A stretch of 64,000 nucleotides of DNA from Raja brachyura. Taxonomy: Eukaryota. The first letter of the stretch is position 1, and every line of letters begins with the position of its first letter. Both the position numbers and the translations under genes were made by a program. The stretch is from contig OY740814.1 of the NCBI GenBank assembly GCA_963514005.1, forward strand, positions 13,392,001 to 13,456,000. The letters run 5' to 3'. This document shows, one piece after another, positions 1 to 64,000 of this stretch. The notes beneath the pieces are model-generated. The model was not told where the DNA came from and did not search any database. It saw only the letters and a list, made by a program, of their open reading frames with translations.

Positions 1-630
1 TCCAACGTCTCCATGAGTTTCACTGTATAATCATTTGATTTACCATACAGTCATACCAATAAAAAGCAACAAAACGCACAAATACATTTTAACATAAACA
101 TCCAACACAGTGACTCCTTCACATTCCTCGCTGTGATGGAAGGCGAATTAAAAAGTACAATCTCATCCCTTCTTTGTTCTTCTGTGGCCGGAGGCCTCGA
201 TCATTGTTGACAGGACGATCTTGGCTCCCGTAGCTGGCAGCCGAGCCATCGAGGCTATCAAGCTCCACCATCGGGCGGGGGGGGGAATAGGAATAGGAAT
301 ATCGGCTCCCCCGTGCGAGGCGATCAGACCCTGGGTCGGGGCTGGTCGAACTTCGTGCAATTTTGGAGCTTCCCGACATCAGTCTCTACCCGAGACTGCG
401 AGCTCCTCAATGTTGAAATCAGCAGGCCGCATTGGAGCATCAATCCCTGGCGAGGGATCACAGGCTCCTGATGGTAAGTCCACGGCCCCGCGGTGGGGCT
501 CAAAGTCAGTCTCGAGCAAGGCCGCCAGCTCCATGATGTTAACCTGCAGAGCGACCGGAGATACGATCCGGAAAACAATTGCATCTCCGGTAATGTAAGA
601 GATTGAAAAAAAAAGTTTCCCCTGACCCCC
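1..630. repeat. GC/CpG-rich interspersed repeat, family not assigned
   Basis: Abrupt CpG-rich block in an AT-rich intron with an A-rich LINE-tail-like flank; ORFs are non-homologous. Confidence 0.45.
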
Positions 631-699
631 TGGTTATGAACTTGCTTCTGTTGCTAATTAATGTACTATTGGGGGAAAAAAGAGGTTAGGTGCTGGGGT

Positions 700-1080
700 A
701 GCAGTACTTAGAAGACATGGAAAGGTGATGTTTCAGGTCAGGGCACTTCTTCAGACTGATTATAGGGAGGGGAGGAAGACAGAGTGTGGTAAGTAACGGG
801 TGAATACAGGCAAAGAGGGTTTTGATAGGCAGATGGTTGGACAAAGTCAAAAATGATTAAACAAATAAAGATGTAAGACAAAAGGATTGAATAAGCCAGA
901 GGAAGAAATGTAGGGAGAGGGAAGAAATGGGTGCAAGCTCAGGTGGGCACAATTTCCCTGACTCTGGCAATGGAGGAGTCCCAGGACAGAAAGTTAAGTA
1001 TGGGAAAGGGAGTTAAAATGGTTAGCAACCGGGAGATCTGGTAGGCCTTGCAGGACCAAGCCCAAGTGTCCAGCAAAGCA
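700..1080 (-). mobile_element. Penelope-like element 3' fragment (endonuclease end plus pLTR)
   Basis: Reverse complement of the ctgaagaag...gaaac pLTR motif near 725-755, and decayed similarity to the copy at 25245-25575. Confidence 0.6.
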
Positions 1081-1383
1081 GTATTATTGATGTATTAATG
1101 TATTATGATCTTTGCTATTCTCTATGATTAAATTAAATCTGTATTGGTGATGGGCTCATGTTTGACTGACTGTTATTGTGGTATGAATGTCCTATATATT
1201 AATTAGGTGGAATTCTGTATGAAAGATCCGGATAAATGTTCCTAAAATAAGGATCAAGGCATTGCATTATTGGTTTTTTTTTTGCAGCTGATTTCAAATC
1301 CATGAATATTCAAGAAGTTAACATTTGCTGAGCTTAACAGTCTCATTTGTTTTAATATTTAAAGTGTTACCACTATTCTCTAG

Positions 1384-1524
1384 GTTCCACAGAAGCCCAT
1401 CGGTTTGCACAGTTACAAATACTTTATAATGCACGAGGAAGGAAGTTAGAAGAAATGCAACACAAACAAGAGGAATGCGCACGTGAAATTAGATATTTAA
1501 ATCACCAACTTGCAATGACCAAAG
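1384..1524 (+). CDS. CEP152: CEP152 exon ([20 protein letters not shown]...[12 protein letters not shown])
   Basis: ctctag acceptor, gtaatg donor, phase 1-1. Confidence 0.9.
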
Positions 1525-4500
1525 GTAATGGAACAACTTTACTATTTTGCAAGTGTGAAATTATTATTTTTAAGAAATCAGATTTTCCACCATTCTTGGA
1601 TATTGACAATATGCTGGTACACTGCTCAGAGCTCATGGTAAATTCCCAGGAATGGATTTGGTACTAAATTGGTGATTTTAGCAAATCTGGCATGAACCAC
1701 TGCCCTTCTTGTTGCTGTGCTGTGTCGCTGCCTGGGGCTCTTGCTCTTAAGCTTGCTGCCACAGGAAAAATCATCCAGGTTGGGTGCGTGCTGTGCAGCC
1801 AGAGAAAGAGAAGATACAGCTCTGCAAGATGAGCTGATGAGAGAGACCATAAGATCTGGGCCGTCTGTCCACAGGGAGGAGTAGCTGCTGCTGCACCACA
1901 CTCGCTGTGCTGGTCAGTGGTACAGCCTTGCTGTGAGCACATCTCGGCTCGCTGCTGTGCCCGGCTTGCTCAACACCAGCCCTCGCAGGCCATCTCTACT
2001 GATGGCTGGACAAGAATGTAATGTGATAACTGGGTGAGAAAGTAATAATACTTGGTTTAGAGAAGACATAGCAAATCGATATTAAGAAAATTAGCTTAAC
2101 ACTTGCATCATATTGTTTCCTTTGCGTCCTCTGGGAAGGGAAAAGGAACGCTCATGCTCTGGATGTCAGAAATGCTTCTGTGAATTAAATACATTCAAAG
2201 TGTAATTATTGTTACACTTTCAGAAATGTAAGTAAGCAAACGCAGCAGGCTGTTTTAATGCGGTACGGTTTTGATAAACTACTGGGAGGCTGTTTGCTTA
2301 TTTTCGTCTTGTTCACTGTTGCAAACAGAGTACATGCTGTTTAAGTACATCCAACTGTATAAAGTAATGATATGAGATGTCAACAATGATTATATCCTGA
2401 AGTGGGTTGCAAGGTGACAGTCTGATTCTCACCTGACTCTAATACTGATGAATTTTAATGAATAGTTGTTAATGAACAGTTTTTCACTAAGGTGCATTGT
2501 TTTGCAGGAGAAAAAGAAGGTATTGCTATTAGTTGTCAGGAATTACAGAATCTACTTCAGAATGCTAAGGAACTTGAAGTTCGACTGGAAGGCCAAATTA
2601 AAGCATTGGAATCCAGAATTCAAGATCACAGTGCAAGCGAAGAAGAGGCAAGCACAACTAATATTAGATTTCCTGAACACTTAATCAGTGCAGCTAATTT
2701 AAATTGCTTAAAATTAAGTGGTTACTGCAGATGCTAAGTCATTATACAGGTAAACTTTTAAAATTTATATTTGGAAATTCTATCATTCTTGCTGAAAATG
2801 GGAAAATTGGATCATTACATTTGAAAAATTGAAGAACATTGACAGATATGAATTGGATTAATGTTAAATTCAAGAGGAAAAAATTTCTAATTCGGTATTC
2901 TGATCAGTGGTATGTGCTACTTTCAGAATAATTTATTACATTTGCAATTACTGGCTGGCAGTTGCGGTATTGTTCACTTTATCCAGGCAAATAAACATCA
3001 AATTGCATATGGAAAGGCATCCATTTTATTAATTGGACAACTTATTTCCATCTGCTTTAAATTGTTCCTGGGAGTTAATGTTTTCTGTGATTCTGATTAA
3101 AGCTATACTCAACGTGCTTCCAATTGAGATTCAAAGGAACTCCAAATAATCATTCTCAATTTTAATCATGCTTTTTTTGGTTAACTGTGCAGGCACTGAA
3201 GAACCAGAAAATTGCTGAGGCAGCTATGGAAAGCTTGCAGCAGCAACTGTCAGAACTCAGTCGCTCAGAATCTCTTACTCGTGCCAGAGAGCAACACGAG
3301 AATATTATCACCGCATTTAAAGATAAACACGAGGAAACTCTCTTGGCAATGCAGCAGACACTTGATGCAACTAGTAGTTCTTTGGAAGAGCAGGTTAGAA
3401 ATGGTGTATTTTGCTACACTTGAATAGGTCTTCTATCTGCTGCTCATAACATATAATGTTAAAACATGTTATACATTAATGTGCACAATAGAAACTGATT
3501 TTAAAAACTACAATTGAAAGAAATGTTTACTTGTAAATGTCCTGATAGCAGACTTGTATGCAATGTTTGGAAATCCGGTGTTTCTTTAATTTGAGAGATT
3601 TAAAATTTGTAAGTGGCTTGTATATGTTTAATTTTACATGATTCAAAATGATGAATAATCAGTTTTTCTTGCTTGCTTCTCCTACAAGAAAGAAAATGCT
3701 AAACGACTTGGGGAACAAGTTAAACAGTTGCAACGAGAGCAGGAAGAAGCCAAAGTGGAGAAAGCAGAAATAATTAATGGTCTGACAAAAAGTTTAGAGG
3801 CAAGCCAGCAGCAGTGCAGGGATTTACTGCAAACAGGTTGGAGAACATCCTAATTCACTGTTCTGATCAACTGTATGCATTGTTTTGTGACTTTATTTAA
3901 TGAATTTATTGTGAATTTATTTATATTTGCAATTGGATAGTGAAGAACAGATTCACCAGGATGCCTGAAGAAGGCACTTGATCTGAAATGTCCCTTATCC
4001 ATGTTCTCCAGAAATGCTGCCTGACCTAAGTTACACCAGCACTTTGTGTCCTTCGCCAGAATATTTCTTTGTATGAAAGGCTGTAGTTATGTTTAGATAT
4101 TGGATAGGCTGGGTTTATTCTCACAGGAATGTAGGAGACTGAGGGGTGACCTTATACAGATTCAGAGCAGGGGAGTCTAGAACGAAAGGGGACAGGTTAA
4201 GGGGAAAGGAAATAAATTTAAAGGCAGCATGAGGGGCAAGTGCCAGAGGAGATAATGGAGGCAGATACTATTTAAAAGGCGTTTGGATAAGTACTTGGAT
4301 AGGAAAGGAGTAGAGGAATACAGAAGTAATGCAGTCAAATGGGATTTGTGTAAATAAACATCATGGTTAGCATGCATGAGGTGAGCCACTTGGGCCTCTT
4401 TCTGTGCTATGTTTCCACGTTTCTAGGGTATTTGTAGGACCAATCTCTTCTGTGCCAACAAAAATTATATCGCACGTGAAAAGTCATCCATGCCACTTGT

Positions 4501-7500
4501 TCGCAAACTGATTTGCATTTGTTTGCATTAACCTGTAGGTATGTGATTTCTAATATTCAGTATTAATAAAAACTATAGTCAAAGTGTCCTTGATTCCAGG
4601 TCTTTTGAATCTGAATAGTACTTATACTCTCAATTTTGATCTCTCATACTTATACTCTCAATATCATTGGTATGTTATCATAAATCCATGCCTTCTGCAG
4701 ACATAGTACGGAGCTGTTTGCGATATTGAAGTTTTGCAGAGCTTGGATACATTCAGCAGTTGCTGAGTCCCGAAAATCTTATCCAGGAGTTATTTCGAGC
4801 AGATGCAAATCAAAATCCTATGTAAATTGTCCATCAACTTTTAACAGTTTTTAAATAAATGACAAGGCAATTTTTGTTTTCTTACTAAATTTATTGATAA
4901 TCGTTATTAATGTTTCAGGTTCAATGCAAGAAATTACTCAACTTCGGATCCAACTTCAGCAACTTCAGTCTGCCAGAAATATCAGTGACAACATGAACAA
5001 AGCTTTGCAGGTCATCACATGATCATCACATGTTATAGTGAATCGTCTAAATCGCGTTTTTTTTTAATGCATCTGTGCAAAGGTGCAAATTTGTTTTACT
5101 GTCAATTTGAAAGTGTCTGCACAGTTGCAAAATACAATGACGATGTGGAAGAAAGTCAAATAATTGAAAAGGGGATAAAACAAACAAAGATAAATGTAAT
5201 TAAAGGATTGCTTTAAGGTCATTTATGCTTTGTTTCTTGTCCCTGAGGAAAGAAGGAACATTTGAACTCAATTTTACCGTGGAATTATGGTGGAGATACG
5301 CTATACTTGTTTGGACTGTTTGTACTCGGTGAAACATGAAATTTGTGTTTTGTGTACACTAATGTTATTTTGCTGAAACATCTCAAATGGAGTTGGTGGT
5401 TGCTTTGCGAGAGACCAACATACATCTACATTGATCTTATCGCAAATCCTGTGAAGTTATGAAGGATTACTTGTTTATTTTTAGGAAGAGCTGGCTGACT
5501 TGAAAGAACAAATTGGTCTTTATGAATCTGCCGCGAAGGTCAATGCAATCCTTAAAGAAGTACCAGAAGCATTAGAAAGTCCGTTATCAGATTCGTACAT
5601 GGGCCTCTGCATTAAGAATGATAACTTGAAAATACCCAAGTTGCAAAGGTATACATTGAAATACTTTACCTAGTATTTGCAGAATGTTAGTTGCAGCCTT
5701 CAATTGTGCACCTTTTTGTTTTTCTTCTTGCATGAGAATTTTGCAAAATAATCCTTATTTGTATCTTTTGAAAAAATTATCTCTCTGCTCTGTGGGATGT
5801 AAATGGTGTTTTATGACAGGATATGTAACTTGACATTTGATGGATATTAATTGCATTTGGATAATTCAATATTTAAATTGGTTTAGTCAATCATCAACAT
5901 TTGAACTTTTAGCTTGTGATTTAAAGTTCACAGTTCTATTCAGTGAATAAAGCTTGTGTGTAATATCTTGGATTTGATGATCAATGCAGATTGAATAAAA
6001 TCACTAAAGTAAATAAATGCTTGATGGAAAAATGTGGCAAAATTTAGGAAAGGAGCTGGGAAATTGGTTTAACAAATACTCATTGGAAAGGTGGCACTGC
6101 TAAATAGTGTTGTGTGTTTGACGGTTCAGTAACTCTGATACTTGGTAATGATCGTATATTAATTTTCTTTCCCACTTTCTGCTAGTTCAAGTGCAAAACG
6201 ACAGGGAGATTTGGATAAGACATTGTGTAAGGATGGGGCAATACGAGAATTGAAGGGTGAACTGGAAAGATCACTAAGCAACATCAGAACAAAACGCCAC
6301 CAAGTGGCTCAACTTCAGAATGAAATGAAACAAAATCAAAGACAAATTGCAGAACTAAAGGAATCGTTACAAAATGCTGAACAGTTGGCTAGAAATCATG
6401 AGGTCAGTTAAAATGTTAAATCTATCTTGAATGTGGAATACTGAAAATAAATGCCTGTATTTGTTTTAATTGCATGTTTGTGAAGCAGGGCTCTGAGGGT
6501 ATTAATCTTTGGGGAGAGAAGCAGGAGAAAAACAAAACTAAATAAATGCAACATAAGGAGTCATTTGTCCATGCGTGCAACTCCAGTAAACACACCCATG
6601 CCACTTGGCCCGCAAAAGTGAGCTAGGTTTCCATCAAGATAGCTTGATAACAGTTTAGCACAAGGTATCTTAAATGTAAAAAAACAAGCAATCTGAAAGA
6701 ATCGCCTCATAAATAAGTTTAATCAACTTGAAATTACACCAAACTATTTAAGACCTACACAGAGGTGGAAGACAAAGTGATTTAAACTTTGGAGATATTA
6801 ACTTTAGAGCCAAAGTAACTGAGGTTCTGCCTCCAATTGAGAGTATACGGAGGACAAACCTTTTACCTCCGCTTAGCCTCTTCGCATTCAGTGCCCTGGG
6901 TATTGGAAGTTTCTTATTAGGTGTGACTTACTGATATATTAATGTATTTTATTACTACGTTTTCTTTTACATCATAATACTAAGTTCACTAAATCTGCTA
7001 TTATAGCACGATTCGGAGCAACATAACTAAATTTGAGTGTATATATTTTAGGTAAGAGCCATTTCTTTAGAAAAGCAGTTGGAAACCAACGGATATGCTT
7101 CTGACAAGACCCTTCAAGACATAGTTGAGCAGTTACGGTGTGAGACTCGTTCTCTGCACAAAGAAATAGAGGTAAAACTTTTTTTTTTTTTGCTCAAAAT
7201 ATAAATCTACAATGAGTGTGTGTGCGGCCCGAAGAATACACTTCTCAATTTAGTGAAATTGAAATTTAATTGGAATTTAAAGCAAAGCCATCTTGTTTCT
7301 TCAGGATAAACAACAAGAGATTGAAAAACTAATTCATAGCGAGAATCAGTTCAAAGAAGCAAACCAAGACTTGTACAATGAAATGCGTCGGATGATTCAA
7401 GATTTTGACCAGGATAAGCAAGAGGCAATTGACAGGTACAGCATGAAGCATTTAATGTATGAAATGGACAGGGCATGCAAAAAACCCAGCATTCTAGCTC

Positions 7501-10500
7501 ACCTGTTTCTTTCAAATCTGGGACCAGGGCTGCATTAGACTAACAGACAGGAAGTGACACAGCTGGCGATCTGGGGCCATCGCAACAACCTGGAGCTCAT
7601 TGCTCTTATGACGGTGGAATTGATTGTAGACTTTAATAGAGTTCCCCCCACTCACCGTCAACCACATCTGTGGAATCATTTAAGTTCCTTGGAACCATCA
7701 TCTCCAGTGGCCTTAAATGGGTTGGGGGGGGGGGGCACCATCGACTCCACAATCAAAAAGACCCAACATAGGATGTATTTCCTGCGGCAGCTGAGAAAAC
7801 ACGATCTGCCACAGGCAATGATGGTCCAGTTTTATACTGCCATCATAGAGACTGCCCCTATCTTCTCCGTCATGGTCTGTTTTGAGTCCGCCGCCAAGCG
7901 TGACATCATTTGATTTCCTTCTCCCCACCCCCCCACCCCCCACCACCAAACGACAAACTGTTCACTGCTAGGGCCAGGAAGCGAGTGGGTGAGATCATTT
8001 CTGACGCCTCTCACCCTGGCCACAAACTCTTTGAAGTACTCCCTCTGGAAGGCGACTCCGGGCCATCAAAGCCGCCACAGCCAGACATAAAAACAGTTTT
8101 TTTTTCCCCACGAGCAGTAGTTCTACTCAATAACCAAATGTCTGTAGCCTCCTTGTGCTCTTATTTTATTTAATTCTTCACGTGTTTAAATTTTAAGGTT
8201 TTATTTTTTACTGTCTACTGTTTATCGTGTTGTTACTTGCGAGCAAAGCACCAAGGCAAGTTCCTTATATGTATACATACTGGGCTAATAAATTTATTCA
8301 TTCATTCATTCAAGCACACAGCTCCGACTGATGCAACTGTTTTGCAAAGTACAGAGGTCTGCAAGTGACAGGGAAGTCTTAATTGATTAATATTAAGGCC
8401 TTGTCAACAGATTGCCTTCAAAGTCAGGGTCATTTGGAATTGTTTCAATTTATAAAAATAAAAAATAAATAAAAATTAATTCATATTTTTTTGAAATACA
8501 ATGTCAACTGCTAATTAAGTATAAATATACTATAAAATAAAGAAAACAAAAGACTTTCAAATGCTGCGTGAACAATGACTGGTGTGAACCTGAAGGGCCA
8601 GTCACAATCTGGCTCAGCTCAACATGTTATGAAATCGTGGAGATTTCAAATGCTGATTTAAGCAGAAAATCAATGGTGAGTGCAGGCGCAATACACATGT
8701 ACCGCAAACCCTCGTTATAATGTACCACGGGGGAAGATGGCGTTGGTTATTGCCAATTGTCTGCTATAACCGAGTAACGGGGATAAATATGAACTAGTTT
8801 AACCCAAGGCTGAGTGGGTAGAAACGCGGCATCAGGGGGTTAAAACGGGGTGAGTTCACACACAGTGCGCCGAGGATGGGCCTGGTACTCATGCTGCTCG
8901 CTCTCTCCGCTCCTGCAACCAGGTAATTGGGTAACCTGGCAGAAGTAGGGGATGGTGCATCGGGAGCCACCAGCCGTTACCAGATGACCGAGGCATGTGT
9001 TGCCAGGACAACACGTCTTCATCCAATACCCAGGATCTCGCTTTGCGGCAGTCACTGCAAATCCATGCCCCATGCAGTGCTCTTCAAGAGTGTTTTTCTG
9101 CTTGCTTTCTCTCTGCTGCTGCCTTTCCACTGCCCAACACTGCTGCACACCACCTGCCAATCACCAATATGAACAGACTAAACCTGTTATAAAGAGGTCC
9201 GTAATAATGAGGTAGACTGTATCTGTCTGACTTTATATTGCTGGTTAAATGTCCGTATGTTCCATCCTGTTGTTCATTCGTCTATTGCATTAAAAGTTTT
9301 TGGCCAGGTACAAACACTTTTTTTTTAATATGACAAATGCCTTTAGATGTGAGCGAATTCATCAGCAACATCATGAGGATTCCAAATGTCGCCTTGAGCA
9401 GGAACTGATGGAACAGCATAAACTGGAGAAAGCTCAAATTACTCATTTTTATGAACAGCGGATCACACAAGCAAAGTGAGTTTCAAAATCATCTCCATGT
9501 AGTCATTCTAACTAATTGAATTAAGAATGGAAATCGTTAATCGTACATTCGAGAGGCCATGGTAACAGCATTTAAAGAATCTGATATTGGTTTATTGTCG
9601 CATGTACCAAGTTACAGTGGAACGAATTGTTTAATTAAGAATGGAGACCTGTGACCATTGGTGTTCATCAGGGATGGATGATGGTTCCATTGTTATTTGT
9701 AATATACATGAATAATTTGGATGTAAATTAGTGCCATGATTAATAAATTTGTGGATGATACCAAAATTGTTGGGGCAGTGGACAATGAAGAAGGGAAAAG
9801 GAATGGCAGATAGAATATCAACTCTGAGAAGTGTGATGTGATGGATTTTGGTAAGTTAAACCAGGGCAGGGGTTACGCAGGCATGGCAAGGCCCTGGTGA
9901 CACCTTGGGGTTCAAGTACATAGTTCCTGAACAGGGGCACCTTAGGGTTCAAGTACATAGTTCCCTGAAACTAGTAACATGCGTTAGACCAGGTGGTGAA
10001 GAAGCATAGGCACACTTGCCTTCATTGGACAGGGCATTGAGTACAAAAGTTGGGATGTTATGTCTCTGAGACTGTATCTGAAATATTGTGTGCAGATCTA
10101 GTCACCAAACAATAGGAAGGATGTGATCAAAGTAGAGAAGGTGTAGAAAGGTTCACAAGGATGTTGCTGGGATATTTCTTGAAACATGAGGAGAGACTGT
10201 TATGCTGGGACTGTTTATCCCTGGAGCAAAAGAGGCTGGAAGGTGGCCTTGAAGATGTATAAATTCTTCTAAAAGATATTTTGATTTATATAATCAATTT
10301 ATAAAACGAGAGACAAGGTTATGGTGGTTCTTCAGTCTTTTTCCCATTGTACGCCAGTCTAAAATTAGAAGGTTTAAGTTGGGAAGGGAAAGATTAAAGA
10401 GGAAGAGGAGCAAGATTCTTGCAGTTTGGTGGATATATGGAATGAATTGCAGGAGGAGGTGGTAGATGCAGATAAAATTACAATGTTTAAAATATATTTG

Positions 10501-13500
10501 CACGTCTTTCTGGAAAGAAAGGGTGTAGAGGGATACGGCTGTATTGTATGATGATTCTAAGAAATAAAACACTGATCAAATGTGCTTTTTATTCTTGTTT
10601 TTCAAGCTACAAAATTTAATATGCACATTTTAATTCTATTTGGATAGTGTTATTGAGATCACATACCCTATGAAAGTCATTTTTTAATTTACAAATCAGA
10701 AATCAATTCAATATCCTGACGACAAAGTACCAAAGTGGACGTGAGCACATGTATTTAAAACAAGTCTGTGAATGTGTGTACACAATGTACTAAAACTTGA
10801 ACTTGAGTGTAATTTGAAATATTGCTACGCTGATAACAAAAAGGTGGAATTGTATTTTCTTCATCACATGTTCCTACTGACCTAATTTTCCCTTTTACCC
10901 CTTCTAAATTTTTTGATGTATTAGTGCTCAGCTGGAACAGCTGAATCAAGAGATGTCTGGAGTACAAGAGTGTTACATTACTATCTGTAAAGAAAAAGAC
11001 TCACTGGAGAGCCGATTAAGGGAGGAATTGTCCCTCAAATTAACAACAGAACAGGAAGTTAGTGAAAAACAACTCTTTTTGTTTGCTTTATTGGTTCTTT
11101 TATATGTCCATCTTTGGGTGAAAAATCATAAGGTACAGTGCCCTCCATAACAAAGACCCATTTATTTATTTGCCTCTGTACTCCACAATTTGAGATTTGT
11201 AAACTAAAACACCGCATGTGATTAAAGTGCACACTGTCCGATTTTAATAAAGGGAATGTTTATACATTTTGGTTTCACCATGTAGAAATTACAGCAGTGT
11301 TTATACATTGTCCTTCCATTTCAGGGCACCATAATGTTTGGAACACAGCAATGTCATGTAAATAAAAGTAGTCATGTTTAGTATTTTGTTGCATATCCAT
11401 TGCATGCAATGGCTGCTTGAAGTCTGCGATTGATGGACATCACCAGTTGCTAGGTGTCTTCTCTGGTGATGTTCTGCCAGGACTGTATTGCAGCCATCTT
11501 TAGCTTATGCTTGTTTTGGGGGCTAGTCCCCTTCACTTTAGCATATAAAAGGTATGCTCAATTGTGTTTAGATTGGGTGATTGACTTGGCCACTCAAGAA
11601 TTGACACTTTTTTTAGATTTGAAAAACTCCTTTGATGCTTTAGCAGTCGTTTGGGATTATTGTCTTGCTGTAGAATGAACCGCCGGCCAATGAGTTTTGA
11701 GGCATTTGTTTGAACTTGCGCAGATAGGATGTGTCTATACACTTCAGAATTAATTATGCTACTACCATCAGCAGTTGTATCATCAATGACAATAGCCAAT
11801 ACCTTCAGCAGGCATACATGCCCAGACCATAACACCTCCACCACTGCATTTCACAGTTAAGATGTCATGCTTTGGATCTTGGGCCGTTTTCTCCTCGATA
11901 CTTTTCTCTTGCCATCACTCTGATAAGTTAATCTTCTTCTAATCTGTCCACAAGACCTTTTACCAGAACTGTGGTTGTATTAAGTACTTCTTGGCAAATT
12001 ATAAACTGGCCATCGTATTTTTGCAGCTAACCAGTGGATTGTGTCTTGCAGTGTAGCCTCTGTATTTCTGTTCATGAAGTCTTCTGCAGACAGTGGCCAT
12101 TGATAAATCCACACCCGACTCCTGAAGAGTGTTTCTGATCTGTCGGACAGGTGTTTGGGGATTTTTTTAAATTATAGAGATAATTCTTCTGTCATCAGCT
12201 GTGGCAGTCTTCCTTGGCCTGCCAGTCTCTGTGCGATTAGTAAGCTCACCAGTGCTCTCTTTCTTCTTAACAATGTTCCAAACAGTTGATTTGGGTAAGC
12301 CTAAGGTTTGGCTGATGTCTCTAACAGTTTTATTTGTGTTCTCAGTCTCTTAATGGCTTAGTTGACTTTCATTGGCACAACTTTGGTTCTCGTGTTGATA
12401 AACAGCAATAAAAGTTTCCAAAGGTGATGGAAGGACTGGAGGAAAGACTAGGTACTGAGAGCTCTCTTATACCTGCATTAAGAAGGCAATTAAGCACACC
12501 TGAGCCATTAGAAACACCTGTGAAGCGATGTATCTCAAACATTATGGTGCCCTGAAATGGGGGGACTATGTATAAACACTGCTGTAATTTCTACACGGTG
12601 AAACCAAAATGTATAAAAATGGCCTTTAATAAAATCTGCCATTGTGCACTTTAACCATATGTGATTTTTTTCTATTACCAATCTCAAATTGTGGAGTACA
12701 GAGGCAAATAAATCAATGATGGGTCTGTGTCCCAAACATTATTGAGGGCACTGTATGTGTTTATTGACATTTTGGAGACATCATAATATATAATAGACAA
12801 TATATTTGCCATTCCACTTTTTTTCTTTGCACTGTGTAAATCTTATTCTGATTTGGAAGACTGGTTGAATATTAAATGGAAACTTATTCAGGCTTACTAA
12901 ATCCAGCTGTTGAAGAATATTTCAGTAGAGCTTTGAATTGGGTTTTAATGATTTCTAACTGTTTTGTTTGACTATTGACCCTAATGTGATTCTTATGCAG
13001 GTTGGAAGTGGTGTTTATGTTTAATTATGTGGCTATCTTTAATCTTCACTTGCCATTAACAATAGTTAGTTGTGTGAATATATTGCTCAATTTGGCTGCC
13101 TTCCACTTGTAGAGAAAATCTCTCCAAAAAATCATGTGGTAGTAATGGATTTTCAAGAGTGACATATTACTGTAATCACTTACAATACAATCCTATTACC
13201 TCTTAAAATCTGAGTTCAAATTCAACCAAGTTTTGGTTTAAAATATGATCCTGAGTTAAAACCTTTTGGAAGAGATTTCTCAACTCCTTTAAATGGTTTA
13301 TTATCCACTGATGAATGAACCTACTTTGAAAAATTGAAATATCCCACTGGAAATGTTGTCGAGCATATGAGATTCTCCAAAAAAAAAGAGTAGCATGCAG
13401 ACAATTTTCCTGATTTTTGAAATACAATGTCAAGTAATCAAAAATTAGCATAATCTCACTATTAAAATGTATTTCTATGCAATAATAAAAATAATGTACT

Positions 13501-16500
13501 GATAGAATAATGTAGAATTCCTGTGGCCCAGTGCCCCTAACACACAGTTCACCAAGCTCTAAACACTTGGGGAAAATTAGTAAGTTTTTGTCAGAGGCTT
13601 TATTTTTCAGTCTTGACTCTACTACTACTTAGAGAATGAGTATTTGCACTGGTCTTAAATATAAATGCCTTGTTGTTGCAATACCTGAATTGTGAATTTC
13701 AATGTTTCAGTTGAAAAGGACATTTTCAGTACAATTGCAAGAGAATTTGACTGAACTTCATGGAAAGCACAAGGTTGCAATGGAAGCTGCAAAGCAACAG
13801 TGGGTGGCAGAAAAAGAAATCAACATCAAGTTGCAAGTTGAGAGCCAGTTAGAGCTAGCAAAAACACAGTGGCAAGAAGAACAACAAAAAGTAATAACCT
13901 TGGAAATTAATGAATGTTCAAAAATTCTTTGACATGCAGAGGGTATACATTTACTCCTAGCCTAACATGAATCTTTTGTATGCTCAAGATTTTTCTGGTA
14001 TTTCTTAAGGAATTATTTAATTTAAAAAATATATATTTTATTGATTTATATTTTGATAATTGTTTTGTTCTGTATTAGCTGTTTTGTCTTTTTACTGATC
14101 TACATCCTGTCCACAAATAGAAAATACTTAATACTAGATTTTATTTTAACAATAAAACCTGTACATTGTTATTTTAATCGTGATAGTTTTAAATTGGAAG
14201 GATTATGTAAATGTTCCAGCTTCCATTCAGTGTAAAGCTAAAAAAGCCTGGAACCAAAGAAAATATAGGGACATTGCTGCCCCAGGACACCCAACGTGCT
14301 TTGCAGCCAGTTTAGTAGTCCAAAATATAGTTGTTGTAAAGTTGGGTAATTTTGTCACCAGAATGTACACATTATATACATGGTAATATACGCAGCACAG
14401 GGTAATACACACAACATCTACACAATATGGGTAATGTAACAGCATTACGTTGTCTGGGATAATGTTTCTTTCTTTGTTCTTTTGTTTGAGTAATAAATGC
14501 TATGTAGAGAATTGTGGGTAATACAACACCTTTCTCATTAATGCTGTTGCATCTGATAGGGTAGTATTCAGTGGTACTTCTTGCATTTAATGCACTGCAA
14601 ACCATGAGCCCAAAGAATTGATATAATGAGAACTTCTAAGATGAAGATTTCTGGATAAAAACCCATTTTATGATTGTGTAAAACTGAGTGTCGCCTGATG
14701 GAGGCTGCATTATGCACGTGATGCGCCGAATAATTCATTTCCATGCTGTATGACTCTGAGAATGCATCTCTCCTTGTTGGATTAATAACTTCTGTTCAGT
14801 TGCATGTAGTAATATAGCATTTGGGAATAGACAAAGTATTTGCAGCTCTGTGATGCACATGCTTGTGTACATTTATTCTAGATCCATGGAGTTGTGATTG
14901 CTAAACATTTATCAAAGCTACGTCTTAAATAGATCATACGTTTTTCATATAACAAGCATACATAATGTATCCTATCATTATACTCACAATTGAGGATGTT
15001 TTAATTTTGGGTATTGTTCTGTTGTCACTAATGTCTTTTTGATTTTAGATTAAGGAACAAGCAATACAAGAAGTTGAAACAGAATGGCAGCTTCGTCTCC
15101 ACAAGGCTGTAGAGCAAAAGACTTATTTAAAGAGAGAGACAGGAAGTCAAAATAAGGAATCACTTGACGGGGAGAAGGAGGTTTCTACATGTCAAGAATT
15201 GGAAGCTCAAATTGCAAGTCTAAAAATGACAATGGAGCAGCAAGCTAAGGAGGAAAAAATAGTGGCGGTTGGTAAAGCATTACAGCAACTTGAACTAGAA
15301 CTGCAGAAAAAGCATGAAGATAATGTGGCCAGACAGGTAAGATATGAAACATTGTACCAGCATAGAATATGATAATCCATGGTAAGTAATGCTTCAAAAT
15401 TATGACTAATTAAATATAACAAATTGCAGCAGCCTTGGCTGAGATATAAATCATCATAGCCACTGGTGAGTTGTGGGAAGACTGGAGGGTGGCTAATGTA
15501 GTGCCTCTATTTAAGAAGGGCACCAAAGAAAAACCTAGGAACTATAGACCAGTAAGATCAACATCTGTGGTAAGCAAATTACTGGAGAGGATTCTGCAAG
15601 AGATAAATGTTTTTGGGAAGACGTGGGTTGATTAGGGATAGTCAGCATGAGTTTGTGTGTGGAAGATCGTATCTCATTTGATTTTTGAAGAATAACCCAA
15701 AAAGTTGATAAGGGCAGGGCCATAGATGTACTTGGCCTTTTAGCAAGGTCTTTGTTAAAGTTTGCATGATAGGCTGATCTTGAAGGTTACTTCAAGTGGC
15801 TTAATAGTAGGAAACCGAGGGTGGAGATAGAAGGTTGTTTATCGGACTGGAGGCCTGTGACTAGTGGTATGCTGGCCCATTGCTGTTTCTCATCTATATC
15901 AGTCATTTTGGTTGTGCCATAGCTTATCGCAATGTCTTGGGATACATTTATCAGGCCCCAGGACTTTATCTATGTTTCTGTTTTAAGACCTCCAGCACCT
16001 CCTGTAACCTAGACTCTTTTTCAAGACATTGCTATCCCTTTTTTGCCCTCCTAACTGCACTCCTGCATCCTACACCTGACATATGTTTCTTACTTTTCCT
16101 TGACGAGAACCTCAATATCTTTTGACACCTCGTGTTCACTACTGCCAACCTTGCTCTTGACTCTTAACAGGAACATACTGGCCCTGAATTCACTCCTCTC
16201 ATTCTCATTTAAAAGCTTTCTACTTACGAGTTGTTCCTTTACCTGGAAGCCGTCTTCCCCCAATCAACTTTTGATAGTTCCTGTGTAATATCATCAAAAT
16301 TTGCCTTGCCCCAATTTAGGACTTCAACATTGAATGCTGGTCCCAAACGGCTCCCCAACTAACACTCGAGTCGCCTATCCTGCCTTATATCCGCAGAGGA
16401 GGTTAAGTTTTTCCTCGTCTCTAGTGCTATTTTCATATTGATTGTGAAAATCTTCACAAACACTGAACCAATTTCACCCCATTCAACCCCTGAGCACTTT

Positions 16501-19500
16501 GGCAGTCCCAGTTGATATTTAGAAAGTTATAATTTCCCACTATTCCAACCCTATTATTCTTGCAGCTATCTGTGATCTCTCTACAAATTTCCTCCTGTAC
16601 TTTTTTATGACATTGGAGAAGTAAAGTGTAATCCCATCAAAGTGATCGTGCCTTTATTTTTCAGTCCCAGTCATAGCTTCATTGGGCAATCCCCTAAGAA
16701 TATCTTCTCTTACAATTTCTTTTTTTATGAATCATTGATAAAATACATCTCTTGATGCTCCTGAATACGTCATCAGTGATGCAACCTGGGTCATTGGGTT
16801 TCGAGTCTTTCAACATCAGACACCCTCGCCGTGGTTGATCAGACCACAACTTGTGTTCAGGTGGCATTCACTCCTCCCCATGGACCTCCTCTCCTGATCC
16901 AGAACCATCTTGAGGCTTTCTCCGCTGCCTCTGAGGTGTTCTTGATGGCTCGTCTCCTCTCCATTACGCTGATGCCCAGTGCACTCAAGGCTTTGTAGAG
17001 CGATTGCCCTGCAAAACCTCTGCAGCCAACCTCGGTGGGCATACACCTTGCCATCCAGCCTTGCATACGGCAGTCTCTGACCAGCTCTTCATACTTGGTC
17101 ATCTTCCTCTCGTGCGCCTCCTCCAAACGGTCCTCCCACGGCACTGTCAGTTCCAACAAGACGATGTTTTTGGTCACCTCTGAGACCAGGAGGATGTCTG
17201 GCCTTGGGGTGGTCGTTGCAATGTGCCGTGGGAACTTCAGCTGATTCCTGCTTGCTGTGGTTTTTGGCTGCTGCAATCCGGCCTTCACGAAGGCGATCAT
17301 CTGGGTGGCACGGCGTGCTCATCTGCAGCTGCTGATTCCCATGCTGATGGCTTCACTTCCTCCTGGACCAGCCTGCGCCTCTCCTTCCCCTTGGCCTTGT
17401 CAAACTGGGGAGTTGGGAAGGTTTTCTATGAATCAAAATATATTATGAATCATTTTGTTGCATGGAAAATTTTATAAAATAAAATAACACTTATTTACTG
17501 CTTGAAACAATAACAATTGGAGAGGAATAGAAATGGTTAAAAAAATATTTTGTTTTTTAAGGTGGAAATAGCCTTAACAAAAGCTCGTGAACGTTGGTTG
17601 GAAGAATTGACTAACCTGCCTGAATACAGAGCCAATTTACAAATTGAGGAAACAAAATGGGGGAGAAAGCATGAAGAAGATGTAGAAATGCAGGTCGGGT
17701 GTTTCAGCCACATCTTTTTGCATAGTTTGACAGAGTCTGGCTACAAATGATTAATATTCAATTTAAGAAGCCTAAAAAAGATGGAGCTGAAACTTTTTTG
17801 AGAGCTTATTTTATTCAGTGATGTTCAGTTTTACTACAATATTTATAAAAAAATATTTTTCGATCTTTATACCCTACTCGTGTAAGAATTTCCCCCCCTA
17901 TGGTAAACAAGTATTGCATATAACATGAAATGTAAACTAGTATAGTTACTAATCTAGCATATAATATCAAATGTGAAACATTAGCGCAGAAATGACAGAG
18001 AATGGCACTTCATTATCCACTTATAATTGGATATTTCCAATTTGGTTTTGTCTGAATCAATTCCCTGTAGATTGTCCAGAATATTTTTAAAACCTGCAAT
18101 GTGAATTATTATTCATTTGTATGATTACAGTGCCCTCCATAATGTTTGGGACAAAGACCATGGACATTTATTTATTTGCCTCTGCACTCCACAATTTGAG
18201 ATTTGTCATTTTAAAAAAATCACATGTGGTTAAAATGCAATTTGTTAGAATTTCCAGCTGTGTTTATACATAGTTCCCCCCATTTTCAGGGCACCATAAT
18301 GTTTGGGACACATTGCTTCATCTCCACCCATCTGCTAAGTAACCCCCCAAGGTGTTTGCAATTGCTCGGGTGTGTTTCATTGCCTCATTAATGCAGGTAT
18401 AAGAGAGCTCTCAGCACCTTGTCTTTCCGCCAGTCTTTCCATAACCCTTGGAAACTTTTATTGCTGTTTATCAACATGGGGACCAAAGTTGTGCCAATGA
18501 AAGTCAAAGAAGCCATTATGAGACTGGGAAACATGATTAAAACTGTTAGAGACATCAGCCAATCCTTAGGCTTACCAAAATCAACTGTTTGGAACACCAT
18601 TAAGAAGAAAGAGAGCACTGGTGAGCTTACTAATCGCAAATGAACTGGCAGGCCAAGAAATACCTCCACAGGTGATGACAGAAGAACACCTGTCCGACAG
18701 ATCAGAAACACTCTTCAGGTGTGGATTTGTCAATGACCACTGTCTGCAGATGACTTCATGAACAGAAATACAGAGGCTACACTGCCAGATGCAAAAATAG
18801 GATGGCTGTTTTACAGTTTGCCAAGAAGTACTTAAAAGAGCAACCACAGTTCTGGGAAAAGGTCTTGTGGACAGATGAAATGAAGATTAACTTGTCTCAG
18901 AGTGATGGCAAGAGCAAAGTATGGAGGAGAGAAGGAACTGCCCAAGATCGAAAGCATACCACCTCATCTGTGAAACACGGTAGTGGTGGTGTTATGGCCT
19001 GGGCATGTATGGTTGCTGAAGGTACTGGCTCGCTTATCTTCATTGATGATACAATTGCTGATGGTAGTAGCATAATGAATTCTGAAGTGTATAGACACAT
19101 CCTATCTTCTCAAGTTCAACCAAATGCCTCAAAAATCATTAGCCGGCGGTTCATTCTACAGCAAGACAATGGTCCCAAACATACTGCTAAAGCAACAAAG
19201 GAGTTTTTCAAAACTAAAAAATTGTAAATTCTTGAGTGTGGCCAATTCAATCACCCGATCTGAACCCAATTGAGCATGCCTTGTATATGCTGAAGAGAAA
19301 ATTGAAGGGAACTAGCCTCCAAAACAAGCATACGCTAAAGATGGCTGCAATACAGGCATGGCAGAGCATCACCAGAGAAGACACCCAGCATGGGGATGTC
19401 CATGAATCGCAGACTTCAAGCAGTCATTGCATGAAAAGGATATGCAACAAAATATTAAACATGACTACTTTCATTTAAATGACATTCCCGTGTCCCAAAC

Positions 19501-22500
19501 ATTGACATTAAATGACATTCCCGTGCCCTGAAATGGGGGGACTATGTGTAAACACTGCTGTAATTTCTACACGGTGAAACCAAAATGACAATGTGCACTT
19601 TAACCACATGTGAATTTTTTTCTATTATAAATGTCAAATTGTGTAGTACAGAGGCAAATAAATAAATGATGGGTTCTGTCCCAAACATTATGGAGGGCAC
19701 TGTACGTAATTTTTATCTTGAAGTTAATCCTGTTCAGAAGCTGTGAACATGTTTTTTGAATGCAGCACATGTAACTTTTCCTTCGAAATTTAGTGCAGTA
19801 GAATGGAATTTCACAGGCAGTGTAAATTGTGCTGTTGCCACTTTACTGCCCTAAACACATTACCTTATTGTCTTCCAACTAATATAAGTAAACGCGCTAT
19901 AAGGTGAATTGGGGATGAAGTTATAGATTTAAGTTCTTACATTTTTCCAAATACAGTGCAATGGTAATTTGAAGATCTTGCCAACATAGAATAGCACATT
20001 CATTCCTTCAGGAAGAAGTCTTTTTATTGTACTAGATACACATTCAGCTTATGAAATAAAAAACTGAATAAATTCCTAGATTTGTACTCTGGCAGACTAT
20101 ATGTAGTAGTGTTCTGCAGGGCTCAGTTCTAGATCCCTTTTTGCAGAATGTAGGAATGATCTGGATGTTAATGACTAGATTTTAGTTACGTTTACGGTTG
20201 AGCACTGTGGGAATTGCAAGCTGTCTGTCATTGGTTTAATTTGGTGGCATAGATATATTTGAGGAAGGCAAACAAGGTAAAGAAATGCATGTAACTGAGA
20301 AGTTCTGAAATGTGTAGAGCAATTCAGGAATCTTAGAGTGTGCCCACTTACCCTTGATGATAAACACATAGTGCTGGCATAACTCAGCAAATGAGGCAGC
20401 ATCTGAGGAAGGAATGGATAGGCAGTGTTTCAGGTTGGGACCATTCTTCAGTCTTGTAGAGTGGAGATAGCTTTAAATGAGGCGGAAGTGAGACAAAGTC
20501 TGGCAATGGATAGGTGGGGGGGTTACTTAGCAGATGGGTGGAGATGAAAGGAGATAAAAGGGTAATGGGCAAAGTATGCCTACTTTGAAGATGTTCACTT
20601 CTCTCCTGGAGCCCTGAGAGACTCTTGCTGCCCCTCTGATTTCTGCTAATCTCCTGCACTTCGACCATGTTTTGACCTGGACTCGCTACTACAGCCATGT
20701 GTCTTTCCTCTAATCTGCCAATCAAACCCCACTTACCTGTATTATGGTCAGTAACTAGTGGTGATAGATTTAAATGACGGTGCAAGAGAGGGCAGAAAGA
20801 TTCTCTCTCCCCCCCACCCCCCAACTCTCGTCCCTCTGCCTCACCTGGAATTGCACATTGCATCCATTTCTTCCCTTTCCCGCTATATTCTTTCCTCTGG
20901 CTTCACAATTCACACGCCTATCCCTATCTCAAACTTTGTCCTTTGTCCAACCATCTGCCTATCAACCTCCACCCGCCTCACCTATATCCATGTACCACTT
21001 GCCAGGCTTTGTCCTGTTTGCACCTCTCTTCCACTTTCTGCCTCTAACACTACAATCAGTCTGAAGAAGAGTCCTGACCCAAAACATCACCTATCCATGT
21101 TCTCCAGAGATGCTGCCTGACCTGCTGAGTTACAGCAGCACTTTGTCTTTTTCATTGGAGTAAAGAAGTGTTGTTTTATCATTAAGATGGATTTGTTAAT
21201 TTGATCGTTACTTGTTATTTACAGATAGCAACAGTGCTGAGAGAAAATGAAGAAAAATGGAAGAAATATGCTTTGAAAGAAAGTGAGAAAGCTGGATCTA
21301 GTGTTAAAACTGTAGAATTACAGGAAAAAATCCACATCCTGGAACGTAATTTAGAACTTCAGAAAGAAGAAGCATCGGCAGTTGCTAAAGCGGAATTGGC
21401 AAAAGTTCAAACTCAGTGGAATAAGGAAAAACAAGAAGAGATCAACAGAATTCATGAATTAAATGAGAATGATTATCGAGCCTTCTTAGATGAGCATAGA
21501 CAAAAACTCAATGAGGTTCTTAAAGCAGCTAAAGAGGACTTTACAAGGCAGAGAAATGAGCTACTAGCACAAAAGGATGCAGAATTAAATCTACGTATCT
21601 TGGAGAAACAAAAAGAATGGTCAGCTCACCAAAAAGAACAGATTAGGTGTGAAAAACAGCAATACGAGTCTGAGCTTATTGCTGAAATTGAGCATTATTT
21701 GAGGCAAATCTCAAAACATATCAAGAAATCTGAGACTCCATATTTGAGAATAGAGAAATGTTGTAACTCCATCAACCCCATACATGCGCAGGGTGATAAG
21801 GTGAAAAACCAGCTCCAGGAAGTTTGTACAAAACTGGTTGAAGAGATCCTAGAGATTGTACAGAACGAGGTAATGGAAAGGAGCTATGTTGATAATTTGG
21901 AAAAATATGCTACCCTACATGGATTCTAAACTCATCATTGGTAGTTGCATTAGTTGTACACATCAATTGTTTTTCCTGCAAAGAACGCTCCTGCACTTAC
22001 GCACTCTTATGGTTTAGTAATGCTTGTGTCTACTGATTTCACTTCTATTCTCCCTTCACATTTAGAAAATCACATTGACCTTTACTGTGTTGATAATATT
22101 GTGATTAGCATATTTGAGACTTTACTTATGTGAGGCATCATGCCAATTTGTCTCATTTACATATGTGCTTTCAGATAGCAAAAAAGAATTTATGTACATT
22201 AATACTTCTAATAATGTCTCAATCAATATTTTGAGTGATTTGATTTATACATTGAACATTTTCTTTTAACAGGAGAATAAATTGGATCTGCAAAATGCAT
22301 TAAGACAAACAGAAAAGCAACATGAAGAATATAAAACTGAAAAGGAGGCACAGCTCAGGAAACTTGAGCTATCTGAACTTCAGCTCAAACAAGAATTAAA
22401 TCATTTGCAGCAAACGTTGAATATCATGCAGCAAAAGGAACTCAAACGTGGTATTTCAGTTATTCTTTCTAAATTCAAAAATTGAATGTGGTTAATATTT

Positions 22501-25500
22501 GCATTTAATTGTTTGAAACCAGTCCAGAGTTCTAAATGTTTATTTGTCATATACACCTGATATGAACCAGAATCATTATTTTTTTACAGGCACGTTAGGA
22601 GCAAACCAAACTAAATAAAATAAATAAACAAGTAAACATACAATAAATCATCAGATACTAAATAAACTAGACCAAGATAATGCAAAGTAAGCAGAGCAAC
22701 CATAGTAGTACAAAGTTGATTGTGGTTTGGTGCGGAGGTAGGGTTGTGCAAGCTAATTCAAAGACCAGATGCTTGGGATGAAGATGAAGATTAACTGATC
22801 TCGCCTTTCTTTACCTTCTTCCTGATGGTATCAGCGGGAAGATGGCATGATCAGGGTGGTGTGGGTCTTTGATATTAGCAGCCTAGGGTGAGCCATGTCT
22901 CTGTGACACAGAGTACACAGTATCCGCTCATGTCCTTTTGTTAAAGCAGTCTTGTTCTTAACTCCTCAAACTTATTTTCTAGAGACTGTACATTGACCGA
23001 GAGGATCCAAGGGAGGGGGTGGGGGGAGGAGTTTTAGTCCTTGGCACTTCATTCGTAGTTGAAGGCTACCCCAGTAACCTCCATTCCCAGGCTCAATGGG
23101 GGCCTCCTTGGTCTTTCCAGGTTTTGTATTCGGTGTCTCACGAGCTCTGGATCTCTGTCTGTCAACAATTGTAGGATTGTTAATTAAACTAAACGGTCCA
23201 AAAATCAGTTAGTTACAGCACTGATTGTGTGCCACGTTTCTTAGTCACAGGGCCTTTCACGAGAGACAGATTTTTATGACATCTGACTGCTAATTAAAAT
23301 GTGGAGTACCGAAAGAATAATGGAGAAATTATATTATTAAAGTTTAGGATCCACTTAAAATAAATTATATTGAACTCTTATTTTTAAATTGTAGCTGTGC
23401 TTTTAACCATGTTAAGATGTAATGAATATAATATATTGGCGAGGCCTCACTTCGAATAATGTGTCCAGGTTTAGTCATCCTGCTGTAGGAATGATGCCAT
23501 TCAGTTAGAAATAGTGCAAGAAAGATTAACAAGAATGTTGCCAAGACTCAAGAGACTGAATTATTGGGAGAGGTTGAGCAGGCTAGGATTTTATTCCTTA
23601 GAGCATACGAGACTGAAATTTGGACCTGTGAAGGTATATAAAATCGAGGGGAATGTGCAGCCTTTTTCCAGAATTAGGGAATCATGATTTGGAGGGCATT
23701 GGTTTCAGCTGAGAGACAAAAGATTTAATAAGAACCTGAGGGGGCACCTTTTTCACACACCGAGGGTGGTGGGTATTTGGAACAAGCTGCCAGAGGATGT
23801 AATTCGGGCAGGCACAAAAACATTACAGAGACATTTGCACAGGTACACGGATAGAAAAAGTTCAAAGGAATGTGGGTCAAATGCGGGAAAGTGGGACTAG
23901 CATATATCGGGTTCTGGTAACTTACTCAGCATGGTTGAGTTGGGTTGAAGGATCTGTTTACAAGCTGTATGACTCTGACTATTTAAGAAAGGGATCCAAA
24001 AATCTTGCAGAATGCATTTTCCTTTCAGTATTTTATTGGAAATTTTGAATATTTTCTGTTGAAAATTTGGTGTGCAGATCATACTTCTGGAACACAAAAT
24101 GTAAATCTTGAATGTCACCAATATGAGGAACAATACCAACCACAAGTAAGGAAATTTCAACAAGAATGTCAGCAACTAAAGAAAAAAATGGAGAAAATGA
24201 GTCAGCAGCTTCAGCTTGCTGTTCATGAACACAAAATCGATGTTCTGCATCTTAAAGGTCAGTTGTAAGTCTCATTCAAGTGAGACTACAGTTACTGATA
24301 TTGAGGAGGTGGAAGAAACACATACAGCCAATGGGCATTTTGAGCTTGTTATTCACTTCCCATTTTTCCCATTGAGGTCCCCATGTTTATGTTTGGGGCA
24401 AGACTTCAGATTGTCAGCACCAGACGCTATTCACAATTTGTTGGCATTTCCCATGTGTATATAATTTTGCTTGTGACACTAATAGTCAGGATAGTGAAAA
24501 AGTAGCTTGGCATGCTTGCCTTCATTGGTCAGGGCATTGAGCACAGGACTTGGAATTTCATGTTTAAAATATATAAATTATCAGTGAGACCACACTTGGA
24601 GGATTGTGTGCCGTTCTGGTTGCCCATAGGAAAATGTATAATTAGGCTAAAAGGGTGAGAGAAAAAAATGGACAAGCATGTTATCATGACTAGAGGGCTT
24701 TAATTATGAGGAGGGCCTGAATAAGCTGGGACTTTTTTCCTGGAGCATTGGAGGTTGTGGGGTGAAATTTTAACAAATTTAACAAATTCCGTGGCTTAGA
24801 TAAACACAGAATACTCAGTCTTTTTCTAATGGTTTTCTAGTAAAAAACTAGAGAACATAGATTTAAGGTGAGAGGAAAGATTTTAATGGATCTCAGGAAA
24901 GTCTTTCAGAAACGGGGTGGTGAATTTGTGGAACAAGCTGCCAGAGAAGGTGGTGGTGGTGGCAGTTGCAATTATGATGTTTAAAAGACATTGAGGCAAC
25001 TATATGGATACTAAAGGTTTAGAGGGAGATGGATTGAACGCAGGGAGATGAGACTAGCTCGGATAGATATCTTGGTCAGCAAAGGTAAGTTGGGCCGAGG
25101 GGCTTGTTACCGTGCCATATAAATCTGATTCTACAGGGATTGTCTGAGGAAAGCTTTGCAAGTTCAGTTACTGCACAAAGGCTTCCTTACAGTGGAATGT
25201 TAATATTATTGTGCCTGAAGATCTGTTTTACTTAATTTTATTAGATTGGAGGGACAGCGTCTCATATTTCACTTGGGTAGCTTATACCCCAGCGGTATGA
25301 ACATTGACTTCCCCAACTTCAAATCTCCCTTGCTTTTCCTTTCTCTCCATCCCCTCACATTCCCAGTTCTCCCACCAGTCTCACTGTCTCCGACTACATT
25401 CTATCTTTGTCCTGCCCACTCCCCTGACATCAGTCTGAAAAAGGGTCTCGACCTGAAACGTCGCCCATTCCTTCTCTCCATTCCTTCTCTCTGCCTGTCC

Positions 25501-28500
25501 TGCTGAGTTACTCTGGCAATTTGTGCCTACCTTCAAATTAAGGTTAAGCCAGCATCTGCAGTTCTTTCCGACACATTGACTGAATGCCTCCTCTGTTCAG
25601 TCAATATCTGTTTCTAATTTCAAAATTACTTCATAATTACGTCCCCATTAAAATGTGATTTCATTATTTTGCTTTTCCTGACCTCTGGAACTGCTCACCA
25701 GTGCTTATTTTTTATAGGCAGAAAGGTGTCGGTAGTCATTATCAATAAATATACATATCACGTGGTCAGAAAACAAAATAACGACGTTTAACTTTTTAGA
25801 GATGCTGATGTGCTGGAGAGGACTTACCGTCACAAAAAAACCACGGACCTGCACCATCACTTGCTTCCTTTTAGATGATCCTGAAAACATGACTCTTTGG
25901 TCTGAGTTTTTGGTCATCTTCCTGATATCTTCCTGATGTTGCTGAGGGTCAATCTTCACTTTGTAAATCTCCAGCACAATTTTGTGAAATATTTAAATCT
26001 GTTAATGGTTGTATTAAATGGAAGTTATTGTCTTAATATGACCCTCCTTCATAAAAGTCTGATGGAAAGGGGAAAAAAATCAAAGCTATGCTTACAATAC
26101 CACCTTTTAGTCATCATAAATGTCAATGCCTCATGAATCAACATGGTTTTGCATCATAAAAATCAGAATCACCTGATGTAATCAACAAACATATCCAGGG
26201 AATCAACATTTCCATCAGTGCAGAATGGCTAGGTTAATGGTATACTGGAAAAGAAATTGCACAACGTTATGACTACATATTCAGACACTTGCTACAGTAA
26301 ATATTCATTGGAGTTGCAAATTGCCACAATCTCTACATGTTCAGCATTTGGCATGGGCTGATGGAAAATACACAAACTTATTAAAATAACCATATACTAA
26401 CATGATCAGCAAGAGTTATCACTCTGGAGTTGCAGGGTGTGCAAAGAATATTATATACATAAGGAAGAATTTGATGTCATCAGGAAATTAACCAGATGGT
26501 GTATAGTTTTGTTTAACATTATTCCATACAGCACACTTCATGCTTATTAAGTGACTAATCCACTGTTTTCACAGCCCTGTGTAAGAAAATGAGGTGAGTT
26601 TTAATGGACTCGCTTGGTTATTTAATATTTTAGATACATTGGTTCACAAAATAGCTAATGTCCATGGCTTAATATTATAACACTTACTACTTAATATTAT
26701 ATTTTGCAGAAGAACATGAAAGAACAATAAAGATGATGCAAAATGAAAAGGATGACCTTTTGAAAAAACTTAAAGAAAAAGAAATAATCGGCAATAAAAC
26801 TAATTCTTGGTATGTTTATAATCCAATGCATATCTTTAAAAAATTACAATGTTAATGTGGTGAGTTTTACGTTACTTTATATCCTTATTTTGTAATAAAA
26901 TTTGTTACAACAAAGTTTATGTCCTAAATCAACTTAGACATTGTAGTGGAGGTTACTTTTCTCTAAAATTACCATTCTCTTAAAGAATTATTGTGAATTT
27001 TGCTTTGTAGTATTTATGCTTGCTTCCTTGTTCAAAATGACGGTGTTAATTTGCCAAAATAACATGTTTGCATGTTGAAGAGGGAAACAGGATCTGCAAG
27101 ACTTGTGGGCAAGATCAGAGCTTTCTTCTATCTTTGCCTGCACAGAATGATAAATTCATTCAACTAGACGGGTACTCGGCAGAGAGTAATTACCAAACTT
27201 GCAATAAAGATTAGAATTGGAGCTTCTGTGTATGAGAACTGTTTGACCTCTACATATTTTCCTTGATTACGATTCCTGAATATAGATTCTGGAATTACAT
27301 AGATTACCCAATCTATACTGATTTCCCAACATGTTTTATTTGTTCTATATGCAAAGACAGAAAACTACTCTGGAACGTTGCAACTTTATAGTGATGAACA
27401 TGTTCCCTCTTTATTGTCTACATGGGAAAGTTTGTATAAAATATAGTATAGGAACCAATATATGAATGATAATATTACAATATGAGAGCTTCTGACAAAT
27501 ATGGGAAGTTGTTCTTTAGTCTTATCCTGAGGTTTTCCAACCATGATATCTTGCGTATTCTAATACTCGTTCTTTGTGTCATGAGCATAATGTATGAATC
27601 ATTTTCAATTTTTGCAATTCCTGAATCACTAATAACATGTTTTGAAATAATCAACACTTTATTTTGTGGTATAAATCACTTCCTGTTTCTTTGGGAATGC
27701 AACTGATTCAACACCTGCATTCTATCCAATCAACAAACATGAGTAAAGGTAGCTCAGTCACCCACGTCACAGCCCCACTCCCAGCATATGAGAGGGGTCT
27801 CTTAAATATGTAATTCAAATTGTGCCTGGCCATGTTGAAGTCACATGATATTATTCTTGAACAAAATTGAAATTGTATTCAACCACGATAATTTACATAC
27901 TAACGGCAATCTCCACATGTATTCCATTCAGTTTTTAGTTTCTTAATTAAGTAGTAAGTTTCAGGTAATCATATTCCAATCAATAACGTGCCATTGATGT
28001 ACTGGATGTAGGTGTCTCCTAACATGGGTCAAATGTCGGCTTAGACTGTAACACTGACGCTGTCACATCAAACCGTTTCAATCAAATGCTAATTGCTTGT
28101 GACCAAATCACAAAGGCTTATTTCCAACAAAAGTGAGCAAATGAGAATCTTCCGATTCCACCAAAAGAATTGTGTATCAAATCTGGCAGATGTGGGATCC
28201 GGTCATGTATGGGGAATTTTAATTGCTTAACCACCATCTGTAACTTTTGTGTTTTCTCAGTCTGTGTAATATCAAGTATAATTGACTCGTTTGTTTTGCT
28301 TGATTTCAGTTTACAAGAAAATAGGAGTTCTGAAAATTCAACCAAGTTGATCTCTGCAAAAGGATTAGAAGAAATTCGTCATCAATATTTAAGGGCTGTG
28401 GACAAAATTAGGGGTAACTTCCTTCAATTTAATTTGTATCTTGGGAAGAGGAAGATTACTAAACAAAAAGATTCATTGATTTGTATTCTACAACATTGTG

Positions 28501-31500
28501 GGAAGCTAGGAAAGAAATTGCAGGGTCCCTGGCAAAGATATTTGTATCATCAATAGCCATGGGTGAGGTACTGGAGGATATCTAATATTGTGCTTCTGTA
28601 TAAGAAAGGCTGCAAGGAAATGCCTAGAAACTACAAACCAGTGAACCTATGTCAGTGGATGTTATTGAAAGGTATTCTGAGCAACAGTATCAACATGAAA
28701 TTGGAAAGGCACAGGACTGATTAGGGATGGTCAGCATGGCTTTGTGTGTGGCTAAATTGTGCCTTGAAAATTTGACTGAGTATCTTAAAGAGATGACCAA
28801 AAACTGTAGATGTTGGAACCTTGAGTGTAAAATAAAGTGATGTGTTGTAGGCTACCCAAACAGAATGAGGTTCTATACCAGCTACAACCTAACAACATAC
28901 ACATACAACATTCTCCAATTTCAAATAGTACCTTCCTAGTAGTACAGGGGTCGGCAACCTTGTTCTGCATAGGGGCTGGGATGCATGTCTGTGAGGTGAT
29001 GGCGGGCCACATCTATCATGTGTACACATGGATCCCACCCCGGATGGCAGGCATCAAATCACGTGTTCACAGAAGGTAGACAAAAATGCTGGAGAAACTC
29101 AACGGGTAAGGCAGCCTCATGCAGTCCTTGCATGTCTCACCCGCTGAGTTTCTCCAGCATTTTTGTCTACCTTCGATTTTTCCAACATCTGCACTTCGAT
29201 TTTTCCAACATCTGCAGCTCTATCTTAAACGTGTTAACAGAAGGTGCGAGGCCATGCCAGCGGCTTTGCGCAGGATGTGGTACAGCCAGAGCTCGGCTGC
29301 TGCTCGGGGCGCCCAGCCGCTGCTCGGGGAAGTGATGGGAAAGCCATGTATGGGGTATTGTGTACAGTCCTGATCTCTCTTCTGCGGGAAGAATGTCATT
29401 AAACTGGAAAGAGTGCACAGAGGATTTCCAAGGATGGTACCAGGACTGGAGATTAAGTGTTATAAAGGAAGACTAAGTAAGCTAGGATTTTTTTAATTGA
29501 AGCATAGGAGACTGAGCAGTGATCTTACAGACGTTTATAAAATGATGAGGGGAATAGGTGAGCCGCTGTCTTTTTCCCCAGGACAAGAGTATCTTAAACT
29601 AGAAGGCATAGGTTTATGGTGAGAGGAGAAACATTGTAAAAAGAATATGAGGGTATCATTTTCACACATGGGTTAGCTTTATTATTATCACATGTACTGA
29701 GGTACAGTGAAAAGCTTTGTCTTGCATGCTTTCTAAACAGTTCACATATACCATACAGAGCCATATTCAGTTCACACTCGAGTACAATACATAAAGCAAA
29801 CTTTTTTCACGCAGGGTAGGGTGTATATAGATGAGCTGCATGAGGAGTTGGTAGAAGTGGACATAATTATGACACTTGGACAGTGCATGGATAGGATAGG
29901 TTTGGAAGGATTTGGGCCAGGTTTACCAGGTTGGACTAACCTGGTTTAGCAACTTGGCCAGCGTGGATGAGTTGAGCCAAAAGTCCTGTTTTCATCTGTA
30001 TAAATTATTGACTCTATCTTTGCCTTTGTCATTCAACTTGTTCTAGAATAGAATGATAATGCACTTTCCAACCATTGGTAATCAAATATGTATCTTTTAA
30101 ATGGGTACAATCATTAAATATGTTCACTTGAAATTTAATGTTGCTTTTAAAATATTGATTTGAAATGTTGCAGTAGATATCTTTACATTTTATATTTATC
30201 AATTGGACAGATGATTGTGTAAGCAGGAACAATGCAACAAATTCCAAACAACATATATTCAAATTGTATTTTGTTAGACCTGATTGCATTTCAGAGTATT
30301 GACATTTTTGTGATCATTGTACTTTTGAAGGAGTGATCACAGTTCCTGCATATCAAGTCAGGTCATGTTTATTGCTAGTTGCACACATACAGTGAGGTAC
30401 AGACACAATGACAATCTTGCTAGCAGCAGCATTGCGAACACAGACTCTGACAGGCACGGAAATCGCTATCAAAATATGGAGGGGACAGGGGGGACTGAAT
30501 TTCTTGGCGGGCGCGCGTGCGCGGCTTCGGAGGCTCAATCCAGCACTAAATGCAGCTCAACTCTGCCTGTCTCACCGGGTTAACCTACAGCCCTGCCTGG
30601 ACTGACGGGACACCAGCGCTGCTTCTCCGCGCTGGCTGTAAACCTGGGAGTATTTCCCGCAAACCCAGGCAGGGCTGTCGGTTCACCTGGTGGGGCAGGC
30701 AGAGTTGAGCTGGGTTTAGCGCTTCTTCTCAGCGCTGGCTGTGGGCCTGGGGGTACAGCTCCCGTCTGACTCCCGACCTCTCTAGCCACCCATTGGGGGG
30801 TGGGGACGGGACAGTGCAGGAGAGCCGGGATCGATCCTGGCTGCGGATGAGGCGCAGGTCTGTGCCGAGAGTGTTTTGGCACGTCTCCCTCCTCCAATCA
30901 CCGCACTCTATCTTCAGTCCCACCCCCACTCCTCCCTCCTCCAATGATCACGCTAAATCGTCATGTCCTGCCCCCATTGCCTGCTGACCGACGTCTCTCT
31001 CGTCCAATCGGGGCGCCCTCGATCAGCAGTTCCACCCCAACTGTCTCGCGGAAAGCGGAGATTTCGCCGGGTTTTAATTTCCGGATTACAAAAGCTTTGC
31101 GGGGGATCGTCCCCAACCTCTCAAAACAGAGGGGGGACGTGTCCCCCCTGCCCCCACCCCCCGGGATTTCCGCCCCTGGACTCTGACAACATACAAAAAC
31201 ATAAACTATACATAATACTCAAATTCTGCAAATCAGTAAAGGTAAAGTTGCAAAACAACAATCATGCAAATCAATAGAAAAACAAGTAAATTAAATAATT
31301 TTCCAAATACCTTTAAAAATTTATTTTGTTTTTTCCTAATGTTTTATGGTGAATTTGAAGTTATTTGAAGGTTGACAATTTTTGATGAGCTTTAACAAAT
31401 AAACTGCTTTCATTTTTCAATATATATCAATATTTAATTATTTCAATGTTTACCTGCATTGACAGCACTTGCCTATCTGGTCAAGAAAGCAGAGTTCAAC

Positions 31501-34261
31501 TCTGTGTAGCCAAACTTGTACTTGTAATCTGGTCTAACAACCAATTGTTTGAAGCACAGTTCTCCGAGTAGCTTAAATTTGAGTACTAGGATGGGAACAC
31601 CTGAACCTACTTAGCAAATGATGTTTATGGGACATCATTTGTAAAATAAATGATATACTGATATAACGTAACATTGCAGTTTTTCAAAAAAAAATTGTGT
31701 CTTTCAATGTAGTAAAGTGCTTTAAGAAAAAGTGAGATTTGGTTTATTGTATATTAAATTATTGGAATTCTGATTACTGAGACACCTGTGAGTCCCACTC
31801 CAGATTTTCAGCTGACATTTCAGTGCAGTACCAGTAGAAATGGTTTCAACGTTAATACTGGGCTGTAATTGTCTCATCAGCATGGTATCAGCAAGGAAGA
31901 GCTGGAGTGTAGATTAAGTTTCCTTGTTCATGTTAATCACTCAACCATGCTATGAAAAGCAGATCATGTAATTCCTTAGTGGATCTTGCAATATGTCGAT
32001 TGCCTACTCTCATATAGAATTGAATGTACTTAAAAAATGTGTCATTTAGATTATCAAAGGTGCTATATAATGTATTTTTTGAGACATAATGTCTTGAAAT
32101 TGAGGAAGAAAAATGTAACTTTGATTGTTGATTCTGATGTCATTTGACTCTTATCTTGAGAGATTTACTTATTTTGTGCAGAAGATATGCTGCGTTACAT
32201 CCAAGAGAGCAAAGTCCGAGCAGCTGAAATGATTCGTACAGAAGTATTTAGAGAACGTCAACAAACTGCGCGAAAAATGCGAAAGTACTATTTGACCTGT
32301 CTTCATCAACTCTTGATAGATGGCGGAAAAAATGAAGGGTAAAAATCTTAACGTGGCAGCTTCTGTTGGATAATTGTTTGCTGTGATTATCAATATTGAT
32401 TTGAAGAACATTTGGAGATTTCAGACAATACAATAATGCCTTAAAAGAACTTCCTGGATTAGAGCATCATTAAAATAATACTCAATAATTTAATGATTGA
32501 GTGCTATGATTCCATGAAATCTCATGTCTGGAAAATAAGGATGATTTTTCAAATATCTCTTTGAATAATCTTGCATAATATGTTGATTATAACAAAAAAT
32601 ATAATTACAGTGCTGAAAAGAAGATCATGAATGCTGCTGGCAAATTGGCTGCGATGGCCAAAGCTATAGAAACACCTCTTCAAAATCGAAAGCGTGATAA
32701 AGCTGAAACCCACACTGGTATGCATGATGATTTGCAAACTTGTACTTCAATATTTAAACATGCTTACTTTATTTATAAGGTGGTGTTTTACATTTTTACT
32801 TGATTTCAACATATGTTAAGAATCAATTACGCTGGTGACAATAAGTAAACGTTTGCTAAACTTGCGTAGCATGGTTGTTCTTCCTGCCATATAACTTGTT
32901 CGAAAGAAGTAGGTTTACTATTTTTTCCAAATGAAAATTAAAGTGCAGTTACCCTGCATTATGTTTTCTCTTTAATAATGCATTTGAAGAATTCAAAATG
33001 GGAAACAATTCCTTGTCCTACTAGCCCAGATAATAGTATAGATTGGTACATTTTTATTAATGATATTTTTGATAAATATGTATATAGTTTGTGCTGTGTA
33101 CTTCAATTTACGTACCAGCATTGATCATAATTCTTTGTCTTATTCTTGTCATTATTAAGGAAACTGAATGTGGGAATGTTACTTAGTTTGGTTATGTTAT
33201 TTGGTTAGGCTACATTTGGAATATTATATACAATTCTCGTCACCTAATTACAGGAAGAATGGAGGCTTTGGAGAGGGTGCAGAGGATGTCTGATCTTTAC
33301 CAGAATGCTGTCTGATCTTGAGGCTGAGAGCTGTTGGAAGTGTATAAAATTATGAGAGGCACAAAAGATGGTGGGTGACTGGAATGGCTGCCAGGAGTAT
33401 TGGTGGAGCCAGATATGATAGTAGTATTTAAGAGGCTTTTAGATAGTCACATGGATATATAAGGAATGTAGGGCACGGATCAAGTGCAGCCAGATGAGAT
33501 TAGTTTAGCTTGGCATCATGTTATGAATAGACATTGTGGGCAGAAGGGCATGTTCCTGGGTTGTACTTTTCTATGTTCCATGCAAGGGTATTTTTAATGA
33601 ATGTTGCAACAACAACCCTGGGAAAATATAAGATGAAATGGGTTCATAGCTTTTTGATTAGTAAGGGGTCAAAAATATACTACCGACAATGCAACTCATA
33701 GGTTACGGGGAGAAGGCAGGACAATGGGGTTGAGAGGGAAAGATAGATCAGCCATGATTGAATGGTGGAGTAGACTCGATGGGCTGAATAGCCTAATTCT
33801 ACTGCTATACGTTATGATTGTCAGATAGGTGTGATTGATGAGACTAATTGCATAAGGACTTATCAGCAGGGGTTTAAAACAATTTTACAATTTGAATGTG
33901 TTTTGAGTGACATACGGGATAGGGTACCAGTGGTAACTCTGTAGTTTTTATACACATTGGTACATCTAAATGTTTTGAAATAAATGTTAATTTTTTAAAT
34001 ATTGATTAATTTCACTGCAACTGCAATCTCTATGACAATTGATTATTTTTGCAAAGGAACTCCTTAATGGTTTCAACACGGGTGGTTTGCAAATGATTAA
34101 TTTTCTGTACAGAGTTTCATGTTGCATTTGATATGTTTCTATCAAATTACTGAAATGTTTATTCGTTGTTGGGCATGATACTTAATGCTTTGCAAACTAT
34201 TTGTAACTCATGGAGGAGTCTTTCCTTAGTGCAATATTTGTATTGTTATTCATCAATAACA

Positions 34262-34310
<49 letters not shown>

Positions 34311-35441
34311 GCACAACTAACAAAGAAAAGTTCAGAAACAGCTCCAAATATTTCTGAGAACAGTGGAGGGGTGCCAGCATCTGTGCACTTGCATGGAAAC
34401 CAAAATGTGAATTCCTCTTCCAGTGAGGGTCAAATACAAAAATTCAAAAAATATACCACCGACAATGCAACTCATAAAGTATCTACGCCACAGATTCGGA
34501 ATAAATCATTGTTTGGTGCTGCCGTGGAGAATAGTACTTCAGATGAAGAATTGGCAACAACTGATAAACATGTTCACTCTCATAAACATAAAGGAAAATC
34601 TGGCATTTTCCTGAAGGATGCTACTTCCATGGCAAATGGCGCCGTGTCGAAATCAAAATATCACAGAGCTACTACTATAGCCCATTGTCAAAATCCCTCC
34701 AAATATCTGTCCCAAATGTCTCTCAGTAAAGCACGTGTATTCAGCTCTATTGACAGTGTTTCTGACAAAGCACAGTTACAAACGTCATGCAGACAGGATA
34801 GTAACCCACTCTCAGAAGAACTTGTGCAATTACGAATGGCATGCAATCAGGATAATATCTCATCTTTGAAAGGTTACTCAGAAAATTTTATATGCTCTGA
34901 AACTTTCATCAAGCCATCTTCTGACGTCTGTGAAACTCCTGAAAGAGATGATAGTGATTGTGCCGTCAATTATGAAGCTTCCAACTCTCATAAAATGGAC
35001 AGACTTAGTTTTAAGCAGACTAAAGGAAACACTTGTCATTTAAATGATTATAAGATTCCTATTAAATGTAAAATGACAAGTGGTATTTCCGTGTCCCTTT
35101 CAGCTACAAACATACAACATAAACCAGTTCCTATTACAAATGGTATTGAAGCATCTCCCTCCATTTCCTCTGCAGCCTCTGATATTAGTTCTCTTTCTGA
35201 AGATGAAAATGCTTGTTATTTGAAGAAGAAAATCCCAGCTCTTTCAAGGTTACATACACAATTTGCAGAAAGTGCCTGTGCAACAAATAATGGAGAGCAG
35301 ACAAGCACAAGGACAGAGACGGGTATATTGTACCGAACTAAAGATTTCATTCAAAACAAGCATCCATCTGTCACTTCTCAAAACATAGGCAATATTCAAC
35401 AAGACAGTGGATTTGACAGTCCATTCCTTAATTTTCATTAA
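1384..35441 (+). CDS. CEP152: Centrosomal protein of 152 kDa (CEP152/asterless), 22 coding exons, 5'-partial
   Basis: Exons join in frame (4817 nt). Peptides match vertebrate CEP152 landmarks: [73 protein letters not shown] and C-terminal [14 protein letters not shown]. Confidence 0.97.
2508..2647 (+). CDS. CEP152: CEP152 exon ([10 protein letters not shown]...DHSASEEE), GC donor
   Basis: tttgcag acceptor; ends GAG|gcaagc, with no in-frame GT before the downstream stop. Confidence 0.85.
3193..3393 (+). CDS. CEP152: CEP152 exon (ALKNQKIAE...SSLEEQ)
   Basis: tgtgcag / gttaga; [12 protein letters not shown] motif. Confidence 0.93.
3689..3836 (+). CDS. CEP152: CEP152 exon ([14 protein letters not shown]...CRDLLQT)
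   Basis: pyrimidine tract + caag acceptor, gttgga donor; [14 protein letters not shown] motif. Confidence 0.9.
4060..4430 (+). mobile_element. CR1-type LINE 3' fragment
   Basis: gataggctgggtttattctc...ggagactgaggggtgaccttat...tttaaaaggcgtttggataagtac...gggcct tail, shared with other copies here. Confidence 0.75.
4919..5010 (+). CDS. CEP152: CEP152 exon ([14 protein letters not shown]...MNKALQ)
   Basis: tttcag / gtcatc; phase 1-0. Confidence 0.9.
5485..5648 (+). CDS. CEP152: CEP152 exon ([18 protein letters not shown]...)
   Basis: ttttag / gtatac; LYESAAK motif. Confidence 0.92.
6186..6402 (+). CDS. CEP152: CEP152 exon ([11 protein letters not shown]...LARNHE)
   Basis: ctgctag / gtcagt; [11 protein letters not shown] motif. 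Confidence 0.9.
7052..7171 (+). CDS. CEP152: CEP152 exon ([11 protein letters not shown]...LHKEIE)
   Basis: ttttag / gtaaaa; 120 nt, phase 0-0, open frame; less conserved. Confidence 0.75.
7305..7435 (+). CDS. CEP152: CEP152 exon (DKQQEIEK...[11 protein letters not shown])
   Basis: cttcag / gtacag. Confidence 0.93.
7540..8311 (+). mobile_element. Rex1/Babar-type LINE 3' fragment
   Basis: Peptides [22 protein letters not shown] and [17 protein letters not shown]; ends aataaa + (ATTC)n tail. Confidence 0.8.
8702..9219. mobile_element. Tigger/pogo-like non-autonomous DNA transposon (MITE)
   Basis: Imperfect TIRs ccgcaaaccctcgttataatg / ccgtaataatgaggtagactg, flanked by TA on both sides. Confidence 0.6.
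9347..9475 (+). CDS. CEP152: CEP152 exon ([10 protein letters not shown]...YEQRITQA)
   Basis: ctttag / gtgagt. Confidence 0.92.
9640..10560 (+). mobile_element. CR1 LINE RT/3' fragment, degenerate
   Basis: aaatttgtggatgataccaaa (KF.DDTK), KC.VM.FG, LGVQVH region and CR1 3' end. Confidence 0.8.
10925..11057 (+). CDS. CEP152: CEP152 exon ([17 protein letters not shown]...TEQE)
   Basis: attag / gttagt; VQECY..CKEKD motif. Confidence 0.92.
11136..12753 (-). mobile_element. Tc1/mariner (IR/DR-type Tc1) transposon, near full length, inactive
   Basis: TA-CAGTGCCCTC...GAGGGCACTG-TA ends, about 210-bp TIRs with an internal direct repeat; transposase remnants [20 protein letters not shown] (DD34E-type). 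Confidence 0.95.
13711..13890 (+). CDS. CEP152: CEP152 exon ([11 protein letters not shown]...WQEEQQK)
   Basis: tttcag / gtaata; 180 nt, phase 0-0, coiled-coil composition. Confidence 0.8.
15049..15336 (+). CDS. CEP152: CEP152 exon ([14 protein letters not shown]...HEDNVARQ)
   Basis: ttttag / gtaaga; 288 nt, phase 0-0. Confidence 0.92.
15465..16720. mobile_element. Two CR1 LINE fragments in opposite orientation (+ about 15465-15905, - about 15960-16720)
   Basis: [19 protein letters not shown] on +; decayed CR1 endonuclease/linker region on -. Confidence 0.7.
16750..17405 (-). mobile_element. HERO-type (R2 group) non-LTR retrotransposon 3' fragment with restriction-like endonuclease
   Basis: ORF 16857..17300: RPDILL..K...[35 protein letters not shown]; structured 3' UTR. 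Confidence 0.85.
17562..17693 (+). CDS. CEP152: CEP152 exon ([16 protein letters not shown]...VEMQ)
   Basis: ttttaag / gtcggg; 132 nt, phase 0-0. Confidence 0.92.
18128..19702 (+). mobile_element. Tc1/mariner (IR/DR-type Tc1) transposon, near full length, inactive; same family as 11136-12753
   Basis: TA-CAGTGCCCTCCATAATGTTTGGGACA...TGTCCCAAACATTATGGAGGGCACTG-TA; HTH ([19 protein letters not shown]), [32 protein letters not shown]; broken by stops and frameshifts. Confidence 0.96.
20360..21150. mobile_element. Penelope-derived fold-back element (inverted pLTR arms)
   Basis: Left arm gtgctggcataactcagc...ttcttcag is the reverse complement of right arm ctgaagaagag...gctgagttacagcagcac. Confidence 0.7.
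21225..21869 (+). CDS. CEP152: CEP152 large exon ([13 protein letters not shown]...IVQNE)
   Basis: ttacag / gtaatg; [24 protein letters not shown]. Confidence 0.93.
22273..22450 (+). CDS. CEP152: CEP152 exon ([12 protein letters not shown]...KELKR)
   Basis: taacag / gtattt; supplies the phase 0 to 1 change needed for the next exon. Confidence 0.82.
23430..23980 (+). mobile_element. CR1 LINE 3' fragment
   Basis: RPH.E.CVQ.., LE.VQ.R.TRM, CR1 tail. Confidence 0.8.
24078..24257 (+). CDS. CEP152: CEP152 exon (HTSGTQNV...[12 protein letters not shown]...LHLK)
   Basis: tgtgcag / gtcagt. Confidence 0.88.
24490..25130 (+). mobile_element. CR1 LINE 3' fragment
   Basis: [21 protein letters not shown] and gggccgaggggc tail. 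Confidence 0.8.
25245..25575 (+). mobile_element. Penelope-like element 3' end (GIY-YIG C-terminus plus pLTR)
   Basis: [22 protein letters not shown] followed by a CT-rich tract and ctgaaaaagggtctcgacctgaaacgtc. Confidence 0.8.
26710..26809 (+). CDS. CEP152: CEP152 exon ([13 protein letters not shown]...KTNS)
   Basis: ttttgcag / gtatgt; phase 1-2. Confidence 0.85.
28310..28413 (+). CDS. CEP152: CEP152 exon (LQENRSS...[17 protein letters not shown])
   Basis: tttcag / gtaact; LEE.R.QY..AV.KI motif. Confidence 0.92.
28555..30010 (+). mobile_element. Nested cluster: CR1 LINE interrupted by a hAT-like fragment (from 28945) that contains a Penelope fold-back (29072-29220)
   Basis: CR1 RT motifs at 28560-28800 and 29340-30000; caggggtcggcaacct hAT-type terminus at 28945; palindromic arms at 29072-29174. 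Confidence 0.7.
30451..31178. mobile_element. hAT-superfamily non-autonomous element, 728 bp
   Basis: TIRs CAGGCACGGAAATC / GATTTCCGCCCCTG; perfect 8-bp TSD GACTCTGA at 30443-30450 and 31179-31186; CpG-rich interior. Confidence 0.9.
32182..32338 (+). CDS. CEP152: CEP152 exon ([10 protein letters not shown]...[11 protein letters not shown]...KNE)
   Basis: gtgcag / gtaaaa; highly conserved block. Confidence 0.95.
32611..32717 (+). CDS. CEP152: CEP152 exon ([22 protein letters not shown]...)
   Basis: ttacag / gtatgc. Confidence 0.94.
33200..33815 (+). mobile_element. CR1 LINE 3' fragments (two subfamilies)
   Basis: LVRLHLE.., ALERVQR and two CR1 tails (gggcagaagggc..., gatgggctgaatagcctaattct). 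Confidence 0.75.
34264..34307 (+). repeat. (CT)22 microsatellite forming the polypyrimidine tract of the last CEP152 intron
   Basis: Pure CT run ending 4 nt before the exon start. Confidence 0.95.
34312..35441 (+). CDS. CEP152: CEP152 terminal coding exon (Ser-rich, ends [14 protein letters not shown])
   Basis: (CT)n-gaag acceptor, in frame with ORF 34371..35441; conserved C-terminal [10 protein letters not shown]. Confidence 0.93.
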
Positions 35442-35686
35442 TCAAAGGCTACTACCTTAAATATACCACTGAACCTTTTGTGCAGATATTAATTACAGTA
35501 TTCTTTGAGTCACAATTTTGCTTGTTAAATTATATTTGACATAAAGGATACACGTGTTTGATGTGCTGTAATGTATTTGCATATTTTTCTAAAATCTATT
35601 TTTGTACCGTAAGCTGATTTGTATATTTAATTTGTATATTTGGGTGCTTTTTATGGGGAGAAATGTTTCTTTTGTGATACTTTGCT

Positions 35687-35692
35687 AATAAA
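35687..35692 (+). terminator. Probable CEP152 polyadenylation signal
   Basis: AATAAA about 245 nt after the stop, followed by a GT/T-rich stretch. Confidence 0.6.
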
Positions 35693-37752
35693 GTGTTCTT
35701 TTAAAAAAATATATAGTTGCTTTGAAATAAATTAATTGCTAATTCTCTAAGTCGGCTGCTACTGCACTTCTGTTATCATTAATTCTGTTTTAAAGTGGTC
35801 CATTTGTTCTGGATTTGATATTTTTGTTTTGACAACCTTCAGCACCATTAACACCTGAATTGGAAAATTCAACTTGGTTCTGTTTGTAACCATAACAGAT
35901 TATGTAACAGTGTAAACTTCATTTCTGGTCGAAGTGTAATGCTGATGTTGTTAAATGTTTCTATTGTTCATGTGTCAAACTTTCTATGTCATGTACAAGA
36001 TCTAATTTTTAATTATTTTATTTGTTTCCAACATTTTCTTTCTATTGTATACAGCAGGTTTGACAACATGAATGCATAGGTAATCAGAATTACAGCTTTA
36101 AATTTATAACCAGTCATCAGATTGGGGAAGAATTTGGAGGGGAAACTAGTTTTAAGATCCGGATGAAAAGCTGGGGGTGAGGAAAAAACAAGATGAAAGC
36201 ACTGAGAATAGGAGGTATTAAATAAAAAATTAAAGGTGCAATATAAAGACCATAGTGGAATAATGTTCATGTTGCACTGTGTAAACAAAACCATTTGTAA
36301 TAATAGAAGTAAATACTGTTGACACTGGAAATATGAAATTAAAACAGTACACTAAAAATGCTAATGATCAGTCATTGAGCATTGAATGTGGAAGCTGGGA
36401 GTCTGCCACAATGGAAATGAGATGCTATTTATTGAGCTTCATTGGACTGCAGTAGAAGAGAATGAGGATTGAAGAATTAGAGTGAGGGGTGACTGGAAGC
36501 TTTGGGCATATTTGATGAGACCATAGAGGTATACTCCAAAAAAAAAAGCACTCTACCCCTAATGTGGCAACAAAGGCCAGCTTTTGCACCTCCTGCAGCT
36601 ACAAAAGAAAGTCTTGTGGAAAAATGAAATGGAAAGAGTGAACCAGACTTTTCTCAGAGGAAATGATTCCAACAGAATGGTGCCAAAGTGGCGTGATGGT
36701 GGTCAAATATTTAGCTGAAGTAATACATGTAGCCATCAGGTGAAGCTACCATTATAACAACTGTCAGCCAACCCCCACAAATAAATGGTTAGTGTCCTTA
36801 ACACAGTGGAACTTTCTTGTGTCCTATGACATGATTGCCCCTGACCTGAAAATACCCCTAATGCTTTCTTCAGAGTGAACAAATATACCACTCACTGAAT
36901 ATTGATGCCTTAGTCATACAATATAGTAACTGGCCACAATATGTTTGCCTACCATCCGTCTGAAGAAGAGTCTTGACCTGAAATGTCACCCTTACCTTCT
37001 CTCCAGAGATGCTGCCTGTCACACTGAGTTACTCCAGAATTTTGTATCTACCTTCGATTTAAACCAGCATCTGCAGTTCTTTCTGATCATCAACCTCCAA
37101 CCCCAGGATCAAAATGTTCACTAAACACTTTCATTGTAGACACCACTGCTATTAGAATCATACAGGAATTTGTGATGGCCCATATTCCTTTAAACCTTTC
37201 CTCTCCAAGTACCTGTCCAAATGATTGGTAAACTGTTACTGTACCTGCCTTGACTACTTCCCTCTGTAGTGGTTTTCAAAACGTCGACTATCCATGTCCA
37301 CCAGACCAGAGATGCTGCCTGGTGTGAGTTACTCCAGTACTTTTATGTTCTAGGCAAAATACCAACATCTGCAGTTCTCCGTGTCTCCCAAGTTATTTTA
37401 AATGGTAGTCGAATGAAACATAACGACTTTGCATTGTAAGCACTCTATGAATCTATGTGGCTGTGTTGCGCATATTACTGCACCTCGTCGTATTTGCGCA
37501 TTTGACAAACTCGACGACTTGATAAATAGTCCTTGGGATTAGCAACTCTTGGTTATTTTGTTTCCTCGTATGTTTTGAATCCATGGTTCTCAATCTCTGG
37601 GCGTGGGTGTTTTTGTCTTGCGGGGAGAATAAAGTAGCTCCAGTGTATGATTAAAATGAGTGGGGGCATGTGGGTCAGCACGGACTGGGTGGGCCGAAGG
37701 GCCTGTCTTTGTGACGTCTGATGCTGTGAACTCCCGCACTAACCGCTGCAGA

Positions 37753-37958
37753 GATAGACGCCAAATGCTGGAGTAACTCAGCGGGACAGACAGACAGACA
37801 GCACCTCTGAAGAGAAGGAATGGGTGACGTTTCGGGTCGAGACCCTTCTTCAGACTGGGGAGACTTCAAATCTGAGGAAACGCCGCCCATTCCTTCTCTC
37901 CAGGGACGCTGCTGCTGCTGCCTGTCCCGCTGAGTTACTCCAGCATTTGGCGTCTATC
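37753..37958. mobile_element. Penelope-derived palindrome at the INTS14 promoter
   Basis: 37-bp perfect inverted arms at 37753-37789 and 37922-37958, plus inner imperfect arms. Confidence 0.85.
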
Positions 37959-37959
37959 A

Positions 37960-38230
37960 TCGGTGTGACCCGGCATCTGCGGGCGGGCGGACGGTTTATT
38001 GAAGGGAACGGAAGGGAAGGGGAGGCCCTGGACCGGATGTTATGCGCGGGACCGAGTGGCTCCCGAGCAAAGATACTAGAGGAGCCGGTCTAGTATCTTT
38101 GCTCCCGAGCTCACGGTCCAGGCGGCGGAGAGCGACGCCCCGGGCTCCGGGTAAGTGCGAACACACGTCCTCAGCTCAGCTCCCGGGGAATCACCGGCTT
38201 CCACTACACCACCCACACCCCGGTACTACA
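37960..38230 (+). promoter_or_regulatory. INTS14: INTS14 CpG-island promoter and non-coding exon 1 (donor at 38151)
   Basis: CpG-dense; GC boxes GGGCGGGCGG near 37981; ETS-like CCGGATGT at 38033; strong donor CGG|gtaagt at 38150/38151; exon 2 acceptor ttgcag at 38617. Exact TSS not visible. Confidence 0.75.
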
Positions 38231-38259
38231 GTATCAACAGGTCTTTCCATATCAACGGC

Positions 38260-38455
38260 TCCCCCCTCTGTATCTGCTGGTCCCCCTCTGTATCTGCTGT
38301 GTACCCATCCTTGTATATGCTACTTCCTCGCCCCCCCCCCCCCCCCCGCAGTATCTGCTGTTCTACCTCTGTGTCTGCTGCTCTGCCCCTCCCATATCTT
38401 CTGCTCTCCCTGCCCTGTATCTGCTGCTCTCCTGCCATATCCACTGCTCTCGTAT
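38260..38455 (+). repeat. Degenerate C-rich minisatellite (unit like CCCCTCTGTATCTGCTG) in INTS14 intron 1
   Basis: About 7-8 diverged copies of tgtatctgctg separated by C tracts. Confidence 0.7.
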
Positions 38456-38662
38456 TCCCACCACCCACTCCTTCAGCTGCTTGCCTCCCATCGCCATCCT
38501 CCCAATGCATGATCAGCAAGCTCGTTCCTTCGCCCATTCCATGTCCCATCGTGCTCCCTTTTGTCCGGTTCGGCAACACCTAATGTCAGTATAATTATGT
38601 TGTACATTTGATTGCAGCAAATCTGAACCCTGCTGGCGTGAGTGGAAGTCTCATCAGAAACC

Positions 38663-38884
38663 ATGCCGACTGTGGTGCTATTGGATGTTTCTCTCTCCAT
38701 GACTCGCCCTGTCACCATGGAGGGGGTCGAGGAATATCAGCGCAAACACTTGGCTGCTCATGGACTCAGCATGCTCTTTGAACATATGGCGACCAGTTAC
38801 AAATTGGAATTCACTTGCCTTGTGGCTTTCTCCTCTCTCTGGGAGCTAATGGTTCCATTCACCAGGGATTACAACACTCTTCAG
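38663..38884 (+). CDS. INTS14: INTS14 coding exon 1
   Basis: aaaccATG; ends NTLQ|gtggga. Confidence 0.96.
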
Positions 38885-41800
38885 GTGGGACAAGAACAAT
38901 TTCAGAAAAATAAATTGTGGATCTACCGTGTCCAATGATAAAAATGCATTTAATAAAAATACGAAGTTAAATATAAATAAAATGCCACATTACTTGGGAG
39001 GACCACCACCCCTATCTTTGGGCTGGATTGCTGGTGTGAAATAATCATCTCATCAGTGGGTAGGGGATATTAAACCACAGAGCACATTAGTCATGTCAAG
39101 CCAAACATAGCACAGCACAGGAACCATTCCTTCAGCCCACGATGTCTGTACTGACCTAGACCATCAATATAAACTACACATTACAAATGTGTCCTAAACA
39201 AACTTTTATACAGTTGCAATGCAACTTCCTGACTTTATTACTCAATGCATGACTGCTGGTTACTGTATACATTGCTCTTTGACCTAAAAAGCAACACCTC
39301 AACTTGTCTGGATTAAACTCCATCTGCCATTTCTCTGCCCATATTTTCAAGTGATCAGTATCCTGCTGTACCCATTATAAGGATGTAAACATTGTAATTG
39401 AACATTCTCACTGTCCACAACTCTGAAATTGTCACGTGAGTTGATTTGCAGCTTTCCAAATCAACTCACCAATGTTTTCATCCAAACCATTTATATATGT
39501 ATCACAAACAATAGTGTATGGTTGTATATCTGCTCTATGATAGTTTATTTGTGTTCAACCAGGATTGACTCCCCTCAGTTACTGTCCTTTAGCCAGAATT
39601 GGGAAGTGTATTCATGCACTTTTGGGCATGAAACAATGTGGTAAAATGCAGTGCTCCTGGACCAGAACGGTCTAAGGACTCTGGATTTCATGGCTTACAT
39701 CCCTTGAGAAAGAGACTGTTCATTTACTGGAAATACCTGCAGTTGTCCATAGAGATCTAACAGTCAGATTGGGTATATCTGCATAACGTTATTTTCCTTT
39801 CACATTTATAATACTGGCAAGGATTATTATAAACAGAATATGCAGGTATTTGACTTTCTAGTCAGAAATCCAGGTGCTAGCTGCAACCCTGAAAATTCTC
39901 ATTGTTTTATCAACTTCATGGTCTTGCCCATTGTAATCTGCTCCAGCCTGTAATCCTTTACAATCTCACTGTTATACTTCCACTAGCTTGAATATTCTTA
40001 ATTTGAATTGCTGCAACCCACAGCATTTTTGTTCACATGCCCATATAGTTCAGTGTCTTTAATACCTGAAATCTTCGGTTTGATGCTTGCCCTTTCTAAC
40101 CACACTGATCGCTTACAGGAGTCATTGAGCACCGTGGATGACTATGACAAGACCTGCCTCGAGTCTGCTCTTACGGGGGTCAGCAACATTGTGCAGGATG
40201 AGTGGGGTGTCTGCATTCCCTGTCAGGTAACTGGACTTCCACTTTGTTTTACAGTAATGGTTTGACCACGCACCTGTTGAAATGTTTGGGAGTAATTCTG
40301 AAATGCGGCACGGTGGCGCAGTGAGAAACTTGCTGCCTTACAGCGCCAAAGACCCGGGTTCAATCCTGACTGGGCGCTGTCTCTACGAAGTTTGTACGTT
40401 CTCCCCGTGCCCTGCAAGGGTTTTCTCTGGGAACTCTGGTTTCCTCCCACACTCTAAAAACATTCAGGTTTGTAGGTTAAGTGGCTTGGTATAATTGTAA
40501 ATTGTCCCTAGTGTGTGCAGGATAGTGTTACTGTGCTGGGATTGCTGGTCGGCATGGACGCTGGGCCAAAGGGCCTGTTTGCCCAATGTATCTCAAACAA
40601 ATTTTTGATATTGAGTTTTCCTGCTGTTGATAAATTTAGGGATTTGATTAGGGCCTCTTGCTTTCAGGTTAAGGTGTGAAGAAAATGGACAAATAAATGG
40701 GCAGATGCATATAGTTCATCTTTTGAATGTGATGTGTTTGTAGACAGTGGTGGTTTGCTTCTGGAAGTTTGTATTGACCATCAGTGCTTATTCTGAGGTT
40801 GTGAGCTTGGGGTCTCGGGTATGGGGTCAAATAAAACAACTGCACACTAGGTTGTATTTCCATTAATGTATTGCCTTTGCGTTGACTTCAAAATATGGTG
40901 AGCAAGTTACGTTAGTTCCTTTCTTATGGCCTGAAATATGAGCGTGTGATTAATAATCTCTGTGACCTTCATTGACCCATTGCTCCCAGTGATTAAACCC
41001 ACCACAAATTCTGTAGTTCTTTGCAATAGTGGGAGGGCACTGGCACTGATGGCTGTACCATCATTCATTGAAGCATGGAAATCAAACTGTCCCAACCCTT
41101 TCATTCAAGCATGTTCTGGAAGAAATCAACTGTTGAACTGTTCCGGTCTCCGGTGTTCCACACTGATTCTGAGGCTGCTGGGTGTCAGTTAGCAGTCATT
41201 TTGTTTACCGCAATCATGCAGAAATCTTCAAGAATGTGACGTTGTAATGAGGTATCTTGCCCTGTAATAAAAACTGAAATTTACAATTTGCTGTTTCTAC
41301 CCTCTCTCCTACTGCAACATTTACTAATGAAATGGCTTTACTGTCTGATTGGAAGTTTGTTTTATTTTCCACAGGTGATCATTGTAACAGACGGGAGCCT
41401 GGGAATAGGTCGAGGATCCCTGCGCCACTCGCTGTCCATCCTCAACCAGCACTCCGAGGACAGCAAGTTCCCACTTCCCTTCCCATTTCCATCAAAGCTG
41501 TACATTATGTGCATCGCTAACCTAGAAGAGGTACGGCATACTGAGGGGAAATTGGACACTTTCATAGAAGAAGCACAAGGGAGAGAATGTATGTGAGACT
41601 AGCTTGGGGGTGGTTCTTTCATGTGAATATTTTTCCTTCACATTCATTTTGTTTTTCCAGCTTCAGAGCACAGACACCCTGGATGTTCTGGAATGTCTGA
41701 TAGATTTAAACAATGGTGAGGGGCAGATCTTCACTATCGATGGTCCTCTTTGCCTGAAAAATGTGCAGTCTATGTTTGGGTACGTGATTGTGTGAATCTG

Positions 41801-44800
41801 ACTGATTGGGTGCAGGCGATCTGAGTGATGCTTTGACACAAAGCGGGTGGATTGTGTTCTGATAGGGGGTTGCATGCAACACAATTCTCTGGTGCTGCAT
41901 GTCTAGAATAAATAATTTCTTGTTATCTCAATTCCACCGTGGTATCTGTGATGCATCATGGAGCACAACGATGTCTCTTTTTGTTATACCGTAGGAAACT
42001 GATTGACCAAGCCTACTCTCCGTTTCATGCCGTGCTGAAGTGTGGGCATCTGGTTTCTGATATGCAGATGTTTCCGAGACCAGAACCTGTCATAATTGAT
42101 GAAGAACTGGAGCCCATGCCTAAAAGTATCAATACAGGTGTGTTTTAGATTCAGAGTTGTACAGTACAGAAACCGACCCTTCGGCCCAACTTGGCCATGC
42201 CGAAGGTGATGCCAATCACGCCTGGCCCCATTTTCTCACTTTTGGCCTATTTCCCTCTAGTCGTTTCCTATCCAAGTACTTACCTAAATGTCTTATACTG
42301 CAATTATATCTGTCTCGAACGCGCCCTCTGGCAGTATGTTCCTTATAATTGCCACTCTATGTGAAAATCTTACCCCTCAGGTCTAGTTTAAATTTTGCCC
42401 CTCTTATCTTAAGCCTGTGTCTAGTTTTAGATTCCGCCATCCCAGGAAAAAGACCCTTTCAAATCCCTTATTATTGTGTAAACCTCAATAAGATCACCTC
42501 TCAGCCTTCTATGTTCCAATAAGAATTCCAATCTATCCTACCTCAGAATATCAGCATGCTCCTCCCCTAACTCACCTTCTTCCACATCCTTCTCCCTGTT
42601 GAATAGCAATAACAAGTCATTTAGGAACTCGCTCTTGTTCCTGGCTCCACACATAGATTTCCATTTTGGTCTTGAAGGTAACCTACTCTTTTCCTAGCTA
42701 TCCTGTGGTTTATTAAAGATTTGGGGATTATCCTTAATACTGCTTGCCAAGACTATGTCGGGTCCTTTTCTTCCCTCTTTGTTTCTTGCTCTCTCCTATA
42801 TCCCTTGTAAACATCAAATAACCCCAAGGGAATAAATCACCTATACCTGATACATGCTTCCTTCTTCTTTTTGATCAAACCTACAATTTCCTTTTTAAAC
42901 CAATATTCTCTATTCTTACAACTTTGCTACTTTTAGAAGAACATGCTGACTGAATTATTACGATCTTGCCTTTAAATTCTCCCCTTCCCCCACTGATCGG
43001 ATGTCGTTTTCCCTCAAGCAGCTGTTCCCAATCCGCTTTGGCAGACCCTGCTTTTGTTGTTGAAATCAGCCCTTTTTTTTAGGATTATAATAACATGCAA
43101 GGTGAGCATTTTGATGCTCACTTGTTAATTATCAGTTCTTACGATGATGGTATTTTGCAGACTTGCAGAGTGTGACCAATTTATCGAACTGCAGAGCAAA
43201 GAAGCATTCTCTTTAGCAGTACATTCAGTATATTGGCACTGTTTGCATACCTTGATACCTTTACCCTCCAGAATTCTATCATTTTGAAAGAACCTAAGAC
43301 TGAGCGTCCACAGAGATTCAGCTACCTCAATGATGTTGGATGTGATGATGTCTGGGGACAGGCATTGGACCATCTTAGTACGTTCATAGTAAACATTGTG
43401 TACTATCTTAACACTGTCCATGTCTATCCATGTTCCCTAGAGATGATGCCTGAACCACTGAGTTACTCCAGCACCTTGTGTCCTTTACTGTGTACTCTAA
43501 ATTCCAGGATTGCATGGAGAAAGGAAGTCCTGCTATTTTTTAAACAATTATTTTCTCTTTTTAGAGTTGGATATCGTAGGATTTATAAAGATCGCTGATA
43601 TTGCCAGTCCACCGGTCCTCTCTCGGCATTTGGTCTTACCTATAGCTCTGACTAAAGGTGAGGTGTTCCCTATTGATAGAGTATTCATAAAGTATTGAGT
43701 ATTGATAAATAGTACCAGATGCACTGGAGCATCCTATTGCTACTGGGGGCACAAAAAAAAAATTCACTCTAACTCAGAAGTTAGAGAAAGCAATGGAAGT
43801 GTTAAAGCTGTGAAATGCATGTCGGAGCTAATGCTGAAACTGAATCAAAAGGAGAATGTGGACATGCCCAACTGATCCAGCAGTGTGTGTGGCATGAGAA
43901 AAACATGCTACCATCTCACCTGGCTAACCTTTTGACGAATTGACTAGTTCTGATACAAACAGGAACCCAAGTCCCTGGAGCTGTGAGACAGTTGTACCAG
44001 AGGGGTTTTGCAGAACATTACTGCACAAATCACAAGTGGACCCTCTCAAAGGAGTATATTCATGTAGAAATCAATGCTCATCTCATGAGCCATTTCGTTC
44101 CGGAATAAGTCTGTGGTTCTTCGTTGGCCGTCCAACAGAGACCCTGCCTCAAGTCAATCTCTGCTGAGTGTGTCTTCCTGGTGTGAGCCAGAATTTGTGT
44201 TGTGACGATGGGAATGCAACAACTCTGCAGAGAGCGAAATGGAAATGGGGCCTAACAGATTTGAAATAAAGGTAGAAAATGCTGGAGAGTCAGCCAGTAA
44301 TTGTGGATAAAAACAAAGTTAACTTGCAAACTTGAAGGAGTGGGGCACTGTTATGTGATAATTTTTGTCTGTGTAGTATGTTTCTTTAGAAAGCAGAACG
44401 GTAACTGGGTGTTTCTTTTTCTTTGCCTTGTTAGAAGGCGATGATCTGGGAGGCGGTTTACCCGAAGAAACTGAAGATGAGAATTCTGCTTCTCAGATTG
44501 CGGGAAAGATGCCATCGTTTTGTGTCTTGCTACATGGCAGTCTGAAAGTGGAAGGGATGGTGGCCATCGTGCTGCTTGGGTGAGGAGCTTACAACCACAT
44601 CCTGTAAAATGACACCTTGTTTGAAAAACTCGCACTATGTACTGAGCAGGGCAAAGGACAAAGGACATTTATTGTCTCGTACACCAATTGGTGTAGTGAA
44701 ATTTGAGCTGCCATTTGCAGCACACCAATAAGAATAAAACACAACATTAAAGAATTTAACTTAATTAAATATCATGGAAAGATGTTATAATAATCCCTGC

Positions 44801-47800
44801 AATGTCAGGTGTGAAAGGGCCTGCAATAATAGAAAAATAGTTGGAATGTGAATTTGGACCTCAAAGTCCTCTTCATTAAATTGTACTGGACTAATGGTCG
44901 ATCACCTTCTAGAAAAGAGGAGGGAAATGAGAAGAGTTGTTTAATTTTCTCTGGCAAACCTGAATTCCAGCCTTGTTACATTCCCTTTGTGTGGGGGAAG
45001 GAATCCGACGTCATTCTCTTCAGCCCTGCTCACTGTGCTTACTGATCTGTGCACTCTCCACAAACCTTGTTTATTTTGGTCAAAGCGACTGACTGCATGA
45101 TCCAATCCTAACCTATAATTAGTATTTTTGGCTCGGTACTCATTAAAGAGAATGTCATTGCCTGTAATGACTCATGTACGGGGTAACGATTATGGCAAGC
45201 AATGGTAAATGGTAAAAATGGGAAATGTTGCACTTTAATCAATCCTAGTTTTGCCTCCGATTTCCACGTCTCATGCCTGATTCATTCCCTTTCCCCTCAC
45301 TGGAACCTGATGATTGTGCTTCACTGATTTGCTTGTCTGATAATGATGTTATGCGATTTGGTTTCCCCAGGCCAGACTGGTATGGGATGCTGTACTCACA
45401 GGCTGATAGCAAAAAGAAATCCAATCTGATGATGTCCTTGTTCGAGCCCGGTCCTGAGCCTCTCCCCTGGCTTGGTAAAATGTCACAGCTGGGACCCATT
45501 CTAGGTGAGTATGAAGTAGGATTTTCCTAAACCATTTTCACTGCATTTTCTCAACATTAAATCATAATTTTGGTTGATTTCAGGTGCTGAAGAAAACCCC
45601 TATGGTGAAGATGACAGCAGGAGCCCGTTTCCCCTTCAGCCACGGACGAAGCGCAGTTACGCTCAGAATGTGACCGTTTGGATTAAGCCTAGTGGACTAC
45701 AGGTTGGTACTGGGTGTCATTGTATGGTGGCCTGCAGGTTCATGAACTACCAATTAATGATTGGGCATGTGAGCATTTACCTTGATGTTTAAGGTGGTGC
45801 AGCGGTAGAGTTGCTGCCTTATAGTGCCAGAGACCCGGGTTCGATCCTGACTACGGGTACTGTTTGTGTGGAGTTTGCACGTATTCCCTGTGACCATGTA
45901 GGTTTTCTCCAGTTTCCTCCCACGCTCCAAAGACGAACAGGTTTGTAGGTTAATCAGCTTTGGTAAAAATTGTCCCTAGTGTGTAGGATAGTGTTAGTGT
46001 ATGGGGGTCGCTGATTGGCGCGGAATCAGTGGGCTGAAGGGCCTGTTTCCACACTGTATCTTTAAACAAACGTGAACTAAACTAACTATAATATCTCGAA
46101 AGAAAGAGTAGATCTCCACTGGGACCAAAATGTAATCTATGTATGAGCCAGGGGATATAAGACTGGCCTTAAATTAATATTTTTTGTAACTTATCTGAAA
46201 GTGGTTTCTCAAGTAGACAATATGGTGATGAAGGCATTTATCATGCTTGCCATCATTGGTCAGGGCATTGGGACTGGAGTTGCAATATCATGTTGTAACT
46301 GTACAAGTCGTTAGTGGGACCACACTTACACTGTCTGGTTGCCCAGTCATTAAGCATGAAAGGATGCAGATTAGATTCATGAGGATGTTATCGGGACTGG
46401 AGGGCTTAAGTTATTAGAGGCTGGATTGGCTGGGTCATTTTCCCTAAAGTGTAGGAATCTGATGAGTGATCTTATAGAGGTCTATAAAATCATGATGGCC
46501 AATTATAAGGTGGATGGGCAGCCCTTTTTCCAGGGTAGGGTAATCTAAAACTAGATTGCATTGTTTTAAGATGAGAGGGGTAAGATTTAAAAAGGACCTG
46601 AGGATCAATGTTTTCAGAGAGGGGGTTGCATATATGGAACGAGCTGTAAGAAGAAACTAGAGGTGGGTAGATTAACATTTAAAAGTCAATTGGACAGGTT
46701 TTTCAAACAGAGTAGTGGTATCTGGAGCAAGCTGCCAGAGGAGGTGATGGAGGCAGATGTAATCACGTTTAAAAGATGTTTGGACAAATACTTGTATAGA
46801 AAATGCATAGAGGGATACAGGCCAAATGTAAACAAATGGAAATACAAATAATGATATCCAATTAGCAAAGACGAGGTTGGGCCACATTACAGTGGCTGTA
46901 CGATTTTATGATGTGTGAAGAGACAATGGTTCACTTCATAAATTGGTGTTGGTATCAGTTTATGAAGTCTGCTGGTAAAGAGCAAAACCATATGCAGTTA
47001 CTGCATTTCTGTGGGACTCCTCCATTGCAGGCTCTAGATGAGGTCCGCTGTAAACTTTTCAGGCACCTGTATAATCCTTGCAGGGATTCATACCATTGGT
47101 AGCATCAACCAGACATCTGGAAATAGAAACATTTCTTAACATGTTCAGACCTAAATGTTGCCTATCGCTGGTCCTTGATCACTTCTTTCTCCTATCTTTA
47201 GACTGATGTTCAGAAGATTTTAAGAAATGCTCGGAAACTTCCAGAAAAAACACAGACATTCTACAAGGTAAATGGCTGATCCATAGAAAATTTGCGTTAA
47301 CTATTTTGGGCAGTCAATAATAAAACTGAAAGACAATAACAATGTCCAAGTCCTACATTTAAGCAACAGTACAGAGTATATTCATTGTACTTGGTTATTA
47401 AGCCTTGGCTACCCAGGTGGCCATCATTTGATAATTTTGTCACTGCAAATCTGGGGGTTTATCATTCACTGTGCTAACTGGAAAGGCAGCTATCTGCAGC
47501 AAAAATACTATATGAGCGCTCTGCACGTCGAGAGGGCACACAGCACATTTCACTCTAAAATAACAACAAACCTTTTCTGAAACTATGATTTATTTTTTTC
47601 TGCACCAGCATTTTGTCTTTTAGAGTGTCCTCCAAATTACATGTTGGAAATAGACATTGGAAACGCAAGAGTGCAAGAGCTTAGACACATTCACTTCTTT
47701 ACCTTGATTTTCACAGCTAAGCATTCGGAGGATTATCTTTCTCTATTGGTTTGTATCCTGTGGTAATTTACACTTAACGACTCGACGGGCCAAAGGGCCT

Positions 47801-48352
47801 GTTTCCACATTGTATCACTAAACTAAACTGGGGGATTAGAAATGCTGAACTTGTTTGTGATTGTGGGGAATGGCTAGCTTGGGTCTGGTGTACAGTCTAG
47901 ACTTATAGTAATTAGCATGACTAATGGCTGAACAGTCTTTGAGACCTCACTTGAAGATCTCACTGGGAGTGCAATATGAGTGCAGTATGGATGCCTCTGC
48001 TGGACACCTTGATTAGGTACTGTCTGCGCCTCGGCCTCCAATCTGCACTGAGCAAACATTTTAAAAGCTTCCAGTCCCTTAGTCTATGTTTATTTTGCAG
48101 GAACTGAATCGGTTAAGAAAGGCAGCTCTTGCCTTTGGATTTTTGGACCTTCTGAAAGGTGTGGCAGACATGCTGGACCGCGAGTGTACGCTCCTCCCAG
48201 ACACGGCGCATCCCGACGCTGCCTTCCAGCTCTCCCATGCTGCCCAGCAGCTGAAGCTGGCCAGCACTGGGAACTCTGAATATGCAGCTTATGAACACAA
48301 TATCACTCCGCTGCAGACAGACTTTTCCAGCAGCAGCACTGACAGAATTTGA
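38663..48352 (+). CDS. INTS14: Integrator complex subunit 14 (INTS14/VWA9), 11 coding exons, 518 aa
   Basis: Exons sum to 1557 nt. N-terminus MPTVVLLDVSLSMTRPV (VWA MIDAS-like DxSxS), C-terminus ELNRLRKAALAFGF...SSSTDRI*; very close to the vertebrate protein. Confidence 0.98.
40119..40226 (+). CDS. INTS14: INTS14 coding exon 2 (ESLSTVDDYDKTCLE...IPCQ)
   Basis: ttacag / gtaact. Confidence 0.96.
40305..40598 (+). mobile_element. HE1-like V-SINE (tRNA-derived)
   Basis: A-box cggtggcgcag, B-box ggttcaatcc, V-domain gtttgtacgttctccccgtg, CR1-derived tail gggccaaagggcctgttt. Confidence 0.85.
41375..41530 (+). CDS. INTS14: INTS14 coding exon 3 (VIIVTDGSLGIGRGSL...NLEE)
   Basis: ccacag / gtacgg. 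Confidence 0.96.
41661..41779 (+). CDS. INTS14: INTS14 coding exon 4 (LQSTDTLD...VQSMF)
   Basis: ttccag / gtacgt. Confidence 0.96.
41995..42137 (+). CDS. INTS14: INTS14 coding exon 5 (KLIDQAYSPFHAVLKCG...SINT)
   Basis: ccgtag / gtgtgt. Confidence 0.96.
42150..43060 (-). mobile_element. CR1 LINE fragments (minus)
   Basis: Reverse-complement CR1 tail (gacccttcggcccaac) and decayed ORF2. Confidence 0.7.
43565..43657 (+). CDS. INTS14: INTS14 coding exon 6 (LDIVGFIK...PIALTK)
   Basis: ttttag / gtgagg. Confidence 0.96.
44435..44579 (+). CDS. INTS14: INTS14 coding exon 7 (GDDLGG...FCVLLHGSLKVEGMVAIVLL)
   Basis: tgttag (TAGAAG tandem acceptor) / gtgagg. Confidence 0.95.
45371..45504 (+). CDS. INTS14: INTS14 coding exon 8 (PDWYGMLYSQADSKKK...GPIL)
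   Basis: ccccag / gtgagt. Confidence 0.96.
45584..45702 (+). CDS. INTS14: INTS14 coding exon 9 (AEENPYGEDD...KPSGLQ)
   Basis: tttcag / gttggt; preceded by a 79-nt intron. Confidence 0.96.
45793..46087 (+). mobile_element. HE1-like V-SINE
   Basis: ggtggtgcagcggtag A-box, ggttcgatcc B-box, V-domain, (aacta)n tail. Confidence 0.87.
46100..46900 (+). mobile_element. CR1 LINE 3' fragment with an internal tandem duplication
   Basis: CR1 ORF2 end; the tggaacgagctg...acatttaaaag block is repeated. Confidence 0.75.
47202..47267 (+). CDS. INTS14: INTS14 coding exon 10 (TDVQKILRNARKLPEKTQTFYK)
   Basis: ctttag / gtaaat. Confidence 0.96.
48101..48352 (+). CDS. INTS14: INTS14 last coding exon
   Basis: ttgcag acceptor; ELNRLRKAALAFG...STDRI TGA. 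Confidence 0.96.
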   Translation, partial: ELNRLRKAALAFGFLDLLKGVADMLDRECTLLPDTAHPDAAFQLSHAAQQLKLASTGNSEYAAYEHNITPLQTDFSSSSTDRI

Positions 48353-48517
48353 GTGAAGCGGAAGTGGTATTTTTGGTTCACTTTTGAGGACCTTTTTTGA
48401 TGTTTCAGTGCTGTGCACAGGATACAGTGAAGGACATGCGGCTGTAAAAGAACCATTGCTGCAAAATTTCTCTGGGATCTCAGTGCATCACAAGCAAGTC
48501 TACACTCTATATTTTTA

Positions 48518-48523
48518 AATAAA
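48518..48523 (+). terminator. Probable INTS14 polyadenylation signal
   Basis: AATAAA about 165 nt after the stop, followed by T/GT-rich sequence. Confidence 0.6.
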
Positions 48524-48959
48524 TAAGCTTTTGTTACTGTTGAAGCAGTTTCCGATCTCTGTAATTAGATAGCAATCTTCATGCTGAGGTTACGTGGCAA
48601 CTGGAACAAAGGTTGCAGTGTAAGATCTTTTAAATAGTGGTTGGGAAACTGTGACGTTGATCCCTGAAGGCAGCCATCTTTCATTGGTATAGGCACTCTG
48701 CACCCGTCAGCTTAATCAGAATGCAAACAAAGTTAGGGAAGAAACTCTGTGACTCTCCCAGTTTGACCTTGCGGAATCTGGACCTATGTACTGTTCTTTA
48801 CTCTCCAGCCATTTCAGTATGAAGTTTATGTTAAACAAATGAAAACTGGACAGACTATGGGAAACAAACAGAGTTGCCTTTCAGGCCCATCTCTGGCTGT
48901 TCCCCTTATGATTAAACTGTCTTTCATTCATCCCAGTTCATCACACATATCAGACTTAA

Positions 48960-49320
48960 TTTCCACTTCACACAGCCTCGGTAAAGCAACCAACATAATT
49001 AAAGATTTGTCCCACTTCGGTCATTCCTCCTTCTCCCTGCTCCCATCCCACAAAACTTGAAACTTGAAAGTGCACACCACCCGATTCAGGAACAGTTTCT
49101 TCCTCTGTTATCAGGCTTCTGAATGGTCCTACCATGGTAATGTCTGATTCACCTCTACCCCATTGTGGACAATAGACTTTACTGAGTACAATACTGAGAA
49201 CTATATCCTGCACATCTTCCCCATTGCTCTATCTATTGAGTTTGACTTGATTGTATTTAAGTATGGTATAACTGATCTATTGCAAAACAAAGCTTTTCAC
49301 TGTACCTCAGTACACATACA
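48960..49320 (+). mobile_element. Rex/Babar LINE 3' fragment
   Basis: IIKD.SH.GHS.FS.LPS, RFRNSFF..VIRLLN, caaaacaaagcttttcactgtacc tail. Confidence 0.7.
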
Positions 49321-49323
49321 CCT

Positions 49324-49602
49324 GGGGCAGCACAGTGGCGTAGAGTGTTTCAGCAGCAGAGACCTGGGCTCGATCCCAACTATGGGTGCTGCCTGCACGG
49401 AGTCTGTTCGTTCTACCTGTGACCTTGTGGGTTTCTCCAATATCTTTGATTTCCTCCCCACTCCAGACGTACAGGTTTGTAGGTCAATTGGCTTGGTATA
49501 AATGTAGCTTGTCCCTAGTGTGTGTAGGATAGTAATACGTGGGAATCGCTGGTCAGTGCGGTGGGCTGAAGAGCCTCTTACAGCACTGTATCTTTAAAAC
49601 TA
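49324..49602 (+). mobile_element. HE1-like V-SINE (older copy)
   Basis: gcacagtggcg, ggctcgatcc, V-domain, ctgtatctttaaaactaa tail. Confidence 0.8.
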
Positions 49603-52384
49603 AGCCTGGTCACTCTTTTCAATTCCTCATCTGTGCCACAGAACCACTCATTGTGCCACTGATGTACCTTCTTATTGATAGCCATTTTGTGGTTTATTAT
49701 GGGGACATATTACTTAAACTATGTATTAATCATTTAACAGTTAGCATAACATGGTCAACAATGAGATAATTATGTGACCCATTCGTTGTGGGAAGGTTAC
49801 ATGGCTAGGAACATCACCAGGATAGCCATTTGAATTATTTTTAACTGTGGCAGAAACTTTGTTAATGAGAATATTCACTATCAGATTCTGCATAATTTAC
49901 TAAGATTTTTCACTGAAACAAGAATTGCATCTCATCTCGCAAGGTCATTTTCATAACATGCATAATGCAAGCAAATATTTCAGCTCATCTAAAACTCTGC
50001 TGTCATATTCTTACCAATTCACTCATTGCTCTGAACTTATCTCATAATGAAATATCGTGGTGCACTACACTGATTACATATTCAAGTCCCACAAGCCTTG
50101 TCCCTATCCACCTCTAGCTAAAGGAGCCATAATTCCTTCCAACAACAGTATTTCTCAGTATGGCCTCTGGCATGTCCAGAGGTCCAAAACCCAAATGTAT
50201 TTCCCCAACCTCCCACCTGTGCCCATTGAGAGATTTCTTAAAACCTACATCAGCCAATCTTTGAGTAACCATTTGTAATTTTTCTCTGATGATCTTCAGC
50301 TTTGGGAAGTTTTAGTATAACCAACATTTTTGTAAGTCGACAAATCATTTGAACAAATGAATGAGATGGGCTGAGAGGAGACGAGTGTGAAGCACACCCC
50401 GGCAAAGACCAGACGAGCTATTAAAATCCGTTTATGTTTAAATGCTGCTTTACACATTCTATTTTTATACAACCTATCCTTCAAGTGTTGATTGTTAAAT
50501 AATCTGCCCTAAATGAATGAGTCAAGATCACATTAAATTTGTTCATTTACCTTGTTCAGATTTCTCCCATCATAATTATATTGGTGCTAACCACTTCGTA
50601 AAACCCGTAAAACAGCTGGAGATAATACAAAGACACTGGAGAAACACTTAACCCCAGGATTTCTTTTACCGCATCTCAATAAGCAATAAAATTATTTTTA
50701 ATGTATAAAATAGATTTCAGTGCAGTTCAAATAATGTTGTACACGCAATTATATCTATTTGATTCAATGACTGAAACAAAGCACATAAATAATTCACATT
50801 ATATCTTAAGCACATACCATGACTGATCCCATGTCAGAGTGTGGATTACTTAATTTAAAACCTGGGTTTAATTAGAGAGAGAGATAGTGTGATAGTGAGT
50901 GTGACAAGAGCAGAGAATGTAGGCAGAATGAGAGAGAATAACTAGGTGTTTCATGGTCAGAATGGACTAAATGGGCCAAAGGGCTTGTTTCTGCGCTGTA
51001 CATCTATAACACAGTAGTAACACGTCAAGTCTCATCTGCTCAGCATTGCTACTGAAATAATCTGCAAGACAACAAATGTCACCTCAGAAAACCACCACCT
51101 AAGGCAATAGAGATACAGAATAATTTTCTAGAGAAAATGCGTTGAGTCGTCATCTATGGTCCTCGAGACAGGTTAAAACCCCCAGATCCCTCCTAGACTT
51201 TACTTATTTACACATTGCTGATCTAGATTGTAACAATTATAAACCTTTTGCCAATTTATATAATCCACAACAGAGTTAGGTAATAAATGGAACCAGGATA
51301 CATGAGATTTGCAATGTACTAGAGTGGAGGAATGGCAACTAAGTTGGGACTACATTGGAAGCTGCATGATTTGAGCCTCAAGTAGGGCATTTAAACTGTT
51401 TTGAGAGACAATGTAAATGGGACCATAATTAACACTAATGTTAAGTTTTTATTTAATTACAATTCCATCTGCTCTATCTATCCCACAGGAAAGCCTATTT
51501 CCTCCAAATGCTTCACCAACAATAAATATTTGACTAAGCCACATGGTGCTGCAATGGAATTGTCTGCTTTGAAAAGCAGATTTAACAGCTTGCATATTGT
51601 AAATGATCAAATGTCTTTCAGACTATTTCAGTCGAGGGGGCTTTACTCAGATGATCTCCCCTGGCATCTCTTGCAAATGGATTTGCCAGTGACTGTGCAA
51701 AACAGCAGATTAATGTACCAATATATTTAATTAGAGATTAATAGGAACAGTCTTTCTAATTAGCTTCATGACAGAAATATTCATAAGCACGAATCTGAGT
51801 GTCAGTGTAAATTTATACAGGCGTAATAGAGGGGATGGGAAGTGGGAGGCTGTAGGGAAGCAATCCTGAAACCATGGGGGGGGGGGGGTTCAGGAGCAGG
51901 GATTGGAAGAATGGAGATTAAAACCACACTCAAAATTAATTTCACAATTCCAGAAAGGCTGAAAAAAGTTATCTGCATAAAGATATCTACTATTCACTGA
52001 GATACTATTACTCACTCTTTATTGATGTTGTGTGGAGGGGAACAAGGCCACAAAGACACATACAGATCCTGTTTGCAGTTAAATCCTGAACTAGCAGATC
52101 ATTTTAGTCACTATCAGCTGTTTCACAAAGGGAACATTTGTATTTTGTTCTAAGTAAAAGATAATTTGTCATTAATCCATTTTCTCCCTTTTATTTGTGG
52201 GTTTGCTCAAAAGGGCATTTGTTAAAGGAAAAATTAAATGTCTGGACAGGAGTATTTTTGGTGGAATCGTACTGCAGATGAACAGGTCCTTTGGTATACA
52301 CAAAAAGCTGGAGAAACTCAGCGGGTGTAGCAGCATCTAAGGAGTGAAGGAGATAGGCGACGTTTCGGGTCGAGACGTCCTTTG

Positions 52385-52825
52385 GTATAGATGTCTGTGC
52401 TGAACATGATGCTAAATTAAACTAACACCATCTGCCTGCACATATTCCATATCACCTTCATTATTTGCATGTTCATGTGTCTGCCTAAATGCCTCTTAAA
52501 TGTCACTATCACATCTGGTCCACCAGCAACTCCCACCGCCCGCTCGCTCGCACCGCCCACCCCCCTCCCCGGCAGTGCGTTCCAGACACCTACCTCTCTG
52601 TGTAAAATGAGTATCACAAATCTTTAAACTTTTCCCCTCTGATCATAAGGCTCTGCGTCCTAGTTTCTGACATTTCCACCTGGATAAGAGATTACCTTTA
52701 CCTTTATGAGAGACATTTTCTATGCCTTTCATAATTTGATGCACATCTATCAGTTCACCCCTCAGTCTCTGATGCTCCTGAGAAAACAATTCAAGTTTGT
52801 CCAATCTCTCCTTATCAGCTATCAT
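52385..52825 (-). mobile_element. CR1 LINE 3' fragment (minus)
   Basis: ORFs ERLDKLELFS..RLRGELIDV..IMKG and VGVWNALP..FKRHLGRHM. Confidence 0.8.
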
Positions 52826-53064
52826 TGCATAATTTCCATCACATGTGCCATGGAGTTAGTATCGAAATGCTTTGCAGAGCATTATAAGATGATGGGACTG
52901 AGCATATAACGTGATAACCACCACAACCCTTGTGTAAGAGCTGCCTTGTCTTGCTGCCGACTCCATTTTCAAGAGATTAATCTGGTGTTTCTCAACATAA
53001 AGTCTACAAAGCGAAATGAAAGAACAGCAAAAATCACTGGAAAATTGTATCTGCAAAGAAACAA

Positions 53065-54062
53065 GTTGGAGTAACTCAGCGGGTCATCCCTGGAGAAAAT
53101 AGGTGACATTTGGGGTCGGGACCGTTCTTCAGACGAGTCCGGGGAAAGGAAAATGAGAGATATAGACAGTGTCCCAACTATTCCACTCCACTTACCTATA
53201 ACCTCACTCCCTATGAACGTATAGTCCTCTGTAGCAACCTCAACCCCAGGAAAACCGCCGATAAGGTGGATGCCGTGGTAGTCTGGTGAGCTGACCTCTA
53301 CTGGACTGAGGCCAAGCGCCAGCTCTCGGACACCACCTCCTACTTACCCTTGGACCATGACCTCACAGATGAGCTCCAGGCCATCATTTTGCTGACTATC
53401 TCCAATTTTATCACTTCCTGCTGTCTGCTCGCCACAGCCTCCAACCTAATTGTTCTGCAGCCCCACCCAGTTTTACCTTCTACCAAAAATCCATAAACAC
53501 AACTTCCCTGGCAGACCCATTGTTTCTGCCTGCTCCTGCCCCACTGAAATCATTTCCACATACCTCGACTCTATCCTATCCCCCGTGGTCCAATCCCTGC
53601 TGACCTACGTCCAAGATAACTTCAAGTAACCCTTGCATCCCCGCTCTCTCTGTCCCATCCTAGTCGTTATACTAGTTTTACCGTCACCCTGGTGAATTTC
53701 ATTGTCTGCAACTCATTTTTACTGTGTTCACAGCTAACATTGGCCTGTTACCTTTATCATCGTTACTTTTTTGCATATTTCTCATTCAGTTGTTCTATAT
53801 CTCTCTCTATATCACCATCTATATCTCTTGTTTCCCTTTCCCATCTCCATCACAGGAGGTAGACTATCAATTGGCATGAATTCTAAACCTACTGACTCTC
53901 ACAATTATCTAGACTACACTTCTTCCCACCCTGCCTCCTACAAAGACTCTATCCCCTACTCCCAATTCCTCTGCCTAGGCCGCAACCGTGCCCAAGGTGA
54001 CTTACTCCAGCTTTTTATATCATCTTTGGTTTAAACCAGCATCTACAGTTCCTTCCTACACA
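53065..54062 (+). mobile_element. Penelope-like retroelement remnant (RT fragments, inverted 5' pLTR)
   Basis: [63 protein letters not shown]; inverted pLTR at 53065-53133 and direct pLTR end near 54000-54060. Confidence 0.88.
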
Positions 54063-55077
54063 TTAAAGCCTTCTAAAGCTGTCTTCAGAACCACTAAGTT
54101 AATGAATTTTAAAAAACCACCTGTGACGGCACAGCCAGCACACCAGATTTGTACCTGGAATTGGAGCTCCTGCTAAGATGGGCCCTGTCAAACCCACTGT
54201 GATGATTAAAAATGATTCCGCAGTGGCCACAGAAACTAGAAGTCAGCATCAGAGGTGTGAAACAGTGCAAGGCAAAAGGAAAGAGAATCAAGGAAATTAC
54301 ACAAGCCCGTTTTGAATAATTAAAGACCAGCCAGTTCTTGCATTTCACGAATGCTGTCAAAGTTTGAAAACATTCAGTCCCAATGGAACTAGAGATGTTG
54401 CCGTCAAAGTTATTGGCCACAAGGAGACCATGAAGGACTTGGAATGGACTTGAAAAGCATCATTTAAACATTACTATGGATTTGTTTGAACTGAGATATG
54501 CTAATCTTAGTGGAGGAAAGCTTGCTGAATACTCAAAGCCATATTTTATACCAAATGAATAATAACTTGAATGGGAGTCTTGTTATTACTCTTGGGAACT
54601 CACTCCAGCTTGAGATTCAACCCAGCAGATCAGTGGGCCTATGCTTGCAAGAGTCGTTTTCTGCCATTAGATAGTAACATCTCACGTGTGTGCATCATTG
54701 TGTGGTTGGTTTGGCATTCATTCGTTTCTGACAAGCATGTGTGTTGATTGCTGAATTCTAATCTAAAATGGAAGAATATGGCCAACAATACACATGAAAA
54801 GCAATTTAGGGATTGTGGAGTTTCCCGTCATCCTGGTATGAAGGAATGCATTTGGTTGTTCGAAAATACCCCCTACACCGGCAGCAAGACAGCAATGAGG
54901 TGAGAGTGACTGCACAGAAGGATGGCAGTGAAAGGGTGACTGGTTACTGAAATTTTACTGACACATTGGCATGACTTCTCTCATTTTCTACAAAATTACA
55001 TTTTTTATATATAAAGGCAAGGTTACAGTGAATTGAACTGATCAAAATGATACTTTCTCAACTCAGACACAACTCTT

Positions 55078-55154
55078 CTAGTATATCTTGTGCTTCCTTG
55101 GTCGGAGACGCTTGTTACGTTGTTTGTACAAGTGCCGAAAATTAATAAACAAAC
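55078..55154 (-). CDS. HACD3: HACD3 last coding exon (LFINFRHLYKQRNKRLRPRKHKIY*)
   Basis: minus-strand ttccag acceptor, TAG stop. Confidence 0.94.
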
Positions 55155-58100
55155 CTGGAAAACAAGGGAAATTTATCAAATACACCACAGATATTAGATA
55201 AACAAGGTGTTACAAGGGTAGCTGTTCTAATATACTCATGAAACCATAGAACTCAATGAAATGTAATCAAAAAAATTAAATGCAAAACCACCCATTGTAC
55301 GCTCTATATAACAATGGCCAGACTTCTAAAAGTCTTTCAGTGGGTGTAAAGAGCTTAGAACCTTCATGTAGTGGTAAAGGATATTATACAAATATATCCT
55401 TTATCCTCGTATATCCTTGTACGAGACCGATGCTGCTTTCTTTTACATGACCAGAGCCTTAATATCTCGTCATCATGTGTTCGATACTGCTGCCAATCTT
55501 GTCCTTCATTGGAACATGCTGGCCCTGAATTCTCTATCTGACTTTTAAAAGCATACCACTTACCATTACCTGCAAATAACCTACCCCAATCAACTTTTGA
55601 AAGCTCCTGTCTAAACATTGGCCTTGTCCCAATGCACAATTTTACTTATGGACTACTACTATCATTTTCCATTATCATCGATATTTGCAAAGTTAAAGTC
55701 CTGTACTATTGGAACCATATACCTGTGATCTCCCCCCATATTTGCTCCTATTACTCCCACTCAAGAGTGGACAACACTTGACCTTCAATTAGGAAATGAG
55801 GCAGGGGAAGTGACTGAAGTGTCAGTGGGGAAACACCTTTGGACCAGTGGCATAAAACTATTAATTATAAAATCATATTAGAACAAGATAAGAATGGTCC
55901 AGGGATGAAAGTTGTGAATTGGGGCAAGGCTAATTTTGAATGCATTAGACAGGAATTTGCAAAGGTTTATTGGGCGAGGTTATTTGTGGGTAAAGGGACA
56001 TCAGGCAAGTGAAATGCTTTTACAAGTGAAATAGGGAGAATTATTCTAGAGGAGCATATTCCTGTTAGAGTGAAGGACAAGGCTGGTAGCATTAGGGAAC
56101 ATTGGTTGACAAGGTATTGAATTACTGATCAGGAAAAAGGAGGCATATAAGCAGCTGAGATCAAGCAAATTCTTTGAGTATAAACAATGTAGCAGTACAC
56201 TTAAGAAGGGAACCAGGAAGGCAAAAAGCCTTGGAAGATAAGTTAAAGGAGAATGCTAAGCGATTCTCTATGTACATTAGGAGCAAACGCTCAACAAGGG
56301 AGAGAATAGATTCTCTTATAAAGATCAATGTGGTCATCGATATATGGAGCTGCGGGAGATGGGTGTGGATCTTAAATTAATACTTCTCAACTATATTTAC
56401 CATGGAGAATATCATGACAGCTAAGGAACTTTACAAAGAAAACTGTGGGGTCCTTAAACATATTGGAAAAGGATTTTGGCCAAAGTGGTGAAATACTTTT
56501 GATATTTCATAATTATCGGTACACCAATGGTGGCACGCAGCACACTTGACTTTATCAATCAGGCCATTGAGTACAAGAGTTTGGGCATCATGCTACAACT
56601 TTATAAGCGTAGCGAGAGTGCATGTGGAGTATTGTGTATAGTTATGCTCACCTAGATGTAGGAAGGATGTCATTGAGCCAAAAAGGGTGCAGAAAAGATT
56701 CACAAGGATGTTACTGGGACTGGAGGGCTTGAGTTATGAGGAGAGACTGAATGAGCTGGGACATTTTTCCCTGGAGCATAGCATATAATATCGTGAAGTG
56801 CATAGATGAGGTGAATGGTCACAATCCTTGTCCCAGGGCACGGAGTCAAAAAGTAGAGGGTATAGATTAAAGATGATTGGACAAAAATTTACAGGGAACC
56901 TAAAGGACAACATTTTCTGAGAATGGTGGGTATGTGGAGCAAGCTACCAAAGGAAGTTGTAGAGACAGGTACAATTACAACATTTAAAAGGCATTTAGAC
57001 AGGTACATGCAATGTAAATGTTGAGAGAAATATGGGCCAAACACAGGCAAATGGAATTAGCTCAGGTAGGCATCTTGGCTGGCAAGAACGATTTAGGCCA
57101 AATGGCCTGTTTCTGTGCTGTATAACTCTTTGCTTCAATTATCTGATTGAGTCTTCATTAAATTCTCTATAACATGAATAACACTGTGGCCAACATCAGC
57201 TTTTTAACCATTCCCTATTACACAGGAACTTAGCATATTAATCTCTAAATTAATCTTACAGACTTTTTATCGGCTGTAAGTGGAAGAGAAAAGGGTAAAG
57301 AGACATTGGACATAGTCTCCTTGTCTCATGCACAGACTCCATTTACTGTTAAGTTCTGAACTCATTTATCATTCAGATTAATGTATTGACTATTTGACAA
57401 CCTGAAATATATTAAATAAATAAGGGAATACAATCAGAGATTAGAACTTACCCAAGAACATGATAATAAGATAAACTTGTAGAAAATAGGTAAAACTGAA
57501 TGAGATGTTGAGTGGGTTGGGCAGCTGGACAGTAAATCTTCCACTTTCCTCAAAGTGCGGAATAGACTGAACCACACAGACCGCTGTGGGAGACAGGTGG
57601 GGAAATGCAAGTGAGTCTTCAAACACTAACAAATATGTGAATATAGGAAAGAGAACATCGCTACAAATTCACAAAGTGCACAGGCAGATCTATTTCATAG
57701 CTCAATCAATAGTTTAACAGTAATGTAAAAACATACAACAATTTAACAACCAACCTTCTGCAATGACTCCCAGTGGATAAAGAGGTATCCAGATGGTGTA
57801 TCGGATCCATGTCAGAATTTTCCATTCTGTTCCTATACATGATAGCATGTAGTAAGGGTACCTGTTTCAATAAAATAATGATTTATACACATTAGACTTT
57901 AGAGATACAGCGCAGCAACAGGCCCTTTGGCCCACTGAGTCCGCGCCATCCAACGATCACCCCGTATACTAACCTACACACACCAAGGACAATTTTACAA
58001 CTTACTGAAGCCAATTGATCTATAAACCTGTATGTCTTTAGAGTGTGGGAAACTGGAGCCCCTGGTCAAGATTGAACCTGGGTCTCTGGCGCTGTAGCGC

Positions 58101-61100
58101 AGCAACTCTATCGCTGCGTCAATTCAGCAGCAACAAAACCCATACACAGTACAGCTGAAGTATTGCCAAGCCAAATGCTTTCCTTCAGTATATAGTGCCC
58201 CATTCTTAAATAATGTAACTGCTCCACCATTATGCAGAGGTCAGTACAAAATCCAGGTATCTTGTACATAACCCTACAAGGATTTATTTCACCTTACTGA
58301 GCACCTCACAGATTTAAAAAAATGGCACAGAAGCCATTATGCAGTATATCAGTTGTGGTTGTGCATGCAATTGCTATAGTCTCCTGACCTTCCTTCCATC
58401 GAGGGGATTTATCGCAGTCGCTGCCTCAAAAAGGCTGGCAGCATCATCAAAGACCCACACCATCCTGGCCACACACTCATCTCCCTGCTACCTTCAAGTG
58501 GAAGGTTCAGGAGCCTGAAGACTGCAACAACCCGGTTTAGGAATAGCTACTTCCCCACAGCCATCAGGCTATTAAACTTGGCTCGGAACTCTGAACATTA
58601 ATATCCCTCCATCTGTTATTTGCACTTTATTAATTTATTAATTCACGTGTGTATTTACGTATATAATTGTAGTCAATGCCTACTATGTTCTGTTGTGCTA
58701 TGCAAAGAAAGATTTTCATTGTCCTGTCAGGGACACATGACAATAAACTCTTTTGACTTTGACTTTGATTAAATAAAGGCGTTGTGCAACAAACATGACA
58801 AGGGCTGCAAGGAATTTGCATTTTCATCACATTGTTAATAGTTCTGTCTTTATTCCCCTAAAAGCAGGACTCAACCCCTAATCAAACTACAGGTTTAACT
58901 TCACTGGAACAAGTCAATTGGCATAAAAGAACAATAGTTTGAACGCAAAGTATTTTGAGACGTGCAGCATTCAAGTTATTAAGTAGGACAACATTATGTA
59001 AGAGGATGCAGTGTACCAATGCAGAGCACGAGTGGCTTCATATAACTTTTAAAACAATACTATGCTTTACCAGGAGTGGCTGAAAAGGCTGCAACTGTGT
59101 GACAATCTATAAATGAAAGCTTGTTTTTGAAAAGTAAAAATATAACAAGTGGATATTAGAATAAACACAAAGCTCTGGTTGAATAGCTGACACAAGGATA
59201 ATGGGCAAAAAACACAAGAGATTGCAGATGCTTGAATCTGGAACAAAAAAAAACTGCTTCAAAAACTCAGCGATACATTGCAAAGAACAGATGCCAGCAC
59301 CTACAAAGTTAGCATAGAATTTTATGGTTTGCCAAAATCTAATAGCAAGTGATCCCCTGAACGTTCTTTAGACCATCAGTTGAATTTGAGAGAAAGAAAG
59401 CAAGTGAAATCCAAACCTGAACATTTCGATGATGCTCCAAAGATAAAAGACAGCAAACACTGCTGCTTTATTCTGCATTTCAGCTTGACTTCCTATCACC
59501 ACAAAAAGAATAATGATTCTCCCAAGTACCTGTTCAAACAATTGAATCAAAAAATTAAAATTTGTAAATTCTGATCTGTAAAAGGGGGACTCACACCTGA
59601 AAGGATGAAATGGTACGTTTTAAATTCCTTTTACATTTTCTCTTCGCTTTGTTTTGTACATAATGCCCCTTAAGATTAAGTCACTCCCTAACCAAATTAC
59701 TGTGTCTATCTTCTCTGGGTGGCGTGATCAAATTGACTTAGAAGAAAACAGTCTGTATGTTAAGCATTTTTAAATGTGCAATGTTCAGGTTAATAAATGG
59801 GGACAACAAAAGATTTTGAAGGTTCCTCGTAAACATCCCCATGGTCACAGAGTCACTCAGTAAGAAGCAAAGTCTTGCACAAAAGCATTGTCCTGCTAGA
59901 AATGTAGTAGTGATGTCTCTTTCTCTTCCTGACCATCTACCCAGCGTTCTGTCCAATGCCCTCAGCATACCTGGATTATTGCAGGCACCAATGAAGTTTT
60001 CACCAATCCCAGCAGCGGATTTATAACCTCCACAATTGCAAGTATCTGACAAAAGTTCATCACGTCACCCACTACGTGAAATGTATCGAATAGAGAATCT
60101 GCAGATGAATGCAAGTAACATAATCAGGATCTGAGATAGCAACAGGGGAAATATCTTTTTAGACTGGGGGGGGGGGAAGGCGGGGAGAAGAGGGGGATTA
60201 ATTCCTAGAAAGTGGCTTGTACCGTGACTTTCTCTTACAAAAAGATGCGGCATCTGCACATGCATCAAGATATGCGTTAAAAATAGATTTACGTTTTTTC
60301 ACAATTTTAATTTGAGCAAAGTTTATTACATTTTGCACACTTTTGGGGAGTGATTTTCAAATTCTGCAAAGGTGAATTTCCATTACCAAATGGCCACAAA
60401 GTAGGGATTGTCTAGAACAAATTGGATTTAATTACGTACATTGTATTTACCACTGTACGCATGGGGAGAAGGTTTAGGGAGTTGTACTTTTGCCTTTTCT
60501 GAGCAAGAGATGGAATAAAAGTGAAAGGAAGTATTATAAAACATTTCAGCTTTGTATGATCCCTATATGTTAGTTGTTTCCTTACATCAGGAAATAAATT
60601 CCAACATCTGAAGTTTTTGGATTTTCCATCTACTTATTGCATTTATTGCCACTTTTTTTCCAGGAATTCTCAACCTGACATTGTTCTTCGCTGTTTGCTC
60701 CTGGAGGAGCGGGAGAAATTTAGAACTCAATAGAGGAGGATAAAGGGTTAATTAAGGGGGGGGGGGGGAAATGAGCATGAAATAAAGTTTGCGGGGAATA
60801 GAAAAACGAACTCAAAAAGCTTCTTTAGATATGTAAATTCGAAAAGATTAGTGAAGACAAATGTAGATCCCTTACAATCAGAGACAGATGAATTTATACT
60901 GGGAAACAATGAAATGGCAGAACAGTTAAACGAGTACTTTGGTTCTGTCTTCACCAAGGAATACACAAACAATCTCTCTGAAATACTAGGGGACTGAGGA
61001 TCTAGTGAGAAGGAGGAACTGAAGGGAATGCATATTAGTCAGGAAATGGTGTTAGGTAAGCTGTTGGGACTGAAGGCAGATAAATCCCCAGGACCTGATG

Positions 61101-64000
61101 ACCTGCATCACAGAATACTCAAGTAGACGGCGCTAGAAATCGTGGATGTATTGGTGATCATTTTCCAATGTTCTCTGGACACTGGATCAGTTGCAGTGGA
61201 CTGGAGGGTAGCCAATGTAACCCCACTTTTTAAGAAGAGGGAGAGAAAATGGGGAATTATAGACCAATTAGCCTTACATCGGTAGTGGGGAAGATGCTTG
61301 AGTCAATTGTTAAATATGTTATAGCAGCATTTGAAAAGCAGTGACAGGATCGGTCAAAGTCAGCATGGATTTATGAAGGGGAAATTATGCTTGACTAATA
61401 TTCTGGAATTTTTTGAGGATGTAACAAGTAGAATGGATAGGGGGCGAACCAGTGGATGTGGTGTATCTCGACTTTCAAAAAGCCTTTGACAAGGTCCCGC
61501 ACAAGAGATCAGTGCGCAAAATTAGAGCACATGGTATTGGGGGTAGGGTATTAACATGGATAGAGAACTGGTTGGCAGACTGGAAGCAGAGTAGGAATTA
61601 CCGGGTCCTTTTCAGAATGGCAGGTAATGATTAGTGGGGTGCCGCAAGCCTCGGCGCTGGGACGCAAGTTATTTACAATATACATTAACAATTTAGATAA
61701 GGGAAGTAAATGTAACATCTCCAAGTTTGCAAATGACACAAAGCTGGGTGAGTGAGGGCTGCAATGAGGATGCCATGAGGCTACAGGATGACTTGGATAG
61801 GTTGGGTGAGTAGGGAGATGCATGGCAGATGCAGTATAATATGGATAAATGTGAGATTATCCACATTGTTAGCAAGAACAGGAAGGCAGATTATTATCTG
61901 AATGGTGTCGGATTAGGAAAAGGGGAGGTGCAACAAGACCTGGGTGTGCTTGTACATCAGTCACTGAAAGTAAGCATGCAGGCACAGCAAGCGGTGAAGA
62001 AAGCTAATGGCATGTTGGCCTTCATTGAGAGAGGATTTGAGCTTAGGGGCAAGGAGACCCTACTGCAGTTGTACAGGGCCCTGGTGAGACCACACTTGGA
62101 GTATTGTCTGCAATTTGGTCTCCTAATTTGAGGAAGGACATTATTGCTCTTGAGGGAGTGCAGCATAGGTTCATCAGGTTAATTCTTGGGATGGCGGGAC
62201 TGAGGTATTTTGAAAGAATGGATCGACTGGACTTGTATTCACTGGAATTCCTGTTTTTGCCACCAAAGTGGATAACCTCACATTTATCCACATTATACTG
62301 CATCTGCCATGCATCTGCCCACTCACCCAACCTCTCCAAGTCACCCTGCATCCTCGTAGCATCCTCTTCACAGTTTACTCTGCCACTTAGCTTTGTGTCA
62401 TCTGCAAATTTGCTAATGTTACTTTTAATTCCTTCATCTAAATCATTAATATCTATTGGAAACAGCACCAAGCCCCACTGTCGCTGCCTGCCATTCTGAA
62501 AGGGACCAGTTAATCCCTACGATTTGTGTCCTGTCTGTGGAATTCTCTGCCACAGAAGGCAGAGGCGGCCAATTCACTGGATGGGTTCAAGAGAGGGTTA
62601 GATTTAGCTCTTAGGGCTAAAGGAATCAAGGTATATGGGGAAAAAGCAAGGTATATGGGGTATTGATTTTTAGATGATCAGTCATGATCATATTGAATGG
62701 GGTGCTGGCTCGGAGGGCTGAATGGCCTACTGCTGCACCTATTTTTCTATGTTTCTTGCCGTGCTCGCCCTCAATATTGTTTCCTTGGATAATGTGTTGT
62801 CTAAAACCCACTTCCACAGCCACATCTCTTTCCTTATCAAATGCCTCCAGTTCCAATTCGTTCCACATCAATTCTAAGGCCTTTTGTAATTTAGACCCCC
62901 AGGTTCACAGGATTATGCATCTATCAAACATTTCTCTGCTCTCCACAATCATTGCCTTGTATTGGCACATGCATGCTCTTGACTTCTCTCTGCAACAAGA
63001 CAAAATAATCATCTCAAAGACATTGTGGCCTACAGTCCTACTTTTTTCTTTGCTGCATTCGGTACCGTAGAGGATGACTTTTCGCATTTCTTTCAGATTG
63101 GAGATTGTAAACAAATGTGCTTACATTCCAATATCTCTTCGATCCTCTTCTGATATTTCTTCCCCTGCACTTTCCTCAAGGGAGTCTCTCCCTCCTAACC
63201 TCCAACTATCTGTATTTTGAACATCCCTGTGATCTTCCTGACATCCTTCAGATTAGTCCTCAGTAGATGCCTCAGCTTCCTTCCCCTACATCCACATTTC
63301 AATTAATTTGCTCCACATGACAACATCTCCGCTTTAGTTCCTGGCCAAGAGCTTTCATCCCAAACTATAGATTATTTAACTTATCTTCAGTAGTCACATT
63401 CCACCTGGTCATGTCCATTTGACCAATTACCCTCTTATAGATCTATTAATTGACCATCTCCTCCCCTCTCCTGCTCCAATGTGCCCCTTCTGAACTTACA
63501 GTACTCCATTCAGTAAACCAAGAAAACAAGGATGGAGCCGGGTTGTCTGGCAAACTGACCACTATCTCCCCGAGAACAGGCATCTACTCTCAGGCACTTT
63601 CTCATACTTCCCTTTGGATCATAACTCACAATCAAAAATCAGATTATGTGACCCAAGCAATCATAGACCCCAGGTCCTCAAGGGATCTTTCCTCCACAGC
63701 CTCCAAGTTCATTGTCCCAGTCCCGCATAGCCTGCTTCTATCTACTACATAAAAACCATACGCAAGATTGTCTGGCAGACACAATGTTTTAACATACTCT
63801 TGTCCCAATTAATTCCTATCCTCTCAGTCCTTTCTCGTCTGATCTATTCTCTTCCCAGTTACACTTATGACATCTGATTTACAACACCAATATAAAACAC
63901 ATTATAACAAGATTTCATAGCGAGGCAGTATGGGAACTCTGGATTTGCAAAGGATGAAAGAGTCACTTACCCTGGCCAAACACAAAGAGTCTCACTGTCA
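55078..64000 (-). CDS. HACD3: Very-long-chain 3-hydroxyacyl-CoA dehydratase 3 (HACD3/PTPLAD1), last 6 coding exons, 5'-partial
   Basis: Spliced peptide TVRLFVFGQ-DSLFDTFH..NFCQ-VLGRII..EMQNK..EMFR-YPYY..TWIRYTIWIPLYPLGVIAE-AV..QSIP-GLFINFRHLYKQR..KHKIY*. PTPLA-family motifs and a C-terminal KxKxx ER-retrieval signal. Confidence 0.96.
55380..57130. mobile_element. CR1 LINE fragments, minus (about 55380-55700) abutting plus (about 55760-57130)
   Basis: [13 protein letters not shown] on -; NWGKANF..IRQE..KV.W.RLF, KENAKRF..YIRSKR and 3' tail on +. Confidence 0.8.
57452..57583 (-). CDS. HACD3: HACD3 exon (VCVVQSIPHFEESGRF...IIMFL)
   Basis: ccacag / gtaagt on minus strand. Confidence 0.94.
57755..57861 (-). 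CDS. HACD3: HACD3 exon (YPYYMLSC...RYTIWIPLYPLGVIAE)
   Basis: aaacag / gttggt; catalytic-region LYPLG..E motif. Confidence 0.95.
57893..58118 (-). mobile_element. HE1-like V-SINE (minus, internally deleted)
   Basis: Reverse complement of gcgatagagttgctgcgctacagcgccagagacccaggttcaatc and the ctgtatctctaaag tail. Confidence 0.83.
58385..58770 (+). mobile_element. Rex/Babar LINE 3' end
   Basis: RCLKKAGSIIKDPHHPGHTLISLLPSSGRFRSLKTATTRFRNSYFPTAIRLLN; caataaa + (tttgac)n tail. Confidence 0.85.
59417..59529 (-). CDS. HACD3: HACD3 exon (VLGRIIILFVVIGSQAEMQNK...IEMF)
   Basis: gaacag / gtttgg. Confidence 0.95.
59971..60098 (-). CDS. HACD3: HACD3 exon (SLFDTFHVVGDVMNFCQ...PAIIQ)
   Basis: ctgcag / gtatgc; 128 nt, phase 1-0. 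Confidence 0.94.
60700..62755 (+). mobile_element. CR1 LINE (about 2-kb RT-containing 3' part) with an inverted insert at about 62250-62535
   Basis: KSPGPD.LH, DWRVANVTPLFKK, SQHGF, DVVYLDFQKAFDKVPH, KFA.DTKL, LVRPHLEYC, CR1 tail. Confidence 0.92.
63150..63900 (+). mobile_element. Highly degenerate Penelope-like RT fragment
   Basis: Decayed similarity to 53230-53620 (cttcctttggatcataac, agcctccaagttcattgtccc, ctacataaaaaccata). Confidence 0.5.
63971..64000 (-). CDS. HACD3: HACD3 exon 3' end (TVRLFVFGQ), truncated by the window edge
   Basis: cagg|gtaagt donor on minus strand; phase fits the next exon. Confidence 0.85.

What the first reader, a model, noticed from the sequence alone, without database searches (positions are those of the whole stretch)
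11136..19702. Inverted Tc1 pair brackets a 600-nt, phase-0, stop-free three-exon cassette of CEP152 (candidate circRNA with an endless ORF)
Seen: two about 1.6-kb copies of the same Tc1 family lie in opposite orientation (11136-12753 minus, 18128-19702 plus). One hand-aligned stretch had about 9 mismatches in about 107 nt. Between them are exactly three exons (180+288+132 = 600 nt), all phase 0. Back-splicing 17693 to 13711 gives CAG-TTG with no stop, hence a 200-codon circular frame with an in-frame GCAATGG start at 13780. Established: reverse-complementary intronic repeats promote back-splicing, exon skipping and ADAR editing. Inference: the pre-mRNA can fold a >1-kb duplex, giving a circCEP152 able to support rolling-circle translation of a coiled-coil polymer and/or an in-frame 200-aa-shorter CEP152. 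The outermost TIRs could also define an 8.6-kb composite transposon carrying host exons.
Basis: partly seen in the sequence, partly recalled or inferred. Interest (0 to 1): 0.7.

Follow-up and report, generated by a model that had tools for sequence, protein, structure and literature searches.

The report
Old transposon pair around CEP152 exons
Two long-dead copies of a very common jumping gene face each other across three exons of a skate's centrosome gene, a layout known to favour circular RNA that likely arose by chance here; no circle or shortened protein of the proposed kind was seen.

Summary
The anatomy is real. Two Tc1 copies lie head-to-head in introns 16 and 19 of skate CEP152, around phase-0 exons 17-19 (600 nt, stop-free if circularised), and are predicted to form a strong RNA duplex. 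None of it is special. The family has at least 5,153 copies, so about 27-49 inverted pairs this close are expected genome-wide. Both copies are dead, as decayed as random copies (5-6% from consensus), and show no co-evolution. An endless circular frame follows automatically from equal-phase ends: 112 of 325 exon blocks of this gene give one. The phase-0 boundaries likely predate the insertions, since other vertebrates' isoforms drop single exons at the same borders. Spliced RNA contigs show the linear 17-18-19 path and skipping of exons 19 and/or 20, not the predicted back-splice or 16-to-20 skip. Contigs lose rare forms, so a minor circle stays open. The enclosed DNA tested is single-copy and one outer transposon end is damaged, so it is not a composite transposon. 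This is a new instance of repeat-flanked exons like Drosophila laccase2. The scan noted the same layout in other genomes before.

The parts
10925..11057 (+). CEP152 exon 16 (133 nt; phase 2 start, phase 0 end)
   Evidence: tblastn of P0001 and splice-site fit
11134..12755 (-). Tc1 copy A with both TA dinucleotides, in intron 16; dead transposase (longest stop-free stretch 105 aa); about 210-225-bp terminal inverted repeats with inner and outer direct repeats; the outer (genomic left) terminus has lost the core of its outer direct repeat; 6.5% from family consensus
   Evidence: Pfam HTH_Tnp_Tc3_2 E 4.8e-10 on 12002-12166
13711..13890 (+). CEP152 exon 17 (180 nt, phase 0-0); predicted back-splice acceptor; in-frame ATG at 13780
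   Evidence: RNA contigs
15049..15336 (+). CEP152 exon 18 (288 nt, phase 0-0)
17562..17693 (+). CEP152 exon 19 (132 nt, phase 0-0); predicted back-splice donor; skipped in RNA contigs of runs X8 and X9 and absent from protein P0002
18126..19705 (+). Tc1 copy B with both TA dinucleotides, in intron 19; dead transposase (longest stop-free stretch 157 aa, several 7-30-nt deletions); 5.4% from family consensus
   Evidence: 18754-19224 matches Sleeping Beauty transposase 5cr4_A, E 4.3e-24
21225..21869 (+). CEP152 exon 20 (645 nt, also phase 0-0, outside the Tc1 bracket); skipped in RNA contigs of X17 (19-to-21) and X8/X9 (18-to-21)
22273..22450 (+). CEP152 exon 21, acceptor of the observed skip products

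Best explanation
Two dead copies of an abundant Tc1 family sit in opposite orientation in introns 16 and 19 of skate CEP152, likely as independent old insertions that met by chance around exons whose phase-0 borders likely predate them; they are predicted to pair in the pre-mRNA and would then give at most a minor by-product circular RNA. Shown: the copies, their decay, the exon phases, the family size, the lack of shared substitutions, and the linear and exon-19/20-skipped splice products. Inferred: independent insertion; ancestral phase-0 borders (from protein alignments, not from other species' DNA); co-transcriptional pairing if intron 16 is still unspliced when copy B is transcribed; low-level back-splicing of exon 19 to exon 17 and A-to-I editing in the duplex. 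The endless reading frame is a side effect of equal-phase exon ends, not a selected feature.
For: Family size: 3,522 exact 28-nt terminal matches and 5,153 matches to an internal 30-mer at up to 2 mismatches, reversed-pattern control 0; 3 near-full-length copies in 749.8 kb sampled. Poisson expectation is 27-49 inverted same-family pairs with a gap of 5.4 kb or less for 5,153-7,000 copies. Inverted matches of any family 1-10 kb apart: 12 at 500 bits or more (9 of 15 blocks) and 2 at 1000 bits or more (1 block) in that sample. A and B are 6.5% and 5.4% from consensus, like the 3 randomly sampled copies (5.6-6.5%); they share 2 derived substitutions (median 3; rank 69 of 91 pairs), and each is closer to most unlinked copies than to the other. 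13 of 26 introns are phase 0; 112 of 325 internal exon blocks, and 10 of 23 three-exon blocks, give an endless frame. Among 120 homologues, exon 17 alone is missing in 74, exon 18 alone in 1 and exon 19 alone in 1, at the same borders in the rows inspected; 0 of 120 lack all three while keeping exons 16 and 20. RNA contigs show 17-18-19 joined in X17, X18 and X1, 19-to-21 in X17 (depth 4.9 against 14.4 for 19-to-20), and 18-to-20 and 18-to-21 in X8 and X9. Literature: many circles are judged by-products of splicing near transposons (PMC8516420, abstract and passages).
Against: The duplex is long and strong: 1,367 predicted pairs, -2191 kcal/mol; the interior alone gives -1713, far more than each copy's own terminal hairpin (-272, -214); 8 helices of 30 bp or more. 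It has no rival among the gene's introns. The inner ends lie only 956 and 433 nt from the back-splice sites. Pairs of only 69-75% identity drive one of the most abundant fly circles (PMC4617980, passages). The RNA data are assembled contigs of unknown library type, which drop rare forms and probably under-represent non-polyadenylated circles, so an abundant circle in total RNA has not been excluded. The two strongest random inverted pairs both came from one block, so the genome-wide rate of pairs this strong is poorly known.
Confidence: 0.75

Rival explanations
1. The Tc1 duplex efficiently drives an abundant, lineage-specific circCEP152 (exons 17-19), as inverted DNA transposons do at Drosophila laccase2, and so diverts pre-mRNA from linear CEP152; the circle is non-coding or not usefully translated.
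For: Strong unrivalled duplex close to both splice sites; precedent with weaker repeats (PMC4617980, passages) and in maize (10.1101/100578, abstract). DNA contigs of run X19 (organism E) run from unique intron sequence 25 letters into each Tc1 end, hinting that both insertions are shared with a close relative (below the tool's 31-letter bridging rule).
Against: No sign that pairing is preserved: divergence is ordinary and shared changes are not in excess. The non-standard joints seen in RNA contigs involve exons 19 and 20 in the forward direction.
Confidence: 0.17
2. The duplex loops out exons 17-19 and acts as a switch for an in-frame CEP152 shorter by 200 aa (exon 16 joined to exon 20) that keeps the PLK4-binding and CEP63-binding ends.
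For: The junction would be in frame. The Pfam PLK4-binding (1-60) and CEP63-binding (1401-1451) regions lie outside the block, which is residues 814-1013 of P0001. This part of the protein tolerates exon loss.
Against: In the 4 runs laid on exon 20, every contig with loose letters before it carries exon 19 or exon 18 letters (X17 1, X9 2, X8 2, X2 1), although a minor skip at depth 4.9 was kept in X17. 0 of 120 homologues show the three-exon deletion.
Confidence: 0.04
3. The circle is made and translated by rolling-circle translation into a functional coiled-coil concatemer.
For: The frame is open with four in-frame ATGs, and the circle is 60% A+U. Rolling-circle translation of endogenous circles is reported (10.1101/473207, passages).
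Against: It needs three unshown steps: an abundant circle, cap-independent initiation and a stable product. Such frames are common: about 50% of candidate translated human circles, with 2 of 3 tested products degraded by the proteasome, and 112 of 325 blocks here. Overexpression signals often come from linear by-products (10.1101/2021.03.23.433163, abstract).
Confidence: 0.03
4. The outermost terminal repeats define an 8.6-kb composite transposon that carries or has moved host exons.
For: Head-to-head geometry with TA at both outer ends. Inverted 'sandwich' pairs can move cargo in Tc1-type systems (recalled; two paper searches found nothing relevant).
Against: 13600-15400 has 1 match in the genome, itself. 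All 25 matches of the CEP152 protein lie in this one locus (stricter first look). The exons are in native order with homologues across jawed vertebrates. Each copy has its own two TA-flanked ends. A's outer end has lost the core of its outer direct repeat, and 0 of 14 copies examined keep an open transposase frame (longest 275 aa).
Confidence: 0.01

Closest known systems
Drosophila laccase2 and PlexA circular RNAs flanked by inverted DNAREP1_DM transposons (Kramer et al. 2015, PMC4617980; passages read)
   Same: Inverted copies of one DNA-transposon family in the introns on both sides of coding exons; imperfect complementarity; in laccase2 the repeats are not conserved in most related species.
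   Different: There the circle is shown, abundant and dependent on pairing; here no circle is shown. The Tc1 duplex is longer and more complementary (about 1.4 kb paired, 90% by substitutions), lies further from the exons and encloses three exons.
Reverse-complementary transposon dimers around mammalian circRNAs (Gruhl et al. 2021, PMC8516420; abstract and passages) and maize LLERCPs (10.1101/100578; abstract)
   Same: Lineage-specific transposon pairs as the pairing scaffold; the by-product reading of Gruhl et al. fits the lack of maintained pairing here.
   Different: Here the scaffold is a near-full-length Tc1 DNA transposon pair in a cartilaginous fish, not Alu, SINE or LINE. One search (circular RNA + skate + chondrichthyan) found no paper.
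Rolling-circle ORFs (rcORFs) of endogenous circRNAs (Fan et al., 10.1101/473207; passages)
   Same: Stop-free frame across the back-splice joint that overlaps the host protein.
   Different: No peptide, ribosome or circle evidence here; rcORFs are common and some products were rapidly degraded.
IR/DR Tc1 elements such as Sleeping Beauty
   Same: About 1.6 kb, TA target, about 210-225-bp terminal repeats with inner and outer direct repeats, transposase like 5cr4_A; 34 residues between the second D and the E, counted by eye.
   Different: Both copies are old and inactive; the exact family name was not determined.

Membership tests
Tc1 (IR/DR) DNA transposon | TA target dinucleotide at both ends and terminal inverted repeats | tested here: met
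Tc1 (IR/DR) DNA transposon | HTH plus DD34E transposase | tested here: met
   Pfam PF01498 E 4.8e-10; Sleeping Beauty catalytic domain E 4.3e-24; spacing of 34 counted by eye; frames broken. The catalytic piece had no significant Pfam match.
Tc1 (IR/DR) DNA transposon | Active transposase (autonomous copy) | tested here: not met
   longest stop-free stretches 105 and 157 aa
Repeat-driven exonic circRNA locus | Reverse-complementary sequences in the flanking introns | tested here: met
Repeat-driven exonic circRNA locus | Back-splice junction in RNA | tested here: inconclusive
   none laid in 3 spliced contig sets; contigs show presence, not absence, and library types are not on record
Repeat-driven exonic circRNA locus | RNase R resistance and dependence on pairing | not testable with these tools
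   needs bench work
Repeat-driven exonic circRNA locus | A-to-I editing in the paired repeats | not tested
Rolling-circle translated circRNA | Stop-free circular frame with a start codon | tested here: met
   shared with 110 of 325 blocks of the gene
Rolling-circle translated circRNA | Ribosome footprints or a junction peptide | not testable with these tools
   no such data available
Composite (sandwich) transposon | Intact outer ends and evidence that the unit moved | tested here: not met
   outer end of A damaged; tested cargo single-copy and in native gene order

The most novel reading that the evidence does not exclude
A pair of Tc1 fossils gave skates a stable circular CEP152 RNA whose 200-codon endless frame is translated round and round into a coiled-coil polymer that acts at the centriole.
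Probability: 0.03. Interest if true: 0.75.

Novelty: new member of a known kind. Interest (0 to 1): 0.17.

Why it matters
If the circle were abundant and depended on the pair, it would be a clean natural test of Tc1-driven back-splicing in a cartilaginous fish, in a gene that controls centriole duplication. A translated concatemer would be a rare endogenous rolling-circle product. On present evidence it is one of tens of such same-family pairs expected in this genome. The better-supported biology at the locus is ordinary in-frame alternative splicing of exons 19-20, which changes the length of the CEP152 coiled coil.

Tried and rejected
RNA search: no RNA holder listed, that is none of the 20 rows is on record as RNA; all are assembled contigs and no raw reads were offered. 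I treated X17, X18, X1, X9, X8 and X2 as RNA-derived only because they carry GT..AG exon joints; 7 of the 20 runs were laid. Back-splice look: no backward joint among the 15 joints shown (47 not shown). Depth bookkeeping left no room for an extra contig at the start of exon 17 in X17, X18 or X1 (residual within 3 depth-letters). The one excess, 584 at the end of exon 19 in X17, matches the 19-to-20 and 19-to-21 contigs (30 x 19.3 = 579). Contigs drop rare forms, so this does not show absence. The 16-to-20 skip was likewise not seen in 4 runs. Editing was not assessed. A comparison with a species lacking one copy was not possible: the only relative's DNA laid (X19) appears to carry both. Pfam on five single exons gave nothing above its curated cut-offs. 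Paper searches with nothing relevant: CEP152 + circRNA, Tc1 + circular RNA + flanking introns, DNA transposon + fish circRNA (0 papers), skate circRNA, sandwich/Paris; these were judged from listings only. No supplements were read; circRNA catalogues in supplements may list CEP152 circles of other species. Rejected: 'the copies are too diverged to pair' and 'gene conversion or compensatory change keeps the pair matched'. One of 16 planned sample blocks (C27) did not exist and was dropped, and one of the 15 used is the stretch next to the window. My first exon-18 coordinates were off by one and were corrected.
Full report
Setting. The exon at 21225-21869 is CEP152; its best relative is the little skate protein P0001 at 97% identity, so the window comes from a skate (G000, contig C36, 2.7 Gb). 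With 10 kb of upstream DNA, P0001 maps to 27 exons that give 1,879 residues with no internal stop. All 25 genome matches of the protein lie in this locus (run with a stricter first look).

Observation. Copy A (11136-12753, minus) lies in intron 16 and copy B (18128-19702, plus) in intron 19, each with TA on both sides and its own terminal inverted repeats of about 210-225 bp. Transposase remnants match Pfam HTH_Tnp_Tc3_2 and the Sleeping Beauty catalytic domain; both frames are broken. Exons 17, 18 and 19 (180, 288, 132 nt) lie between them, all phase 0-0, and the 600-nt circle is stop-free in the native frame with four in-frame ATGs. The copies are 78.4% identical with gaps and 89.9% by substitutions, with a longest exact run of 39 nt.

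Is the pair special? Within the gene, yes: 1494 bits against 98 for the next inter-intron inverted match. In the genome, no. There are 3,522 exact terminal 28-mers and 5,153 internal 30-mers at up to 2 mismatches. Random placement of 5,153-7,000 copies predicts 27-49 inverted pairs with a gap of 5.4 kb or less. In 15 blocks of 50 kb (14 at a fixed arbitrary offset, 1 next to the window) there were 3 near-full-length copies of this family. Inverted matches of any family 1-10 kb apart numbered 12 at 500 bits or more, in 9 blocks, and 2 at 1000 bits or more, both in one block. The last rate is therefore rough.

Is the pair maintained? In an alignment of 14 copies, A and B are 6.5% and 5.4% from the consensus, like the three randomly sampled copies (5.6-6.5%); the nine others were picked as best hits of B and are mostly closer. 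A and B share 2 derived substitutions, against a median of 3 over 91 pairs. This fits two independent old insertions with no conversion or compensatory change. DNA contigs of a close relative (run X19) run 25 letters into each Tc1 end from unique intron sequence, a hint, under the tool's 31-letter rule, that both insertions are shared.

Is the endless frame special? No. A block of coding exons whose two ends have the same phase closes in the native frame, and with phase 0 the joint cannot create a stop. Here 13 of 26 introns are phase 0; 112 of 325 internal blocks and 10 of 23 three-exon blocks give an endless frame, 110 with an ATG. The phase-0 run covers exons 17-20, one exon beyond the bracket. 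Among 120 homologous proteins, 74 lack exon 17 alone, 1 lacks exon 18 alone (a sawshark isoform) and 1 lacks exon 19 alone (another skate); none lacks all three while keeping exons 16 and 20. In the 16 rows inspected by eye the gaps fall at these exon borders. These are database gene models, and I did not check their DNA, so the ancestral borders are inferred.

Can the copies pair? Prediction says yes: 1,367 pairs and -2191 kcal/mol, against -556 to -578 for 3 shuffles of B; the interior alone gives -1713, and each copy's own terminal hairpin -272 or -214. The inner ends lie 956 and 433 nt from the back-splice sites. In Drosophila laccase2, inverted DNA transposons of 69-75% identity are necessary for an abundant circle (PMC4617980, passages). 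So divergence is no argument against a circle, and some back-splicing and editing are likely if intron 16 survives until copy B is transcribed. This step is inferred.

What RNA shows. Only assembled contigs were offered, none on record as RNA; six of the seven runs laid carry GT..AG exon joints. X17 (which holds all sampled words of the query and may be the window's own source), X18 and X1 each have one contig joining exons 17, 18 and 19 and continuing 896-2,636 letters upstream. On exons 20-21 the loose ends identify the upstream partners. In X17 they are 19-to-20 (depth 14.4) and 19-to-21 (4.9). In X9 and X8 they are 19-to-20, 18-to-20 and 18-to-21 at similar depths (9-19). In X2 it is 19-to-20. 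The alternative splicing that exists in skates thus removes exon 19, exon 20 or both, in frame, and does not follow the Tc1 bracket. Neither predicted joint was laid, but contigs lose rare forms and the library types are unknown, so a minor or non-polyadenylated circle remains open.

Composite transposon. The 1.8 kb holding exons 17-18 has a single genome match. The exons are in native order, each copy has its own TA-flanked ends, A's outer end has lost the core of its outer direct repeat, and none of 14 copies has an open transposase frame. TA at the outer ends proves nothing, since every Tc1 insertion has it. The 'sandwich' precedent is recalled and was not found in two searches.

Comparison with what is known. 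The layout is a new instance of exons flanked by reverse-complementary transposons: laccase2 and PlexA, maize LINE pairs (10.1101/100578, abstract) and mammalian transposon dimers, whose circles are largely judged by-products (PMC8516420, abstract and passages). Rolling-circle frames are common among candidate translated circles, and 2 of 3 tested products were degraded by the proteasome (10.1101/473207, passages); overexpression assays are prone to linear artefacts (10.1101/2021.03.23.433163, abstract). Searches for a CEP152 circle, a Tc1-driven circle or skate circles gave nothing relevant in the listings. Earlier AI notes list four similar layouts in other genomes, none with a circle shown; nothing was noted near this place.

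Verdict. Real anatomy, known kind, probably chance. Neutral pair with at most a by-product circle 0.75; abundant repeat-driven circle 0.17; 200-aa skip switch 0.04; functional rolling-circle polymer 0.03; composite transposon 0.01. Interest 0.17.

Noticed in passing
window 17562-22450 (exons 19-21): In-frame alternative splicing of CEP152 in skates: exon 20 (215 aa) skipped in X17; exon 19, or exons 19+20, skipped in X8 and X9 at depths near the included form. It would shorten the central coiled coil by 44-259 aa. A mouse Cep152 exon is reported to be under hnRNPM control in testis (PMC11708004, passages); whether it corresponds was not checked.
   Followed up: partly
window 18317-18348 and 20517-20548: A perfect 32-nt inverted repeat within intron 19. 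The left arm covers a 28-nt insertion in Tc1 copy B relative to copy A and matches sequence 2.2 kb downstream, likely a templated insertion from DNA repair. Not checked against the other copies.
   Followed up: partly
window 2647-2648: The best-fitting donor of intron 7 is GC rather than GT; not confirmed with RNA.
   Followed up: no
window 21859-22292: Low-depth contigs inside intron 20 in X17 (depth 3.7 and 2) and X9 (2.9): retained intron, pre-mRNA or DNA carry-over.
   Followed up: no
window 15420-17470: Intron 18 holds several high-copy repeat fragments (depth in the thousands in DNA run X19); not classified.
   Followed up: no
window 41240-41596: An exon-like frame of a second gene downstream of CEP152; it resembles Integrator subunit 14 from recall, but Pfam gave no significant match.
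   Followed up: partly
window 61576-62537, 55434-56145, 37753-37958, 30542-30723, 29072-29174: Other inverted repeat pairs and imperfect palindromes in the same window.
   Followed up: no
G000:C18:20006284-20017121 and 20030778-20039367 (within L048-L051): Two inverted pairs as strong as the Tc1 pair (3.5 kb at 70%; 1.2 kb at 91%) in one randomly chosen block.
   Followed up: no
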